Shown here: positions 1-64,000 of the stretch, in pieces
Position numbering within the stretch: the first letter of the stretch is position 1
How the letters are laid out: each line of letters opens with the position of its first letter
NCBI GenBank assembly: GCA_041660065.1
Contig: JBAZXC010000001.1
Location: 200,535 to 264,534, forward strand
DNA: 64,000 nucleotides
Origin: Parcubacteria group bacterium
GTDB lineage: Bacteria > Patescibacteriota > Minisyncoccia > Moranbacterales > GCA-2747515
Direction: 5' to 3'
The notes under the pieces: model-generated
Told to the model about the DNA's origin: nothing
Seen by the model: the letters and a program-made list of their open reading frames with translations, nothing else
Databases searched by the model: none
Program-made: the position numbers and the translations under genes

Positions 1-343
1 AGCACGTGGATGCGTGCGATCAATTCTTCGATGGCAAAAGGTTTTGTCATATAGTCGTTCGCGCCACACTGAAAGGCCTGTACTTTTTTTGCCACCTCTT
101 TCTCTGCTGTGAGCATGACGATTGGCATATTTTTGCCGTTTTTGCGCAAAGTGTCACAAATATCGATCCCATTTTTTTCCGGAAGATTATGGTCGAGGAT
201 GACGATATCATAGGCATTTGCACGCGCCATGCGTTCGCCCTGTGAGCCATTTTCCGCAACATCGACAGTAAAAAGCTCTGATTCTAGTCCTTTTTTGACA
301 AATGTTGCGATATCTTTTTCATCTTCTGCGAGGAGAATTTTCA
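1..343 (-). CDS. Response regulator, N-terminal receiver (REC) domain. Partial: C-terminal part lies beyond the window edge.
   Basis: Reverse-strand translation from the ATG at 343 reads MKILLAEDEKDIATFVKKGLESELFTVDVAENGSQGERMARANAYDIVILDHNLPEKNGIDICDTLRKNGKNMPIVMLTAE...GANDYMTKPFAIEELIARI. This is a classic CheY-like receiver (D-D...D...T...K pattern; 'GANDYMTKPF'). It runs off the window, so it is not in the ORF track. Confidence 0.8.
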
Positions 344-500
344 TAGAGATCAGTTAATTACCTGTTTACGTTTTAAAGGCTATTATAGCACATATTTTAT
401 AAAATGTCAAATGTTTGATTTGTGGGGTGTTTTTGTAAAAACGTGTTTTTTGTGCAGAGTGTTGTATAATAAAAAAGTATAAACAGCTAATAATTCTGTC

Positions 501-1235
501 ATGGGAAAGGATCAATTGCATAATTTGCTTTTTTTGGATGTCGAGACGACGGGTCTCGAAGAAGAAGATCGACTGGTACAGGTCGCCTATGTGTATAATG
601 ACACAGAAAATGAATCGCTTTTCCATCCCGGGCGTGCGATGAGCATACGGTCAATGGAAATAACGCATATCACCAATAAGCATCTGGAAGGAAAAGAAAA
701 ATTTGTCGGATCATCTTTTTACAAAGAACTTGAAAAAATTCTTGCAAAAGAGGATACGATCTTTGTCGCGCACAATGCATCGTTTGATATGGGCATGCTC
801 GCGCGTGAAGGATTGGCGGTCAACAAATTTATCGACACGTTCAAAATCGCGCAGGAATTAGATGTCAAAGGAGATATTCCTGCATATCGTTTGCAATATT
901 TGCGGTATTATCTGGGGATCGATTTGGATGATGCGTGTGCCCACAGCGCGCTTGGTGATGTGAAGGTGTTGGTTGCGCTTTTTGAGCGGATGTATGATAA
1001 GATGTGTGCAAATGACGCGCACGATGCGGTGATCCAAAAAATGGTGCATATTTCCTCGCAACCGACATTAATCAAACGATTTAATTTTGGTAAGTATAAT
1101 GGGGAATTGATCGCAGATGTTGCACGCAAAGATCATGGGTACCTCTCGTGGCTTCTCGGACAGAAAGAATCTGATGCGGCAAATGGTGCGCTGGAGGAAG
1201 ATTGGATCTTTACATTGAAAAAATACATCCGTTAA
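501..1235 (+). CDS. DEDDh 3'-5' exonuclease (DnaQ/pol III epsilon-like) with a C-terminal DUF3820-like tail
   Basis: Exo I motif 'LFLDVETTGL', Exo II 'FVAHNASFDMGML', Exo III 'HSALGDVKVLVALF'. C-terminal 'FNFGKYNGELIADVARKDHGYLSWLL' resembles the small domain often fused to such exonucleases. A sigma70-like -10 element (tgttgtataat) lies upstream. Confidence 0.8.
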   Translation: MGKDQLHNLLFLDVETTGLEEEDRLVQVAYVYNDTENESLFHPGRAMSIRSMEITHITNKHLEGKEKFVGSSFYKELEKILAKEDTIFVAHNASFDMGMLAREGLAVNKFIDTFKIAQELDVKGDIPAYRLQYLRYYLGIDLDDACAHSALGDVKVLVALFERMYDKMCANDAHDAVIQKMVHISSQPTLIKRFNFGKYNGELIADVARKDHGYLSWLLGQKESDAANGALEEDWIFTLKKYIR

Positions 1236-1238
1236 CAT

Positions 1239-2186
1239 GTGGAAATATCTATGAAAAAATATTATACGATCGGCACGGTGATCATCATGGGATTCGTTTT
1301 GTCCGGTTGTGCGAGTGTCTTCTCCCCAAAAAATGATCTGGCAGAGCAAAACGCACGTGCCGCTGAGGAAAAAGATGCAATGACAGAACAGTTTGTGCAA
1401 GCACAAGTACAAGAGGGTATATTGCATGAAGACGAGGTGCGGAGATTGATCACTGCAAGCGAGGAGGCGGCGCTTCTTGACGTATCGCGTGCGCCGGAGT
1501 TGTTGAAAGAGCATACATATGGGGAAAAGCTCGTGATGATCGGCACATTTGTCAAAAAAATGATGGCGGATACGGGACGTACGCGCATCTCACAGCGTGA
1601 TAGTGTCCTTACGGATACGGAGATCCCGATGGTAGATCTCATCACAGGGGCAAAGAAATATTATTATGGAGAGGATGGGGAACAACGATATCAAGACTAT
1701 CTCGCGCAACGTTTTGGGATCGGTGTGTATCCTACGATCGATGAGTTGAATGGAACATGGCACGGAGAGATGACTGTGACCAAAGTAATGATCTTTCATG
1801 AATTGGGCACGGCGCCAATCGGTTATGATGAGGCAAAGATCAATGCGCTGGAGGGGGAAAAGGATGCAATCAGTTTTACTCTTGCCGCAAAAAGTGCGGA
1901 CACGGGAACGTTGACGCCTGTAGCGGGTGAAAATGTTTCATCGATGCCGTTTGTTTATGATTTTATCCCAAAATTTACAGACAAGATCACATCGGCATCA
2001 TTTACATATCACGATGTTAAAGAGAAAGGGCAAATGAATGTGGCGTTCGGACGAGGGCAAATCAACGGCACGATGCTTTTGCATGCAACCAAAGGGGATG
2101 GTGGCGCTCTCAGTGGTACGACAAGCATAGATCTTTTCAACGGATATATCAAAATAAGTGGGGAAATCACTGCAAAAAAACAATAA
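1239..2186 (+). CDS. Hypothetical lipoprotein
   Basis: N-terminus MKKYYTIGTVIIMGFVLSGCAS has a signal peptide plus an LSGC lipobox. No recognisable catalytic motifs. Confidence 0.55.
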   Translation: MEISMKKYYTIGTVIIMGFVLSGCASVFSPKNDLAEQNARAAEEKDAMTEQFVQAQVQEGILHEDEVRRLITASEEAALLDVSRAPELLKEHTYGEKLVMIGTFVKKMMADTGRTRISQRDSVLTDTEIPMVDLITGAKKYYYGEDGEQRYQDYLAQRFGIGVYPTIDELNGTWHGEMTVTKVMIFHELGTAPIGYDEAKINALEGEKDAISFTLAAKSADTGTLTPVAGENVSSMPFVYDFIPKFTDKITSASFTYHDVKEKGQMNVAFGRGQINGTMLLHATKGDGGALSGTTSIDLFNGYIKISGEITAKKQ

Positions 2187-2197
2187 TTATTTATTGA

Positions 2198-3343
2198 TTG
2201 CATATGAAAAAGATTGCACTCATGGGGAGTACGGGATCGATCGGTACACAGACGCTTGATGTCGTGCGAAAGTATCCGGATAAGTTGCATGTTTTTGCCT
2301 TGACGGCACATGGCAATACGGACTTGCTCTATGAACAGATCCAGGAATTTCAGCCGGAAGTGATCGGTGTGGCTGATGAGGAAAAAGCGCAAAAATTACA
2401 AAAAAAGATCCACCGAGAAGTGCTGACCGGTCCCGCCATGTTGCAAAAAATTGCCGGTATGGATGGATATGATACGTTTATCTCCGCAACAGTCGGGCTT
2501 ACGATCATCCGTGCAACGATCGATGCGATCCGCGCGGGCAAAGACATCGCACTCGCCAACAAGGAAACACTTGTCGCCGCCGGTGAGATCGTCATGCGAG
2601 AAGCCAAAAAATATCATGCGCGCATCATGCCGATCGATTCGGAGCATAGCGCGCTTTTTCAATGTTTGAATGGCGAACGTAAAAACGATATCGCATCGCT
2701 TGTGGTCACCTGTTCCGGCGGTGCGTTGTGCGACAAAACAAAAGAGGAATTACAGCATGTGTCGATCACGGATGCATTGGGGCACAAGACATGGAACATG
2801 GGACAAAAGATCACGATCGACAGCGCAACACTCATGAACAAGGGGTTTGAGGTGATCGAAGCGATGTGGCTCTATGATGTCGCGCCAAAAAACATTCGTG
2901 TCGTGATCCATCCGGAAAGCCTGATCCACTCAATGATCGAATATACTGACGGGTCGATCATGGCGCAGATCTCGGAGCCGGATATGCGCTTGCCGATCCA
3001 ATATGCGCTCAGTTATCCTGAGCGATGGGGACGTGCGGTAAAACAGCATAACTTTGATCGTGCATACACATTTGCCGAGCCGGATCCGGAGCGTTTCCCA
3101 TGTTTGGGGTATGCATTTGATGCGATGGACAAGCGTGGCACAATGCCTGCGGCGATGAATGCGGCAAATGATTATATGGTGGCAGAATTTCTCGCCGGCA
3201 GATGTACGTATCTCGATATTCCACGTATGATCAAAAAGGTGATGGATGCGCATGATGTTGTGCTCGCGCCGACATTGGAGGATATTGAGCAAGCGATCAG
3301 TGATGCGACACATATGGCACAAAAATTTTTGCACGGCGAATGA
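2198..3343 (+). CDS. dxr: 1-deoxy-D-xylulose 5-phosphate reductoisomerase
   Basis: N-terminal NADPH motif 'IALMGSTGSIGTQTLDV', then 'LANKETLV', 'IDSEHSALFQCL' and 'NKGFEVIEAMWLYD'. These are hallmark Dxr/IspC motifs. Confidence 0.92.
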   Translation: MHMKKIALMGSTGSIGTQTLDVVRKYPDKLHVFALTAHGNTDLLYEQIQEFQPEVIGVADEEKAQKLQKKIHREVLTGPAMLQKIAGMDGYDTFISATVGLTIIRATIDAIRAGKDIALANKETLVAAGEIVMREAKKYHARIMPIDSEHSALFQCLNGERKNDIASLVVTCSGGALCDKTKEELQHVSITDALGHKTWNMGQKITIDSATLMNKGFEVIEAMWLYDVAPKNIRVVIHPESLIHSMIEYTDGSIMAQISEPDMRLPIQYALSYPERWGRAVKQHNFDRAYTFAEPDPERFPCLGYAFDAMDKRGTMPAAMNAANDYMVAEFLAGRCTYLDIPRMIKKVMDAHDVVLAPTLEDIEQAISDATHMAQKFLHGE

Positions 3344-3483
3344 GTTTTGAGATCTGATCAGCGGGCACTTTCTTTAAGGAGGAGGTCTTCGTGGCACACA
3401 ATAGGGTTTTTTCGATTGGACAGGCACTCTTGACAAGAGGGCTGTTTTTTGTTATAATAGACAGTTAATTTCAATAAAATAAT

Positions 3484-5193
3484 GTGATTATGAGTACAAA
3501 AGTTGTCGATTTTATCACGAGAATGTGGCAAAAAGTGTCCATTTTAAGCAAAAAAATCCCGGTCGTTTATTACGTCATCGTGTTTTTTGTGTTGGTCATT
3601 TTTGTGACCAACGAACTCTATTTGTGGCATAAGGACAGCAATAATGCAGAAAATTCTTCTCAGCAAAAAACTGCATCAAAAGCTAATGATCCTTTCGTGA
3701 TCATTTCCGCACAAAGAGACAATATGGATGAATTTAATAAAGAAGTGCAAGGCACGACGGATTCTACTTTTGAATTAGCGACATATGGATCGCCTAAAAA
3801 TATTGCGGTAAAAAATGCCGTAGTAAAATTATCAAAAGACCGATCGCACAGCGGGAAAAATAGCCTGTATATCAAAAGAGATGGTAAGCAGGCGAGTTCG
3901 GTGCGTCTGAAGAGTTATGTGGTTACGCAAAAAGACCAATATTATAAATTGGGCTTGTGGATCTCCAGCACGCAAGGTGGAAATTTCGATATTCTTTTGT
4001 CGAATGACGATCAGTCTTTGCCTGTTGCTACCGTCGGCATCGTCGCCAATCAAAAAAACGAATTCAGTTATTACGAATACAACTTTCGTTCTCCTGTGGA
4101 TGCAACGCATGTGGATCTTTCGATCGCCGGTGATGCACTCAAAGATGTTTTCATTGATGATATCAAGGTAATACCTCTCAATATCGATAAGCAAGAAGAT
4201 CTCGCCTCTATCAAAGTCACAGCAATCGGTGATGGCCGTCAAAAAAACATCGGAGCAAAACAAACAGTACACAGTGCCACTGCGGATGCATTGGCAGTCA
4301 AGGGAACGCTTGTGGGACAATCGTTTATCGCGAAGGCGGATACTGTGACCGGTGTGTCTTTTGCTTTGGTCAAAAAAGGTGACGGCGGGATCGGTGAGTA
4401 TACTGTGGAATTGCGAGAATTTGATGAAACGACAAAAACGATCTCCGACAAAAAGATTGCAGTAAAAACCTTTAATTCCGGCGAGGTCACATCCGCCACG
4501 ACATTTATTCCGCTATTTGCACAATTGGAAAAAGGGAAAAAATATTGGATCGGGATCAATAATGCCGGTGTAAAATTGAACAAGGATCATAACCTCGTTG
4601 TCGGGCAAGCAGGAGATGATCGTGCGTATCCGGACGGTGATGGGTGGATGCAACGTGGCGCAGACAAGACTTTTGTAAAAACAAACGATCTCTATTTCAT
4701 CGTGTACACTGCCGGAGTGATCAAGGTGGACAATGTCGCTCTTTCCTTTGGAGAGACGCTATATGATCTCGGGAAAGGGAAAAAGCGCGCAGAGTATCAA
4801 TGGGACACGACAAATGGCAACAAGATATTGGACATCGATGCACAAAACAATATTTCTGTAGATAAGTGGAAAAACATTTCATTTGTGGATGATGACGCTT
4901 ATGTCGTATACAAGGTTGGTATGAATGGAAAAAATATTGATCGTTTGACGCTGGCAAATATATCCTTTCACAAAAATATCAGTATCGCTCTTTCTACAGA
5001 TGGAAAAAAATGGATGGAGGTCTTCGCGGACGACTCAGGTAAACCCCGGCAAAATTCTGGAAAGATCGAAGTGCGACCTGTCACGAGTGCAAAAAATGTT
5101 TTCATCAAAGTAAAGAAAAATGGAAAAGATAGTAGCACTTTTATGGGTGGTCATGTTATACTTGATTTAGTAGATCAAAATTATGGAAAATAA
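3484..5193 (+). CDS. Membrane-anchored protein with a putative carbohydrate-binding (CBM_4_9-like) domain
   Basis: N-terminal transmembrane segment (VVYYVIVFFVLVIFV). A domain 'VKNAVVKLSKDRSHSGKNSLYIKRDG...YYKLGLWISSTQGGNFDIL' resembles CBM4/9 sugar-binding modules. It sits immediately upstream of the glycosyltransferase cluster. Confidence 0.45.
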   Translation: MIMSTKVVDFITRMWQKVSILSKKIPVVYYVIVFFVLVIFVTNELYLWHKDSNNAENSSQQKTASKANDPFVIISAQRDNMDEFNKEVQGTTDSTFELATYGSPKNIAVKNAVVKLSKDRSHSGKNSLYIKRDGKQASSVRLKSYVVTQKDQYYKLGLWISSTQGGNFDILLSNDDQSLPVATVGIVANQKNEFSYYEYNFRSPVDATHVDLSIAGDALKDVFIDDIKVIPLNIDKQEDLASIKVTAIGDGRQKNIGAKQTVHSATADALAVKGTLVGQSFIAKADTVTGVSFALVKKGDGGIGEYTVELREFDETTKTISDKKIAVKTFNSGEVTSATTFIPLFAQLEKGKKYWIGINNAGVKLNKDHNLVVGQAGDDRAYPDGDGWMQRGADKTFVKTNDLYFIVYTAGVIKVDNVALSFGETLYDLGKGKKRAEYQWDTTNGNKILDIDAQNNISVDKWKNISFVDDDAYVVYKVGMNGKNIDRLTLANISFHKNISIALSTDGKKWMEVFADDSGKPRQNSGKIEVRPVTSAKNVFIKVKKNGKDSSTFMGGHVILDLVDQNYGK

Positions 5194-6130
5194 TATGACG
5201 CAAAAGATCTCCGTCGTGGTTCCTGCATATAATGAGGAAAAAAATATTCCACTTTTTTATGCACGTTTGAAAAACATTTTCGCAAATGCATCACAGTATG
5301 ATGTGGAAATGATCTTTGTCAATGATGGTAGTCGTGATAAGACATGGCAAGAGATCCAGAAATTGGCACTTAATGATGCGAGCGTGCGCGGTATTTGTTT
5401 TAGTCGTAATTTTGGTCATCAGATTGCACTTACGGCAGGCTATGATATAGCTACCGGTGATGCCATTATTTCTATGGATGCGGACATGCAAGATCCCCCG
5501 GAGCTTATTATGGATATGTTGGTGAAGTGGCATCATGGATGTGAAATTGTATATGCACGAAGACGAAATAGAAAAGATGGTTTTCTCAAAAAATTGACGG
5601 CAAAAATGTATTATGCACTTCTCAACAATGTATCTGATGTGGATATTCCGCGTAATGTGGGTGACTTTCGCCTGATCGATAAAAAGGTTTTGAACGAATT
5701 GAAAAAATGTCGTGAAAAATATCGCTATTTACGTGGTATGGTTGCATGGGTGGGATTTAGAAATTGCTATGTGGACTTTGATCGACCAAACAGGATCAAT
5801 GGAGAAACAGCGTATACATGGAAAAAAATGATCAAATTTGCCATGGATGGTTTTACGGGATTTTCTATGTTTCCGCTCAAAATTGCATCATATGTCGGCG
5901 GTTTTGTGATTATGACGGGATGCATGATGTTCCTTTATGTCGCATATGATTTTCTCATCAAAGACACACCATATCCACTCTATAAATGGTTGGTGATCTT
6001 GGTATACATCTTTATTGGTGTGCAGTTCATCTTGATGTGGCTGATCGGAGAGTACATCGGACGGATCCATGATCAACAAAAAGAGCGACCATTGTATGTA
6101 ATTAGAGAACGATTGAATTATGATGAATAA
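5183..6130 (+). CDS. Polyprenyl-phosphate glycosyltransferase (family 2, GtrB/ArnC/DPM1-like) with two C-terminal transmembrane helices
   Basis: 'ISVVVPAYNEEKNIP', 'FVNDGSRDKTW' and 'MDADMQDPPE' are GT2 polyisoprenyl-phosphate glycosyltransferase motifs. The C-terminal hydrophobic pair is typical of GtrB-type enzymes. Confidence 0.85.
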   Translation: MENNMTQKISVVVPAYNEEKNIPLFYARLKNIFANASQYDVEMIFVNDGSRDKTWQEIQKLALNDASVRGICFSRNFGHQIALTAGYDIATGDAIISMDADMQDPPELIMDMLVKWHHGCEIVYARRRNRKDGFLKKLTAKMYYALLNNVSDVDIPRNVGDFRLIDKKVLNELKKCREKYRYLRGMVAWVGFRNCYVDFDRPNRINGETAYTWKKMIKFAMDGFTGFSMFPLKIASYVGGFVIMTGCMMFLYVAYDFLIKDTPYPLYKWLVILVYIFIGVQFILMWLIGEYIGRIHDQQKERPLYVIRERLNYDE

Positions 6131-6932
6131 TCCACAAGTATCCGTTGTGATGCCAAATTACAATTGTGCCCGTTTTCTTGATGAGGCAATTGACAGTATA
6201 TTGCAACAGACATTTTGTGACTTTGAATTTATCATTATTGATGATGGAAGTACGGACAATTCGTGGGAGATTATTCAAAAATATGCATGTAAAGATGATC
6301 GGATAAGAGCGTTTAAAAATGAAAGAAATCAACACATAGTCTACTGTCGCAATAAAGGAGTTAGCCTTTCAAAGTGTGATCTCATAGCTTTTTTAGATAG
6401 TGATGATATTGCTTTTCCGGAAAGGTTAAAAATCCAAGTTGATTATATGCTCAAAAATCCAGATTGTGGCGTTTGTGGGTCTAACTTTGAGATGATAAAT
6501 GAAAAATCACAGTTGATTGGATACAAAAAATTTCCTGAAAATCATGATGCAATAAAAAAATCATTTTTTTTCTGCAATCCTTTCGGACAAAACACAGTTA
6601 TAGTCAGGAAAAAATGTTTTAATGAGGTTGGATTATATAATGATGAATATCGTAACGCTGAGGATTTGGATATGTGGGTGCGCATTGGAGGCAAATTTAA
6701 ATTACATAACATACAGAAAGATTTGGTAAAGTACAGGGTTCATGCAAAAAATAGTATGTTTACAAGTCAAAAAAGAATGATTAGGAGTACGCTAAAAATC
6801 AGAAAGAAAGCCATTTCAGAATATGGCTACGCGATGACTTTTAAAGGTCAAATTTTTTACTGGGGAACATGGTTGGCTCAATGGCTACCATCAAAATTTG
6901 TTTTTTGGATTTTTAATTTTTTAAAAAGATAA
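6120..6932 (+). CDS. Family 2 glycosyltransferase
   Basis: 'VSVVMPNYNCARFLDEAIDSILQQTFCDFEFIIIDDGSTDNS' is the GT-A N-terminal signature. 'LDSDD' is the DxD motif. The region is noticeably AT-rich. Confidence 0.8.
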   Translation: MMNNPQVSVVMPNYNCARFLDEAIDSILQQTFCDFEFIIIDDGSTDNSWEIIQKYACKDDRIRAFKNERNQHIVYCRNKGVSLSKCDLIAFLDSDDIAFPERLKIQVDYMLKNPDCGVCGSNFEMINEKSQLIGYKKFPENHDAIKKSFFFCNPFGQNTVIVRKKCFNEVGLYNDEYRNAEDLDMWVRIGGKFKLHNIQKDLVKYRVHAKNSMFTSQKRMIRSTLKIRKKAISEYGYAMTFKGQIFYWGTWLAQWLPSKFVFWIFNFLKR

Positions 6933-6979
6933 AATGTTGAAGAAAATTTTGAACAAATGAATCCATATTTTAATTTAAT

Positions 6980-8134
6980 TTGAAATTTATGAAAAAAAAT
7001 AAAGAAAAGGCAGTACTTATATTGGGTAGTTACGGTCATACGAACATTGGTGATGACTTGTTGATGTATAATTACGTATTTTTATTCCGCAATCTTGGAT
7101 TTAAAAAAATTTATACTAATGTAGCTGTTTCGGCTAATGTGCCTGAAGAAATAGCCAAGGTTGTTCACATGAAAGAAACCTATGGAACTTCTTTTTTGGA
7201 TTGGTTAAAAATATTGAAAGAGGTCGATGTTGTTTGTTATGGTGGTGGCACGATCTTAAAAGAACTCTACAGCTCAACTTCAAGATCTCGATATGCAGTG
7301 ATCATCAGGATGATGTTTTTTAATTTTTTTGCAAAGGTTGTGGGGAAGACCATATATAATTTAAACATTGGCATTGGCTCTTTGCAAACTATAGTTGGAA
7401 AATTAATTGTTAAAATATCATTAATATTTTGTGATTTTACGATTTTTCGAGATGCTGATTCATATAATTTTGCAAAGGATGAACTGAAAATTAATATAAA
7501 AAAAATAGGGTTGGGTGAGGATGGTTTATTCATAAATGAAAAATGGCATGACCATCGTGCTGAAAATCTTCCTATGAATGTACCAAATAGGGTTGGGGTC
7601 AATGTTCTTTTTAATATCCCAGATTGGGTTGATAGAGAAAGCTATCTCAAGGAACTAAGAGATTTTGTTAATAATATTTTGGAAAGAGGTTTTTTTGTGG
7701 TGTTTATTCCTTTTCAACACTTACTTGATAAAAATAATGACTTGGTTTTTATTGAGAGAGATATATTACCCTATTTAAAAAACAAAAATTATGAGCTAAT
7801 TCATCATGTGCAGATTGATAAGTTGGCAGAGACTTTAAAAGGACTTGATTTTTTTGTTGGTATGCGATTTCATTCTTTGCTGATGGCCATATCTACAGCG
7901 ACGCCGTTTCTTGCTATAGAATATGATACTAAGTGCTCTAGAATAATTAAAGAATATTCATATCCATATTCAGTGCAAATTGAAAACTTTTCTTGTGATT
8001 TATTGGTAAAGAATTTTGATGCACTGATTTCTAATCGAGAAAAAAATATTGATTTTTTGATTGAATTAGGCAATCGTTTATACGCTAAAGAATTTCAATG
8101 CGAGAAAGACCTGTGGAAAAAATTAGAGAAATAA
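6980..8134 (+). CDS. Polysaccharide pyruvyl transferase family protein (CsaB/WcaK-like)
   Basis: N-terminal 'VLILGSYGHTNIGDDLLM' matches the GxxGxxNxGDxxL signature of PS_pyruv_trans proteins. Length is consistent. Confidence 0.6.
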   Translation: MKFMKKNKEKAVLILGSYGHTNIGDDLLMYNYVFLFRNLGFKKIYTNVAVSANVPEEIAKVVHMKETYGTSFLDWLKILKEVDVVCYGGGTILKELYSSTSRSRYAVIIRMMFFNFFAKVVGKTIYNLNIGIGSLQTIVGKLIVKISLIFCDFTIFRDADSYNFAKDELKINIKKIGLGEDGLFINEKWHDHRAENLPMNVPNRVGVNVLFNIPDWVDRESYLKELRDFVNNILERGFFVVFIPFQHLLDKNNDLVFIERDILPYLKNKNYELIHHVQIDKLAETLKGLDFFVGMRFHSLLMAISTATPFLAIEYDTKCSRIIKEYSYPYSVQIENFSCDLLVKNFDALISNREKNIDFLIELGNRLYAKEFQCEKDLWKKLEK

Positions 8135-10704
8135 AAAAGATAATTACGAACAAATCTTCAGTTTGTCTTATTTTGATCTTCCTTTTCATTTTTGTCGTTC
8201 ATTTATTTATCTTTCGGGATATTGTTATGAATTTACCATCTCTTATGAGTGGTGAATCTGTGATTGTGCGCGAAGAGCTAGTTCCTTTTTTTGATTTTAA
8301 AAGTCAATTTCTTGATCAAATCAAGGGTGGAGAGTCCTATCTCACGATGACAGATGAAATACGAGTAGCATATTCTTTTTGGACGTCGTGGATGAGATAT
8401 TGGATTGTACTTCCTTTTGCTCTCATTATATTGAATAGTATTTCGGCCTTCCTGTTCTTTATCTCTGTGTACATGATTGAAAAGGAGATATTCAAAAAAA
8501 ACTCCAATTTCATCATGACAACTTCTTTCCTGACATCATTTTTTATTTATCTCATATTACTTTATTCAAAGGTAACTCATTTTTATACTTTAATATTTGG
8601 CTTTAGCTTGTTTGCTTTGGCAATCTCTATGACCATCAGAGAATTTTTCTTTCGTGATAAATTTTCTTTGAAATCTTCCATCTGGATTTCGATTTTGGTC
8701 CTTTTTAATCCCGCGATTCATTACCACATTCTTTATTACATTGTTTTTTCTTTGGTTGTGTCGTTTATATTTTTGATGAACGATAATTTCAAGGGAGAGA
8801 CAATTAAGTTTACAAAATATTTTAGTGTATTAATGCTCATCAGTTTGTTTCCATATGTAATATTTATTCTTTATGTGATAAATAATACTGATTCTGATAT
8901 TACTACTTCAATTGCAGTTAATTTCATGTTCATTTTTAATACATCAACATCCTTAACCCATATTTTTTCTTTGGACATAGCTGCCCCAGTTGATATGTTT
9001 TTGCATGGTAAATATCTAACAGATTTGCCACGCTATAGTAAAATACTCTTTTTCTTAATTTTGTTATTACCCCTAGCTTTTACTAGAGAAATAAATTCAC
9101 AAAAATCCAAAAAATTTATTATTTTTTCGTATTTTGTTCTCACTATTGCAATATGGATGTCGATCGGTTATTTGCAGGAATTTTCTTTTCATAGCATAGG
9201 ATCGGATTTTATGATTTATCTATCTCAGTTCTCATCTTGGGGTGTAAATATAGTTAAAAAAATTGTAGGAACAACAATTCAAATATTGAGATTCCCACAT
9301 CGTTTTGAATTTATTTTGTTTTATATAACTCCAATTTTAGCCACATTTTCTTTTGCTTTTTTGAAAAATAAATTTGGCTATGGTTTTGTGATAATCGCAA
9401 TATTTCTCAGTGTAGGAATGCCTTTTATAATTGACGTTGATCATAGAACATTTCTTGCTAGCGGTAATTATGGTGGATTTTTGAGCCCGATGAGGATTCC
9501 ATCAGATTTAAAAAAGATAAAAAGTATTATTCATGAAGATCTTGGCGTAGGATTTATTTTACCAACATTTGAGAGTGGTAGGGATATGCAGATTGATGAT
9601 AAAAATTATAATTTTATTGATAAGTTTTTAATATATTATTTAGATTCCCCAACTTTTTACTATGGAACTGGTGCTAAGACAGAAAATAGGATTAGAGCAT
9701 TCTTGGTTTATCAGGCAATTTTGGATGATTCTACATCTTGGGAGAATGTTTTAAATTCAGGAATGAATGTAAAATATATAATTAATCCACATACAGTATC
9801 TAAAACTTATGGGAATGTTTATTTGCCAGAGATTGATAATAAGTTAGACCAAAAACTTAATGATAGTTTATTATATCAAAGAGTCTATACTGGAGAATAT
9901 TTTGATTTATACAAAAGGAATATTGAAAAAAAATATGACAATAGTATTATGCTGGACGTTTCTTCTGAAAAGATTTTTCAATATTTAAAATTGTCAGAGA
10001 TAGATGAAAATACACTTTATTTTCCTCTTCAAGAAAAAAAATTTCTCCAGGGAGAAAAAGCGAAAATTCTTGTAACAGATAGCTTGGAGAGTTCGTATTA
10101 TAACTTGCTGGTGTTGAAAAATGATTCTATTTCTCATGTGTATCCAGATTCTGATTTGCTACCTTTCACCAAAGGTCTTATGCCGAGTACATTTTATACA
10201 AATATGCCACTTTCTTTGGAAGCTCTTCTGGGTGACAACTCATATAACTTTTTTGGAAGGCCTGTTACGGATATGATTAATCTCAGCTCGCCCCAGTTTA
10301 TTGGCATTGTTGATAAAAATTTTCAAATAAAATTTTCTTTTAAGATTAAAGATGTCGGAAAACATCGGTTGATTTTAAAAGCATCAACATCAGAAAATAA
10401 GATTTTTGTAACTCTATCTGGGAAAGAAGTTGAATTAAAAAGAATGGATCAAAATACAAATGTAAAGAATAAAGAAAATTTTTCATATTTTTATGCAGAT
10501 TATGATTTTGCTACAAAAGGTAACTATTTTCTGGGTGTAAAAAAGGAAAGTGACGATGGCGATCCTCTTCTGGTGGAGTCTCTTTCTGCTGTTCCTCAAT
10601 CATTATTTTATGAAGAAAACGATTCCTGGGTTGGCTCAGAATACCTCAAGCTTATTCGCTCAAATGAATCGGAGGTATATCACGTTGAGATTCATGAAGA
10701 GTAA
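8098..10704 (+). CDS. Large polytopic membrane protein (868 aa), putative GT-C-fold glycosyltransferase/polymerase
   Basis: About 12 predicted transmembrane helices over the first ~450 aa, then a ~400-aa hydrophilic domain. It lies in a GT2/GtrB/flippase context. Very low GC. The start may be internal (37-nt overlap with the upstream gene). Confidence 0.45.
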   Translation: MRERPVEKIREIKKIITNKSSVCLILIFLFIFVVHLFIFRDIVMNLPSLMSGESVIVREELVPFFDFKSQFLDQIKGGESYLTMTDEIRVAYSFWTSWMRYWIVLPFALIILNSISAFLFFISVYMIEKEIFKKNSNFIMTTSFLTSFFIYLILLYSKVTHFYTLIFGFSLFALAISMTIREFFFRDKFSLKSSIWISILVLFNPAIHYHILYYIVFSLVVSFIFLMNDNFKGETIKFTKYFSVLMLISLFPYVIFILYVINNTDSDITTSIAVNFMFIFNTSTSLTHIFSLDIAAPVDMFLHGKYLTDLPRYSKILFFLILLLPLAFTREINSQKSKKFIIFSYFVLTIAIWMSIGYLQEFSFHSIGSDFMIYLSQFSSWGVNIVKKIVGTTIQILRFPHRFEFILFYITPILATFSFAFLKNKFGYGFVIIAIFLSVGMPFIIDVDHRTFLASGNYGGFLSPMRIPSDLKKIKSIIHEDLGVGFILPTFESGRDMQIDDKNYNFIDKFLIYYLDSPTFYYGTGAKTENRIRAFLVYQAILDDSTSWENVLNSGMNVKYIINPHTVSKTYGNVYLPEIDNKLDQKLNDSLLYQRVYTGEYFDLYKRNIEKKYDNSIMLDVSSEKIFQYLKLSEIDENTLYFPLQEKKFLQGEKAKILVTDSLESSYYNLLVLKNDSISHVYPDSDLLPFTKGLMPSTFYTNMPLSLEALLGDNSYNFFGRPVTDMINLSSPQFIGIVDKNFQIKFSFKIKDVGKHRLILKASTSENKIFVTLSGKEVELKRMDQNTNVKNKENFSYFYADYDFATKGNYFLGVKKESDDGDPLLVESLSAVPQSLFYEENDSWVGSEYLKLIRSNESEVYHVEIHEE

Positions 10705-10719
10705 ATTTGTATAAAAAAT

Positions 10720-11583
10720 ATGGATCAAGTAAAAAATAAGAATATTTTTAGTAGCATAGGAAAAAATATCGTCAGGATTTTTGTTAAAGTTCTTTCTGAT
10801 TTTTTTGAGAAAAAAAGTAGAAGTGCGCTTCTTCTTGTTTTAGCATTTTTAATTTTTTGGAATCTAGGTTTTGTTGCCAGTCTGAACTGGATTGTATTTT
10901 TGGCCTTTCTTTTCTATGGATGGGAAAATAAAATTCTTGGCATCGGGGCTTTGATCTTTTTGAGTGTTTGTTTTACGCTTCTCTTTTTTCAACAAGATGC
11001 TTTTGCTGAAATCGCAGCTACGCAAGCATATTTTCTAATAGTCATGACCGTGGTTTTGCAAATAGTGGATTTTAAAAAAGAAAAAAAGATTGCATATCAG
11101 GAAGATGTGAATAGGGTAGAGGAGGTATTTAAAAGTTCTCATATAAAAAAAGAGGATGGGGAATGGGTTTTTGAAGGGGCTGTGGAGATACTGAGCGAAG
11201 AAGAAAAGCGTATGAAAAGAAAGAAAATGATGTATATATTACTCATATCTTTTCTATTTCTTGAGATTGCGGTGGTGTTTTTCAATTGGTCATTGATAGT
11301 GATTGTTTTTTGGATCATATGTGCTATAGCTGTAATTTTTCCAAAAAACGTAATAAAGTTTTTATTTTCCACAAGTATCTTTTTCTGTATTTTGGCTGTC
11401 ATCTCTATTATTTTTTCGCAAAAAGATTTGGCCACGGCATCGTATTTTGGGATACTTTTTGTTTTTGCATTTATCGCTGTGATTGTGAGTTTGCGGGTCT
11501 TTGGGAGGAAAGCGCCAAATTCTCCGAGAAAATGGGTGAGAAGTTTTTCGTACTTGCATAAAAATAAGAAATCAGATGAATAA
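10720..11583 (+). CDS. Hypothetical integral membrane protein
   Basis: Multiple hydrophobic helices and a K/E-rich loop. No motifs recognised. Part of the same co-directional low-GC cluster. Confidence 0.4.
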   Translation: MDQVKNKNIFSSIGKNIVRIFVKVLSDFFEKKSRSALLLVLAFLIFWNLGFVASLNWIVFLAFLFYGWENKILGIGALIFLSVCFTLLFFQQDAFAEIAATQAYFLIVMTVVLQIVDFKKEKKIAYQEDVNRVEEVFKSSHIKKEDGEWVFEGAVEILSEEEKRMKRKKMMYILLISFLFLEIAVVFFNWSLIVIVFWIICAIAVIFPKNVIKFLFSTSIFFCILAVISIIFSQKDLATASYFGILFVFAFIAVIVSLRVFGRKAPNSPRKWVRSFSYLHKNKKSDE

Positions 11584-13201
11584 TTTTTTCAAAAAGTATT
11601 ATTGGGTCGTATTTTCTGTTATTGCGATCATCCTGATCTATCCATCGTTTACGCGCGGATATATTTTTGCATTGGATTGGACGATCCGACCATTCATCGC
11701 ATGGTCGGATATTGTCTGGTCCAAACCGTTGGGGTGGAGTATTTGTGATATTTTGGCGATTGTCATGACATTTGAGGTGTTTCAGAGAGTATTACTTTTT
11801 GCAATGATCACATTGACCGGTGTTGCGGGATTTCGTCTGGCAAAAAACACGCGCAATATCTTCGCACAATATTTTGCCGGACTATTTTTGATCTTCAATC
11901 CGTTCTTTTATGCGCGCATGCTGGAACAGACGATGTTGATCGGGGCGGGGATTGTCTCTTTTTTCTGGTTTTGGGCATGGTTCAAAGAATCGATAGAAGA
12001 GGGTAATGACGTGAAAAAATTGATCTATTCTGCTTTGGCGGGGGCGCTGGCTATTTCGTTTTTCGCACATAGCATCTTTTTCGTTGCGAGCGTGTTTGTG
12101 GTGTTGAGCATAGTGGCATATGCCCGAAAGAAGGATTGGAAAAGGATCATCACGATGACGGTGATGTTTTGGACGATCGTTTTTGCTGTGAATGGCAACT
12201 GGATCTTTGCCTCTTTTGCAGAGGGTGACACATGGGCGAGCAAGGTGGTCAATTTCACGCAGGATGATGTGGAAGCGTTCAAGACGCGGAAGATCGGGGG
12301 TTATTCTGTCTATATGACGGTCTTATCTCTCCAGGGGTATTGGGGTGAGTATCAGGATCGTTTTGTCTCTGTGCAGGATAATATGCTATGGTTTCCTGCG
12401 TTTGTTTGTATTATTTTTTTGGTCTTTTTTGGCCTGGTGCGACTATGGCGCAAAAGTATTTTTGTGAAACCTTTCGTGTTTCTTTTTCTGCTTGCTTTTG
12501 TGTTGGCAATTGGGGTGGCGTCACCGCTAGTCAAACCGTGGGTGTTATGGCTGTATCAGCATGTGCCATTTTATATCGGATTGCGTGAGCCGCAAAAATG
12601 GGTTGTGATCATGGTTGTGGTATATGCATTTTTGGGCGCGTGGGGCATAAAATACATTCTCGATATAGATAAAGTAAAAAAATATCGATGGGGCGTTGGT
12701 GTGTTGTGTGCCATTTTGCCGGTCATTTTTTCTTTTTCTGTGATCCGAGGGATGCATGAATATTTTACACCGCATGATTTCCCTTTGGCGTGGCAGTCGG
12801 CGAGAGTGTATCTGCAATCGCAACAGAGCGATGGTAAAATATTGTTTTTGCCGTGGCATTCATATATGAAGTTTGATTTCGCCGGAAAAAATATCACCAA
12901 TCCCGCCAAGGCGTATTTTGGCAAAAATGTGATCAGTGGCAACAATGTGGAGTTTGGTGGCGTATATTCCAATTTTACCGATGCACAAACGCAGACGATC
13001 CAGCGATATGTTTTGGGTGCGGGGGAGGGTGCTGATTTTCATGGTGATATGGTTTCTCTGGGCATCGAAACCATCATAGTGGCAAAAGTGGAGGATTGGC
13101 AAACATATGTATGGATGGGTGATGCCATCGGTGTGCAAAAAGTCATGGAAAACGATGCACTGATCATCTATCGTGTGGATACGGGAGCTAAATCGGAATA
13201 A
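11576..13201 (+). CDS. Polytopic membrane protein (541 aa), possible GT-C-like glycosyltransferase
   Basis: About 11 transmembrane helices with an early loop 'FALDWTIRPFIAWSD' (possible acidic DxD-like loop motif) and a C-terminal soluble region. Co-oriented with the glycan cluster. Confidence 0.4.
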   Translation: MNNFFKKYYWVVFSVIAIILIYPSFTRGYIFALDWTIRPFIAWSDIVWSKPLGWSICDILAIVMTFEVFQRVLLFAMITLTGVAGFRLAKNTRNIFAQYFAGLFLIFNPFFYARMLEQTMLIGAGIVSFFWFWAWFKESIEEGNDVKKLIYSALAGALAISFFAHSIFFVASVFVVLSIVAYARKKDWKRIITMTVMFWTIVFAVNGNWIFASFAEGDTWASKVVNFTQDDVEAFKTRKIGGYSVYMTVLSLQGYWGEYQDRFVSVQDNMLWFPAFVCIIFLVFFGLVRLWRKSIFVKPFVFLFLLAFVLAIGVASPLVKPWVLWLYQHVPFYIGLREPQKWVVIMVVVYAFLGAWGIKYILDIDKVKKYRWGVGVLCAILPVIFSFSVIRGMHEYFTPHDFPLAWQSARVYLQSQQSDGKILFLPWHSYMKFDFAGKNITNPAKAYFGKNVISGNNVEFGGVYSNFTDAQTQTIQRYVLGAGEGADFHGDMVSLGIETIIVAKVEDWQTYVWMGDAIGVQKVMENDALIIYRVDTGAKSE

Positions 13202-13296
13202 ATGCCTTAAATACAAGCTTTTTTGGCGGTTTTTAGCCTCTTTCAACTGATGTCGGCAGGAGCATGATCGAGGGGTTATTTCCACGGGGTAGGCAC

Positions 13297-13325
13297 TTGA
13301 CAGATTATGCAATGGGTGCTACAAT
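13297..13325 (+). promoter_or_regulatory. Sigma70-type promoter (TTGACA-17-TACAAT with TGc extension)
   Basis: cacTTGACAgattatgcaatgggTGcTACAATagc seen directly, with 17-bp spacing. It precedes the 13394 ORF. Confidence 0.6.
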
Positions 13326-13393
13326 AGCATTAGCTTTAAGAAGGTGTCCTAATAAGGTCATTATTATTGTTATTAATTAAAGAAGATAATTTT

Positions 13394-13756
13394 ATGAAAA
13401 AGTATATCGTCATTTCTTTAATCAGCATTTTCGGCCTATCGGCAATCGTGCCGGCTGTTTCTGCCAATTATGGAGAGGATAATAGTTTACTCGGGTATGT
13501 CAAAGAATACCAAACTTTAGTTCCTTTAGCGCATGCTAAAGTGAAGCTTTACAAAAAAAGTGGAAAGTTAAAGGATTCTGACAAGACGAATTTACGCGGT
13601 AAATACCATTTTTCTGATCTCACAGAAGGAACGTATAAAGTAAAAGTACGAGTGGAAGGATATAGAAATCCAAAGGATATCCGAAAAGATACCGTCTCCA
13701 AAACTATAAAGGTGGACGGAAAGGATCGACAGAATTTATATCTTCAAAAAATGTAA
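13394..13756 (+). CDS. Small secreted protein with a carboxypeptidase-regulatory-like (CarbopepD_reg) beta-sandwich domain
   Basis: Signal peptide MKKYIVISLISIFGLSAIVPAVSA. 'GKYHFSDLTEGTYKVKVRVEGY' matches the CarboxypepD_reg/Cna-B-type fold signature. The track ORF starts at 13367; the ATG at 13394 was preferred because it precedes the signal peptide. Confidence 0.55.
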   Translation: MKKYIVISLISIFGLSAIVPAVSANYGEDNSLLGYVKEYQTLVPLAHAKVKLYKKSGKLKDSDKTNLRGKYHFSDLTEGTYKVKVRVEGYRNPKDIRKDTVSKTIKVDGKDRQNLYLQKM

Positions 13757-13841
13757 TTCATTCGAATTTTGAAAAAAGTGTCTCACTTAGGTTAGACACT
13801 TTTTGTTTTACTTGGGAGTAAAAAAGTTTTATAATACATAC

Positions 13842-14639
13842 ATGCGTAATTTCAAAAAAAAATATCTCCAAGACAAATACATCTTTATTTTTTTGGGAGC
13901 GGCGATCATTGCCGTGGGAACTTTTGGTTTTCGAGATCATCTCTATAAGTTGGGACAGACGGAGGATACGGTTGATACATTTGAGGACACGATGCCGGCA
14001 CAATGTGAAAATGGCGATTGGATCGAATTTCCCGACATGACCGGTGCCAATCAGTATGAAAAATTTCTCGGTAAAGAGAAATTGTCCTATGACGAGGCAC
14101 ATAGCACACTCACAAGTGAGGATGGTACAAAAAACTTTATTACCGATGAGCGATACTCGCTATTCTTTTTTGTGGGTAGAAATGTGCAAATCGATGGGTA
14201 TAAGTTGAAAAACGGTGAGATCTATGCAAAGAAGGTAAAGTGTATCGGTGCAGAATCTGACAAGAATGCCCTCTACACAAGAAGGAAACTCATGAGCTAT
14301 ATCAAGGAGAATATCAATTCACTGGCTTTGGAACAAGCACCACACGACGTGTGGCAGGTGGAAAATTTTTACTTTGTCAATGATGCGGACCTTTATGTGG
14401 AGTATGAGACAGAGGGTTCATTTATGGAGGAGGCACCCTATGATGCACATCTGTGGCTCATTCGTGTGTCTGAATGGAGCGGGGACATCCCTGTCATCAA
14501 GACATTGGCATACATCCAGGAAGATCCGGATGATTTTGACAAAAACATCGTGAAGCAAGGGGAGGACATATACAAAAACACAAAGAATATGACAATTTAC
14601 GAATTTGACGATGAGATGAATCAGTGGGTTTTGCAATAG
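13842..14639 (+). CDS. Hypothetical protein with N-terminal membrane anchor
   Basis: ORF with transmembrane segment 'IFIFLGAAIIAVGTF'. No motif recognised. A TATAAT lies 7 nt upstream of the ATG at 13842, suggesting a near-leaderless start. Confidence 0.4.
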   Translation: MRNFKKKYLQDKYIFIFLGAAIIAVGTFGFRDHLYKLGQTEDTVDTFEDTMPAQCENGDWIEFPDMTGANQYEKFLGKEKLSYDEAHSTLTSEDGTKNFITDERYSLFFFVGRNVQIDGYKLKNGEIYAKKVKCIGAESDKNALYTRRKLMSYIKENINSLALEQAPHDVWQVENFYFVNDADLYVEYETEGSFMEEAPYDAHLWLIRVSEWSGDIPVIKTLAYIQEDPDDFDKNIVKQGEDIYKNTKNMTIYEFDDEMNQWVLQ

Positions 14640-14657
14640 ACGTTAATAGAAATATTC

Positions 14658-15935
14658 ATGAGTTGGATCAGCGAGAGCAAAAAAATAATCAAGAGCGGAT
14701 CTGTATTTTTTGTTAGTAGTGTCGTGGTCAGTGTTTTGGCGTATGGATTTCATCTCTTTGCCGCGAGGATTTTGGAAGTTGCCGATTATGGGTCATTGCA
14801 GACATTGATCTCGTTGCAAAATATCGCTCTTATCCCGATCACGATACTGATCGCGCTTTTGACCAGGACCATGGCAGAATACAAGCATGATCATGCCGAA
14901 GAAAAAAGTCTTATCTTGCGAATGGAACTACGGAATTTGTTTTTATTTCCGGGTGTCTTGATCTTGCCAATCCTTTTTTTGATCACGCCTTTTTTGAAAT
15001 CATTTTTTCACATCGATTCCACGATCGCCTTTGTCCTTTTGTGGATCACTCTGTATCTCACGATCTTTCAGGGTATTGATGGTAGCCTCCTCAATGGGTG
15101 GCATAAATTTTTTGAGTCAAATGTGAGCACAGTGACAAACGGGGTGTCAAAATTTGTTTTGGGTTTGTCTCTGATGGCTTTGGGACTGGGCATCGTCGGT
15201 GGATTTTTGGGGATCACTATTGGTTTTGCGCTTGGCACATTGATCAATATGTATTTTGTCTCTTCCAAATTTTCTCGTGCAAAAAGTATAGGAAAAAATA
15301 ATGTGAAAATCTTGCCCATGGATAAAAAGGGTATGATAAAAGCATTTACATATTCTTATCCTGTGATCATGGGGATCATTGCCATTGCTATTTTTTCTAA
15401 TGTAGATACACTGATCGCCAAACATCATTTTAGTGCTATAGATGCAGGAAGATACGGCGGACTTTTTGTCCTTTCAAAGATCATTTTTTTTGCTGTGAGC
15501 AGTCTTTCTGCCATTGTCGTTCCTCTGCTGACGGCAGAAAAGGATGTCAAGAAGAAGAATCGTTATTTTTTATTGATCATGGTCGCAAATCTGTTGATCG
15601 CCGGTGTGAGTGTGCTCATTTTTTACATATTTCCGGAGATCGTCATCGGTTTATTGTTCGGTCATGAATATTTGGATATTGCTCCGTATCTGGCTAAATT
15701 TGGGCTACTGGCACTTTTTTTGAGCACGCTCAATATCTTTGTCCAGTATTTTATTTCTTTGAAGTACAAAGGTATTCTGGTGGTCATAACGATCATTTCT
15801 TTAGGAGAAATCATATTCCTTTGGTTTTTTGGAACAAATTTTATCCAGTTCTTTTTTATCATCCTCATCTCTCTTGGAATCGCCAATGTCATAAGTTGCG
15901 GATATTTTTGGAAAAGATCGATCAGTATGGCGTAA
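14658..15935 (+). CDS. Polysaccharide/oligosaccharide flippase (Wzx/MOP superfamily-like)
   Basis: 425 aa with about 12-14 transmembrane helices and short loops, typical of Polysacc_synt/Wzx proteins. It is located at the end of the glycosyltransferase cluster. Confidence 0.55.
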   Translation: MSWISESKKIIKSGSVFFVSSVVVSVLAYGFHLFAARILEVADYGSLQTLISLQNIALIPITILIALLTRTMAEYKHDHAEEKSLILRMELRNLFLFPGVLILPILFLITPFLKSFFHIDSTIAFVLLWITLYLTIFQGIDGSLLNGWHKFFESNVSTVTNGVSKFVLGLSLMALGLGIVGGFLGITIGFALGTLINMYFVSSKFSRAKSIGKNNVKILPMDKKGMIKAFTYSYPVIMGIIAIAIFSNVDTLIAKHHFSAIDAGRYGGLFVLSKIIFFAVSSLSAIVVPLLTAEKDVKKKNRYFLLIMVANLLIAGVSVLIFYIFPEIVIGLLFGHEYLDIAPYLAKFGLLALFLSTLNIFVQYFISLKYKGILVVITIISLGEIIFLWFFGTNFIQFFFIILISLGIANVISCGYFWKRSISMA

Positions 15936-15946
15936 GAGAATGGCGG

Positions 15947-15975
15947 TTGACATCAGAGCGATATTTCCGTATAAT
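15947..15975 (+). promoter_or_regulatory. Sigma70-type promoter (TTGACA-17-TATAAT)
   Basis: ggTTGACAtcagagcgatatttccgTATAATgaa seen directly. It lies upstream of the 16035 ORF. Confidence 0.6.
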
Positions 15976-16034
15976 GAAATGTTGTTTTTTGATAATCATA
16001 AAATATCGGATCATATCATTTATGAGGGGAGAAC

Positions 16035-16664
16035 ATGATGAAACTTTTTGGGAATAGAGTATCTGTTTCAAAAGAAGAAATCGAGGATCGGCGGATGTAT
16101 TTGATCGATGAGTTGGGGATATCGCCGGGAAGCGTGCGCTATTTGGAAAAATATGCGCCGACCTTGTGTGATCTCGTCACTGTGCAAAAACGATATGATC
16201 ATTTGGTGCGCTTGGGGTTTGCTGATCCGTGTGCATTCATAAACAACAACCCGTTCATTATTATGCGATCATGTGAGAATGTGGCAGAAAAGTTTCATTT
16301 GTGGAAAGATGCCATCGCGCAATTTGATCCACATGTTGATATCTATCAACTACTTGATGAACGCTTACAGATCCTAAGTGCTTCATCACGAAAGGCGCGT
16401 GTGATCTTCTTGCTCGCAAAACATCTTGCACGTGATGTGAATGCCGATCGTCTGTGCAATATTGTGACACTGAATCTCGAAGACGTCTTGCTCGCGTATA
16501 TCAACTATACGTGTCAAAACTTTTTTGATCTCTGTGTCAAAGCACGTAAAATGCGCAAAGAGATGAAAGGGAAACCCGTTCATTTCAAACGTGGCATGGT
16601 GATGTATATGCGCAAAAAACTTCCACCCGATGTGGAAAGTGCGTATAGAGAATCATTAGAATGA
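16035..16664 (+). CDS. Hypothetical cytoplasmic protein
   Basis: 209-aa ORF with good coding periodicity, bracketed by a consensus promoter and a 13-bp perfect-stem terminator. No recognisable motifs. Confidence 0.5.
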   Translation: MMKLFGNRVSVSKEEIEDRRMYLIDELGISPGSVRYLEKYAPTLCDLVTVQKRYDHLVRLGFADPCAFINNNPFIIMRSCENVAEKFHLWKDAIAQFDPHVDIYQLLDERLQILSASSRKARVIFLLAKHLARDVNADRLCNIVTLNLEDVLLAYINYTCQNFFDLCVKARKMRKEMKGKPVHFKRGMVMYMRKKLPPDVESAYRESLE

Positions 16665-16671
16665 TAGGGCC

Positions 16672-16706
16672 AAACCGTTGACATGTGTTCATGTCAACGG
16701 TTTTTC
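16672..16706 (+). terminator. Rho-independent terminator (perfect 13-bp stem)
   Basis: aaccgttgacatg-tgtt-catgtcaacggtt followed by a T-run. Confidence 0.65.
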
Positions 16707-16735
16707 TTTGACGAAGACGGTAAATTTTGATAGAA
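16707..16735 (+). promoter_or_regulatory. Sigma70-type promoter for secA (TTGACG-17-TAGAAT)
   Basis: Seen directly. 17-bp spacing with TGa at -14. Confidence 0.5.
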
Positions 16736-16789
16736 TTGATGCGTGTTTATTTTGCTGTATGTATGCAGGAAATGAATGGTTATTTTATT

Positions 16790-19453
16790 ATGCAAAAAAA
16801 GAATATGACACTTTTCCAGAAACTATTTGGTTCAAACGAAAAACAATTAAAGAAATTGCAACCGATCATTGATCGGATCAATGCAATGGAGGAAGCGACA
16901 AAAAATTTGTCCGATGAGGGCATTAAAGCCAAAACTGCCGAATTAAAAGCACAATTACGGGATGGAAAAACCTGTGATGACATTTTGCCGGAGGCTTTTG
17001 CGCTTGTGCGCGAGGCATCATATCGCGCGATCGGACAGCGACATTATGATGTACAGCTCTTGGGTGGCATCATCCTTCATGAAGGCAAAATCGCAGAGAT
17101 GAAAACCGGTGAAGGAAAGACTCTCACATCGACATTGCCGATCTATCTCAATGCATTGGAAGGCAAGGGTGTGCATGTAGTGACGGTCAATGATTATCTG
17201 GCAAAACGTGACTGTAATTGGATGGGCGCAGTCTATGAAAAGCTGGGTTTGCAAGCGGCGTGCATCACACATGACGGCGGTTTTTTGTATTATGCAAAAA
17301 CCATTGACACAAATGAAGTGGATATTGAAGTGGAAAATTTGACCGCTGTGTCAAAAAAGGAAGCCTATGACGCGGATATTACATATGGAACGAATAACGA
17401 ATTCGGTTTTGATTATTTGCGCGACAATATGGCGCAGTCCAAAGAGCAATTATCACAGCGTGGACATCATTACGCGATCGTCGATGAGGTGGACTCGATC
17501 CTTATCGATGAAGCGCGTACGCCGCTTATCATCTCGGCACCGGACGCGGAATCAACCAAATTATATGAACAATTTGCCTCTTTCGTCCCACAATTGGTGC
17601 GCGATACGGATTATACGGTGGATGAGAAGTTGCGATCTGTCGCGATCACAGATGCGGGCATCGAAAAAGTGGAGAAGACACTCGGTATCGGCAACATCTA
17701 TGAACAAGGCAAGATCCAATATGTGCATCATTTGGAGCAGTCGCTCAAAGCGGAAACACTTTTTACGCGAGACAAAGATTATATGGTGCGCGATGGCGAG
17801 GTGGTGATCATCGATGAATTTACGGGACGTGCACAAGAGGGACGCCGGTACAGCGATGGATTGCATCAAGCGATCGAAGCAAAGGAACATGTCGAGGTGC
17901 AAAGAGAATCGCGTACACTTGCGACGATCACGTTTCAAAATTATTTCCGTATGTACAAAAAGTTAGCCGGTATGACGGGTACGGCAAATACAAGCGCGGA
18001 GGAATTTCAAAAAGTATACAAACTCGATGTGATCGAGATCCCTACAAACAAAAAAATGATCCGTACGGATCTGCCGGATGTTGTGTACAAAAATGAACGG
18101 GGCAAATTTAACGCGATCGTTGCCAAGATCAAAGAACTCAACGAAAACGGACAACCGGTTCTCGTGGGCACGGTGGCGATCGAAAAATCCGAAGCATTGA
18201 GTCGCGCACTGGAAAAAGCACGTATCTCACACAGTGTGCTCAATGCCAAATTTCATGAAAAAGAAGCCCAGATCATCGCCGATGCGGGACAGAGAGGATC
18301 GGTGACAATTGCAACCAATATGGCGGGACGCGGCACGGATATCAAACTCGGTGACGGTGTGGCGGATCTTGGCGGATTGTATATTATCGGTACGGAACGA
18401 CACGAAGCGCGACGCATCGACAATCAGTTGCGCGGACGCTCCGGTCGCCAAGGAGATGCAGGGACAACACAATTTTACATTTCTCTGGATGATGAATTGA
18501 TGCGACGGTTTGGCGGAGATAAGCTCAAAAGTATCATGGAGAAACTCGGTTTGCCGGAAGATCAACCAATTCAAAACGGCATGATCTCCAAACAGATCGA
18601 GGGAGCACAATCCAAGATCGAGGGATTTAACTTTGATATCCGCAAACACGTATTGGATTATGATAACGTCGTCAACAAACAACGTGAGATCGTTTATGAG
18701 AAACGTCGCAGTACGCTTGAAAGTGCTGATGTAAAGACGCAGATCATGGATCTCTTGCATGAAGAGATCGAAAAGGTGATCAGTATCCATACGACAGGAG
18801 AGCGTTATGCGTGGGAAGTGGAGAATATACGCAAGGATATCGTGGGAATGTTTCCTGTGAATGATGATGGGATCAAAAAAGCGGAAAATATCATCAAGGA
18901 TCACAGCAAGGATGATCGTGAAACAGTGAGTGCGGTCATTGAGCATTTTTTTGCGCTGGCAAAAAACGCATACGGCATGAAAGAAAAGGAAAATGGTGAT
19001 GTAGCAATGCGTGCAATCGAACGATCGATCCTCTTGCGCACGATCGATCAGCATTGGATGAATCATTTGGATGCGATCGATCATTTGAGGCAGGGCATCG
19101 GTCTGCGCGGATATGGACAGCAGGATCCTCTTATCGAATACAAGCGCGAGGCGTTTGATATGTTTTCACAACTTATGGCAAATATTCGCAATACAGTATT
19201 GCATACGATCTTTCGTGCAGTCATTGTGCGTCCGGAAGACAGTGCAATGGCACAAATGGCACAGAGCATGGAGTTTGCCGGTGCAGAAAGCAATCCGGCA
19301 CAATTTGCCGCAGCCGCCGCCCAAGAGGAGAAGAAATTATTGTCCAGTATGCCAAAGATCGAAAAACCGGCACAGAGCGCACATACTGTCGGACGCAATG
19401 ATGATTGCCCATGTGGCAGTGGCAAAAAATATAAGAAATGTCACGGGAAATAA
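16790..19453 (+). CDS. secA: Preprotein translocase ATPase SecA
   Basis: 'MKTGEGKTLTSTLPIYLNAL' (Walker A), 'IVDEVDSILIDEARTPLIIS' (DEAD-like), 'NMAGRGTDIKLGGN', and C-terminal 'CPCGSGKKYKKCHGK' zinc-binding tail. The true start is probably M at 16790 (MQKKNMTLFQKLFG) or 16805; the track ORF begins at 16727. Confidence 0.95.
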   Translation: MQKKNMTLFQKLFGSNEKQLKKLQPIIDRINAMEEATKNLSDEGIKAKTAELKAQLRDGKTCDDILPEAFALVREASYRAIGQRHYDVQLLGGIILHEGKIAEMKTGEGKTLTSTLPIYLNALEGKGVHVVTVNDYLAKRDCNWMGAVYEKLGLQAACITHDGGFLYYAKTIDTNEVDIEVENLTAVSKKEAYDADITYGTNNEFGFDYLRDNMAQSKEQLSQRGHHYAIVDEVDSILIDEARTPLIISAPDAESTKLYEQFASFVPQLVRDTDYTVDEKLRSVAITDAGIEKVEKTLGIGNIYEQGKIQYVHHLEQSLKAETLFTRDKDYMVRDGEVVIIDEFTGRAQEGRRYSDGLHQAIEAKEHVEVQRESRTLATITFQNYFRMYKKLAGMTGTANTSAEEFQKVYKLDVIEIPTNKKMIRTDLPDVVYKNERGKFNAIVAKIKELNENGQPVLVGTVAIEKSEALSRALEKARISHSVLNAKFHEKEAQIIADAGQRGSVTIATNMAGRGTDIKLGDGVADLGGLYIIGTERHEARRIDNQLRGRSGRQGDAGTTQFYISLDDELMRRFGGDKLKSIMEKLGLPEDQPIQNGMISKQIEGAQSKIEGFNFDIRKHVLDYDNVVNKQREIVYEKRRSTLESADVKTQIMDLLHEEIEKVISIHTTGERYAWEVENIRKDIVGMFPVNDDGIKKAENIIKDHSKDDRETVSAVIEHFFALAKNAYGMKEKENGDVAMRAIERSILLRTIDQHWMNHLDAIDHLRQGIGLRGYGQQDPLIEYKREAFDMFSQLMANIRNTVLHTIFRAVIVRPEDSAMAQMAQSMEFAGAESNPAQFAAAAAQEEKKLLSSMPKIEKPAQSAHTVGRNDDCPCGSGKKYKKCHGK

Positions 19454-19475
19454 AATACCCGTCAATCTAAATATA

Positions 19476-19503
19476 CCCCCTCTCCCCTCAAGGGGAGAGG
19501 GGG
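19476..19503 (+). terminator. Hairpin/terminator-like perfect inverted repeat after secA
   Basis: CCCCCTCTCCCCT-caa-AGGGGAGAGGGGG: a 13-bp perfect stem, pure pyrimidine/purine arms, followed by ttatt. Confidence 0.5.
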
Positions 19504-19565
19504 TTATTAGAACATATCTAAACAAGAGGTCTTTTGGGTTTTTTCTATTGGCGAAAAACCCCTCT

Positions 19566-19655
19566 TGTCATTCCCGTGAAAATTTGCATTGTATGTGGAA
19601 TAGTTTTGGATTCCCGTCCCCCGATTTCTCGAGGACAAGCTTCACGGGAATGACA
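19566..19655. repeat. MITE-like element copy 1. 15-bp perfect terminal inverted repeats TGTCATTCCCGTGAA...TTCACGGGAATGACA.
   Basis: A near-identical 3' part (ggattcccgtYccccgatttctcgaggacaagcttcacgggaatgaca, 46/47) and identical TIRs recur at 24423-24532. Confidence 0.7.
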
Positions 19656-19671
19656 AATTGATAAAAGGAAG

Positions 19672-19700
19672 TTGACAGGAGACAAAATAAGTGCTATAAT
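19672..19700 (+). promoter_or_regulatory. Consensus sigma70 promoter (TTGACA-17-TATAAT, TGc extended -10) abutting repeat copy 1
   Basis: gTTGACAggagacaaaataagTGcTATAATg seen directly. Confidence 0.65.
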
Positions 19701-19774
19701 GAAATCCTGTTCTTAGAAAATAATGCCAAGTGTAAATTTGGTATAAATAACAAAAAACAAGGAGGAAAGTTGTG

Positions 19775-20065
19775 ATGAACGATGTAAAAAAGATCTTTGT
19801 CGTGTGCAGCGGAGAGGGATGTGGTAACGTATTGGGCTGTTTTGACAAGTACGGCATCAATCGTATTTGTATTGTCGATTGTGGCAAACAAACACCGCAT
19901 GGAAAAGAGCAATTTTTCCAGTGCACAGATACAAAGGATCATGTTGAGCAAGGCGATCTCAGTGGTTACAAAATAGAGCTCGATGAAAAGGGCTCTTGTG
20001 ACCTATGTCCTACTTCAGCTACTGCCAAACTGGATTTGGAGCCGGTAGCGTATATGTCCTCATAA
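19775..20065 (+). CDS. Small Cys-rich hypothetical protein (about 96 aa)
   Basis: RBS aaggagg lies 8 nt upstream of the ATG. Eight Cys including C-x4-C, C-x3-C and C-x2-C pairs. Flanked by a consensus promoter and a strong terminator. Confidence 0.5.
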   Translation: MNDVKKIFVVCSGEGCGNVLGCFDKYGINRICIVDCGKQTPHGKEQFFQCTDTKDHVEQGDLSGYKIELDEKGSCDLCPTSATAKLDLEPVAYMSS

Positions 20066-20075
20066 GGTTTTGTTG

Positions 20076-20116
20076 AGAGTCCTCGTGTATAATTGCGCGA
20101 GGACTCTTCTATTTTT
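20076..20116 (+). terminator. Rho-independent terminator
   Basis: gagagtcctcg-(loop)-cgaggactctc followed by ttctattttt. Confidence 0.65.
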
Positions 20117-20159
20117 ATCAAAATTTTTCTATTTTTCAATTCGATGATAAAATAAACAA

Positions 20160-20654
20160 ATGGTCATACGAAAACAATTTCCACGATTCTTGTCACCGTA
20201 TTGTATTGCACTGGAGAAATCTGTCGGTGCGGTGGTTTTCCGCGTCGAAAATGGAGAAAGGCAGTATCTCGTGATCAAATATCGTAATGGGCATTGGGAA
20301 TTTCCACGTGGGCACATCGAAGACGATGAAACAGAGATCGATACAATGCGCAGGGAGATCCTGGAAGAGGTCAATGTGACAGAATTGGAGGTTGTCCCCT
20401 CATTTCGGGAAAATATTCGTTTTTTTTATACGGCGCAAGGACGGGAAAGAAAGGAGCGTTGTGCGCAAAAAAATTGTATCTTTGTGCATAAGAAAGCAAC
20501 ATTTTATCTTGTCGAGGTACAAGCCCTGGATACGATCGCACTTTCGCATGAACATACGGATTTTGTATGGCTGACATTTCCGGAAGCCTATGAAAAACTG
20601 ACATTTGCCAATGCGCGGTCCGTCCTCAAAAAAGCGCATCAACATGTATGTTGA
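20160..20654 (+). CDS. NUDIX hydrolase
   Basis: Nudix box 'GHWEFPRGHIEDDETEIDTMRREILEEVNV' (GX5EX7REUXEEXGU). Confidence 0.8.
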   Translation: MVIRKQFPRFLSPYCIALEKSVGAVVFRVENGERQYLVIKYRNGHWEFPRGHIEDDETEIDTMRREILEEVNVTELEVVPSFRENIRFFYTAQGRERKERCAQKNCIFVHKKATFYLVEVQALDTIALSHEHTDFVWLTFPEAYEKLTFANARSVLKKAHQHVC

Positions 20655-20783
20655 GAAGTGATCGTTTGCATTTTAGTGCCGATATAGTACAATAACCGAG
20701 AGCTGTGTTTTCTACAAAATTTCCGTATGATGACATGGAAAAAGAAAACGTTTTTTTGAGGTAATTACCTTTTATTTTTTTAT

Positions 20784-22487
20784 ATGTTTAGGAAAAACTT
20801 ACGCAAATTCATCTATGTGATCATTTTTTCAATTGTGATGATCGTGATCGCTTTACCGACAGTAAAATATTTGCCTGAGTCGGTGCAAGGTCGTTTTGAA
20901 AAACTGGCGGTTAATTTGGGATTGGATCTGCAAGGAGGATTGCACTTGGAATACAAACTTGATCTTTCCAATGTGCCTGATGAGAAGAAGGGTGAAGCAA
21001 AGAATGCTGTGCAAGCGGCGGCAGAACGCAAGGTCAACGCGTACGGTGTCGGTGAGCCGATCGTCTGGCTCTCTGAACGTGGTGCGGAAACGTATTTGAT
21101 GGTAGAAATCCCGGGTGTAAAAAATATTGAAGATGTAAAGAATGTTATTCAGAAAGCACCACTCTTGGAATTCAAAGAATCAAAGACCGAGGAAGAAATG
21201 GCAAAAGAAAAAACGGATATGGACGCGGCAATGGCCGAAACACTTGCGCCGATGAACGAGGAAGCGCATCAAAAGGCGATAGGGGCGTTGGAAAGAGCAA
21301 AAAATGGCGAAGACTTTGTCGCGCTAGGAAAGGAATTCAGTCAAAATCCCGATACGGCGACGGGTGAGGAAAATGTGATCGATTTTAAAAAAAGAGCTGA
21401 TCTACCTACAGAACTTGGCGATGCGCTTTTTTCTGATAACCTAAGTGATGGATCGGTCTATCCCAACCTGATCGAAACCGATCAGGGATGGTTTATCATC
21501 AAAAAATTAGAGATGCGCGGTGAAGGTGATGAGCGAGAGGTGAGGGCACAATACATTCCTTTTGGCAAAGTTTCAATACCGGTTGAGCCGTATAAAACAA
21601 CCGGATTGACGGGAGAATTCCTCGAACGTGCAGACGTGAATATGCAAAATACAATGGGTGGCGGTATTTCTGAGCCAGCCGTCCTTTTGACGTTCAATGG
21701 TGAAGGGAAAGATTTGTTTGCAGAGATCACCAAACGCAATCTCGGCAAACCGGTCGCGATCTATCTCGACAATCAGCTCATTTCTGCGCCAACAGTACAA
21801 GCAGAGATCGTGGATGGACGTGCGGAGATCACAGGGAACTTTACCGTTACGGAAGCAAAGGAATTGGCGCGACAACTCACTGAGGGCTCGTTGCCTGTGC
21901 CCTTTGAACTCGTATCACAGCAAAGTGTTGAAGCAACGCTTGGCGCGGAAGCATTGGCAAAGAGTTTGAAAGCGGGCATGTACGGACTCCTCCTTACGAT
22001 GATCTTTATGACGCTATATTATCGTCTCTTTGGCTTGATCGCGGCACTTGCCTTGTGTGTCTATACGGGAACTTTAGTGACGATCTTTAAGTTATCCAGC
22101 TATACACCCTTGTCAATCACACTCACGCTCGCCGGTATTGCCGGTATCACGTTGTCGATTGGTATGGCGGTGGACGCGAACGTCCTCATCTTTGAGCGTA
22201 TTCGCGAAGAATTGCGTTTTGGTAAACCGTTGCGACGTGCCATAGCTGAGGGATTCAAGCGTGCATGGCCGTCAATTCGTGACGGCAATGTGTCCACGAT
22301 CATTACATCGGTGATCCTCATGATGATGGGGACGAGTTTTGTCAAAGGATTTGCGCTCATCCTCATACTTGGTATTGTCGTACACATATTTACAGCAATT
22401 GTTTTGGTGCGTATTGTGCTCACATACATTTCCGGGGATTGGCTATCCAATCATTCTTGGCTCATAATGTCTAATAAGAAGAAATAA
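20784..22487 (+). CDS. secD: Protein translocase subunit SecD, carrying an inserted parvulin-like (degenerate PPIase) domain in the periplasmic head
   Basis: 'LGLDLQGGLHLEYKLD' SecD signature and six C-terminal transmembrane helices. Residues ~155-245 align to PpiC-type parvulins but lack the catalytic His and the GGDLG motif. Confidence 0.88.
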   Translation: MFRKNLRKFIYVIIFSIVMIVIALPTVKYLPESVQGRFEKLAVNLGLDLQGGLHLEYKLDLSNVPDEKKGEAKNAVQAAAERKVNAYGVGEPIVWLSERGAETYLMVEIPGVKNIEDVKNVIQKAPLLEFKESKTEEEMAKEKTDMDAAMAETLAPMNEEAHQKAIGALERAKNGEDFVALGKEFSQNPDTATGEENVIDFKKRADLPTELGDALFSDNLSDGSVYPNLIETDQGWFIIKKLEMRGEGDEREVRAQYIPFGKVSIPVEPYKTTGLTGEFLERADVNMQNTMGGGISEPAVLLTFNGEGKDLFAEITKRNLGKPVAIYLDNQLISAPTVQAEIVDGRAEITGNFTVTEAKELARQLTEGSLPVPFELVSQQSVEATLGAEALAKSLKAGMYGLLLTMIFMTLYYRLFGLIAALALCVYTGTLVTIFKLSSYTPLSITLTLAGIAGITLSIGMAVDANVLIFERIREELRFGKPLRRAIAEGFKRAWPSIRDGNVSTIITSVILMMMGTSFVKGFALILILGIVVHIFTAIVLVRIVLTYISGDWLSNHSWLIMSNKKK

Positions 22488-22491
22488 CTAT

Positions 22492-23421
22492 ATGATCGAT
22501 TTTATTGAAAAAAGAAAATATTTCTACGCTTTTTCCGGCACACTTGCTTTTTTGAGTGTGCTTGCAATTGCACTATGGGGCCTTAAATTAGGTATTGACT
22601 TTGTGGGTGGCACAGAAATGGAGTTTAAGATCGGTGATGATGTGTCGATCACAAAAGATGTTTTGTGTGCCAAAATTGAGGGTGGGTGTGCGAGTGATTT
22701 CACTGTTTTGGAGAGTCAAAGTGAACATGGCAGAAGTATTTTTGTGCGATACAAGAGTTCTGATGAAGTTTTCAATCAAAAGGTGCTTGCCGCAGTCAAA
22801 GAAATTGATTCGACGACTGTACAGCTTAAGTCGGATTTTATCGGCGCAATGGTTTCTACACAATTGAAGTCAAATGCCGCAAAAGCGATCCTTTTTTCGA
22901 TCATTGCGATCCTTTTGTATATCGCATGGGCATTTCGCAAGATCTCAGTGCCGGTATCCTCATGGTATTACGGGATCAGTGCCGTTGTTGCATTGGCACA
23001 TGATATTCTTATCACGATCGGTGTGTTTGCATTTCTCGGGCATTTTTATGACCATGAGATCGGCGTGCCATTTATCGCGGCATTGTTGACGATTCTGGGA
23101 TATAGCATCAATGACACGATCGTGGTGTATGATCGTGTGCGTGAAAATATGCTCAAAACACGTGCCGTATCCAATTTTCATGACATGGTCAACAAATCTC
23201 TCAATGAGACGTTGGCGCGCTCGATCAATACATCAATGACGGTGATCATCGTGCTTATCCCGATGGTGTTGTTTGGCGGGGAGTCGCTGTTTAATTTTTC
23301 ATTGGCACTTCTCATTGGCGTGGCGTTCGGGACATATTCATCGATTTTTGTGGCAACTGCGCTTGTGGTGACGATTTACCACATGCAACAAAAATATCGC
23401 GAGCAGCAAGCGCGAGCGTAG
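22492..23421 (+). CDS. secF: Protein translocase subunit SecF
   Basis: 'GIDFVGGTEMEF' and the 'AHDILITIGVFAFLG' transmembrane core. Position immediately after secD. Confidence 0.9.
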   Translation: MIDFIEKRKYFYAFSGTLAFLSVLAIALWGLKLGIDFVGGTEMEFKIGDDVSITKDVLCAKIEGGCASDFTVLESQSEHGRSIFVRYKSSDEVFNQKVLAAVKEIDSTTVQLKSDFIGAMVSTQLKSNAAKAILFSIIAILLYIAWAFRKISVPVSSWYYGISAVVALAHDILITIGVFAFLGHFYDHEIGVPFIAALLTILGYSINDTIVVYDRVRENMLKTRAVSNFHDMVNKSLNETLARSINTSMTVIIVLIPMVLFGGESLFNFSLALLIGVAFGTYSSIFVATALVVTIYHMQQKYREQQARA

Positions 23422-23456
23422 GTGCATTCTATTTGTAATATATCACAATTCATTAT

Positions 23457-23828
23457 ATGGGTATCACAGATTTTTTCAAAAAAAAGGATAAAAAAAAGAT
23501 CGATCCGATCGAAGCAAAAAAACAAGCAGAAAAGATGCTTGGCGGTAAAATGCCGGAAATCACCGACGCGATGATCGACCAAATGTTGGACGGCTCAATG
23601 CCGGGCGTACCAAAGCTTGGTCCCATGCAAAAAATGGCAATTCGCGGACTCAAGAAGATGTCCCCGGAAAAAAGACAAGAGGTGTTTGCCGAGGCATTTG
23701 GCAAAATGGGTGGCGCTGATGGAGAAAGCAAAGAAGAAATGGCAAAACAGATCGAGGAAATGCGTGCCGCCGGACAACTCAACTCCAAACAATACAAGAT
23801 CGCAAAGAAGCGTTTGGGGATCAAATAA
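23457..23828 (+). CDS. Small Lys/Met-rich hypothetical protein, weakly reminiscent of the Met-rich M-domain of SRP54/Ffh
   Basis: 123 aa with no transmembrane segment. 'GGKMPEITDAMIDQMLDGSMPGVPKLGPMQKMAIRGLKKMSPEKRQ' loosely parallels Ffh 'GQIPDNVKSQMDD...MTMKERA'. Homology is uncertain. Confidence 0.4.
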   Translation: MGITDFFKKKDKKKIDPIEAKKQAEKMLGGKMPEITDAMIDQMLDGSMPGVPKLGPMQKMAIRGLKKMSPEKRQEVFAEAFGKMGGADGESKEEMAKQIEEMRAAGQLNSKQYKIAKKRLGIK

Positions 23829-23865
23829 TTATTTCGTTCCTTCCTTAAACACAAGAGAGGTGTCT

Positions 23866-24300
23866 ATGTTATATCGCATAATGCCGGAGAAGTTCAATCC
23901 AAAGTTAGAAGTTGCAGGCGGCTTTATTGAGTGTGGTGGTGAATTCATTTTATTGCATCGGCAAGATCATAAAGCACAAGGAGATACATGGGGGATCCCA
24001 TCTGGAAAGATTCACGACGGAGAAAATCCGCGTGATGCCGCTTGTCGTGAAACTGCAGAGGAAACTGGCGTGATAATTTCGCGAGACCATATGGGTTATT
24101 TTGCAACAGTGTATGTCAGGTATCCTGATTACGATTTTATTTATCATATATTTCACGCCAAAATAAAAAGAAAGGCTGAGATCGAGATAAATAGAAATGA
24201 ACACAAGGATGCAAAATGGGTCTCACCGCAAGATGCATTGCGCATGCCGTTGATCGGAGATCTTGGTACCTGCATAAAACTTTTTTTTCAAAATACGTAG
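23866..24300 (+). CDS. NUDIX hydrolase (second copy)
   Basis: RBS agagagg-N6-ATG at 23866. Nudix box 'GIPSGKIHDGENPRDAACRETAEETGV'. The track ORF 23617-24300 includes an unlikely N-terminal extension that overlaps the previous gene. Confidence 0.75.
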   Translation: MLYRIMPEKFNPKLEVAGGFIECGGEFILLHRQDHKAQGDTWGIPSGKIHDGENPRDAACRETAEETGVIISRDHMGYFATVYVRYPDYDFIYHIFHAKIKRKAEIEINRNEHKDAKWVSPQDALRMPLIGDLGTCIKLFFQNT

Positions 24301-24422
24301 GACATAAAGAAGTAAAAGTTTTACGTCCAAAACCGATGGCAAAAAGCTATCGGTTTTTTATATAAACACTATTATTATTTCCACAAAATGCATCCAATTT
24401 CAATTCTGCGAGTTTACCCCCA

Positions 24423-24532
24423 TGTCATTCCCGTGAAAACGGGAATCTAGAATTCAGAATTATTATACGACAAATATTGATAGTGGATTCCCGTTCCCCG
24501 ATTTCTCGAGGACAAGCTTCACGGGAATGACA
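24423..24532. repeat. MITE-like element copy 2 (same 15-bp TIRs as copy 1)
   Basis: TGTCATTCCCGTGAA...(internal palindrome ttcccgtgaaaacgggaa)...ggattcccgttccccgatttctcgaggacaagcTTCACGGGAATGACA. Confidence 0.7.
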
Positions 24533-24580
24533 GTTGATCGTATGTAGAAAATTATAGCTATTCGCGGGAATCTACTAGAG

Positions 24581-24609
24581 TTGACATGATCTGAAAATTA
24601 TGCTATAAT
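24581..24609 (+). promoter_or_regulatory. Consensus sigma70 promoter (TTGACA-17-TATAAT, TGc extended -10) downstream of repeat copy 2
   Basis: gTTGACAtgatctgaaaattaTGcTATAATt has the same architecture as the promoter after copy 1. Confidence 0.65.
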
Positions 24610-24681
24610 TAACGGTTGAAATTGTTCAACAAATCAATTGTTGTGTTATTTGAAAATATCAAATTTCAATAGGAGAAAGAT

Positions 24682-25224
24682 ATGAGAAACTATGCCACCA
24701 GCCTTTTTTCATCAAGTGCGGATGTTGTGGCCACAGCGTTGATCTTTGCACTTTCGATGGGGATACTCCTCGTCATCCTAATTACGGGAATACAAAGAAG
24801 GAAGTTGCAACGAGAGCGCGATGCCTGTTACATGGTATTAATCGATCAGTTCATCAGAAAAAGAAATCCATTGGCTGATTTGATACTCGCTGAGATTGTG
24901 AGGGTCAGTATGACCATTTTAAAAGATGATGGAGAACTGATCAAATATGCCGTAGCAAAGATCCGTGATGCAAAATGTTATCGTATCTTTACTGATAACG
25001 GAATTATTTTAGATGAATATCGAATCATGATTGGTGCGATATTGAATATTGGTGCCCAATACAAGAAAGAGGCATCTGCAGTGGAAAGTGCCAATCAGAT
25101 TTTAATCACGGCGTTTTCAGCTCACTATATTGATATGAGCCAGGGGGTTCAGGCACATCTCAATCGCGCGAGTGACATTTTAATACAAATGTCATCGATG
25201 CTGGATAATCTCAAATCAATCTAA
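24682..25224 (+). CDS. Hypothetical membrane-anchored protein
   Basis: RBS taggagaaag-N4-ATG. One N-terminal transmembrane segment (ALIFALSMGILLVILITGI). Followed by a strong terminator (gcgcccacta...tggtgggcg + T-run, ~25232-25275). Confidence 0.5.
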   Translation: MRNYATSLFSSSADVVATALIFALSMGILLVILITGIQRRKLQRERDACYMVLIDQFIRKRNPLADLILAEIVRVSMTILKDDGELIKYAVAKIRDAKCYRIFTDNGIILDEYRIMIGAILNIGAQYKKEASAVESANQILITAFSAHYIDMSQGVQAHLNRASDILIQMSSMLDNLKSI

Positions 25225-25350
25225 ACCTCGTCAGCGCCCACTACATGTAAATGTTGGTGGGCGTTATTTTTTTTATAGTACAATTTATGGACGAAAAACT
25301 GCTTATCTGGTATGCTATAAATACATTTTATCCGCATTTGCACACATGTT

Positions 25351-26853
25351 ATGGCAGAACTAAAGGGTATTCGCGTGCGATTTGCACCATCACCGACGGG
25401 AGAATTACATATCGGGAGTCTCCGTACAACACTGACAAATTTTCTTTTTGCCCGCAAAAATAACGGGACGTTTATCTTGCGCATTGAAGACACGGATCAG
25501 AAGCGTTTTGTCGACGGCGCAGTCGAGCGTCTGATCGATTCTTTGACATGGGCGGGTATCACGATCGATGAAGGTGTAAAGATCGATGAAAGCACGGGCG
25601 TTGTGATCGAGGATGGTCCGTGCGGGCCATATATTCAATCAAAGAGATTGGCGATCTACCAAGAACACGTTCAACAACTTATCGATAGCAAAAAAGCGTA
25701 TCATTGCTTTTGCACGTCGGAGCGTTTGCAGGAGATGCGGACATCACAACAGGCGCGCAAAGAATCCCCCAAATACGATCGACACTGCTGTGCGCTCACA
25801 CAGGAGGAAGTGCAGACAAAACTGGATGCAGGAGAAAAATACGTTGTGCGTTTCAAAATTCCGGAAGGCGTGACGACATTTGACGATCTGATCTTTGGTC
25901 ATATTGAAGTGAATAATGACACGCTGGATGATCAAGTACTTATGAAATCAGACGGATTTCCCACATATCATTTGGCGGTTGTGGTGGATGATCACTTTAT
26001 GGAGATCTCACATGTTATCCGTGCGACGGAATGGCTTGCATCGACGCCAAAACATGTCTTGCTCTATGACGCGTTCGGTTGGAAAGAGGATATGCCTGCA
26101 TTTTGTCACGTTGCGCCGATTCTCAACAAGGATCGCAAAAAACTCTCAAAAAGAGAGGGTAGTGTGAGTGTGCAGGATTTTCGCGACAAGGGGTATCCCA
26201 GAGAAGCGCTTATCAATTTCATCGCGCTTTTAGGATGGAATCCCAAGACAGAACAGGAGATCTTTACAATGGATGAACTCATCGCACAATTTGATATCGC
26301 AAAGATGAATCGCGCAGGTGGCGTTTTTGATGTCGATCGTCTCAATTGGATCTCTCGTGAACATATCAAACGCATGTCGATCGATGATCTCTATCGCGAA
26401 GGTTTACCGTTTTTGGAACAAAAGGATTTTTATAAGAATGTACAGTTGAGCAAACACAAAGAGGACTTCATCAAAAAACTTCTCACCGTAGAACAGGATC
26501 GTCTTGATACTTTTGTACAGATCGGTGAGGCAAATCAATTTTTCTTTGCGGATGAAATTGCTGTGGACAAAGATCTATTACGATGGAAAGAGAACGCTGA
26601 TGTCGACACACAGAATGTTTTAACGCAGGCGCACACGATTCTTGTAAATATCACAGAAGAAGATTGGACGCGAGAAAATCTCGAAAAGCTCCTCATGGAC
26701 GCCGCGGGAGAAAAACGCGGGGATTTCCTCTGGCCACTGCGCGCGGCACTTACCGGTGAAAAACGTTCACCGAGTCCGTTTGACTGTGCATGGGTACTAG
26801 GCAAAGAAGACACAATCGCACGTATCAGCGCAGCGCTTGCTTGTTTTGAATAG
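25351..26853 (+). CDS. gltX: Glutamate--tRNA ligase
   Basis: 'RFAPSPTGELHIGSLRTTL' (HIGH), 'KLSKREG' (KMSKS), and 'YHLAVVVDDHFMEISHVIR'. Confidence 0.92.
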   Translation: MAELKGIRVRFAPSPTGELHIGSLRTTLTNFLFARKNNGTFILRIEDTDQKRFVDGAVERLIDSLTWAGITIDEGVKIDESTGVVIEDGPCGPYIQSKRLAIYQEHVQQLIDSKKAYHCFCTSERLQEMRTSQQARKESPKYDRHCCALTQEEVQTKLDAGEKYVVRFKIPEGVTTFDDLIFGHIEVNNDTLDDQVLMKSDGFPTYHLAVVVDDHFMEISHVIRATEWLASTPKHVLLYDAFGWKEDMPAFCHVAPILNKDRKKLSKREGSVSVQDFRDKGYPREALINFIALLGWNPKTEQEIFTMDELIAQFDIAKMNRAGGVFDVDRLNWISREHIKRMSIDDLYREGLPFLEQKDFYKNVQLSKHKEDFIKKLLTVEQDRLDTFVQIGEANQFFFADEIAVDKDLLRWKENADVDTQNVLTQAHTILVNITEEDWTRENLEKLLMDAAGEKRGDFLWPLRAALTGEKRSPSPFDCAWVLGKEDTIARISAALACFE

Positions 26854-26870
26854 TCTTTTTACATGAACAT

Positions 26871-27497
26871 ATGAACACGCAACAAGAGCTCGTTGATCAT
26901 TTGGTTCATAGTGGCGTTTTGGTAACTCCTCGTATCATTGATGCGTTCAGAGATGTTGATCGCAAAGATTTTGTGCTGTCGATATATGATGCACTAGAGA
27001 TCTATGCAGATCATGCATTGCCAATCGGCTATGGGCAAACGATCTCACAACCGTTTACAGTCGCATTTATGTGTGAAATACTGCAACCACGTGCAGGTGA
27101 TCATATTTTGGATGTGGGGAGCGGTTCAGGCTGGACAACGACGCTATTGGCACATATCGTGGGGGAAACGGGTGTGGTACGAGGTGTAGAGATCATACCT
27201 GAACTTGTATCATTTGGAGCAAAAAATCTTGCAAAATATTACCATAAAAACGCATCAATCATACAAAGCAGTGATGCGTATGGGCTACCGGCATATAAAC
27301 CGTATGATAGAATTCTTGTATCCGCCGCAGGTACGCATATACCGCAAGAATTGGTTGACCAGCTTTCAGATGATGGGATCTTGGTTATGCCTGTAGAACA
27401 TGAGATCATTCGCTATAAAAAAGATGGTGGTGACATCGATCGCTATGAAGGATTCTCCTTTGTGCCACTGATCAATCCGTCAAAAAATATTTTATAA
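26871..27497 (+). CDS. pcm: Protein-L-isoaspartate O-methyltransferase
   Basis: 'GYGQTISQPFTVAFMCEIL' and the SAM motif 'ILDVGSGSGWTTTLLAHIV'. Confidence 0.85.
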   Translation: MNTQQELVDHLVHSGVLVTPRIIDAFRDVDRKDFVLSIYDALEIYADHALPIGYGQTISQPFTVAFMCEILQPRAGDHILDVGSGSGWTTTLLAHIVGETGVVRGVEIIPELVSFGAKNLAKYYHKNASIIQSSDAYGLPAYKPYDRILVSAAGTHIPQELVDQLSDDGILVMPVEHEIIRYKKDGGDIDRYEGFSFVPLINPSKNIL

Positions 27498-27503
27498 AAA
27501 TTT

Positions 27504-28490
27504 ATGAATACAAAAAAGATAATCATTATGATTGGGCTAGGCATATGCGGTGTTATTATTTTGTCAGTGGTCTACATGGTATTTTTTGGTAAAAATCAAT
27601 TACAGGAAGAGAGTGTCTTTGTCGTTGGGAAAAACCAGACAGAATTGGAGATCATAGATAAAATGAAAAAACAAGAGTTGATCAAAAACAAAACGATTTT
27701 CGTGGTCACGCTCTATCTCAGAGGTAAACATCATGCGATTGCACCTGGCGGGTACAAGATGCAAAAAAATATGACCATGTGGCACGTGATCAATAAGATC
27801 ACATCTCCTCCCGATATGAAATGGGTCGTCATACGCGAAGGATTGCGGAAAGAACAAATTGGCGAATTGTTGGCGGATACTTTTGGTTGGAGCGAAGAGG
27901 ACGTTGATAAATGGAATACTGTGTATACAAAGATGGAAATTGACTATCTGGAGGGGACATATTTTCCCGATACTTATCTCATTCCTGTCGATGAAGATGG
28001 CCTGGCGGTTGCTAAACGTATGATACGTCGTTTCAATGAGCAATTTGAGCCGTATATCGGTCAATTTGCCGAGCAAAATATCAAGTGGACAACCGGTCTC
28101 ACAATGGCGTCGATCATTCAACGAGAGGCAGGCGGAAAGGATGACATGCCACTGATCGCCGGGATCTTGTGGAATCGTCTGAAACAAGATATGAATTTGG
28201 AGATCGATGCGACTGTCCAATATGCCCGAGGTAAGACAGAGGAAGGTTGGTGGGCTCCAATTACGCCGGAAGACATCACGAGGATCGATTCTCCGTACAA
28301 TACATATATGTACAAAGGGTTGCCACCGCATCCGATCTCCAATCCGGGCGTGGATGCAATCGATGCTGTCTTGCATCCTACAGAAACGGAATGCTTGTAT
28401 TATCTCCATGATCGCGATCGAGAGATCCATTGTGCAAAAACATATGAAGAACACAAAGAAAATATTGAGAAATATTTGCAGCGTTTATAA
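27504..28490 (+). CDS. mltG: Endolytic murein transglycosylase MltG (YceG-like)
   Basis: N-terminal transmembrane segment. 'LTMASIIQREAG', 'YNTYMYKGLPPHPISNPGVDAIDAVLHP' YceG signature. Confidence 0.8.
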   Translation: MNTKKIIIMIGLGICGVIILSVVYMVFFGKNQLQEESVFVVGKNQTELEIIDKMKKQELIKNKTIFVVTLYLRGKHHAIAPGGYKMQKNMTMWHVINKITSPPDMKWVVIREGLRKEQIGELLADTFGWSEEDVDKWNTVYTKMEIDYLEGTYFPDTYLIPVDEDGLAVAKRMIRRFNEQFEPYIGQFAEQNIKWTTGLTMASIIQREAGGKDDMPLIAGILWNRLKQDMNLEIDATVQYARGKTEEGWWAPITPEDITRIDSPYNTYMYKGLPPHPISNPGVDAIDAVLHPTETECLYYLHDRDREIHCAKTYEEHKENIEKYLQRL

Positions 28491-28621
28491 AAACATTTTT
28501 CTTTATGTTTTTACGCCTTTCTTTTTATTATTTATTCTGATAGACTTGAGGTGTAAAATTGTACCGCAAAATTTCATAAAAAAGAGGTAAAAAATCGTTT
28601 CTTATCAGTAAACGGTATGTT

Positions 28622-29104
28622 ATGGGTAAAGCCATTGGGGTTATGTTTATGTGGTTGATGCTGTCGGTGCATACGGTCACTGCTGCGCCGGCACCTTGGG
28701 GATTGGCTTTGAATATGGAAACCAAAGAGTGCGCCGGCTATTGGGCGGGAGATGAGTTTGTGGCCTATCATTTACCGGAGGGATGGAAGGCGTATTATCC
28801 AACGTACGATGCAGATAGCAATAGTTTGTGGAGCACAATAACGACCGATGCGGGAGAATGTGCTTTTCAGATGCGCAAAGAGGAGGCATGTTGTATGGAG
28901 TTGGGTTATGCATTCGTATCACGCAATATCGGGGAAGGGCACATGGAAAAATTGCGTGATCGGGAAGAATTTCAAAATGCGATGCAAAAACACGGAAATA
29001 ATTTACCCGTGATTTTTTTTGATGTTTTAATATGTGCAGGCATTTTTACAGTAGTAGGAATTTCTATGAGAAAATCAAAAAACAAAAAAGAACAGCATCT
29101 GTAA
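28622..29104 (+). CDS. Hypothetical secreted protein with a C-terminal transmembrane anchor and basic tail
   Basis: Signal peptide (MFMWLMLSVHTVTAAPA). The C-terminus ...NNLPVIFFDVLICAGIFTVVGISMRKSKNKKEQHL has the architecture of a cell-wall sorting signal, though with a non-canonical motif. Confidence 0.45.
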   Translation: MGKAIGVMFMWLMLSVHTVTAAPAPWGLALNMETKECAGYWAGDEFVAYHLPEGWKAYYPTYDADSNSLWSTITTDAGECAFQMRKEEACCMELGYAFVSRNIGEGHMEKLRDREEFQNAMQKHGNNLPVIFFDVLICAGIFTVVGISMRKSKNKKEQHL

Positions 29105-29141
29105 ATATTATAAAATATTATTTTTTAAACATACAATAAAT

Positions 29142-29801
29142 ATGAGAAAGAAATTCGCGTACATAGTACTTCTCTTATGTGTTGCACTTGTGACATGTGG
29201 CTGTGCCAAAGAAAGAAAAGAAAGCACTGTCCCGGGAGTATCACAGACAGCGCAAGAAACATCTCCCGTGCAAGATGCCTCGAGCACTCCATGCAAAAAA
29301 GAAAGTGTGACACTTCCAAATTATGGCGACCCGGGCAAACGTCTCAATAATTGTTTTGTAGAGTATCCCGGAGAGCCAACGCGAGAAGATAAAAGCTATT
29401 ATATCGTAGAAGATATTTGCGGACAGTTCACCAAGGAGTTTGTGGAAAATGTATCAGGAAAAAGATTGACAAAGATCGCACCTCCGGAAATTGCATCGCT
29501 CAATAATTGCACATATTACTTTGATGAAAAAGAATATGTCATGCTAAATCTCGAGTATCTCGCTATCGAAAATCAAAAGACGGGAAATGAATATGCCGGA
29601 TATACAGTGGCAACAAATGCAAAAATCCCAATGGAGAATTATGTCGTGACGCAAAAAGATGGTGTGATCAATGTTATCTATCTTGTTCTTGGACCACAAA
29701 AGTTTATTTCATTGCGACCGAGTTCAAAAAATACGTTTACCACTGATCAATTTGTAGACTTCGCAGTACGTGTCGCCGATGCGATCAAAAATTATAAATG
29801 A
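29142..29801 (+). CDS. Hypothetical lipoprotein
   Basis: MRKKFAYIVLLLCVALVTCGCAKE has a signal peptide plus lipobox. Confidence 0.5.
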   Translation: MRKKFAYIVLLLCVALVTCGCAKERKESTVPGVSQTAQETSPVQDASSTPCKKESVTLPNYGDPGKRLNNCFVEYPGEPTREDKSYYIVEDICGQFTKEFVENVSGKRLTKIAPPEIASLNNCTYYFDEKEYVMLNLEYLAIENQKTGNEYAGYTVATNAKIPMENYVVTQKDGVINVIYLVLGPQKFISLRPSSKNTFTTDQFVDFAVRVADAIKNYK

Positions 29802-29841
29802 CGAATTCGGTAAAAAAATAATTTTTTAATGAAAAATTTCT

Positions 29842-30933
29842 ATGAAAAAACGTCAATACATTTATCCGCTTGCTGTGATATCTTTGACGGTGCTCTGCGG
29901 ATGTGCGATTACAACGTCGCCAACACAGAAAGACAAAAATGATGTCACAAATGATCTGACGGATCGTGAAAAGATGGACGATACCACTGCATACAAGAAA
30001 CTTTATGATCCACCAGAGGGCGGTGATCAAAAAAACATCGGCAAGATCATTTTCGCATCAGATCTCGGCAGTACCACAAATGCGGATTATGACCTGTACA
30101 CGATAAATCCTGATGGTACAGAGAAGACGCGTCTGACAACAGTTGAAGGCTTCATCGATCACCCTGCATGGTCACCGGAACATTCACGGATCGCATACAG
30201 CGCGCATGTGGATGAATATAACACGGAGAAGATCTTTATCATGACTGTCGATGGTAGCGAGAAAAGGCAATTGACTTTTGGCAAAAGTCGCGACAAGTTT
30301 CCCACATGGTCCCCGGACGGAAAATATATCGCATACATTGCTTACACGGACAATACGCCAAATTTGTTTGTCTTGGACATCTATGGGGAAAATCAGAAGC
30401 AATTGACGTTTGTAGATAAAGGAGAAACAGCTTTGTGGCCAACATGGTCCCCGGATGGAAGCGTGATCGGTTATTCATATAACAAGGCTGGCGATGAGAT
30501 AGACTTTCGTCTTCGAACCATACGTCCTGACGGCACGGACATGCGAGAGATCATTTCTTCAAACGATCCCGATGTGAGCGATCATGAACCCGCTTGGTCA
30601 CCGGATGGTAAAACGCTATATTTCCTTTCCAATCGGAGTAGCCAAATGGAAATTTGGAAGATGGACTATGATAAATATTTGCAACTTATCACAACACACG
30701 AAGAAATTGATGACAAAAATGTAAACCTTACACAGGTTTCTCATCTGGCAAGTGTCAATGTAAACCCTGATCATCGACCGAGAGTGTCACCGGATGGAAA
30801 GAAAATTGTTTTTTATGGTGTTGGTAGCGATTGGCACAATATCGGCACCAATCTCTACATCATAAATGTTGATGGAACGGGTTTGACAAATATTACAAAA
30901 TCCATTGATGGAAATGAGTGGCCAAATTGGTAA
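29842..30933 (+). CDS. Lipoprotein with TolB-like (PD40/WD40-like) beta-propeller repeats
   Basis: Lipobox LTVLCGCA. Repeated 'W/VSPDGK/S-x-I/L-A/G-Y/F' units: WSPEHSRIAY, WSPDGKYIAY, WSPDGSVIGY, WSPDGKTLYF, VSPDGKKIVF. Confidence 0.7.
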   Translation: MKKRQYIYPLAVISLTVLCGCAITTSPTQKDKNDVTNDLTDREKMDDTTAYKKLYDPPEGGDQKNIGKIIFASDLGSTTNADYDLYTINPDGTEKTRLTTVEGFIDHPAWSPEHSRIAYSAHVDEYNTEKIFIMTVDGSEKRQLTFGKSRDKFPTWSPDGKYIAYIAYTDNTPNLFVLDIYGENQKQLTFVDKGETALWPTWSPDGSVIGYSYNKAGDEIDFRLRTIRPDGTDMREIISSNDPDVSDHEPAWSPDGKTLYFLSNRSSQMEIWKMDYDKYLQLITTHEEIDDKNVNLTQVSHLASVNVNPDHRPRVSPDGKKIVFYGVGSDWHNIGTNLYIINVDGTGLTNITKSIDGNEWPNW

Positions 30934-31006
30934 TTATTAAATGATAGTATGCATGAAAAAAAGTAAAGCACTACATAAATAATTATAATTAATAATACAT
31001 AGCTAT

Positions 31007-31996
31007 ATGTCTGCGTCACACGACCATAATAATGAAAATGGATCAGAACCTCAAAAAAATATTGTGACGGAACAATCAAAAAAATCCAATAATATACCAA
31101 AGATCATCATCGGAATGCTTGTTGTGGTCGTTTTGATCCTTGTTGGTGCACTCTTTTTTGTTATATTGAAAAATAACGCGACTGATAAAAATGATAAAGC
31201 ACCTGACGTGCAATCATCGGAAAATACGGCTACATCACCAAGTATGGAGAATGTCGCACCACCTGCAGTTGTACCAAGCGAATCAACAGATTCTACTACT
31301 GGCACACCTGTTACAACACCATCAGATATTTCTTCTGAGGCGACACAGGTTAAGAAATATCCTGATTTATATATTGAAAAATACGAATTTAATGAGGATC
31401 CAATCATGGGCGAGGAGTTCACTGTCAAAGTTAAGATTGGCAATAAGGGGACGGCAAATGCGGAGGATTTTCATTGGGCATGGTATGCGACCACAAATGA
31501 CAAGGAATGTGAAGGTAAGGTTGATAGTTTGGCAGTTGGAGAGACAATAAAAGTTGAGTGCACATATACTTATGCCGGCTGGTCTCTTTACACTACACAG
31601 GTGGTTGTAGATTCTAAATCAGAGATCTATGAAAGCAACGAGAGTAACAACACAGCAACAAAACAAATTACACCGATCCATGATACGGCAAAAGCAGATT
31701 TATATATCAATGAATACAAATTTAATCATCCGCCAAAATCCGGAGAAGCTTTTACTGTAAGCATATCTATATATAATCAAGGCAATGCGGCATCCGGTTC
31801 ATTTTGGTGGGAATGGTGGCCGACGTCGTTTGGCAAAGCATGTCGTGTTAAGGTGGATAACATTGTGGCACACGGAGGGAAAACGGTAACGTGTACATAT
31901 ACGTATGCAAGTTGGTCGACGTATGAAACAAAAGCAGTCGCAGATGCTGACAATGATGTGGCCGAAAGCAATGAGAGCAATAATGAGTATTCATAA
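31007..31996 (+). CDS. Membrane-anchored protein with two tandem CARDB domains
   Basis: Transmembrane anchor (IIIGMLVVVVLILVGALFFVIL). Two ~100-aa repeats each ending in the CARDB hallmark 'ESNESNN' (…YESNESNNTATK / …AESNESNNEYS). Confidence 0.7.
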   Translation: MSASHDHNNENGSEPQKNIVTEQSKKSNNIPKIIIGMLVVVVLILVGALFFVILKNNATDKNDKAPDVQSSENTATSPSMENVAPPAVVPSESTDSTTGTPVTTPSDISSEATQVKKYPDLYIEKYEFNEDPIMGEEFTVKVKIGNKGTANAEDFHWAWYATTNDKECEGKVDSLAVGETIKVECTYTYAGWSLYTTQVVVDSKSEIYESNESNNTATKQITPIHDTAKADLYINEYKFNHPPKSGEAFTVSISIYNQGNAASGSFWWEWWPTSFGKACRVKVDNIVAHGGKTVTCTYTYASWSTYETKAVADADNDVAESNESNNEYS

Positions 31997-32202
31997 GATG
32001 TCATACCAATCCATTAGTCGTGATTACAGGACTTCTCCGTGTATTTTTCTACGAATTATTTACATATGATGGGATATTTCATAGAGTAGTTTTTGTTTGA
32101 CATGTGACTGATTTTTTGATACAGTGCGCCTATATTAAATAACAAATATCTGTTATATAACATGTTCTTACAACGATCAAAAAACTCAAGGAGATAGAAA
32201 CT

Positions 32203-32841
32203 GTGAAAAAATACTTGTACATCTTGGATTGTGACGGTCCTTTGCGATCGGTATCATGGCAATTGATCTATGATTCTTATATGCCGATCAGCGAACGTTT
32301 TGACATTGATTTTGGTGCACTGTGTCCCGATCTTGTGGCACTCAAGGAATGGTTCGATCATGATTGGAAAAATAATCTCATGCGCATGGGTATTATTACA
32401 GAGAGGGATATGCAAGAGGCAGTGAGAATTTTTCATGACCATTATGATCAAAACACGCACACATTTCCATGGGTTGCAGAGAAAACGGAACAAATGAGTA
32501 TCCATGGACATGTTGCTGTGCTTTCCAATAGCTCAACAGCAAGCATCATGCAATCACTCAATGGTGTCAAAAGACACATTGCTATGATTGCCGGCCATGA
32601 TTCTGTCCCACGATCAAAACCGCACCCTGATGGTATTCACCAAATCATTGACGCGTTGAATGCAGATCCTGCATACGCAGTTATGATTGGAGATACCAAT
32701 GCCGATATTGATGCAGGCAAAAAGGCGGGTATACGCACTGTCGCCGTATCGTGGGGACTCAGTGATACACCGGAAGCATTGCGCGCTCTTGGAGCGGATC
32801 AGATCATAACTAATCCAGAAGAGTTTTTGTCACTATGGTGA
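32203..32841 (+). CDS. HAD-superfamily hydrolase (phosphoglycolate-phosphatase-like). GTG start.
   Basis: Motif I 'LYILDCDGPL', motif II 'AVLSNS', motif III/IV 'K...GDTNADIDAGKKAG'. RBS aaggag. Terminator at 32851-32892. Confidence 0.75.
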   Translation: MKKYLYILDCDGPLRSVSWQLIYDSYMPISERFDIDFGALCPDLVALKEWFDHDWKNNLMRMGIITERDMQEAVRIFHDHYDQNTHTFPWVAEKTEQMSIHGHVAVLSNSSTASIMQSLNGVKRHIAMIAGHDSVPRSKPHPDGIHQIIDALNADPAYAVMIGDTNADIDAGKKAGIRTVAVSWGLSDTPEALRALGADQIITNPEEFLSLW

Positions 32842-33036
32842 TTGATCTTTTTTGAAAAACGTCCAGTTGGTTAAATACCGATTGGACGTTTTTATTTCTT
32901 TATGACAGTGTGGAATTACAAAAGAGGGAAGGGATCGTGAAATTTTCTTCAAAAATGGTGTCTACCATGATGTGATCACCTTCGGCCTCCTGCAACGAGA
33001 ATATCTGAAGAAATAATTATTTCACATTTAAAAAAA

Positions 33037-33076
33037 GACCTGTGAGTGAAACATTCGCAGGTCTTTTCTTTTTTGT
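33037..33076. terminator. Bidirectional hairpin terminator
   Basis: aaaaaaagacctgtgagtgaaacattcgcaggtcttttctttttt, with a T/A run on both sides. Confidence 0.6.
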
Positions 33077-33112
33077 CATTCACTATGCACAGGGAAGAGA
33101 TCTTTCAATTCC

Positions 33113-33466
33113 CTAGTTTACTTTACGAAAACTCACTGTGTATATCGGTTCATATAATGCATCATACTCATCGCGCACCTCCACGGTTTCCCCATCCATC
33201 ATCGTCGAGAGGGAAATGTCAGAGATCATTTCTTGTAATGCCTTTACTTCGCCTTTTAATTCCTCCATGCGTTCCCATCGTGAACCCATGTCACGCTGTG
33301 CACTGAGCTCATGCTGTTTTTTGATCTCTCTGATGTCATTTGCTTTCTCAAGAACTGTTTGGTATTCGGCATCTTGTGCGAGGACATCTTTGAATTCTTT
33401 ACGGATTTCCTTCATTTCTTTTTTGATGCTCTGAAATTCACTGAATACTTCTTGGACATCTTTCAT
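33113..33466 (-). CDS. Hypothetical coiled-coil protein (117 aa)
   Basis: Highly charged heptad-like sequence (KEMKEIRKEFKDVLAQDAEYQTVLEKANDIREIKKQHE...). Has its own minus-strand promoter TTGTCA-17-TAGAAT. Confidence 0.45.
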   Translation of the reverse strand: MKDVQEVFSEFQSIKKEMKEIRKEFKDVLAQDAEYQTVLEKANDIREIKKQHELSAQRDMGSRWERMEELKGEVKALQEMISDISLSTMMDGETVEVRDEYDALYEPIYTVSFRKVN

Positions 33467-33624
33467 GATATTTTTTGTTTAATTGATTAGTATAAAACAG
33501 AGCTAATTCTATCATAAATTTCACAAATTGACAAAATGTTACTTTTGTACTATAATAGGCGCTACAGTATAAATTTCCCGTTCTTTTCTTATCTTAATTT
33601 TTGCCAAAAAGGAGAGCAAAATTT

Positions 33625-34110
33625 ATGAAAAAAATCAGCGTAGTATCATTTCTTGTTTTGATGTTTTTCTTTTTTTTGAAAGCATCATCCAGCTTCGCCG
33701 TGCAAGAGATCGTTTCCACATGCAAGGACGGCAATTTGTCTGTGTATGTAACATATCCCGTAATTGACACCGTTGGTCCGGGGTTTGGTTCGCAAGCTGT
33801 GGATCGCCCACAACAGCTAGGCACTGTTGTACGTCATGCATGTTATGATCCGGCAGAAAAACGAATCACAGCATGGCGTCAAGGCAAATACGGCGTTCAC
33901 GCACATTATGGCGGGGATGAAGAGGAGCTACCGGAGATTCTCTCCGCGAAGTATGGCATCAATGCCAAGAAAGATCACATTGTTTTTGAAACAAAAACAG
34001 TGATCAGTCTCCCGGAAGGGAAGGTGGTCTCTTCGGAAGACCTCCAACTCTATTATTTTGAAAAAGAAAACAAGAACAAGATCAAGATAATAGCACTTAC
34101 AATACGCTAA
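33625..34110 (+). CDS. Hypothetical secreted protein
   Basis: RBS aaaaggagag. Signal peptide MKKISVVSFLVLMFFFFLKASSSFA. Terminator aactgttcggttcacaatgtgatcgaacagtt at ~34128-34175. The track ORF starts at 33601. Confidence 0.5.
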   Translation: MKKISVVSFLVLMFFFFLKASSSFAVQEIVSTCKDGNLSVYVTYPVIDTVGPGFGSQAVDRPQQLGTVVRHACYDPAEKRITAWRQGKYGVHAHYGGDEEELPEILSAKYGINAKKDHIVFETKTVISLPEGKVVSSEDLQLYYFEKENKNKIKIIALTIR

Positions 34111-34175
34111 AAATTTTTTTTTGCATAAAACTGTTCGGTTCACAATGTGATCGAACAGTTTTTCTTTTTTCAAAT

Positions 34176-35377
34176 TTCTTGGTGGCACAGTCACCAGACA
34201 GACTTTATGTCGCACAATGTAGAGCATCTATTTTGGATTTGTAGAAGGGAATTTCTATGTGTGATGTGTAAAAATTTTCGTGTCAGTAATTTATTATGAG
34301 AAAATTATCTTTCTGCTATGCAAATAATATCCTCTTGTCTTTTTATTTTTAGATTTTTTTATAATTTATATTTATAAAATAATTTTACAAATATAAAATA
34401 TTCACGCATGTAAGTAAATAATAATATTTATTATAATGCACGGGATAAAAATATTATTGGAAAAATTTAGCATGAAGAAAAAAGCAAAGATTAGGCCGGA
34501 GAGATTCAATATGTGTTATTCTATGTAAAATAGCATATAAACATACAATATATAGATATAATAGATAGTATAAATATGATTACATACCGCATGGTGTGCT
34601 TTACTGGAATCTCCCGTGGTATGTACATATCACTCGCTCTATGTCGCACAATGAAGAGTCAGCTTTTTGCGAGAGGAGAGGAGTGATATTGGATTATAAA
34701 CAATGCAGGACATACAATATCATATGCCTATAGATTATATAGACATGATGGGTGCATGATTTCGGTCATGATAACCATCGACCTGCGAGATCTTTCAAAA
34801 CCATATAGTATACTTATGGTAAAAATATATGAAATCAAGAGCGGATAGTTATAATCAAGGAGGTTTTGTAAATTTGTTGTATGGAAAGAGAATAGTATGA
34901 TCATTAGCGTAATGATGGCATCATAGCTTTGATGTGTGCGATTTTAATATAATAAAGGAAACTAGTAACATTGATACGAATATGATGCTATGTCGCATAA
35001 TATACATTGTGCGACGTAGTATATAGAAAGACCCTATTTGGACAATCCTCCTCCAATACCTCAGTGAACGATCAGACTTTGTAATATTTTTTATAAAAGA
35101 TTTATTTATGCAGATTTCCTCACTCTTTCTCTGCCTCTGCGGTGTGATGAACATCATAAAACAAAAAGGAGATTATTATCCCCCTACCGCATGCAATTTA
35201 TTTTAGACAATGTATTTATTGCATGCGTTATGATGTTTTACTTTTCAAAAGAGTTTGTTGTGTGGTTGTCTTTTTTTGTTATAGTACATTTTTGATTCAA
35301 AAGAGTATACATATCATACCCATTAATTAATTTAAAACTCCCCTTCCCTTCAAAAAAGTTATCCACAGTTGTCAAAT
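34176..35377. other. 1.2-kb AT-rich non-coding island with iterated GTCGCACAATG motif and one perfect DnaA box
   Basis: No ORF >80 codons with coding character. Motif TATGTCGCACAATG at 34205-34218 and 34640-34653, and an imperfect palindromic pair at 34989-35015. TTATCCACA at 35359-35367. Confidence 0.6.
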
Positions 35378-35426
35378 ATCAAAAACCGTCAAAGGGTCAT
35401 GACGGTTTTTTGGTGAAATTTTTTGG

Positions 35427-36146
35427 TCAGTTATTTTTGATCAATGTTCCTTCAAATTTTTCTCCGTTAAGATATGCGCGTATATTATCAAAATTTGTCC
35501 CCTTTAATGTCACCGCTTCCAAATCTTCCTTTTCTGCAAATTTTGCTGCGACAGGATCAAATGGTGCATTCATGCCAGGTATCCAGACGTCGGTTGTCAT
35601 TTCGCGATATTGTGCCCAAGACATCTCCTCGATCTTTTGGGCATCAGGAAATTCCTTGGGGTCTTTATCATAGACATAATCAATGTTGGAAAGGTTAACA
35701 ACTTTTTTGATCCCGAGATATCGTGCAAGAAGAGCGGAATCATAATCTGTGGAAAATCCCGGCTTCCATCCTGCGGCGATCATGACCGATTGGGTACATT
35801 GATGAAAGTCTTCCAGATCATGGGGATTGGTATTGATACGCGGATGTGCCACATCGCGAAATATTGTGCGAATGAGATGGGCGTTTAAACGTGTGGAATG
35901 AATGCCCAACCAATCCTTATCTTCGTCGTTCACATCTTGCAATATCTCTTGTGCCGCTTGCGCATAGCGACGTGCCGTCTTGCCTCCTCCGGTGATAAAA
36001 ACAAAACGTTGCTGTTGTTCGGTAATTTGCTGCATAATCAGAGCGCGAAAGTCTTTCAAAAATTCTATATTGATATCATCAGGAACGATCAAAGATCCGC
36101 CAAGGTTCACAATAAAGGTTTTTTTTGCATCCATATTTTTTTGCAT
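35427..36146 (-). CDS. pyrH: UMP kinase, archaeal-type (amino-acid-kinase family)
   Basis: 'KKTFIVNLGGSLIVPDD', 'FVFITGGGKTARRY', 'HSTRLNAHL', 'AGWKPGFSTDYDSALLA' closely parallel archaeal-type UMPK. In-frame ATGs at 36146 or 36134. The longer track ORF (to 36350) overlaps the upstream gene and is unlikely to be translated. Confidence 0.75.
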   Translation of the reverse strand: MQKNMDAKKTFIVNLGGSLIVPDDINIEFLKDFRALIMQQITEQQQRFVFITGGGKTARRYAQAAQEILQDVNDEDKDWLGIHSTRLNAHLIRTIFRDVAHPRINTNPHDLEDFHQCTQSVMIAAGWKPGFSTDYDSALLARYLGIKKVVNLSNIDYVYDKDPKEFPDAQKIEEMSWAQYREMTTDVWIPGMNAPFDPVAAKFAEKEDLEAVTLKGTNFDNIRAYLNGEKFEGTLIKNN

Positions 36147-36180
36147 TATTTTATTATTTTTTATAAATTTTGTGTCATTA

Positions 36181-36573
36181 TTATTTGCATGAGGTTGACT
36201 TGGTGTATCCTTTTTCAATAGCATTTTGATCGGAACGGAAACACCGCAGATTCTCGGGGTCGATCTTTGTAGCATAGGAACAATCCGGCGGATAATATTT
36301 TGTACCCTTGACACTTCCGACATAGACACAATCTTCGGGGCGCATGGCATTTGTTGAATCAGAGGAGTTTTTTTTCACAATGATCGGGTCTTGTGTGGCA
36401 CGGAAAACCGTTATGGGCCGTTGAGCTGTTTGTGCTCCGGTAAACCACCCGAAAACATAGCACAATAAACCAACGACAACCATACCACTTATTGTCATAA
36501 TAGCACTTTCATGGTCAAAAAACCATGTGCGGATCTTTTGGAGATATTTTCTCATAATCATTGACAATCTCAA
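36181..36573 (-). CDS. Hypothetical membrane-anchored protein with a C-terminal Cys-containing domain
   Basis: Transmembrane segment (IMTISGMVVVGLLCYVFGWF), then 'CVYVGSVKGTKYYPPDCSYATKIDPENLRCFRSDQNAIEKGY...C'. Co-oriented with and upstream of pyrH. Confidence 0.45.
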   Translation of the reverse strand: MRLSMIMRKYLQKIRTWFFDHESAIMTISGMVVVGLLCYVFGWFTGAQTAQRPITVFRATQDPIIVKKNSSDSTNAMRPEDCVYVGSVKGTKYYPPDCSYATKIDPENLRCFRSDQNAIEKGYTKSTSCK

Positions 36574-36656
36574 CCTTCTCGATTATACTAGCATAGTATA
36601 TAAATTTGTAAAAGACGGGAAATTCCCTTTTACTTTTAATCGTATAATATTCAATT

Positions 36657-36935
36657 ATGGCACATAGAAAAGCCGGCGGTTCCACAAGACTTGGCCGTGA
36701 TTCAGAATCTAAACGTCTTGGAGTAAAGATCTATGGCTCACAAAAAGTTAGTGCGGGCAATGTGATCGTGCGTCAACGTGGCACAAAAATTCATCCGGGA
36801 GAAAACGTTGCCCGTGGTGAAGATGATACTATTTATGCAAAGAAATCCGGCATAGTTAAATTCATCGACAAAAAAGTTAAGGATTTTACCGGAAAACTCA
36901 AAAAGAGAAAATTCGTCAGTGTTGTGACAAAATAG
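36657..36935 (+). CDS. rpmA: 50S ribosomal protein L27
   Basis: '[24 protein letters not shown]...[16 protein letters not shown]' is nearly identical in pattern to bacterial L27. Terminator at 36957-36989. Confidence 0.95.
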
Positions 36936-36986
36936 TAACGATCAAAATCTTTCAAAAATACCCTGCCGGAATTGGCAGGGTATTTT

Positions 36987-38486
36987 TTATTTGGGTGTTA
37001 TTTTTTTGATACGAGAACGAATGGCACCTTCTTGTCGTCCAAATATCTTCGCAATCGTTTTGATACTTTGGTGTTTTTTGATACATGCTAAAAGTCTCTT
37101 ATCATCTTCCGGTTTCCATGGTTTACCTGCGTGAGGATACATATTTTGTGAATTTTGATGTGATTTTTTCTCTGATGAAGATGTGATTTTTTTATCCGGT
37201 TTCGCATGTATTAAAACTTTTTTCTTTTTCATCTCTTCCTGTTCAAGGGTGGCAGAAATATTTTGAAAAACATGGTCTTTTTTGAAAATGGTAGGATCGA
37301 CTTGCAGAGCAATATCATTTATACCCAAGAGCGTAATATCTCGTAATGTGCGTACACGAGAAAGAGCTACATAACCCATACCGTACTCAAAACACTTTTT
37401 CAGGTCAATCTCTGCAGCATCAAGCGTCATACCTTGGCTTTTGTGTATTGTGATCGCCCATGCTAAGCGTAGAGGCAGTTGTTTGATTTGTGCTAGTTCC
37501 TCGCCATCTTCTTCAATGAGCCATTTTTCCGGGGAGACCCTGATCTCTTCTCCGTGTAAAGTTTTTACAATCGGAAAACGATCCTCATCAAAATCAATGA
37601 CTGTGCCAATCGTACCATTGACATATCCTTGATCGAAATTATTGCGCACAAACATCACAAGTGCGCCTTTTTTGAGAATGAGCTCTTCCGGAGCGAGGCA
37701 TCCATTTTTGATCGCCTCGACTAATTTTTCATTACCATCCGATACCATCCGATACAAAAAGGACTTTTCTTTGATTTTATGCAATTCGTGATTATTTACC
37801 CTATCAACATCAATATTGTGCGTAAAAAGTTTCGTGCGTTCTTGGGCGCTATCTATTTTTTGATTAGTGGCTTTTTTGAGCAAAAGGTGTGTTTTTTCTG
37901 TTACACACTTCCCTCTTATATCAGACAAGACACGCGAGAGAGCATCTTCTTTTTGTCGATATTGCTCTGATAAGTAACAAACTTTTAAATCCATTTCTTT
38001 CCAGCTCTGTGATTGATCGATGAATTGTACGGTCGTCCCGGCGTTTTTTCGTACAGGAGGCAATTGAAAAAAATCACCAGACAAAATGATCTGCATGCCT
38101 CCGAATGATTTTACATTTTCCCGTGCACTGCGTAAGATTTTATTGATCAGATCGATCTGGTACGCATGTAGCATGGAAATCTCATCAATGATGAGCACGT
38201 CAGTCTTTGTGAGACGCTTGTGCACAAGGGGATTTCTGATGATCTTTTTTATTTCTTTTTCGCTCAGATCTTCTTTTATGCCAATGCCCGACCATGAGTG
38301 GATCGTACGACCACCAATATGTGTTGCGGCAATACCTGTAGAAGCTGTAACGGCATAGGAAATGCGGTTTTGTTTTAAATAACCAATGTATGCATTAAGC
38401 AAAAATGTTTTGCCACTGCCTGCCGGTCCAGTTAAAAAGACATTATGCCCTCTTTTCAATATATTCAATGCAAGATCCTGTTTCAT
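36987..38486 (-). CDS. Pif1/RecD-family (SF1B) DNA helicase with C-terminal HTH-like tail
   Basis: Walker A 'FLTGPAGSGKTFLL', 'VLIIDEISML', 'LSGDFFQLPPV', and 'AITIHKSQGMTLD' (UvrD_C_2-like). C-terminal basic helix 'SIKTIAKIFGRQEGAIRSRIKKI'. Confidence 0.75.
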   Translation of the reverse strand: MKQDLALNILKRGHNVFLTGPAGSGKTFLLNAYIGYLKQNRISYAVTASTGIAATHIGGRTIHSWSGIGIKEDLSEKEIKKIIRNPLVHKRLTKTDVLIIDEISMLHAYQIDLINKILRSARENVKSFGGMQIILSGDFFQLPPVRKNAGTTVQFIDQSQSWKEMDLKVCYLSEQYRQKEDALSRVLSDIRGKCVTEKTHLLLKKATNQKIDSAQERTKLFTHNIDVDRVNNHELHKIKEKSFLYRMVSDGNEKLVEAIKNGCLAPEELILKKGALVMFVRNNFDQGYVNGTIGTVIDFDEDRFPIVKTLHGEEIRVSPEKWLIEEDGEELAQIKQLPLRLAWAITIHKSQGMTLDAAEIDLKKCFEYGMGYVALSRVRTLRDITLLGINDIALQVDPTIFKKDHVFQNISATLEQEEMKKKKVLIHAKPDKKITSSSEKKSHQNSQNMYPHAGKPWKPEDDKRLLACIKKHQSIKTIAKIFGRQEGAIRSRIKKITPK

Positions 38487-38568
38487 ATAATGTAAAAATG
38501 CGGGCAGTAGTGGTGCAATGGCAAAAACCCTGTGTCATTATCGAATGCATACCCTTTTTAATTGACGT

Positions 38569-40215
38569 TTATTTTTTATTTTTTGCTGCTTTGACGAAAG
38601 CCATGAAAAGCGGATGTGGTCGTAATGGTGCGGATTGAAATTCCGGATGGAATTGCGTAGCAACAAAAAACGGATGTACAGACTGGGGCAGTTCCATGAT
38701 CTCCATAAGGATCCCATCTGGTGATGTAGCAGGAAAAATAATTCCTGCATCGATCAATCGTGGGACATACGCAGGATTTACCTCATAGCGATGTCGGTGT
38801 CTTTCACTGATCTCTTTGGATTTGTATGCTCTGTATGCGATTGTGGATTTATTTTTGATGATCGCAGGATATGCACCGAGTCGATTAGAGCCACCAAAAT
38901 CTTTTTTGAGAAGTTTTTTCTTTTGTTCAGGCATAATATCGATCACGAGATCTTTTGCTTGAGGATTGATCTCTGCCGTATGAGCATCCTTCAGTCCAAG
39001 AACGTGGCGTGCATATTCGATCACTGCGATCTGCATGCCATAACACAATCCAAAATAAGGGATTTTATTCTCACGACAATACTGTGCAACGCTGATCTTC
39101 CCTTCTATGCCACGCGAGCCATAGCCACCAGGCACAACGATGCCATCATAATTTTTGAGTTGCTGAAGAAGTTCCGGGGTTTTTTCATATGCGGTACTGT
39201 CGAGCCACGCCAATTCCGGTTTGCAACCATTGTGGATGGCTGCATGCTTGATCGCTTCAATTACACTGATATAGGCGTCAGAAAGCACAAAATCACCGGT
39301 TTCAAAATACTTGCCCACAATGCCGATTTTTACAGGTTTTTTTGCACTTTCGATTTTTTGTACAAATGTGTTCCATTCCTTCATATCCGTTTTGCGCGGT
39401 GTGAGGCCGAGTTTTTTCAAAACGATGCTACTGAGATTATCTTTTTCAAAATTGATCGGCACATGATAAATACTTTCAACATCCGGCGCACTGATCACAC
39501 TTTTTTTATCCACGCTACAACTCATGGCGATCTTTTCTTTTCGTTTGTCATCAAGTGGCACTTCAGATCGTGCTACGATGATATCCGGTTGGATGCCGGC
39601 ACCATTCAAAGTGCGTGCTGCGTATTGAGTTGGTTTTGTCTTCATCTCCCCAACCTTGCTTGGTAGCGGGACATAACTTACCAACACAAAAAGAACATCG
39701 CGAGGATATTTCAGTTTCATCATGCGTGCCGCTTCCAGGAACAAAATATTTTGATATTCACCAATCGTACCGCCAATTTCCGTGATAATGATTTCGGCAT
39801 TTTCCCTTTTGGCTGCTTTTTCTATGCGGTCAATGATCTCTAATGGAATATGCGGTACAACCTCAACACATTTGCCGTGATAGTCGCCACGACGCTCACG
39901 TTCAATCACGGACTGATATACACGCCCTGTGGTCATATAGTTGGTACGAGGTAAAGATATGCCCAAAAAACGTTCATAATTCCCCATATCTTGATCGGTT
40001 TCATCACCATCTGCAAGTACAAATACCTCGCCATGCTCTGTGGGATTCATTGTCCCGGCATCAACATTGATATAGGGATCAACCTTTAGTGCTGTCACCG
40101 AAAAACCACGTGATTGCACGATTTTGGCGATTGAAGATGCTGTGATTCCTTTCCCTACGCCACTCATTACACCGCCTACGACAAAAATATATTTCTTTCT
40201 ATTTTTTTTCTTCAT
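38569..40215 (-). CDS. pyrG: CTP synthase
   Basis: 'YIFVVGGVMSGVGKGITASSIAKI', 'TALKVDPYINVDAGTMNPTEHGEVFV', and the glutamine amidotransferase domain 'GLCYGMQIAVIEYAR'. Start taken at MKKKNRKKYIF; the track ORF extends to 40335. Confidence 0.92.
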   Translation of the reverse strand: MKKKNRKKYIFVVGGVMSGVGKGITASSIAKIVQSRGFSVTALKVDPYINVDAGTMNPTEHGEVFVLADGDETDQDMGNYERFLGISLPRTNYMTTGRVYQSVIERERRGDYHGKCVEVVPHIPLEIIDRIEKAAKRENAEIIITEIGGTIGEYQNILFLEAARMMKLKYPRDVLFVLVSYVPLPSKVGEMKTKPTQYAARTLNGAGIQPDIIVARSEVPLDDKRKEKIAMSCSVDKKSVISAPDVESIYHVPINFEKDNLSSIVLKKLGLTPRKTDMKEWNTFVQKIESAKKPVKIGIVGKYFETGDFVLSDAYISVIEAIKHAAIHNGCKPELAWLDSTAYEKTPELLQQLKNYDGIVVPGGYGSRGIEGKISVAQYCRENKIPYFGLCYGMQIAVIEYARHVLGLKDAHTAEINPQAKDLVIDIMPEQKKKLLKKDFGGSNRLGAYPAIIKNKSTIAYRAYKSKEISERHRHRYEVNPAYVPRLIDAGIIFPATSPDGILMEIMELPQSVHPFFVATQFHPEFQSAPLRPHPLFMAFVKAAKNKK

Positions 40216-40312
40216 ATTAATTATATTAAAAATTGCATTTACACAGACAAAGAGTTGCTCCCCCGAAAAGAAACAACTCTGTGTTGTTATAAATGTATGA
40301 TGTTGAAATAAA

Positions 40313-40756
40313 CTATTTACTTGCAACCGTAACAATTACTCCAGCAGAAATATCATATCCATAATCGATGCGCACCTCACATGTTGTCAATTCTTTGATC
40401 GCAGTTTTTAGAAGAACGCTTTTTTCACTGATCTGCACACCTAATTGTTCACCAATTGCTGTGGCAATATCTTTTTGTGTCACAGAACCGAACAATTTGT
40501 CGCCTTTTGCTTGTGCGTAAACAGTAACTTTCTTTTTATCGATCTTTTTTGCATCTTCACGCAGACGCTCTTTCATTGCGTCAAATTCTTTTTGCCTCTT
40601 TATCTCATCACGTTTTACTGCTGCAATCACTTGCTCTGTGGCCGGCTTCGCGATTTTTTGTGGGATAAGACTGTTAAAAGCAAAACCGTCAGAGACTGTA
40701 ACGAGGTCACCTTTTTTTCCGAGCTTCTTATTGTCTTGTAATAATATCATTTTCAT
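40313..40756 (-). CDS. rplI: 50S ribosomal protein L9
   Basis: 'M(K)MILLQDNKKLGKKGDLVTVSDGFAFNSLIPQKIA' matches the L9 N-domain. Start at 40756 or 40750. Confidence 0.85.
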   Translation of the reverse strand: MKMILLQDNKKLGKKGDLVTVSDGFAFNSLIPQKIAKPATEQVIAAVKRDEIKRQKEFDAMKERLREDAKKIDKKKVTVYAQAKGDKLFGSVTQKDIATAIGEQLGVQISEKSVLLKTAIKELTTCEVRIDYGYDISAGVIVTVASK

Positions 40757-40766
40757 CCTTTTGGTA

Positions 40767-41441
40767 TTATACATGAGTTGTTTTTTTCATGCAAGAATCA
40801 ACATGAACGACATATACCATTGTAAAATATGCCGTTAGCGCCTTAAAAAATTCGATGTCATTTCCCGCTTTTTCGCTATATGGAAGAGCGATACATGTGC
40901 GCAAACTCTGATTTTGTGCATCAGAGTACACAAAGAGAATATCTTTATGACGATAGCTTCGCGTTTGTGTTTCTTTGCAAAAAAGCGCATCCGGCAAATG
41001 TTTGAAATTATTCGTTCCATTGATCTTCCCCAAAGATTTCTTATCTTCAAGAGACAGGAAACGAAATGAAAAGATGTTTGTATAGGGCAACAATGCCATG
41101 GCGCGTGTTACGGCACTGCTATAATCGTCGGCATTCATGTGAGAAAGGTCAGAAAAAATTTCGTACATAATGTCCGTGCGACGATTGCTGTGCCCGATGT
41201 ATGAATATGACTCGGATAGATCCTTTTGCGCTCTGGCAAATAATCTCTGCAAACGTACACGATCACGCAATGTCTGAAAAACTTGATAATCACGCATTCT
41301 ATAGATGGTAAAACTTACAATTCCCGCAAGAAGCAAAATCAATGCTTCCACATCATCCTCTGAAAAAAACCACACGCCATGCAATACCATATACGGTGTC
41401 GCCACGATGACGACAAATATTGCGAGATAGAGAAAAAACAT
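40767..41441 (-). CDS. Hypothetical membrane protein
   Basis: Two N-terminal transmembrane helices followed by a ~150-aa soluble domain. No motif recognised. Confidence 0.4.
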   Translation of the reverse strand: MFFLYLAIFVVIVATPYMVLHGVWFFSEDDVEALILLLAGIVSFTIYRMRDYQVFQTLRDRVRLQRLFARAQKDLSESYSYIGHSNRRTDIMYEIFSDLSHMNADDYSSAVTRAMALLPYTNIFSFRFLSLEDKKSLGKINGTNNFKHLPDALFCKETQTRSYRHKDILFVYSDAQNQSLRTCIALPYSEKAGNDIEFFKALTAYFTMVYVVHVDSCMKKTTHV

Positions 41442-41445
41442 GATT

Positions 41446-42318
41446 TTATATATTTTTTAATGATTTAATATATTTTTTTAGACGATCCTTGATTTCTGGA
41501 TGGTGTAATCCCATTTGAATTGTCGCTTGTACGAAACCGAATTTATCACCACAATCATAGCGCGTGCCATCCACCTCATAACCGTAAATTGGTCGATTAT
41601 TTTCGATCATGCGCACAAAGGCATTGGCGAGACGAATTTCTCCCTTATCGTTGACCGATTCTTCCAATTTATCAAATATCTCCGGTGTAATAATATACTT
41701 CCCCACTGCGATCAAATTTGATGGTGCATCTTGAGTCTTTGGTTTTTCGACAAACCGACGAATTTCAAAAAGTCGATCATCGATTTTTACGGGATCCACA
41801 ACGCCAAAACGGTGTACATCTTCGTCCGGCACGGTACATAAGGCAATGACCGGATCAGTGTATTTTTCAAAGACGTCGATCAATTGTTTGATTGCGGGGA
41901 TTTTTCCATCAATGATATCATCGCCAAAAAGAACGGCAACAGACTCATCGGGATGCACGAGATGCCGTGCGCATAAAACCGCATGTCCATCTCCCAATGG
42001 TTCCGGTTGTCGTACATAACTAAATTTTGCGAGACCGGAAATTTTACGCACGGCGTCCAATAAATCATGCTTGTCTTTTTCTACAAGTGTACGTTCCAAT
42101 TCAAATGATGTATCAAAGTGATCTTCTATTGCACGCTTGCCACGACCAGTGACAAATATGATCTCTTCGATACCGGAAGCGACTGCTTCTTCTACCAAAT
42201 ATTGAATCACCGGCTTATCAACAATCGGTAACATTTCTTTTGGTTGTGCTTTGGTTGCTGGCAAGAAACGTGTTCCAAAACCTGCAACCGGTAATATGGC
42301 TTTTGTGATCCTTTTCAT
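41446..42318 (-). CDS. galU: UTP--glucose-1-phosphate uridylyltransferase
   Basis: 'KAILPVAGFGTRFLPATKAQPKEMLPIVDKPVIQYLVEEA' is the canonical GalU N-terminus. Confidence 0.9.
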   Translation of the reverse strand: MKRITKAILPVAGFGTRFLPATKAQPKEMLPIVDKPVIQYLVEEAVASGIEEIIFVTGRGKRAIEDHFDTSFELERTLVEKDKHDLLDAVRKISGLAKFSYVRQPEPLGDGHAVLCARHLVHPDESVAVLFGDDIIDGKIPAIKQLIDVFEKYTDPVIALCTVPDEDVHRFGVVDPVKIDDRLFEIRRFVEKPKTQDAPSNLIAVGKYIITPEIFDKLEESVNDKGEIRLANAFVRMIENNRPIYGYEVDGTRYDCGDKFGFVQATIQMGLHHPEIKDRLKKYIKSLKNI

Positions 42319-42406
42319 AAAATATGTGTATTGCTGTTAAATTTTACTCTATTGTAGTAAGAAAAAAGCGATCGTGCAACTATTGTTGCCAGATCGCTCA
42401 GAAAAA

Positions 42407-43228
42407 TCAATCTATATCACGACATGCATGCAATTGCGCCTTGCCGATCGCTTTATTGCGGTCAAAGCCTTTGTGTAGCGCTTCCAAAAGAATTGGGTCG
42501 AACTTTTCTACAAACCCTTTCTTGATCGCAAGAACATTTGCCTCGTGCCATGATTCGATTGTTCCTGCATCCAACCATTCACCCGCGATCTCATGCAATT
42601 GCAGAGTACCTTTCTGTAGATAATAATTGTGCAGATCAACAATTTCGTACTCTCCGCGCTCTGATGGCGTGAGAGTTTTCGCCACGTTAATCACGTCATT
42701 ATCATAAATGTATGCTCCGGGAATTGCGAGACTGCTTTCCGGTTTGATGGGTTTTTCTACGATGTTTGTGACAATGCCCTTTTTGTTCACTGTCGCAACA
42801 GCAAACCGTTCCGGATCCGGCACTTTTTTGGCAAAAATACAGCCACCTTTGCGAAATTTTTTGACTGCATCAGCAATTGCCTCCACATCCTCAAAAATAT
42901 TATCTCCCAGGATCATCGTCACATTATCTTCCCCGATGAACGGTGCACCAATTGTGAATGCTTCCGGTAATCCGGCGGGAATCTGCTGGACGGATGAAAA
43001 GATGGATATGCCATATGGACGTAAAAGTGGTTCAAGCATGTTTACAAAACTGCCACTGTGTTGCGGTGATGTGATGATGAGAATATCCTTAATGCCTGCC
43101 TTGAGCAACACATTGAGCGGATGAAAAATCATCGGCACACGACCGACCGGCAACATCTGTTTTGATGTTTGATCTGTGAGAGGCCACAATCGCGACCCTG
43201 TTCCTCCGGCTAATATAATACCTTTCAT
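42407..43228 (-). CDS. rmlA: Glucose-1-phosphate thymidylyltransferase-like nucleotidyltransferase
   Basis: 'MKGIILAGGTGSRLWPLTDQTSKQMLPVG' and 'ILGDNIFE'. The upstream Lys-rich in-frame extension (to 43270) is of uncertain status. Confidence 0.75.
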   Translation of the reverse strand: MKGIILAGGTGSRLWPLTDQTSKQMLPVGRVPMIFHPLNVLLKAGIKDILIITSPQHSGSFVNMLEPLLRPYGISIFSSVQQIPAGLPEAFTIGAPFIGEDNVTMILGDNIFEDVEAIADAVKKFRKGGCIFAKKVPDPERFAVATVNKKGIVTNIVEKPIKPESSLAIPGAYIYDNDVINVAKTLTPSERGEYEIVDLHNYYLQKGTLQLHEIAGEWLDAGTIESWHEANVLAIKKGFVEKFDPILLEALHKGFDRNKAIGKAQLHACRDID

Positions 43229-43312
43229 TTGCACCTTCCTTTTGGATTTTTTGATGGTTTTTTTCTTCATATAAAGAACGTTTAATCAGATTAAACAAAT
43301 ATTGGTAAAAAA

Positions 43313-44548
43313 TCAAGTGTAGAGAGGAAATTTTTTGCAAAGTGCGCGTACCTCTTTGTGGATACGTATACTAAGTGCCTTGTTTGCATGATCATTGCAT
43401 ACATCATTGATCCACTGCGCAATCATGATCATTTCTTTTTCCTTCATGCCACGCGTTGTGATCGCTTGAACACCGAGCCGAATACCACTTGGGTCAAATG
43501 GACTGCGTGAATCATCAGGGACCATATTCTTGTTAAGTGTAATACCCACAGCATCGAGAGCGACCTCCGCTTGTTTACCGGTAATATTTTTACTTTTTAG
43601 TATATCAATGAGCAGGAGATGGTTTTCCGTTTTCCCAAAACAAATATGAAAACCGTGTTTTTTTAATTCCCTTTCCATCACTTTTGCATTGAGAAGAATC
43701 TGTTGTGCGTATTTTTTGAAAGATGGCTTGAGAGCTTCTCCAAGCGCAACGGCTTTTGCTGCGGTGTTGTTCATGTGTGGGCCACCTTGAAATCCCGGAA
43801 ATGTTGCTTTGTCGATCGCTTGCGCAAACTTTTTTTTGCACAGGATCATGCCACCACGCGGTCCGCGCAATGTTTTATGTGTCGTCGTCGTCACCACATC
43901 ACACACACGTACAGGATTTGGGATCACGCCTCCGGCGACCAGTCCGGCGATATGTGCCATGTCCATCATAAGGACGGCACCAACTTCATCGGCGATCTTG
44001 CGAAATTTTGTATAAGATAAATTGCGCGAATACGCAGAAAATCCCGCGAGAAGCATTTTTGGTTTGTGTTCAATCGCCAATGCGCGCAATTTTTCATAAT
44101 CGATCGTGCCGTCTTTTTCTGTTTTGTAACGGATGAAATTATAGATCTTTGCCGGAAGTGTCACAGGATGTCCATGCGTCAGATGTCCGCCATGACCGAG
44201 ATCCATGCCCAACACTGTATCGCCCGGTTCCAATAGTGCGCTGTATACGATCATATTTGCCGGTGCACCGGAGTGTGGTTGCACATTGACATGCTCGGCG
44301 CCAAAAAGTTTTTTGGCACGATCGATTGCGAGATTTTCAATTTTATCAGTAAACTCTTGTCCGCCATAATATCGTTTACCGGGATACCCTTCGGAATATT
44401 TGTTGGTCATCACACTTCCCAATGCCTCCAAAACCGCCGGAGATACATAGTTTTCCGACGCAATGAGCTCCAAACCCTCTTGCTGTCTCTTCAACTCATC
44501 GTGAATGATCTTATATACGGTCTTATCTTTCTTTTGTAATATGCTCAT
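43313..44548 (-). CDS. glyA: Serine hydroxymethyltransferase
   Basis: '[36 protein letters not shown]' and the PLP-lysine region '[14 protein letters not shown]'. Confidence 0.93.
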
Positions 44549-44742
44549 AAGGTGTTTTGAATAATCGATCTAAAAACTCTCACAATTATCATCATACAAC
44601 CATCACACCAATCTGTAAAATAGCGCCACAATCACTTGTTTTGTCAATATTTACACACAACGACAGATTCTGTAGACTTCTTACAATATCGTTACTTTAA
44701 CAAATTGATGCCAACCTTTAATCAAAAACGACAAGGAGAATA

Positions 44743-44871
44743 GGATGAATGATCAAGTGAAAATATTTGACCACGATGGTTGTATTGATAAAAAAATTGT
44801 CGGAAGATTTTTTGATTTCGTATGTAACACTTTCCCTAAAAAAACAAGGGGGGGCGTAGCGGAAAGAACTT
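44743..44871 (+). CDS. Possible mini-ORF (42 aa)
   Basis: RBS aaggag 7 nt upstream. MNDQVKIFDHDGCIDKKIVGRFFDFVCNTFPKKTRGGVAERT. Below the track threshold; no homology signal. Confidence 0.25.
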
Positions 44872-44979
44872 AAGGGTAATTCAGCATATGCAACACCAAT
44901 TTTTAAGGGACAAGTCCGGATAAAAAGAGATGACCTTGATTCTTTTGCCAAAAAAAATAATACTTCGGCAGAAAATCTC

Positions 44980-45435
44980 ATGATCCAGTTTCATGCAAGT
45001 TCCAATTCCGCACCGCAAAGCACAGGAGGATCAAAAGAAACTCGTTCAAAGTTCCTTGCCGGATTACAGGCTTTGCTTTTTGCAAAAAATCCCCATATGA
45101 AAGATGGTCGTGTGTTTTGCGGAAAACTCAATGAGGGATCACCTGCCAATGGACAAAATCACTATGAAAGATTTTTGGCAGATGGCACAATGCCGGCATT
45201 TTGGCTTGATCTGATTGTGGATCCAAATAAGCGTGAGGCATTCACTGCGCAATACATGTCGCAAGAAAAAGATCCTGAAAAATCATCCGATGCATTACCC
45301 CATGCTTCTGAGCCGTCTGCAAACCAGGTAAAGATCATCACAAAATTTTGTGAACTACCGCAGGAATTCATCGATCCATGCTTTGGAAAAAATATTTCCT
45401 GCGCACGTGAAAGAAATCCTGTTACAAAAATCTAA
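44980..45435 (+). CDS. Hypothetical protein (151 aa)
   Basis: ORF followed by the bidirectional terminator atgatcacagtcgtcaaatgacagctgtgatcat (45441-45483). No motif recognised. Confidence 0.4.
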   Translation: MIQFHASSNSAPQSTGGSKETRSKFLAGLQALLFAKNPHMKDGRVFCGKLNEGSPANGQNHYERFLADGTMPAFWLDLIVDPNKREAFTAQYMSQEKDPEKSSDALPHASEPSANQVKIITKFCELPQEFIDPCFGKNISCARERNPVTKI

Positions 45436-45503
45436 AAACGAAACATGATCACAGTCGTCAAATGACAGCTGTGATCATTTTTATTTACGATCAATATGCG
45501 TAA

Positions 45504-47867
45504 TTACCGTCGCACTGTTATATCGTCATCTTTTTCAAGTGCCTCAATAATGTACATGATCTGCACATCCACCTCCTCGGAGGCAAGTGTACGATCATCT
45601 GCTCCAAAAATAATATGAAATGCGAGTGAGCGCTCTTCTGTTTCTGCATTGTCATAAATATCAAAGACATCCACATCTTTGATGTTGGTGCCACCGGACG
45701 CATAAATGACCCGTTCTATATCCGCCACACGCGTGTATTGAGGTACGAGCAGAGAGAGATCACGTGTTACGATTGGATATTTGACAAGTGGTGCATAAAA
45801 GTTTTCTGCACGCATTTCCTGAAAAATTTGCACAATATTCAACTCACCCACAGCAACGCGGTCTCTTTTGATCCCATAAAACTTCTGTGTCTTTTTTGCA
45901 ACTTCACCAACCCATCCCAACGCCTTTCCTTCTGTTGTACGCACGAGTGCGCGTCTCGACGGATGCAAATTTGGTATATGTTCTTCATTCTCATCAAACA
46001 CATCGTCAAAATAGATTTCGCCGATATTGCATAGTGTGCAAATGTTTTCTATCAAACCTTTTATTTCATAAAACTGGGATCCGTCAATTTCCCGCGATGC
46101 AACGGCAAAACCGAGAACTAATTTTTCATCCGGCAACACATGTTTTGTAGGATCATAGATGCGTCCAATGTCACACAACCTGATCTCCGGGAAATAACTC
46201 AGGTTTTTTTTGATCGCACGGCATAGTTCTGGCATAAGCGATCGTCGCATGACCGCATGTTCCGGTGTGAGTGGATTGAGCACTGCAACGTGATTTTCAT
46301 CATTCAAGCCAATCGCTTTTGCATCCTCGCGTGCATAAAACGAATATCCCTTGATCTCATCAAAACCGCTCGCAATGCATGCATCCATAAGCGTACGTTC
46401 ACATTGTCGCAATTCATTTTTTTTCGGTGTTGAAATGTTTTCCTGCAGTGGTTTTTTTGTGATTTTCTCATAACCATAGACGCGTCCGATCTCTTCGATC
46501 AGATCTTCTTGTGTTGTGAGATCACGGCGGATCGTCGGCACAGTTACTACAAGTGTATCATTTTTCTCAGTCGTTTGGATTTGCATGCCAAGTCGCACCA
46601 AAATATCTGTTATTGTTTCTTCCGCAACATCTGCACCGAGTAATTTGCTCACCATCGATAATGACAGTTCGATGCCCCATTCCTTGACCGGGAGAGGATA
46701 AATGTCGCGTACTGCGACTACATGTGCGTGACACACCTCTGATAATAGCGCTACGGCTCGCTCTGTGGCATATGCGGTCAAATTTGGATCAATATCACGC
46801 TCATAGCGAAAAGCTGCATCAGTGAGGAGATTGTGCCGTCTCTGTGTATAGCGAATTGTCGGCGCATCAAATGACGCGCTTTCCAAAACGATCTCTGAGG
46901 TTGCTTCTGTGATCCCGCTTTCTTTTCCGCCCATGACACCGGCTATGGCAATCGGACGGACTCCATCCGTGATCACCATATCATCCTGCGTCAACGTTTT
47001 TTCTGTATCATCCAAAAGCATGATCTTTTCTCCTTCCTGCGCCTGACGTACAAGAATTTTTTTCACATGATCTGCAGAAAACGCATGGAGAGGTTGTCCG
47101 GTCTCCAACATCACATAATTGGTAATATCTACAACAGCATTAATTGATTTAACCCCACAAACACGCAATCGATCCACGATCCACTGGGGTGTCTCTCGGT
47201 TTTGTACACCATCCATTGCAACGGCGATATAACGATTACACTTTTTTGTATCGATCGTAACATCATACTGTGTTGCCACATCCGGCACAATGCCATTCAA
47301 CACGATCGGGGACTTCCCTTCCAGTGCTCTAATTTCATTGGCTATGCCAATATGCGACAGACAATCATGCCCGCGATTTGGCAATATTTTGATGTCAATT
47401 ACAGCATCATTGCGTCCTGTGTATTCTGTAAAAGATCCGCCAATCGGCGCATCAGGATTTAACACGATGATCGTATCATGGTTATTGCTGATCCCTAGCT
47501 CATCCTCCGCACAAATCATACCATTGGATTCCACGCCGCGAATTTTATTTTTCTTGATCGTAAGTCCACATGGCAATTCTGATCCTATCAAAGCCACAGG
47601 CACCTTTTGTCCCGCCTCCAAATTTGGTGCACCGCAGACTATTTGCAACGTTTCCGCGCCAATATGTACTGTCGCCACATGCAAACGATCGGCATCAGGA
47701 TGTTGTTCTTTTGTAAGCACCTCCCCAATTACGACTTTTTCCAATCCTTTTGACATGTCGTCGATGCTTTCAATTTCAAAACTGTGCGTAAGCAATAACT
47801 GCGCGATCTCATCAACCGTTTTTGTCGTTCCGCTCAATTCTTTGATCCATTTGTAACTATATTTCAT
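45504..47867 (-). CDS. pheT: Phenylalanine--tRNA ligase beta subunit
   Basis: 787 aa; N-terminal tRNA-binding domain (MKYSYKWIKEL...), B3/4 and B5 domains. Adjacent to pheS. Confidence 0.9.
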   Translation of the reverse strand: MKYSYKWIKELSGTTKTVDEIAQLLLTHSFEIESIDDMSKGLEKVVIGEVLTKEQHPDADRLHVATVHIGAETLQIVCGAPNLEAGQKVPVALIGSELPCGLTIKKNKIRGVESNGMICAEDELGISNNHDTIIVLNPDAPIGGSFTEYTGRNDAVIDIKILPNRGHDCLSHIGIANEIRALEGKSPIVLNGIVPDVATQYDVTIDTKKCNRYIAVAMDGVQNRETPQWIVDRLRVCGVKSINAVVDITNYVMLETGQPLHAFSADHVKKILVRQAQEGEKIMLLDDTEKTLTQDDMVITDGVRPIAIAGVMGGKESGITEATSEIVLESASFDAPTIRYTQRRHNLLTDAAFRYERDIDPNLTAYATERAVALLSEVCHAHVVAVRDIYPLPVKEWGIELSLSMVSKLLGADVAEETITDILVRLGMQIQTTEKNDTLVVTVPTIRRDLTTQEDLIEEIGRVYGYEKITKKPLQENISTPKKNELRQCERTLMDACIASGFDEIKGYSFYAREDAKAIGLNDENHVAVLNPLTPEHAVMRRSLMPELCRAIKKNLSYFPEIRLCDIGRIYDPTKHVLPDEKLVLGFAVASREIDGSQFYEIKGLIENICTLCNIGEIYFDDVFDENEEHIPNLHPSRRALVRTTEGKALGWVGEVAKKTQKFYGIKRDRVAVGELNIVQIFQEMRAENFYAPLVKYPIVTRDLSLLVPQYTRVADIERVIYASGGTNIKDVDVFDIYDNAETEERSLAFHIIFGADDRTLASEEVDVQIMYIIEALEKDDDITVRR

Positions 47868-47903
47868 AAAATGTAATATTTAGTACCTTGATATACACAT
47901 TGT

Positions 47904-48938
47904 TTAAAACTGCCTTGTAAATCGGAGATCGCCGCCATGAAACAAGCGAATGTCATCGATCTTGTATTTCATCATTGCCAGGCGTTCCAATCCAAAGCCC
48001 CACGCAAATCCTTGATATTTATTACGCTCATATCCGGCCATTGCAAAAACGTTTTGGTGCACCATGCCGGCACCGCCAATCTCGATCCACCCTGTTTTTT
48101 TACATACACTGCATCCGGTTCCCCCGCATGATGTACACGAAATATCAAATTCAAAACCCGGCTCCACAAACGGGAAATAACTCGGTCGCAAACGCACAGT
48201 AATATCTTTTTTGAAAAATTCCTTGAAAAATGTTTCTGCAATTGATAAAAAATTTGCTACACTCACATCCGGTCCCACCACAAGCGCTTCAAATTGATGA
48301 AATGTGTGCTCGTGTGATGCGTCAGTCGCCTCATTGCGAAACACACGTCCCGGTACAATGATTCTCAGCGGTGGTGTATGCGTTTCCATATAACGCACCT
48401 GCACAGACGATGTTTGCGTGCGCAAAACCGATCCTGCACCTTTCTCTCTTTCCTCCTCTTGTGAGATCCAAAATGTATCTTGCATGTCGCGCCCCGGATG
48501 GTCATCCGGCATGTTGACTGCGTCAAAATTATAAAATTCCGTATCGATATCCGGTCCATCTGCGATCTCAAACCCCAGCGATGTAAAAATATCCTCAATA
48601 TCACGTTGCACGATCGTGATTGGATGCAAATGCCCGCGCAGAGCTTTTTTGCCCGGTGCGGTTACATCGATCCATTCAGATTGCGTATCAATTGCGTTTT
48701 CCAAATCCTCTTGTTTTTCATCAATTGCCTGCTGAATTGCGTGTTTGGCGTCATTTGCCAACGGACCAATCACTTTTTTTTCTTCTGCGGAGAGATCTTT
48801 TAATCCCTTAAGAATCGCGTTAAATGCAGATTTTTTTCCCAGATATGCAACACGTACTTCCTCCAACTCTCCCGAAGACTGTGTCATTGCAACTTTATCC
48901 AATGCGGTTTTTTTTACTCCCAAAATTGTATCTTTCAT
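47904..48938 (-). CDS. pheS: Phenylalanine--tRNA ligase alpha subunit
   Basis: Class II motifs 'FRNEATDASHEHTFHQFE' and 'FPFVEPGFEFDISC...GWIEIGGAGMVHQNVF'. Start taken at MKDTILGVKK. Confidence 0.92.
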   Translation of the reverse strand: MKDTILGVKKTALDKVAMTQSSGELEEVRVAYLGKKSAFNAILKGLKDLSAEEKKVIGPLANDAKHAIQQAIDEKQEDLENAIDTQSEWIDVTAPGKKALRGHLHPITIVQRDIEDIFTSLGFEIADGPDIDTEFYNFDAVNMPDDHPGRDMQDTFWISQEEEREKGAGSVLRTQTSSVQVRYMETHTPPLRIIVPGRVFRNEATDASHEHTFHQFEALVVGPDVSVANFLSIAETFFKEFFKKDITVRLRPSYFPFVEPGFEFDISCTSCGGTGCSVCKKTGWIEIGGAGMVHQNVFAMAGYERNKYQGFAWGFGLERLAMMKYKIDDIRLFHGGDLRFTRQF

Positions 48939-49070
48939 AGAGAAAATTATTATTGTCATTTGTTATCATAACACATGTGCACAAAAAGTGAAGAATGTCA
49001 TACATAACTAAAAAGATCGGGTAACGAGTACTCGATCTAAAAAATATGTAAAAATTTTTATCGTATATTG

Positions 49071-49466
49071 CTACAGGATGACGTACTCCTTTTTTGTATA
49101 CGCGTAGGTAACTGCCGCAATACCCATAGCCATCATTCCCGCGATAAACGTCGCAATGAAGCCAGGGCCTGTTGCGGGTGTTTTTCTAGTCGCAACTTCT
49201 TTCGATATTTTTTCGGTAACAACCTGCGTGTTCTGAGCTGTCTTTACTGTTTCATTTGGCTTTGTCACTGCAGTTGCACCTGCACCATCTTCTTTTTCCG
49301 ATACAAGTTGTTTCAAAGCATCATCAACGCTCAAGGCAGACTCATCATCACCATTTTCGGCTTGTTGTGCATCATATCGATTTGACGAAAAAACAAGATA
49401 CAAGAAAACGCCCACAAACACAAATGCGACAACAACCCCTGAAATAACCCATTGATTCTTATCCAT
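49071..49466 (-). CDS. Hypothetical small membrane protein with N- and C-terminal hydrophobic segments
   Basis: The C-terminus ...KTPATGPGFIATFIAGMMAMGIAAVTYAYTKKEYVIL has a motif + transmembrane segment + basic tail, a sorting-signal-like layout. Confidence 0.4.
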   Translation of the reverse strand: MDKNQWVISGVVVAFVFVGVFLYLVFSSNRYDAQQAENGDDESALSVDDALKQLVSEKEDGAGATAVTKPNETVKTAQNTQVVTEKISKEVATRKTPATGPGFIATFIAGMMAMGIAAVTYAYTKKEYVIL

Positions 49467-49540
49467 AAAGATACGCTCATTAAAAACTTAATACGCCAGT
49501 GTACCATGCATCAAAAAATTGTCAAACTTCTTTTCCTCAT

Positions 49541-50686
49541 TTATTCCCCCATTGGCGCAGAGAAGTTTAACGCGTCATCAATAAAACCTTTTACTGTTTC
49601 ATATGTTGCTACGCCACTCGATACATGCCCGTTGATAAAATATGTCGGTGTAGCGACCACACCAAATTGGGCGGCCTCTGCATCATTATGCGTGACAATC
49701 TCTTTTACACGATCTTCCGCAAGACATCCATGAAATTGCTCAGCATCCATATGCAATCGCGTAATATATGCGTTAAACTTTTCATCTGCTTTTTCTCCCG
49801 TTGTCATGAACCGATAATCTGCAGTGACCAACCGCATAAATTCCTGATATTTTCCTTGTTCACTGGCACATACAGCACCTTGCGCAAGTTTCATTGCCAG
49901 CGCTTGTTGTGCATTTGATAGTGGCTTTACCACAAATCGCACACGATCACCAAATTCTCCCAATAATTTTTCTATAATTGGAAACATCACTCTGCTCTCA
50001 TCAGTAGAAAAATCATCAAAAGCAATGATCGTTACAGGTGCTTGGGCGTTTCCTATGTGTATGCCATCTTGATCCGATGGTTGCGTGATATATTCACCGA
50101 TCGGCACACCGGCACTCGGCGCATCAAAAAAATATGCCCCTTGCCCAGCTTCCTTAAAAAGAATCGCTGCTTGTTGATAGAAGTCTGATTCCGTTATATC
50201 TTTTGCAAACAAAAACGCCGGAATATATTTGATACCCTCTTTTTGCGCATACCGTTTCCCTTCCTCTGTGCGCACATCGATGCGATGTGCTTCTAATGTT
50301 GGAATATATGAACGCAAACGCATCAATACTTCATCTGTCACACAATCGGAACAATCATCCGCATCAAAAAAGTCAACCACGATTTTTGGATCATCATAAC
50401 GCACCCATGTACTACCATCATATTCGATCACCTGTGCATCCTTGATCCCACGCGCTGAAAAGCCCTTTTGCGCAAAAAGCTGCACAACATCGATAAATAA
50501 TGCACCCCCTGCAATTCCGCCAAATAACACGATCAGTGCAATATAGCTTTTTCTCTGTTTGCGCAGTCGGCCATTTTTTTCTTGACATGCAGTATTGCTT
50601 TTTATCACATCTTCCCGCTCCTCAACTATTATTGCCGCGTCATCAAATGTTGATGTACTTTTTTTGTCATTGTTTACCATAAGCAT
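49541..50686 (-). CDS. Membrane-anchored DsbA-family thiol:disulfide oxidoreductase (two thioredoxin-like modules)
   Basis: Transmembrane segment (IALIVLFGGIAGGALFI). 'DADDCSDCV' CxxC motif. C-terminal 'VVATPTYFINGHV' DsbA-type motif. Confidence 0.65.
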   Translation of the reverse strand: MLMVNNDKKSTSTFDDAAIIVEEREDVIKSNTACQEKNGRLRKQRKSYIALIVLFGGIAGGALFIDVVQLFAQKGFSARGIKDAQVIEYDGSTWVRYDDPKIVVDFFDADDCSDCVTDEVLMRLRSYIPTLEAHRIDVRTEEGKRYAQKEGIKYIPAFLFAKDITESDFYQQAAILFKEAGQGAYFFDAPSAGVPIGEYITQPSDQDGIHIGNAQAPVTIIAFDDFSTDESRVMFPIIEKLLGEFGDRVRFVVKPLSNAQQALAMKLAQGAVCASEQGKYQEFMRLVTADYRFMTTGEKADEKFNAYITRLHMDAEQFHGCLAEDRVKEIVTHNDAEAAQFGVVATPTYFINGHVSSGVATYETVKGFIDDALNFSAPMGE

Positions 50687-50732
50687 CTCGTTTTAAAAAC
50701 AAAAAATGATCAGTGCTAAAAAAACAAAATTT

Positions 50733-50951
50733 CTACTCTGTGACCGCAGTAGGATCGCTATCTTCCTGCAGTACCGCTTGCTCTGCGCGATCAATATCAT
50801 ATAAGGTGCCATAGTCAATGACCGTTTCCGGATCATTAAACCCCGTCCGTACATGATTATTTATTACCCTTTTGGCGATTGCGCCCACAAGAAATGCTAC
50901 AACAAAAAGAAAAATCAAGTTCCCACGAGAAAACCTCTTTTTTTCTCCCAT
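50733..50951 (-). CDS. Small hypothetical membrane protein (72 aa)
   Basis: Single transmembrane segment (LIFLFVVAFLVGAIA). Low information content. Confidence 0.3.
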   Translation of the reverse strand: MGEKKRFSRGNLIFLFVVAFLVGAIAKRVINNHVRTGFNDPETVIDYGTLYDIDRAEQAVLQEDSDPTAVTE

Positions 50952-51093
50952 AATCGATAAAATTACAAAAAAAACGATTTGATCCTACCCGCAAAATTAT
51001 TATCATTAACGCTAGCATAATTAATTCGCATATGCAACTTGACATATGCGTTTTTTGTGATTTCTGTTTTTTTGGGATATTTCCCTTTCTATG

Positions 51094-51516
51094 CTAAAAA
51101 AGTTTCTGCACCGATGCATCAAGTGCGTGATTTACCAATGAATCAGCAACCGTGTTTTGCGCACGTGGCACGTGATGGAATGTTACCGCACCAAAATCAA
51201 GCACGCCGTTCCACACAGTGATAAAATACTTTTGCATAGTGGGTTTGGTGATCTTGTATTCATGACGCAATTGCTTTACGACCAATTCGCTATCCAATCT
51301 GCAGATGACATGCGTATTTTTTGCCTTTTGCGATCCGAGAAGCGCTTTGCATTTTTTGAGTGCAAAGATCAATGCCTGATATTCCGCATCGTTATTAGTT
51401 GCATCTCCAATCGTTTCACCATAACGCTTATCATACGTTTTGATCCACACACCAATTGCCGCCGGTCCTGGATTTCCCCGTGAACCACCGTCCGTGTATA
51501 CAATAATCTCTTCCAT
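51094..51516 (-). CDS. rnhA: Ribonuclease HI
   Basis: 'IIVYTDGGSRGNPGPAAIG', 'EYQALIFALK', 'HVPRAQNTVADSLVN'. Confidence 0.9.
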   Translation of the reverse strand: MEEIIVYTDGGSRGNPGPAAIGVWIKTYDKRYGETIGDATNNDAEYQALIFALKKCKALLGSQKAKNTHVICRLDSELVVKQLRHEYKITKPTMQKYFITVWNGVLDFGAVTFHHVPRAQNTVADSLVNHALDASVQKLF

Positions 51517-51645
51517 AAAAAATCCTTTAAATATTTTACTCGCATTTCATTATATCATTATTTGCATTTTTTACTACACAAAAAATGAAAACCGCTTCGT
51601 TGTCGTTACAACAAAGCGGTTTTTTGAGGAGAATTCCCCAATGAA

Positions 51646-52560
51646 TCATTTTAAAGGGATCTGAATGCATACATCCGTCCCCAGACCGGCACCGCGACTT
51701 GATATAGTGATTGTCCCTCCACACACATTTTCAATGGCTTTTTTGCAATATGCAAGACCAATACCCGATCCGCAACGACCTTTTGTTGAAAATCCACAAT
51801 CAAACACATGCGGTAAAGTGTCTGCGGAAATTCCCACACCATTATCAATAACATCAATAGTGACTTGACCATCTTCTTCATAGACATTGATCCATACATA
51901 GGGATCCGTTATGCTTTCGCCAAGCGCATCAATCGAATTAATGATTGCGTTGAGCATGACGCGTGTATAGATTCCGGCGTTTTGTGAGACAACAACACGT
52001 GATTCTTCACATCGATCTCTTTGAAACCGGATATTTTGTTCAGATAGACCACGACTGCTACATGCACCCTTAAGCGCGCTGGAAATAATATCTTCGAAAT
52101 TTCTTACACATGCAACATCATTTGATGAATACATCCGCACAACAATGACCTGTCGGAGTATCTCAGCACAGGCCAACACATTATGCAGATCGTCCTGACT
52201 GAGTTTTCTTTTACATAACTTGTACATCTGATGCTGTCCGCTCAATCCAGTAATGGCATTGTTGATATCATGGATATCATATTTCGTAAAAATACCAATA
52301 TCCGGATCACACAACAAGCTAACCTGCTCAACAACTTTTCCGATGATCCCATACATTTCGTTGATCTTTTCTTTGCCCCTTTCCCCATGTGGCGTAAGAA
52401 GTTCTTGCGCCACCTTGGACATTCTTTCGATGCCCCACACCAGATAAGTCAACAGTGTGATTTTGTTGACAGGTTTTTCAGATGTGGATGATGTATCCTG
52501 AGCATCCTTTGCACTGCATGCCATACCAACCATTCTCGCAGAAATCAATGTCTCATCCAT
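51646..52560 (-). CDS. Soluble GHKL/histidine-kinase-like ATPase (paralog A)
   Basis: C-terminal HATPase_c domain with N box 'MLNAIINSIDA', G1 'IDNGVGI', G2 'GSGIGLAYC'. No transmembrane segment and no obvious DHp H-box. Confidence 0.65.
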   Translation of the reverse strand: MDETLISARMVGMACSAKDAQDTSSTSEKPVNKITLLTYLVWGIERMSKVAQELLTPHGERGKEKINEMYGIIGKVVEQVSLLCDPDIGIFTKYDIHDINNAITGLSGQHQMYKLCKRKLSQDDLHNVLACAEILRQVIVVRMYSSNDVACVRNFEDIISSALKGACSSRGLSEQNIRFQRDRCEESRVVVSQNAGIYTRVMLNAIINSIDALGESITDPYVWINVYEEDGQVTIDVIDNGVGISADTLPHVFDCGFSTKGRCGSGIGLAYCKKAIENVCGGTITISSRGAGLGTDVCIQIPLK

Positions 52561-52664
52561 GCCAAATCCCCTCTCATAGCTATATTTTATTGTTAATATA
52601 CATTGACACATTTTCAGTTCATGTCATTTTGTCTCATAATGACTTATTACCTTAACACATCTTC

Positions 52665-52712
52665 ATAACAAAACCCGAACATCCAGATGAACTGTAGATT
52701 AACTTTTTTAGC
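52665..52712 (-). promoter_or_regulatory. Conserved ~48-nt leader/upstream element, copy A (upstream of GHKL ATPase A)
   Basis: 43/48 identity with 53811-53858, which sits at the same position upstream of paralog B. Confidence 0.5.
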
Positions 52713-52793
52713 TAAAAATAAGTGGCTTCCCAAAAAGAAAACCACTCCGATGGATCATTACACATCAGAGTGGCAAATATTTTATTTTACATT

Positions 52794-53717
52794 TCAATTG
52801 ATCGTGGATTCCTCCCGAATACATATGACATTTTTGCGATGATTGTCCGAAGGAAACACTGTTGCGACAACGCCACGATTATTGCCGTAAAAGTTGACCA
52901 GCTCAATGAAGTCCTGACTTACATCATGCTGTCCGATCACATTGATCATTACTCGCTCATGTTCGATACTCGCCTTGATCCGGATTTCACTCTCCGCATC
53001 ATTATGCGTGCGTACCAAATTGATCAATACTCTTTTCAATACACACAGACAACCAGATGCGTTATGGATGGTGGCATTTTTATCACTTTCAAAAGTACAA
53101 TTGAAAGCAATATTATGCGCACCTACGAGCTTACCGGCTGATCTGACGGCCTCATCCACAACTTCTTGCAAGCCCATTGGTTCTTCAGCAACATTGATTT
53201 CATTTTGCAATCGCGACGTGCAATCTTTGATCGATTGCATCACAGCGCACAATCGTTTGGCCGTAATGCTCTTGAGGTCCGCGAGTTTCATGCCAAGAAC
53301 GCTTTCCAAATGCTCCTGTAAAAAAGCACTGACGCTGTCAACACCTTTTAAATAGACATTCAAAACATCCACACAGCAGAGTAGCCCGTTGTTTGTTCGC
53401 TTGAGCTTATCCACGATACTTTTTTTCCACAGGTCGCCCTTGTTGTCGATGCAAAAACTGAGCACGCGACTCGCAACATTTCGTGTCAGCAGATATAATC
53501 CGTTAACATCTCTCTTTGCTACAACATTGGCTTGCACATCTTTTCCAAAATTTGCAAGTCTTTTTTGAGCCGCGTTACCTACCTGGGACAATGCCCTGGA
53601 AAGCTCGCCTAATTTTTTGAAAAACTCGTTTTTGGATGACTTGTTGATGAGGTCTCCACGCTCAACACATACCCCATTCTCACACAAGCCGCTTTCAATC
53701 GCAGAAATCATTTTCAT
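52794..53717 (-). CDS. GHKL-ATPase-like protein (paralog B, degenerate ATP-lid motifs)
   Basis: RBS gagga-N7-ATG (53717). C-terminal region 'KRVLINLVRTHNDAESEIRIKAS...VMINVIGQHDVSQDF' resembles the HATPase_c N-box region but lacks clear G1/G2 boxes. Confidence 0.5.
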   Translation of the reverse strand: MKMISAIESGLCENGVCVERGDLINKSSKNEFFKKLGELSRALSQVGNAAQKRLANFGKDVQANVVAKRDVNGLYLLTRNVASRVLSFCIDNKGDLWKKSIVDKLKRTNNGLLCCVDVLNVYLKGVDSVSAFLQEHLESVLGMKLADLKSITAKRLCAVMQSIKDCTSRLQNEINVAEEPMGLQEVVDEAVRSAGKLVGAHNIAFNCTFESDKNATIHNASGCLCVLKRVLINLVRTHNDAESEIRIKASIEHERVMINVIGQHDVSQDFIELVNFYGNNRGVVATVFPSDNHRKNVICIREESTIN

Positions 53718-53810
53718 GGCTATATCCTCTATACGTTTGATTGTTAAAAAACAATTTCTTTCTATTCCACCATACCTTATTATGATGATTTGATAGCCTA
53801 CCATACTCAG

Positions 53811-53858
53811 ATAACAAAACACGAACATCCAAATTAACTGTAGATAAACTTTTTTAGG
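53811..53858 (-). promoter_or_regulatory. Conserved ~48-nt leader/upstream element, copy B (upstream of GHKL ATPase B)
   Basis: See copy A. Immediately followed (on the minus strand, preceded) by the perfect-palindrome terminator gggcttttttgacaaaaaaagccc (53856-53882) of the upstream gene. Confidence 0.5.
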
Positions 53859-53967
53859 GCTTTTTTGACAAAAAAAGCCCTTAAAAAAGGCTTTGAAAAT
53901 AATCATGTTTTGAATAGTCTTTGCTGCTTTTTTACACAATCCTCCAACGATTACTCTTTGATCATAC

Positions 53968-55413
53968 TCAATCAAACATCCACCCAAAGAGACTGAATTC
54001 TTTTTGTTGCTGCGTACAAAATCCATCAATAACATCCCGTTTTTCCAAAAGATCATCCAATTGTTGCTGTAAAACACGTTTTTTTGTTTGATCAGTCATA
54101 TCGACAATTGCTTTTTGTACCGATGCGGATCCTTGCTCATACACAGTTGCACGTTCTGCAATGGCAGAAATATCTTTTACGTGCGGTCCGATCAAAAACA
54201 ACACAAAAGCATTGCGTTCTTGGGCATGTGCGACCGACGTCATATCCGCGTCATATGCCGTCTGCATTGCCGTAATAGCTGCTTGTGCATTGGTTTGCAA
54301 CTCCGTATCTTTTTGCAATAGTTCACGATTTTTCTCTTGCTCTTCCATGTCAATGGTATGCTGTTTTTCCTCATCTGCCAGCTCTTGCTTTGTTTTGATC
54401 TGTTGTTTTTGTTCTGCTAATTTTCTTGCAGCCTCTTCTTTTTGCATTTGCTCTGCCGCTATTTTTTGTGCATGCGTCATGCTCGCATCGGAAATTGTTG
54501 ATGCAGATAATGAACATTCCGGCGCAAAATTTCCATTTTTATTTCCTGACAATTTGTTAGATGACATATTGAGCGAGGCTTCCCAAAATTCTGCTCCTGG
54601 ATTTCCTCCGCTTGGCACCTGACAATTCATGCCGTATTTAGCGTTGTCCGTAATTGTATTGTTTTTGATCTTGACTGCACCGGATCTCCCCGTGCCTTTA
54701 TAATATTGTGCCGTAATACCGCTTGCCTTATTTTTTTTGATTTTATTATCACTGATCGTCAAATCAGCTTTGCCCAAGATCACTTCAATACCGCTTTCGC
54801 CGTTACTAAAAATCTCATTGTCTGTAATTGACCCGGCGACATTTGATCGCACGTCAATTCCTTCTTCATCATTATCATAAATCTCACAACCGGTCACCGC
54901 AACCGTAATGCCTGATTGCAAATACATACCCTTATTGCCAGCATGGATATCTGTGTCACGTACCGTCACTTTTCCGCTTCCCGCAACCGTGGCAATGCCC
55001 ACATCTGCGCCGACAATTGCGCTGTCCTCAATCTCTATGCTTGCATCATTATCCACGTCAATGCCATTTTTTCCAGATACTGTTACACCGGACAGCGTAG
55101 CACCATCTTTCAGTGTCACGGATCCTGTGATCGTGACACTGTCACGACTTTTCCCCTCTACACTCACATCCTCACCGATCACGATATTATCACTATATTC
55201 TCCCGCAGAGACAATGATCCGATCACAATCCTTATCCAATGCTTTATCAATATTCTGATAGGGATCATCATCACTGCCATCGCCACCACTATCTGCACTT
55301 TCATCAACATAACACTTATCGGATGCGTACACAAAAACAGGATCTCCTGCAAAGATCGATCCGAAAAACACAAAAAAAATCATCAAAAGTAAAAATAGGA
55401 TTTTTTGTTTCAT
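53968..55413 (-). CDS. Secreted right-handed beta-helix (PbH1/DUF1565-like) protein with C-terminal coiled-coil
   Basis: Signal peptide MKQKILFLLLMIFFVFFGSIFA. 'DDDPYQNIDKALDKDCDRIIVSAGEY' DUF1565/pectate-lyase-like N-motif. Repeated 'G..V..N.I..N' beta-helix turns. About 180-aa Q/E/K-rich coiled coil at the C-terminus. Confidence 0.65.
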   Translation of the reverse strand: MKQKILFLLLMIFFVFFGSIFAGDPVFVYASDKCYVDESADSGGDGSDDDPYQNIDKALDKDCDRIIVSAGEYSDNIVIGEDVSVEGKSRDSVTITGSVTLKDGATLSGVTVSGKNGIDVDNDASIEIEDSAIVGADVGIATVAGSGKVTVRDTDIHAGNKGMYLQSGITVAVTGCEIYDNDEEGIDVRSNVAGSITDNEIFSNGESGIEVILGKADLTISDNKIKKNKASGITAQYYKGTGRSGAVKIKNNTITDNAKYGMNCQVPSGGNPGAEFWEASLNMSSNKLSGNKNGNFAPECSLSASTISDASMTHAQKIAAEQMQKEEAARKLAEQKQQIKTKQELADEEKQHTIDMEEQEKNRELLQKDTELQTNAQAAITAMQTAYDADMTSVAHAQERNAFVLFLIGPHVKDISAIAERATVYEQGSASVQKAIVDMTDQTKKRVLQQQLDDLLEKRDVIDGFCTQQQKEFSLFGWMFD

Positions 55414-55433
55414 GAAGAAATTATAGCAAAGAC

Positions 55434-56447
55434 TTATATGTCTTGCAATTGTGCCTTGACCATTATGCGTCGTGCGTTTGTGCCAAGTGGCCAACACGTC
55501 GTCAATGTTAATTCTTGTGATCGTGATTGTGCAAAGATCCGTGCATCATCCGAAGAAACTTCTTCTTTGAGCGACACAATATAGTCATAGGAGATCTTTT
55601 TGCCATTTACAAATGCCATCGTTACCGTGATCTTATCTCCTGGCGCAAGATCATTCAATCCTTTGAAAACATAATTATACGCACCACCTGACCATGCATA
55701 ATTACTGCTATGTCCCGCGATATAGGCATTGCCACGTTGTCCCGGAAGCGCCGTGCCAGGATAATGTACAACACCGTTTTCAAGATCTTTTTGCAGGGCG
55801 CCTTCATCCGTGCTTGCAGAGAGTACAACCGGTGCTTCCACATCAATTTTGTCGATTGCGATCATAAAAGTGATTTGCGCTTTTCCTGGCGCGACAGGAT
55901 CATAGCCATTGGCAATTTCACGTCCATCCGTATAGCCATCGCCATCCGTGTCGGCTTTTTTTGGATCAGTACCAAAAATATATTCATCATAATACGTCAG
56001 TCCATCATTATCAGGATCATCATCACCGTCGTCAACGACACGTCCGATCATTTCAATCTCCCATTTGTCAGGAATGTGATTATTATTTACATCCAGCACG
56101 CCCTCTCCGCTTGGAGAGTAACCATTCTTCACTTCACGTCCATCCGTATACCCATCACCATCCGTATCAGCATTTTTTGGATCGGTGTTATATGTATATT
56201 CATCAAGCAGCGTCAATCCATCATGATCTTGATCCAATTTGAGATCGATCTCATTTTTTACAACAACATTATATTTTTTCATCCACGCTTGTGCAATACC
56301 AAAATCTCTCTTAGTCGCAACGTCTTCCTCGGCGACATAAGCGATTTTGCGTGAACTATATGCGTTCATACCGCCGGAAATCACAAAATACACGATAAAA
56401 AACGTGATAACAAATGCCCCAATTGTCGATAAAATTCGCATATTCAT
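55434..56447 (-). CDS. Sortase-family transpeptidase with N-terminal thrombospondin-type-3-like Ca-binding repeats
   Basis: Transmembrane anchor. Two 'DTDGDGYTDGRE' TSP3 repeats plus 'DDGDDDPDNDG'. Catalytic 'IAGH' His and 'TLTTCWP' (TLxTC) Cys motif. Confidence 0.75.
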   Translation of the reverse strand: MNMRILSTIGAFVITFFIVYFVISGGMNAYSSRKIAYVAEEDVATKRDFGIAQAWMKKYNVVVKNEIDLKLDQDHDGLTLLDEYTYNTDPKNADTDGDGYTDGREVKNGYSPSGEGVLDVNNNHIPDKWEIEMIGRVVDDGDDDPDNDGLTYYDEYIFGTDPKKADTDGDGYTDGREIANGYDPVAPGKAQITFMIAIDKIDVEAPVVLSASTDEGALQKDLENGVVHYPGTALPGQRGNAYIAGHSSNYAWSGGAYNYVFKGLNDLAPGDKITVTMAFVNGKKISYDYIVSLKEEVSSDDARIFAQSRSQELTLTTCWPLGTNARRIMVKAQLQDI

Positions 56448-56575
56448 TTTTTTACGTGATCAGATACTGATTTTTAATTATAACATTTTTTATTAGTTTT
56501 GTCAACGGATTGTTTTTTAACATGATACATGCTAAACGACAAAAAAAATTAGTGACCCGGAAAATTACCAGGCCA

Positions 56576-57136
56576 CTATTCATCTTTTTTCCTTCGAAGC
56601 AACTTCTTTTTCAGTATAATTGCTTCCTGGGCTGTCTTTGGAGCGAGTTCTGTTATCTTACAAACGGCCTGCATCAACAGGATCGTCTCTCGAAACTCTT
56701 CCTCGGAAAAGTTACTCAGGATTTCCGCAATATCCACTTCAGTGCAAACATTGAAATATTCTGATATGGCACACTTTCGGGAACAATACCCATGAGCTGT
56801 AGCGGCATTCTCATCCTGCAACGCTATCATATACACATATTTGCACTTATGACGACGGTCGCAAGCAAAGCAATTCCGTTGTTCCCTCTTGTCCTTTTTG
56901 TCGCATGCAGAAAATTCAGGACACTCTTCACAATGACAGCGCTTCTTTCCGCCGATGCTCTCTATCGGTATCAAAACGTGACGATTCCCGCATCGAAGCA
57001 CATCGTCGCATGCTAGACATCGTTTTTGGATCACACCACCGTCTTTTGTTAACAAGGTGCATCCATAGATGCAATCGCATCTGATGCATCGCGAAACGAG
57101 GACGTGCCTTCTAACTTTTCCGCTCATTGGCCTCAC
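56576..57136 (-). CDS. Cys-rich hypothetical protein (multiple CxxC pairs; putative zinc-ribbon protein)
   Basis: 19 Cys in the first 130 aa, arranged as CIRCDC, CLACDDVLRC, CHCEEC, CFACDRRHKC, CSRKC. Basic C-terminal tail. Confidence 0.5.
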   Translation of the reverse strand: MRPMSGKVRRHVLVSRCIRCDCIYGCTLLTKDGGVIQKRCLACDDVLRCGNRHVLIPIESIGGKKRCHCEECPEFSACDKKDKREQRNCFACDRRHKCKYVYMIALQDENAATAHGYCSRKCAISEYFNVCTEVDIAEILSNFSEEEFRETILLMQAVCKITELAPKTAQEAIILKKKLLRRKKDE

Positions 57137-57373
57137 CTCCAGTTGTTAAAGTTTTAACCCATAATAACAAAGTACTCTGTGGCAAGATTATAGATGATAA
57201 CTGCATTTTTGTCAAGTCAAAAAGGCAATGTCCAAAAAAAGAGCTGAGTACAAGAATTCAACACAATCCCTGATTTAAGATAGAATGGATTAATGAATAT
57301 GCATCCAAAAAACACCTCACAATCACAATGTTGCAGGGTGCTTTAAAAGTGATTTTTCTCGATTCATCCTCAT

Positions 57374-57547
57374 TTATTGCTGATCACTGTTTTGATCAAA
57401 AAACGGCGATGGTTCAGCGGATTGTTCCGATTGTGCATCTTGTGTATCACCATGATCTTCAATCGTTTCTTGCTCTTGCGGTTCAGCAGGAACGTCCTGC
57501 ATTTCTATATGATCATCTCTGCCAAATAACCGAGAAAAAAATCCCAT
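57374..57547 (-). CDS. Possible acidic mini-protein (57 aa)
   Basis: The minus-strand translation MGFFSRLFGRDDHIEMQDVPAEPQEQETIEDHGDTQDAQSEQSAEPSPFFDQNSDQQ fills the gap between cls and the Cys-rich gene. Below the track threshold. Confidence 0.25.
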   Translation of the reverse strand: MGFFSRLFGRDDHIEMQDVPAEPQEQETIEDHGDTQDAQSEQSAEPSPFFDQNSDQQ

Positions 57548-57590
57548 ATGTCTTTATCATTAATTTTTTACAAGAGTATTATACCACAAC

Positions 57591-59078
57591 TTACAAAAGT
57601 GGCGATAAGAGACGCACGATCGAATTACGCAGTCTGATAAAAAAATTCTTTTTTTTATGATCACCAAAAGTAAACCGACTACACATGATTAAATCATCTT
57701 TGAAGTCCTTTTCCATTTTTTGTGTAACATCACGATCAAAGATCACAACATTATTTTCATAAGAAAGTCGCAGGCTGCGAATATCCATATTGGTCGTACC
57801 GATCGAGCATACACACGAATCCACCATAACGGTCTTTGCGTGAAGAAATCCCGCATTGTAGTGATAGATTTTCACGCCGGCGAGAAGCAGTTCTTCAAAA
57901 TATGTAAACGCCGCCCAATAAGGGATGCTTTTATCCACAACGCCCGTGATCATCAGCCGCACATCCGCACCGGAAAGTGCCACGATCTTCATCGCCTCAA
58001 AGAGATTGTCATCAGGGATGAAATACGGCGTTTGAATATACACATGATCTTGTGCCGACAAAATCATCGTAAACAATGACTGTTTGATCGGTTGCCAATA
58101 TGAATGTGGCTCTGAGGAAATGATTTGAATTGGCAGATCACCATATACCCTACCAACATGCAGAGGAAAATATTTTTCTTTGAATACGGATTCTTTTTGT
58201 GCCTCTTCCCAATTGATCGCAAAGGCTGCCTGCAATGATAATACTGTTTCCCCATAAATACGCATATGCGTATCACGCCACGAGGGATATCTTTTGCCTC
58301 CTGTGATGTATTCTTGTCCCATATTCATTCCGCCCGTATAACCGATCACGCCATCGATCACAACGATCTTTCGGTGCAAAAAATAATTGATCGTTGTGAT
58401 CTTGAGTGGTGATAGCGTGTTGTAAAACGGCACAACACGCACACCTGCTTTACGCATACGACGGAAATGTCCTCTTTGAAAGAAATTTGTAAAAAAAGAT
58501 CCAATGGGATCAAAAATGATACGCACTTCTACACCTTCTTTTGCCTTTGCGATCAAAATGTCACTTATTTCTTGCGTCAGAGGATCCTTGCGCCAGATAA
58601 AATATTCCATGTGAATGAATTCCTGTGCGTTTCGCAGATCATTTTTGAGCGCATCAAATTTTTCTTCACCAGATTGAAAGATCGTAATTGCATTATTGAC
58701 TGTGAGCAACGCATCGGAATTATTTTGCGAGATCTGCAACATACGCTCGATGTCAACAGAAAAACCACATTCTTTGACACTTTGAAAATACTCATTTTGT
58801 CGCGCACGGATCCCTTCCAAAAATTTTTCTGATTTTTCTCGCAATTCTTTGATCCGATTTTTTTTCTGTGTATTGTGCACTTTCCAATTGCGTCCAAAAA
58901 AAATGTAAAGGAAAAGACCGATAATAGGAAAAAGCAAGAATATAAGGATCCACGCAAGCGTTGAGCTTGTATCCCGGTTTTCCATAATGATAAAGATCAT
59001 CACGACAGAAAGATAGACATAGATCAACAGAAACGCAAAAGCGGAAAAATCTTCTGCATGTGAGATAAGACTGTACAT
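57591..59078 (-). CDS. cls: Cardiolipin synthase (phospholipase D family, two HKD motifs)
   Basis: N-terminal transmembrane helices. HKD-1 'LHRKIVVIDGVIGYTGGMN'. HKD-2 'FLHAKTVMVDSCVCSIGTTNMDIRS'. Confidence 0.9.
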   Translation of the reverse strand: MYSLISHAEDFSAFAFLLIYVYLSVVMIFIIMENRDTSSTLAWILIFLLFPIIGLFLYIFFGRNWKVHNTQKKNRIKELREKSEKFLEGIRARQNEYFQSVKECGFSVDIERMLQISQNNSDALLTVNNAITIFQSGEEKFDALKNDLRNAQEFIHMEYFIWRKDPLTQEISDILIAKAKEGVEVRIIFDPIGSFFTNFFQRGHFRRMRKAGVRVVPFYNTLSPLKITTINYFLHRKIVVIDGVIGYTGGMNMGQEYITGGKRYPSWRDTHMRIYGETVLSLQAAFAINWEEAQKESVFKEKYFPLHVGRVYGDLPIQIISSEPHSYWQPIKQSLFTMILSAQDHVYIQTPYFIPDDNLFEAMKIVALSGADVRLMITGVVDKSIPYWAAFTYFEELLLAGVKIYHYNAGFLHAKTVMVDSCVCSIGTTNMDIRSLRLSYENNVVIFDRDVTQKMEKDFKDDLIMCSRFTFGDHKKKNFFIRLRNSIVRLLSPLL

Positions 59079-59196
59079 GATCTTTGATTGATTATTCTTA
59101 AACTATTTGCATCATAACTCACTTTTTGCATTCTGTCACGAAACAAAAACTGCCCTATTGTGTGGGCAGTTTTGAGAAAAAACAATAAGGATGTCC

Positions 59197-59721
59197 CTAT
59201 GACTCATCCATACATCGCGCTTTTTGCATCAATTCCGGTGCGCAATATTTCTTTGCACAACTAAGTTTCCCATCATCGCTCACTGTACATGTATTACATC
59301 CGTCAAACCATGTCTTGCATCCCGGCATGACAGCATTTCCATTGCCATCTGTGATCACAGGCTCGTCTGCCGTCATATTTTGTTGTGTACATATGATATT
59401 TTTGCCATCGGACTCCATCATGAGAGTGGCTTCTCCTTGGTGTGTCCAAAACGTTACCACGCCATCGGAATACTTTGCACCGGATGCCGACATAACCAAT
59501 GGAAGGATCACGTTTTCATGCACTTTGCCTGTAAAAAAGAGTTGTGCTGTTTGAGGCTCCACAGCATTATTGAAGTCAACTTTTACCTCCTGACTCTGAC
59601 AATTATAGATCACTGCCATATCACTTGGTTCGCTCGTCACTTGTTCTTTTGTTGTATCCTTTTGTACGCTGCAACCAGCGAGAAGGATCACTGCGCCCAT
59701 TATCCAAAAAATCTTTTTCAT
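59197..59721 (-). CDS. Lipoprotein with MliC-like (lysozyme-inhibitor fold) domain and a C-terminal Cys-rich module
   Basis: Lipobox LLAGCS. 'SGAKYSDGVVTFWTHQGEATL' resembles the MliC family core. C-terminal 'GCKTWFDGCNTCTVSDDGKLSCAKKYC'. Confidence 0.5.
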   Translation of the reverse strand: MKKIFWIMGAVILLAGCSVQKDTTKEQVTSEPSDMAVIYNCQSQEVKVDFNNAVEPQTAQLFFTGKVHENVILPLVMSASGAKYSDGVVTFWTHQGEATLMMESDGKNIICTQQNMTADEPVITDGNGNAVMPGCKTWFDGCNTCTVSDDGKLSCAKKYCAPELMQKARCMDES

Positions 59722-59836
59722 ACCGTCTTGTCATGTAAATAATTATCCTCACACCCCCGTACCGTTCATGATAGATGAGCCTACTAAAAAATCAAGCGAG
59801 TTATCCACAGATGACATTTTGTGCTAAAATTCGACT

Positions 59837-61105
59837 ATGCATAAAAATAACGATCAGTATGATGTCATCGTAATCGGTGGCGGACCATCTGGCATGATGT
59901 GTGCCGGACGCGCAGCACAATTAGGTGCACGCGTTTTGCTCGTGGAAAAAAACGCCACACTCGGCAACAAACTCCTCTTGACCGGTGGTGGCCGATGCAA
60001 TATCACCAATGCAATCTTTGATACTACTGCCTTTCTCAATAATTTTTCTGAAAACAAGAAATATCTTCATTCCCCATTTGCACAGTTTGGCGTACAAGAT
60101 ACATTTGATTTTTTTGCCGCACATGATCTGCCACTTGTCGTAGAAGCACGCAATCGCGCCTTCCCCAAAACACAGCGAGCACAGGACGTTTTGACTGTTC
60201 TAATTGATTATATGAAAAAAGGCGGCGTCACAATACACACCAATACACGCATCACGTCTCTCCATCATGAAAATCAAACGATCATTTCTCTACGCGATCA
60301 CAGCAACAAAGAATACTTTGCAAAAAGATTTGTGATCGCGACCGGCGGGCTTGCCGCACCGGAAACAGGGTCAACGGGAGATGGCATGACATTTCTCAAC
60401 GCACTCGGACACACAACACAAAAATCCAATCCCAATCTCGTACCACTCAAAACTCCATCAAAATGGATTCATAACCTTTCCGGCATTTCGTGGTCATTTA
60501 TGAAAATCCGTTTTATCCAAAACGGCAAAACATGTATCCGCAAAACAGGAAAAATCCTTTTTACACACTTTGGCATATCGGGGCCGTTAGTGATCAATAG
60601 CGCATATGAGGTCAAGAAATTGCTCGAAAAAGGTCCTGTGGAGGCCGTGATCGATCTTTTCCCCGATACAGAAGAATCTGAGTTGGATCGCAAAATACTC
60701 AAACTCCTCACACAAAATGGAGACAAAAAATTAAAGAACATCCTCCCTGATATGATCTTTAAAAAAATCGCCCATGAAATTCTCGACCTCCCGCACGTGC
60801 AATTGTCTGAAAAATTCGCAAAAGACATCACACGTGAGGAAAGAAAAAACCTCGTTCACACGATCAAAAATCTCACCTTTCCCATCACTGGCACGTGTGG
60901 CATGGACAAGGCGATCGTTGCTGATGGCGGCGTCGTGCCTTCGGAAATCGATTTTACCACAATGACATCTCGCCTCTATCCCAACCTGTCAATCCTTGGT
61001 GATGTGATCAACATCAATCGTCCGTCCGGTGGCTTTTCACTACAGTTATGCTGGACAACCGGTTTTGTCGCCGGGACACATATTGCATCCTCACTCAAAA
61101 AATAA
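59837..61105 (+). CDS. FAD-dependent oxidoreductase of the HI0933/YhiN (NAD(P)/FAD-dependent) family
   Basis: 'YDVIVIGGGPSGMMCAGRAA' Rossmann motif. 'LLLTGGGRCNITN' is the hallmark of the HI0933 family. 'IATGG'. A TTATCCACA DnaA-box-like 9-mer lies at 59801-59809 upstream. Confidence 0.85.
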   Translation: MHKNNDQYDVIVIGGGPSGMMCAGRAAQLGARVLLVEKNATLGNKLLLTGGGRCNITNAIFDTTAFLNNFSENKKYLHSPFAQFGVQDTFDFFAAHDLPLVVEARNRAFPKTQRAQDVLTVLIDYMKKGGVTIHTNTRITSLHHENQTIISLRDHSNKEYFAKRFVIATGGLAAPETGSTGDGMTFLNALGHTTQKSNPNLVPLKTPSKWIHNLSGISWSFMKIRFIQNGKTCIRKTGKILFTHFGISGPLVINSAYEVKKLLEKGPVEAVIDLFPDTEESELDRKILKLLTQNGDKKLKNILPDMIFKKIAHEILDLPHVQLSEKFAKDITREERKNLVHTIKNLTFPITGTCGMDKAIVADGGVVPSEIDFTTMTSRLYPNLSILGDVININRPSGGFSLQLCWTTGFVAGTHIASSLKK

Positions 61106-61107
61106 CT

Positions 61108-62319
61108 ATGACGACACATCCACTCAAAGAAACACTTGTTGACATCCGAGATGGTTTGCATCTCACACGCAAAAGCCTCTTGCGCTCGGTCGAATTTCAA
61201 CTTTTTTTTGATATTGCCTATATTTTCTTTTTGATCTTTATTGCAAACATGTTTCTGCGGATTTCCGTTGATTTTTTTGACAAGATCCTCTTTCATCTCC
61301 GTGTCGGTAGTGCCATGGAGCACATACCCTATCTCTCTTTTATCAATTTTCATGCAGTATTTGTCCTCATTGGCGTTTTGTTCTTTTTTGCCCTCTTTTA
61401 TTTGATCGAAACAAATGCGATCATCATCATCACATCGTCATACTACCGCAATACGCCGATTTCCTCTCTGCGCGCGTTTTTGCGTTCATGCATCAAAACA
61501 CCTCACGTTCTCATGGTTCGCATCATTGAATTACGGATGCATTTTTATATTTTGATCGGACTATATTTCTTCTGGCAGATCATTTTGCAGGTCTTTCCAC
61601 ATACATCCTTTCTGCATTGGGGAAATATCGGCCTCATGATCTATTTGGTTATATTGGTCATTGCGATCCTTTTTCACTACACCATGAGCACCTATGTCAT
61701 CTGCCTGGAAAAAAATGAATCTCCCTACGACTTTGACGATCAAATCACCGTACATGCGAGTAAAAAACGCACACGATCCACGATCGCTTTTTACATGCTC
61801 TTTTTACTGATCGCGATCATCTGGATCATCTTTTTTTCCATGATCATGAAGGGCATGATATTTTTTTCTCATCATCACCCCCTTTTTGTGTCTGATATAT
61901 TGACACTATTCATTGCAGGAACGATCATGAGCATCTTTGTATTTTTGTCGATCACCAAAACATTGCGCATCAGTATTCTGACAATTATCTACTATGACGA
62001 ACGCTATGCACAACACAAAACAACGCCAATTATCGTACCGATGCGATCGCGAGGGCAAAAGAAGATTCTTACGATGATCATTATACTCACCATTGTTGCT
62101 CTGGGTATGTGTATCATTACATTTTCTGTTTACACCAAAACAGCATTGCTTGTATCGCATACGGAGGACTTCCTCCATGAACAACGGTCATACTCACTCA
62201 AAAACGTACCTCGTTCCAGTGATGCGATTGCCAATCGTTTTTTTTCCAAAGACTATACGACAATTGACATCATCGAAAACACATTATTCTCCTATATTTC
62301 TATCCTCATCAAAAAATAA
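61108..62319 (+). CDS. Hypothetical polytopic membrane protein
   Basis: About 8 transmembrane helices. Start taken at MTTHPLKETL (the track ORF overlaps the upstream gene by 58 nt). Confidence 0.45.
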   Translation: MTTHPLKETLVDIRDGLHLTRKSLLRSVEFQLFFDIAYIFFLIFIANMFLRISVDFFDKILFHLRVGSAMEHIPYLSFINFHAVFVLIGVLFFFALFYLIETNAIIIITSSYYRNTPISSLRAFLRSCIKTPHVLMVRIIELRMHFYILIGLYFFWQIILQVFPHTSFLHWGNIGLMIYLVILVIAILFHYTMSTYVICLEKNESPYDFDDQITVHASKKRTRSTIAFYMLFLLIAIIWIIFFSMIMKGMIFFSHHHPLFVSDILTLFIAGTIMSIFVFLSITKTLRISILTIIYYDERYAQHKTTPIIVPMRSRGQKKILTMIIILTIVALGMCIITFSVYTKTALLVSHTEDFLHEQRSYSLKNVPRSSDAIANRFFSKDYTTIDIIENTLFSYISILIKK

Positions 62320-62392
62320 TAACCCATGTGCTACTCACAAAAAAACCGCACGACATCATGCGGTTTTTAAAATACTATGTATACACCTTTAT

Positions 62393-62992
62393 TTACGCCA
62401 TTGGTGTTGGATTTGGCGTTGGCATTGGTGGTGCCATCGGTTGCAACGGCTTGGTATATGTTGCCGATCCAAACGCAAGCATCGGGAAGAAGATGATGCT
62501 CAGAAAGATCAGACCCAATGTATACCCAACCCCCTTGCCAAATGCCTTGCTCAACTCATGATAGATCATGATGATCACGACGAAGTTTACAAATGGGATA
62601 AAGAGAAGCACGATCCACCAGATCGGCTTATTGACGATTTGTAATAATACGATTGCATTGTAAATTGGAATGATCGATGCCCATCCCGGTTGTCCCGCTT
62701 TTGTAAAGATCTTCCACATGGACACAAGCATCAACACAATAACTGCAAACCAGATGAGAAACATCACAAGTCCCACACCCGCCATAGCAGCTGCAGCTGC
62801 CGGATCGATCTCTTGTTGTGGCATGCCGGTTCCTGTGTAATAACCGTCTATCGTATAATTATCTCCCGTCGTATAATCTGCGTCCGACGCAGTATAATCA
62901 CCGCTGTAATACATATCTTCTGTTGTGGCATTGGCGATGGCCAGTGTCACACCGTCACCAACATGCAGTGTTGGAGTTGCTGTAGCATCCAT
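62393..62992 (-). CDS. Hypothetical membrane protein with Tyr/Thr/Asp-rich N-terminal region
   Basis: N-terminal low-complexity region 'YYSGDYTASDADYTTGDNYTIDGYYTG', followed by 4 transmembrane helices. Confidence 0.45.
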   Translation of the reverse strand: MDATATPTLHVGDGVTLAIANATTEDMYYSGDYTASDADYTTGDNYTIDGYYTGTGMPQQEIDPAAAAAMAGVGLVMFLIWFAVIVLMLVSMWKIFTKAGQPGWASIIPIYNAIVLLQIVNKPIWWIVLLFIPFVNFVVIIMIYHELSKAFGKGVGYTLGLIFLSIIFFPMLAFGSATYTKPLQPMAPPMPTPNPTPMA

Positions 62993-63063
62993 ATTTTTTT
63001 ATTAAATACTTATGCGTCCATTATAGCAAATATCGCAAAAAATGGACAATCACATTATTGTTT

Positions 63064-63135
63064 CTCGTCGGGGTACGCGGGATCGAACCGCGACTACAAG
63101 ACCCCCAGCCTTGCGTACTACCACTATACGATACC
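63064..63135 (-). tRNA. tRNA-Pro (anticodon GGG)
   Basis: The reverse complement folds as acceptor CGGGGTA/TACCCCG (C1:G72, typical of bacterial tRNA-Pro), anticodon stem CAAGG/TCTTG with loop CTGGGGG (anticodon GGG, G37), and T-arm CGCGG-TTCGATC-CCGCG. Confidence 0.8.
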
Positions 63136-63169
63136 CCGCATAATCTTTTTTATATTATAACATTGTTTT

Positions 63170-63241
63170 CCTGTCGGGGCGCCGAGAATCGAACTCGGTC
63201 TACATGAACCCGAATCATGCGTACTACCGGTATACTACGCC
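63170..63241 (-). tRNA. tRNA-Pro (anticodon CGG)
   Basis: Acceptor CGGGGCG/CGCCCCG, anticodon stem CATGA/TCATG with loop TTCGGGT (anticodon CGG, G37), T-arm CCGAG-TTCGATT-CTCGG. Minus-strand promoter TTGCAA-17-TAGAAT at ~63245-63275. Confidence 0.8.
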
Positions 63242-63406
63242 CCGCACTACAAACATCATCCATTCTACCCAAAAAATAGGATGATTGCAACCGATGACCA
63301 TCCATCGCATTTTTTCACGCACATTATGTGCACATATTATGAACAGACGCTTTTTACAAAGGTCTGCTATAATACGTACATCGTTAAATACTATCCTTTT
63401 TCCCCT

Positions 63407-64000
63407 ATGGCAGAAAAAACAGAAATGCGTATGCCCCCTCAAGCGTCCGAAGCAGAAAAAACCGTCCTCGGCGCACTGATGGTAGACAAAGATGCGATCA
63501 CCAAAATTGCAGATTTGATCGCGGTTGGCGACTTTTACAAAGAAGCACACAACACGATCTATGGTGCGATGCTCAAACTCTATGAGCACAACGACCCGAT
63601 CGACGTGTTGAGCTTGTCCAATGCCCTCGAGGAAAACAACAAGATCGACTCGGTTGGCGGCGCATCATATCTCGCGTCACTGGTGCGTGGCGTCACAAGC
63701 GCATCTAATATCACCTACTACGCCAAGATCATTCAAAAAAAGGCGGTACTTCGCCGCTTGATCGCCATTGCGTCAGAGATCAATGAGTTGGGTTATAATG
63801 AGGCTGAAGATATTGAAAAGGTTCTGGACGATGCAGAGCAAAAGATCTTTAGCGTGTCACAAAAATCTCTCAAACAAGAATTCACACCGATCAAAACCAT
63901 TCTCGGAGAAGCATTTGATCGCCTCGATGATCTCCACAGGAACAAAGGTGTGATGCGCGGCGTCCCTACGGGATTTCCCGATTTGGATGAATTACTCTCC
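63407..64000 (+). CDS. dnaB: Replicative DNA helicase DnaB, N-terminal part. Partial: continues beyond the window.
   Basis: 'PPQASEAEKTVLGALMVDKDAITKIADLI...FYKEAHNTIYGAMLKL' is the DnaB N-terminal domain. 'MRGVPTGFPDLDELLS' precedes the RecA-like core. A TATAAT lies upstream at ~63370. Confidence 0.88.
   Translation, partial: MAEKTEMRMPPQASEAEKTVLGALMVDKDAITKIADLIAVGDFYKEAHNTIYGAMLKLYEHNDPIDVLSLSNALEENNKIDSVGGASYLASLVRGVTSASNITYYAKIIQKKAVLRRLIAIASEINELGYNEAEDIEKVLDDAEQKIFSVSQKSLKQEFTPIKTILGEAFDRLDDLHRNKGVMRGVPTGFPDLDELLS

Follow-up and report, generated by a model that had tools for sequence, protein, structure and literature searches.

Two hairpin elements downstream of secA and a nudix gene

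The DNA analysed here, a stretch of 64 kb that we refer to as the window, belongs to a Parcubacteria-group MAG (GenBank proteins MFA5985920-MFA5985925, locus tags WC819_*). Two short elements lie within it downstream of genes on the same strand, copy 1 behind secA and copy 2 behind a nudix gene, and in each case the next promoter lies beyond the element. The gene downstream of copy 1 (19775-20065) encodes a Cys-rich product of 96 aa, for which an exact-protein look-up returned no record, and ends in a terminator at 20075-20108. The gene downstream of copy 2 (24682-25224) encodes 180 aa and is followed by a stem and a T-run at about 25234-25275. An intrinsic terminator with a 12-bp stem and U6 is located about 60 nt upstream of copy 2.

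In the window, the 15-mer TGTCATTCCCGTGAA is found at exactly four places, namely at 19566-19580 (plus strand), 19641-19655 (minus), 24423-24437 (plus) and 24518-24532 (minus), and these sites form both ends of copy 1 (90 nt) and copy 2 (110 nt). A previous sequence-only reading had described an element of about 90 bp with perfect 15-bp terminal inverted repeats and a second copy at 24423-24532, which our analysis confirms apart from coordinates that were off by one base; the conserved 3' half, reported as 47 nt, extends over 49 nt in each copy (19607-19655 and 24484-24532) with 98% identity. At their left ends the two copies have about 17 nt in common, and their middles, or spacers, are unrelated and of unequal length.

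The anatomy is complete in copy 2 (24423-24532), a composite in which an AT-rich spacer of 33 nt separates a short hairpin from an inverted long-loop one. The short hairpin (24423-24450, plus), which is of the SRM/NTS type discussed below, consists of a TGTC tag, the stem ATTCCCGT/ACGGGAAT, the loop GAAA and the tail CTAG. The long-loop SRM hairpin (24484-24532, minus) reads, head-first, TGTC ATTCCCGT, the bulge GAAGCTTG, the nested hairpin TCCTCGA-GAAA-TCGGGGA, and finally ACGGGAAT CCA. As such, the 4-nt loop of the short arm is replaced in the long arms by an 8-nt bulge and a nested 7-bp hairpin. The tags, or 'heads', point outward and the tails inward, so that copy 2 is a tail-to-tail heterodimer in the terms of Di Nocera. 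Copy 1 (19566-19655) is the same composite with a decayed left hairpin: the truncated short arm (19566-19582, plus) keeps the tag, the 5' arm and the loop (TGTCATTCCCGTGAAAA), its 3' arm is missing or degenerate with no CGGGAAT partner, and the long-loop arm (19607-19655, minus; nested stem TCCTCGA/TCGGGGG) is the one that is 98% identical to 24484-24532. The 'terminal inverted repeats' are hence the outer parts of two hairpins that face away from each other.

As single strands, the whole elements fold with a z-score of about -6 relative to shuffled sequences (0 of 200 shuffles), and the predicted ssDNA fold of 24484-24532 amounts to -11.1 kcal/mol for the minus strand versus -9.4 kcal/mol for the plus strand. 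In an independent assembly (Logan, SRR18595301) the contigs break inside both copies, as would be expected for a repeat, and the junctions between repeat and flank are confirmed. Given the four exact 15-mers, the fold z-scores and these independently assembled junctions, the elements are a real feature, neither a product of chance nor an assembly artefact. Two loci of the repeat are visible within the 64-kb window, and a Logan contig that ends at 24452, inside the left hairpin, hints at further copies in the SRR18595301 sample.

Two further hairpins had been reported ahead of copy 1, and both are real (fold z = -5.65). Hairpin 1 (19475-19504, plus), just after the secA stop, has a 13-bp stem of almost pure pyrimidine/purine composition; no copy of it is present in any of the loci fetched from other genomes, and it does not belong to the SRM family. 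Hairpin 2 (19522-19568, plus) is a two-tier stem of 8 bp outside and 8 bp inside, separated by a 7-nt 5' bulge, and with its 3' arm it extends into the TGT of the copy-1 tag. The 3' end of secA itself (TGTCACGGGAAATAA) was considered as a repeat remnant and rejected, since its codons, which specify the conserved C-terminal CHG of the SEC-C motif, have homologous counterparts in a relative.

Adjacent promoters and a relative without the elements

Copy 1 is adjoined by the host sigma70 promoter of the 96-aa gene (19672-19700, plus) and copy 2 by that of the 180-aa gene (24581-24609, plus). The two textbook promoters indeed have the identical architecture that had been ascribed to them, each matching TTGACA-17-TATAAT at 12 of 12 positions and carrying a TG extension. 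They are, however, not fused to the element as had been claimed, since they lie outside the repeat at a distance of 16 nt (copy 1) and 48 nt (copy 2), and the intervening sequence is non-homologous between the copies. Perfect TTGACA-N16-18-TATAAT sites number eight in the window against an expectation of 0.13, and six of them are located away from the repeat; promoters that match the consensus perfectly are typical of this genome.

The relative used for comparison (L125/L126) has SecF and GltX proteins that fall into the same 90% clusters as those of the window; 20 kb of it were compared, with affine-gap pairwise alignment of the intergenic regions. It carries no element at either site, and a repeat search over these 20 kb returned zero copies. 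At the secA site, its secA stop is directly followed by AAAAAGAAGTTAACAGAAGACAAGATAAGTGTTATGACGGAATCC, the orthologue of the promoter region of the window, with the promoter TTAACA-17-TATGAC. The block of the window from 19454 to about 19660 (about 205 nt), which holds the two hairpins and copy 1, is without a counterpart, and hairpins 1 and 2 are hence both absent from the relative. At the copy-2 site, both flanks are orthologous, the promoter is a perfect TTGACA-17-TATAAT, and 34 nt (TCATTGTGAGAAATCTGCATGAGTTTTTCAAAAA), perhaps what is left of a decayed left arm, stand where the window has the 110-nt element. A possible remnant of a third SRM 3' half in the window (GCGGGAATCTAC; 24562-24575, plus) is uncertain, as the relative has CGCGGATA at the orthologous place. 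The two downstream genes are also kept in the relative, with 75% and 32% identity. They had been described as short 'orphan' ORFs that end in strong terminators; a terminator follows the first, and a stem with T-run the second.

Since the relative keeps both promoters and both genes without the element, and since the window holds eight consensus promoters, the adjacent promoters are host features and not cargo of the repeat. Their position is the usual one of REPs, beyond the 3' end of a gene and ahead of the promoter of its downstream neighbour. The repeat is polymorphic in presence, as the relative is devoid of the element at both sites; with one relative compared, the difference reflects either insertion here or deletion in the relative, and its occurrence at both sites shows rapid turnover. 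Target-site duplications, which had been suggested as a possible trace of insertion, are found at neither copy (flanks CCCTCT...AATTGA and CCCCCA...GTTGAT), also when the empty sites of the relative are used for comparison.

Affiliation with the CGTC-1 REP / dRS3 / NTS / SRM class and the long-loop variant

In the main text of Di Nocera et al. (2013; PMC3733652), the tag of CGTC REPs may be TGTC or CCTC, and CGTC-1 repeats have an 8-bp stem whose first pairs are A-T and T-A, a 4-nt loop, with other loop lengths allowed in some species, and a tail of approximately CCA. CGTC repeats are described there as often forming dimers, of which the tail-to-tail type is rare. The CGTC-1 repeat of Neisseria is dRS3 (ATTCCC-N8-GGGAAT), and the family further includes NIME arrays and the Rickettsia RPE-6 (PMC3733652). 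According to the main text of Chenal et al. (2025; PMC11893778), about half of the dRS3 copies are redefined as NTS, with the consensus CGTCATTCCCGCGMAVGCGGGAATCYRG, and NTS is generalised to 'Ssn-related motifs' (SRM) that occur in several phyla and are spatially linked to ssnA, a small GIY-YIG gene.

The arms found here match the class-defining features, which are also those read by SsnA of Neisseria, namely a (C/T)GTC 5' tag, an 8-bp stem ATTCCCGN/N'CGGGAAT and a C directly 3' of the stem. A TGTC tag is present at all four element ends, the 8-bp stem ATTCCCGT/ACGGGAAT in three arms, and a CCA tail in the two long arms, with CTA instead in the short one; the loop comprises 4 nt (GAAA) in the short arm and is a structured one of 26 nt in the two long arms. 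Positions 24427-24446 are an exact dRS3 ATTCCC-N8-GGGAAT, and 24423-24450 agrees with the NTS consensus of Neisseria at all but 3 of its 28 positions, two of these differences being compensatory, in that the closing pair C-G has become T-A. The published SRM pattern, coded as HGTCWYN(0-2)YYVSBRHN(0-5)WNVSBRGN(0-2)RNCYNB, yields a single match in the window, at 24423-24450 (plus), with 0.05 expected in shuffles; it does not match either long arm, owing to the loop length (26 nt versus the 0-5 nt allowed). From our point of view, each element very probably consists of two tagged hairpins of the CGTC-1 REP / dRS3 / NTS / SRM class, paired tail-to-tail ('heads-out'). The impression that no described family was involved is not supported, as the arms fit the CGTC-1 REP and the short arm of copy 2 satisfies the SRM pattern.

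Rfam covariance models run over the window returned two tRNAs only at the gathering score, and for the element itself there was no meaningful match even at E values up to 10. Readings as an integron attC site or, in view of the CCA tail, as a tRNA-like structure were dropped, since the element lacks the R'/R'' core motifs and further defining features.

With the CGTC-1 REPs, the elements have in common the TGTC variant of the tag, the stem, the 4-nt loop in the short arm, the CCA-like tail and the arrangement in dimers, here tail-to-tail heterodimers with arms of different loops and with variable spacers. They differ in that tail-to-tail dimers, rare among CGTC repeats in the main text of PMC3733652, are the main paired form here and for the long module in general, and CPR is not among the five phyla listed there. 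Common to the elements and NTS/SRM as presented in the main text of PMC11893778 are the (C/T)GTC tag, the stem ATTCCCG./.CGGGAAT, a GAAA-type loop, the C after the stem and the intergenic location. The copy number in the window is, however, low compared to the hundreds of copies in genomes where the Ssn link is established, and the host is a member of the Parcubacteria (CPR) with a reduced genome, while that text reports SsnA homologues mostly from Pseudomonadati.

The long-loop arm itself is widespread. An exact scan of a 596-Gb genome collection with the 22-mer core of the right arm, GGACAAGCTTCNCGGGAATGAC, for which about 0.3 chance matches are expected by our own estimate from pattern length and collection size, gave at least 120 MAG loci from over ten named lineages among the matches listed. 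The taxa include Dehalococcoidia, Deltaproteobacteria, Planctomycetota, Verrucomicrobiota, Acidobacteriota, Nitrospirota, Actinomycetota, Bacteroidota, Saccharibacteria and a Micrarchaeota archaeon, and the 22-mer is also present in one high-GC viral contig; carriers of the long module include CPR (Parcubacteria, Saccharibacteria) and a DPANN archaeon. That all loci among the matches listed are MAGs may reflect the habitats of the carriers. An exact 33-mer of the window's right arm had no match in the genome collection, from which we conclude that the host species has no representative there that carries this exact sequence, and a 30-mer gave one match in a metagenome collection, a singleton long module in another AT-rich genome (L124).

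The structure was analysed in 111 distinct copies from other genomes with a locatable outer left arm, a sample in which divergent copies are under-sampled as it is anchored on the exact 22-mer, and in which the bulge is invariant because it belonged to the search pattern. The left arm and the tail lay outside that pattern; the former is nearly uniformly ATTCCCG and the latter is CCA in 88 of the 111 copies. The outer closing pair covaries (C-G 90, T-A 13, A-T 2; n = 111), as do pairs 5-7 of the nested stem, with pair 7 being A-T in 47, C-G in 31, T-A in 14 and G-C in 4 copies, and the observed Watson-Crick fraction was reached by none of 2000 shuffles. The commonest non-Watson-Crick cell, at nested pair 4 (36/111), is C.A when read tail-first and T.G when read head-first, and this wobble asymmetry suggests that it is the head-first single strand that is under structural constraint. 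Head-first loops are mostly GAAA, GAAG or GGAA. Other long-loop types, such as GAAAGCCTGCC..., exist in the fetched loci, which also hold 55 short SRMs with 4-nt loops.

The composite of a short SRM, a variable spacer and an inverted long SRM with tags outward recurs in unrelated taxa, in 19 of 107 evaluable instances of the long module. Tail-to-tail pairing (19 instances) prevails over head-to-head pairing (4), and 70 of the 107 are singletons. Tandem arrays in two of the loci (L006, L051) were considered as CRISPR arrays and rejected as such, the 'spacers' being identical.

The main texts of PMC3733652 and PMC11893778 make no mention of a long-loop bulge with nested hairpin, and a literature search for the sequence of the long variant found no paper containing it; the variant may thus be so far undescribed. 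What is already known is the SRM-class hairpin, and what is apparently new may be the two-tier variant with its long loop as well as its preferred heads-out pairing with a short SRM. One could speculate that the long-loop arm, with its outer SRM stem, the 8-nt bulge GAAGCTTG and the covarying nested hairpin, is a distinct functional module, a view to which we would give roughly one chance among several. If true, the long arm could be an ssDNA site for two activities, with Ssn acting on the outer stem and another on the bulge and the inner hairpin, or, alternatively, it could be the form by which SRM repeats spread horizontally.

A putative role as nuclease targets and competing explanations

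The question arises what such hairpins might do for, or to, their host. According to the main text of PMC11893778, from which the following biochemical details are taken, Ssn GIY-YIG nucleases cut SRM-class repeats as ssDNA in four tested species, including Neisseria and Wolbachia. SsnA binds and cuts the hairpin as ssDNA only and on the forward strand only, a few nt 5' of the tag, and its activity is sequence-specific. The identity of the loop nucleotides is dispensable, and the hairpin can even be split into two oligos at the loop; both binding and cleavage depend on a C immediately 3' and GTC immediately 5' of the palindrome. The enzymes are cd10448 GIY-YIG proteins of about 95 aa, whose gene is often flanked by the repeats.

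Both determinants, the 3' C and the 5' GTC, are present in the three intact arms of the window. Repeats also flank a small GIY-YIG gene in three of the fetched loci (L045, L051, L098); in L051 the SRM core (GTCATTCCCGTGAAAACGGGAATC) is identical to that of the window, and a homology search with the L051 nuclease revealed a family of at least 7983 clusters. Within the 64-kb window, neither phmmer nor a custom HMM nor Pfam detected a GIY-YIG/Ssn gene. The stem closes with a T-A pair and the long arms have a 26-nt structured loop, which, in view of the sequence specificity of SsnA, makes it less certain that such arms would be cut.

By analogy with these systems, the following scenario can be imagined. 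When a strand unwinds, be it during replication, during repair or in incoming transforming DNA, the head-first strand of each arm would fold into its hairpin, and a cognate small Ssn-type GIY-YIG nuclease encoded elsewhere in the genome would bind it and cut a few nt 5' of the tag. As the arms are head-first on opposite strands, we propose that each element would offer one cuttable site per strand, and that the cuts would fall immediately beyond the ends of the element. The T.G wobble asymmetry, which favours the head-first strand, is indirect support for strand-specific cutting of the single-stranded form. The same ssDNA chemistry, or else recombination at the hairpins, could bring about gain and loss that leave no duplications, and consequences for the transcript ends of secA and nudix or for the promoters that follow, if any, would be of a secondary nature. 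In the 64-kb window, competence genes were not seen. That the arms are Ssn-type nuclease targets in this particular host is a tentative proposal that we would place just short of an even chance, held there by the low copy number and by the enzyme not being visible in the window. The blend of family assignment and Ssn-target mechanism is nevertheless what we regard, on balance, as the probable explanation of the two elements overall.

A second explanation is that the element is non-autonomous but still mobile today, a REPIN-like doublet for which an ssDNA transposase from another part of the genome provides movement as one unit (a RAYT or IS200-605-type Y1 enzyme, or Ssn itself), whose hairpins exist mainly for their own propagation. 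It is compatible with most of the data and not exclusive of the Ssn-target explanation. The perfect 15-nt TIRs, the strong single-strand folding of the whole unit, its presence in the window and absence from a close relative at both sites, and the recurrence of the composite with variable spacers in many phyla would all fit, as would the lack of target-site duplications, which is also characteristic of IS200/IS605-type and REP/RAYT elements. The authors of the Ssn study moreover compare the NTS-ssnA-NTS arrangement to an IS in their main text (PMC11893778). However, the Pfam scan of 56 ORFs, which are most of the long ORFs of the window, revealed no transposase of any kind, no RAYT and no GIY-YIG gene, and the neighbours of the module in the fetched loci include GIY-YIG genes in three cases but no transposase. 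For CGTC REPs in general, no dedicated transposase was found according to the main text of Di Nocera et al. (PMC3733652). The ssn genes of L051 and L098 are flanked by direct rather than inverted repeats, so that an origin of the inverted pair by simple internal deletion of an SRM-ssn-SRM unit is not supported. Finally, the unrelated spacers and the one decayed arm do not suggest that a single master was copied recently, and singletons predominate among the long modules. We therefore consider current mobility of this kind rather unlikely.

With REPIN/BIME doublets the elements share two inverted REP hairpins that form one larger hairpin-capable unit, the intergenic location and the lack of target-site duplications, and RAYT-associated REPs are recognised as tag plus hairpin at the ssDNA level, as we assume by analogy for the arms in the window. 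RAYT-linked REPs carry a GTAG tag, whereas the tag found here is of the TGTC/CGTC type, and neither a RAYT nor a Y1_Tnp match was found among the ORFs scanned. The Correia/NEMIS MITEs of Neisseria and QMITE1 of Coxiella are likewise short, non-coding, bounded by TIRs and located next to genes, but they contain the promoter inside the repeat and generate short target duplications (PMC5896051), whereas the promoters in the window are outside and pre-existing and duplications are lacking. What can be retained of the mobile miniature element proposed in the sequence-only reading is that the unit is repeated, bounded by perfect 15-nt TIRs and polymorphic in presence; a classic MITE is not supported, with no target-site duplication and with no transposase or parent IS with matching ends among the ORFs scanned or beside the module in the fetched loci.

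Another possibility is a role at the RNA level, which classical REPs can have: located in the 3' UTRs of secA and nudix, the hairpins would either shield the mRNA against 3' exonucleases or keep read-through transcription away from the promoter that follows. Each copy is indeed situated between a same-strand gene upstream and the next promoter, the stretch from the secA stop to the promoter has three hairpins in the window and zero in the relative, and REPs are located mainly downstream of coding regions according to the main text of PMC3733652. Nevertheless, little transcript should arrive at copy 2, which is preceded by a good terminator at about 60 nt, and the wobble asymmetry places the folding of the long arm on the strand antisense to the flanking genes. 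As SsnA does not bind RNA (main text of PMC11893778) and no Rfam family matches, such a role appears improbable as the main one.

A double-stranded operator, at which a dimeric regulator would bind the palindrome and form a DNA loop from one arm to the other, would account for the inverted symmetry and the position just upstream of promoters, but in the nested stem the sequence changes and the pairing is kept, which is the signature of an intrastrand hairpin, the spacer length is unequal between the copies, the same module occurs in many phyla in unrelated contexts and in tandem arrays, and the relative has the same genes and promoters without it; we regard this as very improbable. Neither the looped operator nor the insulator of the sequence-only reading has any specific support. 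Least probable of all is a mobile miniature element that brings its own consensus promoter, since, even though both copies are followed by 12/12 promoters of the same spacing with TG extension and L124 has a similar arrangement, each promoter is separated from the repeat, by 16 and 48 nt, respectively, and embedded in sequence not common to the two copies, six of the eight perfect promoters are unconnected with it, and the orthologous promoters and genes of the relative refute it for both loci.

Overall, the present analysis removes a false lead, as there is no promoter-carrying transposon at these loci, and places the repeat in a family whose biochemistry dates only from 2025. It shows SRM/NTS-type hairpins in a Parcubacteria genome and hence in the candidate phyla radiation (CPR). 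CPR organisms are widely thought to take up environmental DNA; if they do, a hairpin-aimed system that cuts ssDNA would bear on how the incoming DNA is handled. The 49-nt two-tier hairpin module, conserved nearly base for base across many phyla, is a by-product that is perhaps more useful than the original finding; it represents a concrete candidate substrate for Ssn-family enzymes and for the tools built on them.

Relatives of the long-loop design and tandem arrays

At L021, one of the fetched loci matching the long-variant 22-mer, a perfectly palindromic long module carries a tag at each end (GTCATTCCCGCGAAGCTTGTCCCCGT-ATTC-ACGGGGACAAGCTTCGCGGGAATGAC; 2941-2996), and the segment that forms the 'bulge' of the long variant is base-paired there. 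This palindrome suggests how a symmetric ancestor could be connected with the asymmetric long variant. Further long-loop types of the SRM, the tagged hairpin that forms the arms of the repeat, were found among the fetched loci at L082 (4877-4990, minus strand), L047 (position 114) and L014 (position 3001). These types differ in the bulge (GAAAGCCTGCC..., GAAGAGCCTGCC... and GAAAGAACGTC...), which a nested G/C hairpin follows; a bulge combined with a nested hairpin is therefore no peculiarity of the GAAGCTTG type.

The repeats also occur in tandem, namely as seven long modules with a period of 63 in L006 (2364-2860, minus strand) and as five short SRMs with a period of 70 in L051 (3173-3481, minus strand), where a GIY-YIG gene adjoins the array. 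In both arrays the 'spacers' between the repeats are identical. Arrays of this type could be mis-called as CRISPR by repeat finders.

Surroundings of the two copies

Hairpin 2 upstream of copy 1 (19522-19568) is composed of an 8-bp outer stem, a 7-nt 5' bulge and an 8-bp inner stem, and thus has the two-tier architecture of the long SRM arm, although the two sequences are unrelated. The 3' arm of hairpin 2 and the copy-1 tag overlap in the TGT, and the close relative has neither hairpin 1 nor hairpin 2.

Gene content around the repeats is not the same in the two close relatives. The relative lacks the 144-aa Nudix gene that precedes copy 2 (window 23866-24300 versus L125 10966-11608), and it harbors three additional genes of 48, 265 and 327 aa, the last encoding an S-Me-THD family protein, between the homolog of the Cys-rich ORF96 and the 164-aa Nudix gene (window 20065-20160 versus L125 5206-7669).

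Besides the two promoters at the repeat, six perfect TTGACA-N16-18-TATAAT sites are present at 382-410, 56477-56505 and 57187-57215 (all minus strand), 3430-3458, 15947-15975 and 33528-33556, giving eight in the 64-kb window against 0.13 expected, most with a TGn extended -10. Near-consensus sigma70 promoters are the rule in this Parcubacteria genome.

Two direct repeat pairs, of 76 nt (52636-52711/53782-53857; 78% identical) and 116 nt (55903-56018/56119-56234; 77% identical), have ORFs of unknown function nearby and are unrelated to the SRM element. Genes for a PIF1-like helicase (36987-38486, minus strand), an RNase H (RVT_3-type) protein (51094-51516, minus strand) and an RNase T/ExoX-like exonuclease (501-1235, plus strand) are present in the window; their products act on single-stranded or hybrid nucleic acids, but they have no apparent link to the repeat.

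Distribution of the long variant

Scanning the genome collection with the long-variant 22-mer yielded at least 120 loci, among them a Micrarchaeota archaeon (L069) and a Saccharibacteria MAG (L052). Many matches sit no more than about 250 nt from the end of a contig, and the repeat therefore breaks assemblies. As every listed match belongs to a metagenome-assembled genome and none to an isolate, the repeat seems to occur mainly in uncultured lineages from groundwater, sediment and soil.

What the first reader, a model, noticed from the sequence alone, without database searches (positions are those of the whole stretch)
21246..21519. SecD with an embedded, catalytically degenerate parvulin-type PPIase-like domain
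SecD residues ~155-245 (ERAKNGEDFVALGKEFSQNPDTATGEENVIDFKKRADLPTELGDALFS...NLIETDQGWFIIKK) align along their length to PpiC/PrsA/SurA parvulin domains (EQIKNGADFGKLAKKHS...GGDLGEF...MVPAFDKVVFS...FGYHIIKV). The insert lacks the catalytic His residues (W replaces H in the final strand) and lacks the GGDLG motif. It sits in the periplasmic P1 head of SecD, between the PLLEF segment and the TGLTG motif. A translocon subunit carrying its own foldase/chaperone-like module would couple export to folding, and may compensate for the absence of PrsA/SurA in a minimal genome. I am not aware of this fusion being described.
Basis: partly seen in the sequence, partly recalled or inferred. Interest (0 to 1): 0.6.

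Follow-up and report, generated by a model that had tools for sequence, protein, structure and literature searches.

The report
SecD carrying a built-in, inactivated parvulin domain
The protein-export subunit SecD of this Moranbacteria-type (candidate phyla radiation) bacterium has a parvulin foldase domain spliced into its outward-facing head; most relatives keep that domain's active site, this lineage has lost it yet still conserves the domain, which points to a chaperone physically wired to the export machine.

Summary
SecD (20784-22487, 567 aa) has about 128 extra residues (135-262) between the SecD_1st segment and the P1 head. These residues hit Pfam Rotamase and Rotamase_3 above gathering score, and the canonical P1 head is matched separately at 271-372. 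The insert is lineage-wide: all 120 listed homologues carry it, as do up to 244 GTDB species genomes, nearly all labelled Moranbacteria/Patescibacteria. In 93 of 105 aligned homologues the parvulin signature is intact (Asp, GGDL, both His). The window's clade has lost it: N188, E196-I199, F237 and Y257. The hydrophobic pocket remains, and dN/dS of the insert is 0.076, the same as the rest of SecD, so the domain is maintained. New here: the His-bearing beta1 strand lies after beta4, which suggests a circular permutation. Support comes from colinear alignment to SurA P1-linker-P2 beta1, Pfam score gains on re-permuted constructs, joint loss of both His in three clades, and related SecDs with two parvulin units. 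The most likely role is a non-catalytic substrate-holding module. The PrsA/SurA compensation idea was not tested. I found no paper describing the fusion.

The parts
20784..22487 (+). secD coding sequence (567 aa plus stop)
   Evidence: ORF. TIGR01129 secD scores 349.7 bits against a cutoff of 244.4. It is 100% identical to P0001, named 'protein translocase subunit SecD [Parcubacteria group bacterium]'. Foldseek of the AF2 model hits SecDF structures 5yhf and 3aqp.
21024..21185 (+). P1 base, N-terminal part (SecD_1st, residues 81-134). It ends in the PLLEFKES strand that precedes the insertion.
   Evidence: Pfam PF21760, 35 bits. It aligns to T. thermophilus SecDF up to residue 119. AF2 predicts a strand at 128-133.
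21186..21230 (+). Acidic linker helix at the start of the insertion (residues 135-149)
   Evidence: AF2 predicts a helix at 136-149 with block pLDDT of 80-84. It has no counterpart in T. thermophilus SecDF. Its length varies among homologues.
21231..21518 (+). Parvulin core from alpha1 to beta4 (residues 150-245). Degenerate sites are N188, E196-N197-V198-I199, Q234 and F237. Retained sites are L207, L211, T232 and W236.
   Evidence: Pfam Rotamase and Rotamase_3 score above gathering. There is a PrsA alignment. AF2 predicts H151-173, H178-184, E198-203, H209-215, E230-232 and E235-245, with pLDDT of about 90.
21519..21569 (+). Loop RGEGDE plus the strand EVRAQYIPFGK (residues 246-262). This is the inferred permuted beta1 strand. 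Y257 sits where the family has His and P259 where it has Leu.
   Evidence: The family consensus is EVxxxHILFxK. It aligns colinearly with the SurA P1-P2 linker and the P2 beta1 strand EVHARHILLK. Moving it to the N-terminus of the core adds 10-11 bits on Rotamase_3 in canonical members. Its His is lost together with the beta4 His. AF2 predicts a strand at 252-261 with pLDDT of about 96.
21594..21899 (+). Canonical P1 head subdomain (residues 271-372), starting just before the TGLTG motif
   Evidence: Pfam PF22599 scores 95.8 bits over profile positions 17-114. It aligns to T. thermophilus SecDF from residue 164.
21903..22427 (+). SecD transmembrane domain (residues 374-548)
   Evidence: Pfam PF02355. 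AF2 predicts long helices at 384-549.
22492..23421 (+). secF, 4 nt downstream of secD (partner subunit)
   Evidence: ORF. The equivalent gene in the P0002 locus carries PF02355.
16727..19453 (+). secA upstream on the same strand (context only). The listed TTG start is probably too far upstream.
   Evidence: ORF translation shows SecA motifs and the C-terminal CPCGSGKKYKKCHG zinc finger. This was read by eye and not scanned.

Best explanation
The gene is a genuine SecD. Its external P1 domain carries, at the junction between base and head, a linker helix plus a parvulin-type domain. The insertion is an old trait of Moranbacteria-type Patescibacteria. In most members the parvulin has every active-site signature and is probably a working prolyl isomerase or foldase riding on the mobile, substrate-capturing P1 head of SecDF. 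The domain order is most likely circularly permuted: alpha1-alpha2-beta2-alpha4-beta3-beta4, then a short loop, then the His-bearing beta1 strand. It looks like an internal fragment of a tandem-parvulin (SurA-like) protein. In the window's lineage the polar catalytic set is replaced (His to Y257, His to F237, Asp to N188, GGDL to EENVI), while the hydrophobic proline-pocket positions stay hydrophobic (I199, L207, L211). The domain also remains under the same purifying selection as the rest of SecD. I therefore infer that it now works as a non-catalytic binding or holdase module, like the inactive parvulin domains of PpiD and SurA-P1. It would hold unfolded polypeptide as it leaves SecYEG and is pulled by the proton-driven P1 head. 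Shown: the architecture, homology, distribution, residue replacements and selection. Inferred: the permutation topology (no coordinates were available), loss of catalysis, and the chaperone role.
For: Distribution: all 120 listed homologues (50-100% identity, named Moranbacteria, Parcubacteria or Patescibacteria) carry the insert, 114 of them with a precomputed PF00639 hit. In the genome scan, 244 GTDB species genomes matched the insert plus its flanks. Family consensus keeps D, GGDL, FGWHIIKK and HILF. Of 105 aligned homologues, 93 have the beta4 His and 92 of those have the second His; all 12 without the first also lack the second. These 12 fall in three separate clades on a neighbour-joining tree of non-insert residues. 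Among GTDB loci, 74 of 76 are His/His. Selection: window against P0002 gives dN/dS of 0.076 for the insert (dS 0.65), 0.049 for the rest of P1 and 0.077 for the TM domain. Permutation evidence is fourfold. First, the profile aligns colinearly to SurA 171-276, which covers P1 alpha1 to beta4, the linker and P2 beta1. Second, in P0049 and P0061 Rotamase_3 scores 92.7 and 87.4 bits for the core alone. With the true trailing strand moved to the front it scores 103.8 and 97.3 bits, and the profile match extends to position 13-15. With the reversed strand it scores 95.0 and 88.5, and with the LLEFKE flank 92.9 and 91.4. Third, related Patescibacteria SecDs of 650-705 aa have two units, and there the inter-unit strand is read by Pfam as position 1 of a full-length parvulin. 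Fourth, AF2 of the insert (pLDDT 86.7, pTM 0.73) predicts a confident beta4-loop-strand hairpin and no strand before alpha1 other than the SecD LLEFKE strand. Functional analogy: parvulin chaperones associate non-covalently with the Sec machinery, namely PpiD-YfgM with SecYEG (PMC9643414), SurA with the Sec holotranslocon (PMC9987972) and Mpn444 cross-linked to SecD (bioRxiv 10.1101/2024.09.05.611430).
Against: No 3-D coordinates could be inspected, so the placement of the trailing strand in the beta1 slot is not directly shown. Read naively, the DSSP strand limits (235-245 and 252-261) would place residue 237 opposite 260 rather than 257, so the register is unresolved. Foldseek of the insert model hit only one PPIase (8hm3_B, E 8e-5) and no single-domain parvulin. 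The gain on PF00639 in the permutation test was small (+4 to +5 bits against up to +3.6 in controls). Loss of catalysis is inferred from residues alone. From my own knowledge (Bailey et al., Biochemistry 2008), Pin1 double-His mutants keep some function, so joint His loss could be a structural swap rather than inactivation. The insert also evolves faster than the rest of SecD over longer distances (68% against 89% identity to P0003), which suggests somewhat relaxed constraint.
Confidence: 0.65

Rival explanations
1. The window's domain is still a working prolyl isomerase. Under this view the paired His-to-Tyr/Phe changes are a structurally compensated swap, and catalysis proceeds with the remaining pocket.
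For: The hydrophobic pocket positions are retained (I199, L207, L211), as are T232 and W236. There is strong purifying selection. Both His are always replaced together, and mostly by hydrophobic residues. From my own knowledge, Pin1 dual-His mutants remain partly functional.
Against: The Asp or Cys position is N188, the invariant Gly of GGDL is N197, and the S154 position (Phe or Tyr in canonical members) is Q234. The Pfam score drops from about 90 bits in canonical members to about 32 bits. P259 replaces Leu in the beta1-like strand.
Confidence: 0.15
2. The insert is a purely structural add-on that tunes P1-head movement or contacts another envelope component, with no direct binding of translocating substrates.
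For: It sits at the base-head hinge strand. It is conserved and under selection without catalytic residues. From my own knowledge, PpiD's isolated parvulin domain has no chaperone activity.
Against: Most family members keep a complete active-site signature, which implies substrate contact at this position in the ancestor. The hydrophobic pocket is retained in the query.
Confidence: 0.15
3. The insert is a decaying relic of a formerly active domain with no remaining function.
For: Motifs are lost, and the insert diverges faster than the rest of SecD (68% against 89% identity to P0003).
Against: dN/dS of the insert is 0.076 at dS 0.65, the same as the flanking SecD regions. There are no frameshifts or deletions, and the length is preserved across the degenerate clades. 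AF2 confidence is about 90.
Confidence: 0.04
4. The similarity is chance, or the segment is simply the canonical P1 head, or the gene is an assembly chimera.
For: None beyond the weak single-sequence E-value against PDB (0.0026).
Against: Pfam scores are above gathering. The family profile scores E 1.7e-20 against SurA. The P1 head is matched separately at 271-372. The same architecture occurs in hundreds of independent assemblies.
Confidence: 0.01

Closest known systems
SecDF of Thermus thermophilus and Deinococcus radiodurans (PDB 3AQP, 5YHF, 5XAN)
   Same: It shares the same family and domain order: TM1, P1 base, P1 head, then a 5-helix TM bundle. Foldseek gives E 5e-20 and phmmer 8e-62. 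SecF is adjacent.
   Different: The query has about 105-128 extra residues, a linker helix plus a parvulin, right after the LEF(K/R) strand where the base joins the head. SecD and SecF are separate genes here.
E. coli PpiD (membrane-anchored periplasmic chaperone at SecYEG, with an inactive parvulin domain)
   Same: It is a parvulin-fold module without PPIase signature held at the exit of the Sec translocon. PpiD-YfgM associates with SecYEG and promotes translocation (PMC9643414). The PpiD parvulin 2KGJ is hit by the insert profile (E 1.3e-6).
   Different: PpiD is a separate protein with its own TM anchor and SurA-like chaperone domains. Here only the parvulin unit is present, it is covalently inside SecD, and it is apparently permuted.
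E. coli SurA (tandem parvulins: P1 inactive, P2 active)
   Same: It is the best PDB sequence match (E 1.7e-20). The insert aligns colinearly with P1 alpha1-beta4, the linker and P2 beta1. SurA P1 is a non-catalytic, peptide-binding parvulin. SurA has been reported to contact the Sec machinery (PMC9987972).
   Different: There is no N- or C-terminal chaperone domain. The NCBIfam SurA model scores 12.7 bits against a cutoff of 394. The organism is a Patescibacterium, which I expect has no outer membrane (my own knowledge, not tested).
PrsA of Bacillus subtilis and Mpn444/Mpn436 of Mycoplasma pneumoniae (lipoprotein foldases of monoderms)
   Same: They are extracytoplasmic parvulin foldases acting on proteins leaving the Sec channel. 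PrsA is the best single-sequence hit (4wo7). Mpn444 cross-links to SecD (bioRxiv 10.1101/2024.09.05.611430).
   Different: Those are separate lipoproteins with NC chaperone domains and intact active sites. The NCBIfam PrsA-type model scores 15 bits against a cutoff of 360.
Two-parvulin SecD variants in other Patescibacteria (for example P0149, P0173 and P0222/P0275; 650-705 aa)
   Same: They have the same insertion site and the same flanks. A trailing beta1-like strand precedes the P1 head.
   Different: They carry a degenerate first unit plus a complete canonical second unit. The window's SecD has a single, degenerate unit.

Membership tests
SecD (protein translocase subunit, TIGR01129 / Pfam SecD_1st + SecDF_P1_head + SecD_SecF_C) | The curated equivalog model scores above its cutoff | tested here: met
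   TIGR01129 scores 349.7 bits against a cutoff of 244.4.
SecD (protein translocase subunit, TIGR01129 / Pfam SecD_1st + SecDF_P1_head + SecD_SecF_C) | An N-terminal TM helix, then the periplasmic P1 base and head, then the C-terminal TM bundle, with the fold matching solved SecDF | tested here: met
   Pfam domains are in the expected order. Foldseek hits 5yhf (E 4.9e-20) and 3aqp (E 1.1e-16).
SecD (protein translocase subunit, TIGR01129 / Pfam SecD_1st + SecDF_P1_head + SecD_SecF_C) | A partner secF gene is adjacent | tested here: met
   An ORF at 22492-23421 lies 4 nt downstream. The orthologous neighbour carries PF02355.
Parvulin / PpiC-type PPIase domain (Pfam PF00639, PF13616) | The sequence matches the family model above the gathering score | tested here: met
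   PF00639 scores 31.9 against 21.7, and PF13616 scores 28.5 against 22.5. Canonical homologues score 75-95 bits.
Parvulin / PpiC-type PPIase domain (Pfam PF00639, PF13616) | The beta-alpha3-beta-alpha-beta2 fold with the beta1 (His) strand first in the chain | tested here: not met
   Pfam matches start at profile position 15 or 32, so there is no N-terminal beta1. The beta1-like strand follows beta4. AF2 element order is H-H-E-H-E-E-E. The evidence favours a permuted order, but the 3-D placement was not verified.
Parvulin / PpiC-type PPIase domain (Pfam PF00639, PF13616) | The predicted structure superposes on solved parvulins | tested here: inconclusive
Parvulin / PpiC-type PPIase domain (Pfam PF00639, PF13616) | Active-site residues: the dual His, the Cys/Asp and the GGDLG loop | tested here: not met
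   The query has Y257, F237, N188 and E196-N197-V198-I199. Canonical homologues have His 92 of 93 and 93 of 93, Asp 93 of 93 and the loop Gly 93 of 93.
Parvulin / PpiC-type PPIase domain (Pfam PF00639, PF13616) | Peptidyl-prolyl cis-trans isomerase activity | not testable with these tools
   This needs an enzyme assay.
SurA / PpiD / PrsA chaperone families | Flanking N- and C-terminal chaperone domains, and the curated family model above its cutoff | tested here: not met
   The NCBIfam PrsA-type model PRK02998 scores 15 against 360, SurA scores 12.7 against 394 and PpiC scores 14.4 against 127. Only the parvulin unit is present, so it may work like these proteins but is not a member.

The most novel reading that the evidence does not exclude
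Patescibacterial SecD carries a circularly permuted parvulin that acts in cis on the polypeptide being pulled out by the proton-driven P1 head. It would be a foldase in most Moranbacteria and a holdase in the window's lineage. This would be a natural 'Rosetta-stone' fusion showing that parvulin chaperones (PpiD, SurA, PrsA, Mpn444) do their job docked at the SecD P1 head. It would also be the first permuted parvulin fold.
Probability: 0.35. Interest if true: 0.7.

Novelty: new variant of a known kind. Interest (0 to 1): 0.5.

Why it matters
How exported proteins are handed from the Sec channel to folding factors is still worked out case by case, as with PpiD-YfgM, SurA-holotranslocon, PrsA and Mpn444-SecD. 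A lineage in which the parvulin is covalently built into the SecD P1 head gives independent evolutionary evidence for where such chaperones act. It also offers a compact model system, a single P1 domain, for studying how translocation is coupled to folding. The family contains natural active-looking and inactivated versions at the same site, which is a ready-made comparison of foldase and holdase roles. The apparent circular permutation, together with one- and two-unit variants, is a clear example of domain evolution by tandem duplication and truncation. For annotation, these genes are currently named simply 'SecD'.

Tried and rejected
1. I tested whether the segment is just the canonical P1 head. 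It is not: the head is matched separately at 271-372, and T. thermophilus lacks about 105 residues here.

2. I tested whether the SecD strand LLEFKE could serve as the parvulin beta1. Attaching it to the core raised Rotamase_3 by only 0.2-4 bits, against 10-11 bits for the trailing strand. I judged this unlikely, but it is not excluded structurally.

4. Model coordinates are not exposed to run_python, so no contact or register analysis could be done.

5. Foldseek with the insert model returned only one significant PPIase hit.

6. I searched for a stand-alone parvulin in the window with an HMM built from the insert and with phmmer using Pin1 and Par10. I found none in 546 six-frame ORFs. The remaining ~400 kb of the source contig could not be fetched, so the 'compensates for missing PrsA/SurA' idea stays untested.

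7. Five literature searches found no description of the fusion or of a permuted parvulin. The term pairs were SecD+parvulin, SecD/PPIase domain/Patescibacteria, circularly permuted+parvulin, SecDF+rotamase and Moranbacteria+peptidyl-prolyl.

8. Assembly chimera is rejected because of the number of independent assemblies that carry the architecture.
Full report
**What is at the coordinates**

The finding (21246-21519) lies inside a 567-aa ORF at 20784-22487 on the + strand. A 309-aa ORF follows 4 nt later (22492-23421), and a SecA-like ORF precedes it (16727-19453). NCBIfam identifies the 567-aa protein as SecD: TIGR01129 scores 349.7 bits against a cutoff of 244.4. Pfam places the domains as follows:

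| Domain | Residues | Score |
|---|---|---|
| SecD_1st | 81-134 | 35 bits |
| Rotamase (PF00639) | 158-240 | 31.9 bits, gathering 21.7, E 2.8e-7 |
| Rotamase_3 (PF13616) | 157-243 | 28.5 bits, gathering 22.5 |
| SecDF_P1_head | 271-372 | 95.8 bits |
| SecD_SecF_C | 374-548 | 52 bits |

So the parvulin hit is significant and the canonical P1 head is a separate, intact element downstream. Against T. thermophilus SecDF, the alignment breaks after the LEFRIVK strand (residue 119, matching query 134). It resumes at residue 164 (matching query 284), so the query has about 105 additional residues at the base-head junction.

**How widespread it is**

The protein is 100% identical to a database entry named SecD of a 'Parcubacteria group bacterium' MAG, on a 469-kb contig. 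All 120 listed homologues (50-93% identity, named Moranbacteria, Moraniibacteriota or Patescibacteria where a name exists) have the same length class. Most carry precomputed PF00639 and PF13616 hits. I scanned one genome per GTDB species with an alignment of the insert plus its SecD flanks. That scan found 244 genomes encoding a relative. The 80 retained loci are almost all labelled Moranbacteria or Patescibacteria. Some third-party assemblies are labelled 'uncultured Bdellovibrionales' or 'Micavibrio', and I take these to be mislabels of the same clade. The insertion is therefore a lineage trait, not an assembly artefact.

**The family is mostly canonical and the window is the exception**

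In an alignment of 105 homologues the consensus of the insert is ...GEDFxxLAKEFSQDPGSKDxGGDLDF...FVPEFDxVLF...ETxFGWHIIKKxExRGEGDxxEVxxxHILFxK. I mapped sites to Pin1 and E. coli Par10. My recalled sequences reproduced the PDB scores exactly, 26.3 and 44.4 bits. The mapping is in the table below.

| Pin1 position | Query residue | 93 canonical homologues |
|---|---|---|
| H59 | Y257 | H in 92 |
| C113 (Asp in PrsA) | N188 | D in 93 |
| G120-D121-L122 | N197-V198-I199 | G in 93, L in 87 |
| M130 | L207 | F, Y or L |
| F134 | L211 | F in 87 |
| T152 | T232 | T or S |
| S154 | Q234 | F or Y |
| I156 | W236 | W in 92 |
| H157 | F237 | H in 93 |

Twelve of the 105 sequences lack the beta4 His, and all twelve also lack the second His. 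On a neighbour-joining tree of non-insert residues they form three separate clades. The tree has no support values, so this means at least two and perhaps three independent events. Among 76 GTDB loci scored, 74 are His/His and one is degenerate; that one is the window's nearest relative.

**The degenerate domain is still maintained**

I compared the window gene with the 93%-identical P0002 gene (fetched) using Nei-Gojobori estimates.

| Region | dN/dS |
|---|---|
| Insert, residues 135-262 (dS 0.65) | 0.076 |
| Rest of P1 | 0.049 |
| TM domain | 0.077 |

There are no indels, and AF2 confidence in the insert is 80-96. Over longer distances the insert diverges faster than the rest (68% against 89% identity to P0003). 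That suggests some relaxation, but not decay.

**Apparent circular permutation**

Pfam matches to the insert never include the N-terminal beta1 strand; they start at profile position 15 or 32. Instead, a His-bearing strand that resembles parvulin beta1 (EVxxxHILFxK) follows beta4 after a conserved RGEGD loop. Four observations support reading this as the beta1 strand moved to the C-terminal side.

- **Colinear alignment to SurA.** The insert profile aligns colinearly with E. coli SurA residues 171-276. That span covers P1 alpha1 through beta4, the inter-domain linker, and the beta1 strand of P2 (EVHARHILLK). Many tandem-parvulin proteins in the 1.84-billion-protein library align in the same way.
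- **Score gains on re-permuted constructs.** For two canonical members, moving the trailing strand in front of the core raises Rotamase_3 and extends the match to profile position 13-15. Controls gain far less. The gain on PF00639 is smaller (+4 to +5 bits). The degenerate query shows no gain.

| Construct | Rotamase_3, P0049 (bits) | Rotamase_3, P0061 (bits) |
|---|---|---|
| Core alone | 92.7 | 87.4 |
| True trailing strand moved to the front | 103.8 | 97.3 |
| Reversed strand attached | 95.0 | 88.5 |
| LLEFKE flank attached | 92.9 | 91.4 |

- **Joint loss of both His.** The two His positions are kept or lost together, as expected for the parvulin dual-His pair.
- **Two-unit variants.** Other Patescibacteria SecDs of 650-705 aa carry two units at the same site. 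The first unit is degenerate and has no N-terminal beta1. It is followed by a complete canonical parvulin whose beta1, read by Pfam as profile position 1, is the inter-unit strand. After that comes another trailing beta1-like strand and then the P1 head. One cluster member is named SecD of a Patescibacteria bacterium.

AF2 of residues 121-289 (pLDDT 86.7, pTM 0.73) predicts helix, helix, helix, strand, helix, short strand, a long beta4 and then a confident hairpin strand at 252-261. The only strand before alpha1 is SecD's own LLEFKE.

**Mechanism**

From established knowledge, SecDF uses the proton gradient to swing its P1 head between two forms, and the head captures the emerging unfolded chain (Tsukazaki et al. 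2011; Furukawa et al. 2017; structures 3AQP, 5XAN and 5YHF matched). A parvulin inserted at the strand that links base and head would ride next to that substrate-binding surface.

For most Moranbacteria the intact signature suggests a cis-acting prolyl isomerase or foldase. For the window's lineage the polar catalytic residues are replaced, the hydrophobic pocket is retained and purifying selection persists. This points to a binding or holdase role, as in the catalytically inactive parvulin domains of PpiD and SurA-P1.

Non-covalent counterparts of this arrangement are documented. PpiD-YfgM acts at SecYEG (PMC9643414). SurA contacts the Sec holotranslocon (PMC9987972). Mpn444 is a parvulin lipoprotein that cross-links to SecD in Mycoplasma (bioRxiv 10.1101/2024.09.05.611430).

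Three alternatives remain:
- Residual PPIase activity. From my own knowledge, Pin1 dual-His mutants keep partial function.
- A purely structural role in head motion.
- A decaying relic, which is disfavoured by dN/dS.

**What was not settled**

Whether the fusion compensates for a missing PrsA/SurA is untested. No other parvulin-like ORF exists in the 64-kb window, but the rest of the genome was out of reach. Whether the insertion occurs outside Patescibacteria was not examined.

**Comparison and novelty**

The protein is a member of the SecD family. Its insert is a homologue of parvulins by sequence, but it fails two parvulin-defining features: the canonical strand order and the catalytic residues. 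It is not a member of the SurA, PpiD or PrsA families, because it has no chaperone domains and the curated models score far below cutoff. It probably works like their inactive parvulin modules.

Five full-text searches found no description of a SecD-parvulin fusion or of a permuted parvulin. The domain combination is, however, already visible in precomputed Pfam annotations.

I rate it a new variant of a known kind and give it moderate interest (0.5). It is a tidy, testable natural fusion with an unexpected topology. It is not a new principle.

Noticed in passing
window 32000-40000: GC skew changes sign from positive to negative here, with cumulative skew peaking at about 35-37 kb. Long ORFs switch from the + strand (up to about 34.1 kb) to the - strand (from about 35.4 kb). 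This convergent pattern is what a replication terminus region would show.
   Followed up: partly
P0149, P0156, P0159, P0173, P0213, P0220, P0222 (proteins): Other Patescibacteria SecDs of 650-705 aa carry two parvulin units at the same insertion site. The first unit is degenerate. The second is complete and canonical, and a further beta1-like strand follows it before the P1 head. The direction of evolution, one unit to two or two to one, is unknown.
   Followed up: partly
L001, L005, L007, L009 and many other loci: Third-party MAG assemblies labelled 'Micavibrio sp.' or 'uncultured Bdellovibrionales' encode the same Moranbacteria-type SecD with the parvulin insert. L001 is the GTDB locus closest to the window (70% identity over the insert region). 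These taxonomic labels are probably wrong.
   Followed up: no
window 20160-20654 (+) and 23617-24300 (+): NUDIX hydrolase genes flank secDF on both sides. The upstream one is confirmed as PF00293 in the orthologous locus. The downstream ORF shows a NUDIX box (GKIHDGENPRDAACRETAEETGV) by eye only.
   Followed up: no
window 23457-23828 (+): A 123-aa lysine- and glutamate-rich ORF lies directly after secF. The same-length gene occupies the same position in the P0002 locus and has no Pfam hit. Its function is unknown.
   Followed up: no
window 16727-16810 (+): The mechanically listed SecA ORF starts at a TTG and has an odd 26-residue leader (MIELMRVYFAVCMQEMNGYFIMQKKN). The real start is probably the ATG at about 16805 (MTLFQKLFGS...). 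This was judged by eye only.
   Followed up: no

Follow-up and report, generated by a model that had tools for sequence, protein, structure and literature searches.

The long non-coding island in this stretch of DNA is very probably the terminus region in which a chromosome of Candidatus Moraniibacteriota (CPR/Patescibacteria) ends its replication, and the 28 bp at 34990-35017 its dif site. We read this sequence, from its layout, position and conservation, as the dif of a Xer recombinase and not as a replication origin. The terminus is placed by the skew shift and the converging genes, both within the 64-kb window (the whole stretch of DNA analysed) and across lineages. L-numbers (L002, L047 and so on) denote loci compared with the window, which is abbreviated WIN. 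The features of the island are as follows.

34127-34162, plus strand: terminator-like hairpin of the gene that closes the left chromosome arm, which encodes 161 aa and ends at 34110
34207-34223, plus strand: distal one-arm copy, with the arm ATGTCGCACAA at 34207-34217 and a centre-like TGTAGA at 34218-34223, without a second arm
34224-34640: Module B, between the two one-arm copies, AT-rich and non-coding, GC 0.25
34641-34657, plus strand: inner one-arm copy, with the arm ATGTCGCACAA at 34641-34651 and a centre-like TGAAGA at 34652-34657, without a second arm
34658-34989: Module A, from the inner one-arm copy to the full site, non-coding, GC 0.33
34990-35017, minus strand: full dif-like site, 28 bp (11-6-11), reading ACGTCGCACAA-TGTATA-TTATGCGACAT on the minus strand
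34990-35000, plus-strand coordinates: left arm of the full site, ATGTCGCATAA
35001-35006, plus-strand coordinates: 6-bp centre of the full site, TATACA
35007-35017, plus-strand coordinates: right arm of the full site, TTGTGCGACGT
35018-35426: non-coding spacer that runs from the dif-like site to the kinase gene and includes the KOPS-like words, the DnaA box and the terminator hairpin of the kinase
35337-35348, minus strand: two overlapping KOPS-like words, GGGAAGG and GGGGAGT within AAGGGAAGGGGAGTT, pointing to the dif-like site from the right-hand arm
35359-35367, plus strand: perfect DnaA box TTATCCACA in the context AAGTTATCCACAG, separated by ~10 nt from the KOPS-like words and by 342 nt from the dif-like site
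35387-35415: terminator-like hairpin of the kinase gene, within the spacer 35018-35426

Most features given in a preliminary description of this DNA were found where it had placed them, including terminators bracketing the segment, which correspond to the two hairpins listed above. Its estimate of 75-80% AT holds for the core at 34280-34600 alone (78% AT); the segment overall is 69% AT (GC 0.309). The spacer between the flanking genes is 1316 bp long, by far the largest among the gene calls of the same contig, where others measure 35-272 bp. As the preliminary description had stated, there is no credible ORF: on an identical public contig an independent gene caller called zero genes between window positions 34110 and 35427, and the 32 ORF pieces of at least 25 aa in the island have no translated match in any related locus (~150 loci compared). 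The possibility of a hidden gene was dropped on these grounds, and that of a structured RNA because an Rfam scan of 33000-36500 returned no family at gathering score.

Long ORFs are all on the plus strand left of the island (to 34110) and nearly all on the minus strand from 35427 to ~59.7 kb, and GC skew in the window is positive to the left and negative to the right. Cumulative G-C stands at 1966 at the site, within a plateau from 34936 to 39099 that has its maximum at 1977. The flip of the skew from positive to negative and the switch of ORF strand indicate a replication terminus here. The GC-skew check proposed in the preliminary description therefore goes against its leading reading, a replication origin or iteron region: the change across the island is a cumulative maximum, not a minimum, and the genes converge. 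The same holds well beyond the window. Skew on the left minus skew on the right exceeds 0 in 29 of 30 testable lineages (p = 6e-8), and gene orientation at the site is convergent in 24 of 30 lineages and divergent in 1. L005 serves as a natural control, as it retains the kinase gene and is without the site, and there genes and skew continue without a switch.

A dif site is typically ~28-31 bp long, with two inverted arms of ~11 bp around a centre of 6-8 bp (up to 11 bp). At 34990-35017 the arms are 9/11 complementary, so the imperfect palindrome of the preliminary description is real, with these exact limits. The sequence passes the rule of Kono et al. (PMC3025954), with 5 of 6 pairs formed at positions 7-12/17-22, and it is single in the 64-kb window even when up to 8 mismatches are allowed. 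It is the best match in the window both to E. coli dif (20/28) and to B. subtilis dif (19/28); shuffled windows reach 21, and for this reason resemblance to E. coli dif does not by itself count as evidence in our reading.

The full site lies 3′ of the same kinase gene in seven related genomes. In L002, 35 nt at the site are 97% identical to the window and the remaining spacer is unalignable; across the relatives, the alignable spacer sequence consists of the full site plus one one-arm copy and nothing else. At least 120 metagenome contigs contain the full site, each in one copy, and conservation ends at its 28-bp limits. Neighbouring genes vary, with only 22 of 119 non-redundant loci having any in common with the window, and the ribosomal proteins of lineages that conserve the site are only 30-70% identical. 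The features by which a dif is recognised are thus present: an 11-6-11 layout, location at the skew shift point, and a conserved, non-coding sequence among varying neighbours.

KOPS are short, G-rich, strand-skewed words whose polarity inverts at dif and whose density rises toward it, and they are read by the gamma domain of FtsK. In the whole window, GGG[AG]AG[TG] occurs eight times on the plus strand and never on the minus strand left of the site, and never on the plus strand and eight times on the minus strand to its right. An unbiased 8-mer scan returned AGGGAAGT, GGGAAGTG and AGGGGAGT left of the site, and to its right the same words in reverse complement, in 20-23 loci against 0.75-1.4 expected. 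In the pooled loci the strand of the polar word switches at the site, and in 25 lineages the word ends 20-24 nt from one arm. Far-field polarity was rejected as proof by itself, since base composition accounts for much of it and genes lying in the same orientation are a confounder. AGGGGAG has a polarity of 114:4, where 68% is expected from composition, and just 15% are in RBS-like positions. We accept the polarity because words in genes oriented against the arm still point to the site (26:9, 41:7 and 25:6 in favour of the direction toward it). The polar words follow the chromosome arm and not the coding strand, like FtsK-orienting KOPS, being G-rich and skewed, inverting and becoming denser at the site, and tracking the replication arm.

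The cognate enzyme is probably a single Xer-family recombinase, because both arms carry the same outer bases. Two Xer-family tyrosine recombinase protomers would bind the two nearly identical arms and swap strands across the 6-bp centre between sister copies of the site, and this exchange would resolve chromosome dimers during division. A FtsK-type translocase reading GGG[AG]AG[TG] would be guided along either chromosome arm to the site. Neither xer nor ftsK was found among the ORFs scanned in the 64-kb window. Three loci of other lineages that bear the site encode Xer-family recombinases, which score equally as XerC and XerD, and one of these enzymes exceeds the cut-off of the archaeal XerA model (228.5 vs 220 bits). 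One synteny group has a xer-like gene ~5 kb from the site; the family to which the window belongs has no xer gene within 25-35 kb of it. FtsK was absent from the loci compared, and ftsK is present in TM7x, a CPR bacterium (PMC10768705).

The resemblance to E. coli extends from the site (28 bp, 11-bp arms, a 6-bp TGTATA centre and shared inner arm bases, 20/28) to its location at the GC-skew shift point and to the G-rich words resembling GGGNAGGG that converge on it and are denser nearby (PMC3025954, PMC5357621). Unlike the differing XerC and XerD arms of E. coli, the arms here are nearly identical, outer bases included (9/11); the recombinases of related loci can be assigned to neither XerC nor XerD; and the polar word is at a fixed 20-24 nt from one arm in the 25 lineages. 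Near-symmetric arms suggest one recombinase, as in XerS/difSL, XerH/difH and archaeal XerA/dif. The sequence is unlike difSL, which is 31 bp long with an 11-bp centre, and its arms are unlike the difH arms AGTTATGAAAA (both as quoted in PMC5357621). All the properties used to recognise the Legionella dif/XerL site are found here: ~30 bp, low GC, partial palindromy, proximity to the cumulative skew maximum, a non-coding location and varying flanks (PMC9765430).

One DnaA box with at most one mismatch is found in the island, the perfect TTATCCACA already reported in the preliminary description. It lies in the same relative place in L002, L004, L008 and three other synteny groups. Up to 500 bp from the site, 14 exact boxes occur on one strand where ~1.2 are expected, and we dropped chance as an explanation. 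The spread of the box was narrowed from an initial count of 14 lineages to four synteny groups, in which it is a significant companion of the dif-like site. It is neither an origin element, as had been proposed, nor a chance occurrence.

The 64-kb window contains three exact copies of GTCGCACAATG, and each of them lies in the island, at 34209 (plus), 34643 (plus) and 35005 (minus); with up to one mismatch there are seven matches against 1.74 expected, a number reached in 0 of 100 shuffles. Four copies had been counted in the preliminary description; three exact cores stand, and the fourth is the variant palindrome arm GTCGCATAA. A decayed candidate at 35197-35214 (14/18) is at about chance level and was not counted. 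The two direct copies retain their reported 20/22 identity over conserved blocks at 34203-34224 and 34637-34658, the distal block being followed by a T-run and the G-rich AGGGAAT at 34246-34252 and the inner one by a T-run and GGAGAGGAG at 34675-34683. Arm, centre, T-run and polar word form a common layout of the one-arm copies.

The distal copy shows 33-41 nt of similarity to its counterparts in L002, L047 and L082, within unalignable DNA. One-arm copies are spaced 364/798 here, 379/869 in L002, 382/832 in L047, 279/657 in L089 and 298/573 in L003, and number 2, 2, 2, 2, 2, 1, 1, 1 and 1 across the family. Arm 9-mers total ~36 at +50 to +1000, 2 at -1000 to 0, and 5 in the 349 kb farther out. 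Exact-protein look-ups for near strains returned the same contig only, and nothing closer than L002. Module B has no conserved ORF, Rfam family or similarity to any of the ~150 loci compared; set against the same interval in relatives it retains faint residual similarity only (z ~3-4 against shuffles). Comparison of the inter-site DNA with relatives, with each other and with phage contigs revealed no homology beyond this faint residue.

By analogy with elements that exploit Xer, there is about an even chance that the one-arm copies are hybrid junctions, produced when Xer inserted small elements at dif one after another. The attachment site of these elements would have paired a strong arm with a weak one, and each insertion would have restored one full dif and left a dead junction; the insert would be locked in because the dead junction cannot recombine. 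The array would be one-sided, with one-arm copies on one side and the functional site at its end, and with each junction followed by a polar word toward the functional site, convergence would remain on one site. The degraded integrated element offered as an alternative in the preliminary description suits the one-arm copies in this sense. Precedents come from Legionella, where integration of LME-1 produces one intact and one altered dif copy and stabilises the insert (PMC9765430), and from Vibrio cholerae, where the IMEX TLCphi, CTXphi and VGJphi integrate at dif1 via the host Xer (PMC5357621, PMC6744903). The TLCphi attP has one good and one divergent arm (PMC5357621), and successive V. cholerae integrations give a one-sided array with a functional dif at one end (PMC5357621, PMC6744903).

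As at IMEX junctions, the DNA here lies between dif-like direct repeats, of which one is intact and the other defective, and dif mimics (attP) occur on viral elements, whose host is assigned solely from the shared site. Two phage-like contigs, L029 and the 46.6-kb L030, have the full site close to terminase genes, and in ~13 other viral contigs one arm and the centre are perfect and the second arm is weakened, against ~0.3 expected; the majority of matches in the underlying 14-mer viral scan are chance, and these ~13 are the ones with a recognisable second arm. There are differences from the precedents. LME-1 is large and gene-carrying and its altered dif copy has three substitutions, whereas here the repeats are 434 and 349 bp apart, the inserts are gene-free, and a whole arm is absent. 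The IMEX are gene-bearing filamentous phages or satellites, in contrast to the non-coding chromosomal modules seen here, for which the candidate mobile partners found are solely tailed-phage-like contigs with the site near terminase genes; a polar word beside the attachment site is not among the described IMEX features (PMC5357621, PMC6744903).

Several observations count against insertion relics. The inserts are merely 349 and 434 bp, contain no ORF and match no known element or any locus compared, phage contigs included. The copies are nearly identical, and similar in number and spacing in relatives whose spacers are unalignable. Their good arm is of the CACAA+TGTA type, where a simple relic model predicts the CATAA type, the arm found on that side of the present full site, and in other lineages the extra arms are oppositely oriented. 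The one-arm copies may instead be functional, because they are conserved where the intervening DNA is not. Accessory sequences help to build or restrict the recombination synapse at the plasmid sites cer and psi, and the one-arm copies could similarly be selected accessory sites that aid or restrict a synapse, or that stop or park a translocase. WIN, L002, L047, L089, L003, L009 and L150 share a nearly invariant 14-nt unit, TTTATGTCGCACAA, amid unalignable DNA, the relatives are alike in the number and spacing of the copies, and the copies are confined to one side of the dif-like site and have an outer TTT flank that is absent from the full site. We nevertheless consider this role unlikely, given that spacing varies between 180 and 970 bp, that there are 0 to 2 copies, that about three-quarters of lineages have no extra arm within 1 kb, that orientation varies by lineage, and that such arms are not described for any Xer system in PMC5357621.

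Could the 28-bp site serve something other than dimer resolution? That it is mainly an attB of a phage or integrative element, used by an element-encoded integrase, is very unlikely. The same sequence does occur on phage-like contigs, but known dif-exploiting elements mimic dif likewise (PMC9765430, PMC5357621), and no integrase lies beside the phage sites in the stretches examined. The site is single in every lineage examined, insert present or not, has the 11-6-11 layout and inner bases of dif, and always occupies the point where skew and gene orientation change, with polar words converging on it from either side. It is highly improbable that the island is an operator array for a transcription regulator, as might be suggested by a motif that recurs, partly as a palindrome, in a long intergenic region: the convergent flanking genes, with their terminators, both end at the island, which consequently has no promoter to control, and the site stays where genes converge in lineages whose neighbouring genes are unrelated. 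Lower still is the probability of an origin or plasmid/phage-type iteron region, for which AT-rich non-coding DNA, a repeated motif and one perfect DnaA box that is conserved in relatives could be cited. A chromosomal origin combines several clustered DnaA boxes with an unwinding element, usually beside dnaA/dnaN, and an iteron origin has closely spaced repeats beside a rep gene. Here skew polarity and gene orientation are terminus-like, the box is single and not clustered, and dnaA, dnaN and rep genes, the first two of which the preliminary description had suggested locating, are absent from the scanned window ORFs. The 434- and 349-bp intervals are unlike those of iterons, and the polar words are directed at the site, as at dif. 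What was described as a repeated protein-binding motif at a replication landmark still looks like one, the landmark being the terminus and not the origin.

A wider reading, which we hold tentatively and as a whole consider rather less than probable, is that the island is a composite terminus module typical of a large CPR group. Such a module would combine a symmetric-armed, single-recombinase dif and a KOPS-like word phased at 20-24 nt in many lineages with selectively kept one-arm sites, which would be accessory or locking elements or the ends of a miniature non-coding Xer-inserted cassette array. A DnaA box would have been recruited beside dif, linking DnaA to the chromosome terminus, and tailed phages would integrate by site mimicry with the polar word reversed. 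The literature searched contains no description of dif, polar FtsK-orienting words or Xer-exploiting elements for Patescibacteria/CPR. If the 28-bp sequence is truly a once-per-genome terminus marker, CPR genome assemblies could be checked and oriented with it and replication rates estimated from coverage, and the site mimic would tie phage contigs to CPR hosts. Two peculiarities are specific and open to testing, namely the non-random DnaA box near dif and the conservation of the one-arm copies. Together, the full site, the one-arm copies and the phased polar word would provide defined substrates for chromosome dimer resolution in ultra-small, largely uncultured bacteria.

The island occupies a gap of 1316 bp between a 161-aa gene (end at 34110) and a kinase-like gene on the minus strand (end at 35427). 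As the preliminary description proposed, the gap is non-coding: no genes are called in it on the identical public contig, it contains no conserved ORF piece, and no Rfam family was found in it. The high AT content ascribed to the whole segment applies only to its core at 34280-34600 (78%); overall it is 69% AT. The features it reports are present in the sequence; the elements of the island are as follows.

34203-34224 and 34637-34658: direct repeats, identical at 20 of 22 positions (the one-arm copies)
34209 (+), 34643 (+) and 35005 (-): exact core GTCGCACAATG, three occurrences in 64 kb, all within the island
34990-35017: imperfect palindrome of 28 bp, ATGTCGCATAA-TATACA-TTGTGCGACGT (the full site)
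35197-35214: TTTATTTTAGACAATGTA, a possible decayed repeat (14/18 match to the one-arm repeat), across the full site from the one-arm copies
35359-35367: perfect DnaA box, TTATCCACA

Four copies of the core had been counted; three are exact, and the fourth is a single variant arm. With one mismatch, GTCGCACAATG has 7 matches in the 64-kb window versus 1.74 expected, a number reached by no shuffle. The TTTATTTTAGACAATGTA match is near chance level for 1.3 kb of AT-rich DNA, and the word could be a decayed copy.

A replication terminus is marked by a skew maximum and converging genes, and an origin by the reverse. All long ORFs in the window are on the plus strand from 1 to 34110 and on the minus strand from 35427 to ~59 kb, and the GC skew is positive to the left of the island and negative to the right. 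Cumulative G-C stands at 1966 at the site, on a plateau (34936-39099, maximum 1977) after which it drops. Given the skew maximum and the gene convergence, we conclude that the island is the terminus region, which refutes its interpretation as an origin; it would hold the chromosome's dif site. Its neighbours have housekeeping functions (CTP synthase, L9, L27, GalU, SecA, SecDF, GltX, PheST), which places the island on a chromosome and rules out a plasmid. The nearest public genomes are labelled Candidatus Moraniibacteriota, of the CPR/Patescibacteria lineage.

Several genes of the window deserve mention in their own right. The kinase gene (35427-36143, -) encodes a protein of amino-acid-kinase fold that exceeds the cut-off of the archaeal-type UMP kinase model TIGR02076 (184 bits, cut-off 158); with the bacterial PyrH model its score is just 39 bits. 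A Pif1/RecD2-family helicase (36987-38486, -) is encoded 2 kb away from the terminus site and keeps this position in relatives, and a small RNase H-like protein (51094-51516, -) is encoded farther out on the same arm. The low-GC stretch at 6000-11000 (28-32% versus 41% overall), which may be a surface-polysaccharide cluster gained by horizontal transfer, encodes a pair of family-2 glycosyltransferases along with a polysaccharide pyruvyl transferase and an 868-aa protein without family match.

Seven related genomes (with 72-93% kinase identity) carry the same site downstream of the kinase gene, at a distance of a few hundred bp, where it reads A[C/T]GTCGCACAA-TGTA[T/C][A/C]-TTAT[G/A]CGACAT. The closest relative, L002, is ~75% identical to the window in coding DNA, and its spacer is alignable only at the site (35 nt, 97%) and at one repeat copy (33 nt, 91%). 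A 24-nt degenerate pattern matched at least 120 metagenome contigs, with one copy in each, from which 119 non-redundant loci were derived. Conservation vanishes beyond the 28 bp, and only 22 of the 119 loci have any neighbouring gene in common with the window. Of 30 loci with sufficient flanking sequence, 29 are richer in G to the left of the site than to its right (p=6e-8), and genes are convergent at 24 sites and divergent at 1. L005 provides a natural control: the kinase gene is present, the site is absent, and genes and positive skew run on. The site therefore goes with the convergence point, not with a particular gene.

The site has an 11-6-11 layout with arms complementary at 9 of 11 positions, and shares with E. 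coli dif the centre TGTATA and the inner arm bases. It is the best match in the window to the E. coli (20/28) and B. subtilis (19/28) dif sequences, taken as seeds from PMC3025954, but as shuffles reach 21 this likeness alone is not significant. It is on context that we identify the palindrome as a dif-type site, conserved over its 28 bp.

Further context comes from polar words. An unbiased 8-mer scan over the flanks of the 119 loci ranked GGGAAGTG, AGGGAAGT and AGGGGAGT highest on the top strand of the left flank (up to 20 loci versus 0.75 expected), and the reverse complements ACTCCCCT and CACTTCCC on the right (23 versus 1.4). The consensus GGG[AG]AG[TG] occurs 91 times on the plus and 17 times on the minus strand far to the left, and 10 and 66 times far to the right; nearer than 600 bp to the site it becomes several-fold denser. 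In the window all 8 words to the left of the site are on the plus strand and all 8 to its right on the minus strand, with the nearest copies at 35337-35348 (minus strand). Since skew is to be expected of G-rich words, three controls were run. The AGGGGAG bias is 114:4, versus 68% expected from base composition; only 15% of occurrences are in RBS-like positions; and words within genes oriented against the arm still point to the site (26:9, 41:7, 25:6). The KOPS words of E. coli (GGGNAGGG), which guide FtsK to dif, behave in the same way, converging on dif (PMC5357621). In ~25 lineages (e.g., L058, L036, L052, L064, L141) the end of a polar word is exactly 20-24 nt away from the CACAA-type arm, and word and site form a one-sided extended composite of ~55 bp. 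The window's own site has no such phased copy.

Neither a tyrosine recombinase nor FtsK is encoded in the 64-kb window. Three site-bearing loci encode Xer-family recombinases with equal XerC and XerD scores (~250 bits, below both cut-offs), and one of these passes the archaeal XerA cut-off. Because the arms have outer bases in common, we infer that one recombinase may bind both. A Xer-family recombinase gene lies ~5 kb from the site in L147 (10466-11425), and also in L111 and L149. In a second synteny group (L147, L104, L100, L109) the site is preceded by genes for a YebC-like protein, the Holliday-junction resolvase RuvC and a membrane protein of 264-272 aa. The partial linkage in this group resembles the recombinase-site linkage of single-recombinase systems.

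What, then, are the one-arm copies? With the good arm taken as the starting point of the reading, each runs TTTAT-GTCGCACAA-TGTAGA, lacks the second arm and continues into a T-run, and a G-rich word 25-45 nt beyond is directed at the full site. Across the 119 loci, the arm 9-mer GTCGCAYAA occurs ~36 times at +50 to +1000, twice at -1000 to 0, and 5 times in 349 kb farther off. Number and spacing are similar across the window's family.

Offsets, relative to the full site, of the one-arm copies
Window: 364 and 798
L002: 379 and 869
L047: 382 and 832
L089: 279 and 657
L003: 298 and 573
L004, L008, L009, L150: a single copy in each

Such an array, with the full site at one end and defective direct repeats on one side, would be produced by Xer-exploiting elements integrating serially at dif through an attachment site with one good and one poor arm. 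The TLCphi attachment site is likewise built (PMC5357621), and after integration of LME-1 in Legionella one dif is intact and the other altered, an outcome that stabilises the insert (PMC9765430). The degraded integrated element of the preliminary description thus fits in part. Against relics of Xer-mediated insertion, the inserts (349 and 434 bp) contain no gene and match nothing, and the good arm of the copies is of CACAA+TGTA type whereas the full site's arm on that side is of CATAA type. Relatives with spacer DNA that otherwise cannot be aligned also have near-identical copies, implying that the copies are either under selection or repeatedly turned over. In loci of lineages unrelated to the window (L045, L051, L056, L092, L096, L104, L124, L128, L147) an extra arm, GTCGCACAATAT, lies at +250 to +970; it shares its side of the site with the window-family copies but has the opposite orientation, which a simple insertion-junction model does not explain. 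Because of these misfits, we give relics of insertion an even chance; a functional role for the copies as accessory sites seems to us less likely.

The full 28-bp site also occurs close to terminase genes on two IMG/VR contigs, L030 (10391-10418) and L029 (73-100). Both are tailed-phage-like (large terminase, major head protein, HNH endonuclease), and no integrase was seen in the stretches examined. In L030 the site lies in a ~1.3-kb non-coding stretch that phage-like genes flank on either side, and a G-rich word 27 nt off is directed away from it, the reverse of the chromosomal arrangement; after integration the word would be directed at the rebuilt dif. A shorter pattern added ~13 viral contigs in which one arm and the centre are perfect and the second arm is weakened (~0.3 expected by chance). 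L029 and L030 would be candidate temperate phages of CPR bacteria that integrate via the host Xer system.

At some loci a DnaA box accompanies the site. In 865 kb of site-bearing loci, 22 of 33 exact boxes fall within 1.5 kb of it, and 14 are on one strand <500 bp away, on the side opposite the one-arm copies (~1.2 expected). The unbiased 8-mer scan also returned TGTGGATA (15 loci versus 2.0 expected, p about 2e-9). The 14 loci with those boxes <500 bp away belong to four synteny groups, namely the window family (box present in only 4 of ~10 members), the YebC-RuvC-membrane protein group and two singletons. The box beside the site is not due to chance; being single, it does not make the island an origin. 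Elsewhere in the window, three DnaA-box-like words lie on the plus strand within 110 bp (59700-59809): TTATCCAAA at 59700, TTATCCTCA at 59743 and an exact TTATCCACA at 59801. They are in or beside a 115-bp gap that separates two divergent genes, one (59197-59721, -) for an MliC-like lipoprotein and the other (59837-61105, +) for an HI0933-like flavoprotein. The exact box precedes the start codon by ~27 nt, and its context (AGTTATCCACAG) is that of the box by the dif-like site. The skew does not change here, so the words probably mark a DnaA-regulated promoter rather than an origin.

The 28-bp site would thus be a dif in a phylum for which we found no published dif. The conserved one-arm copies, the phased polar word of many lineages and the companion DnaA box are testable features that go beyond the textbook picture.
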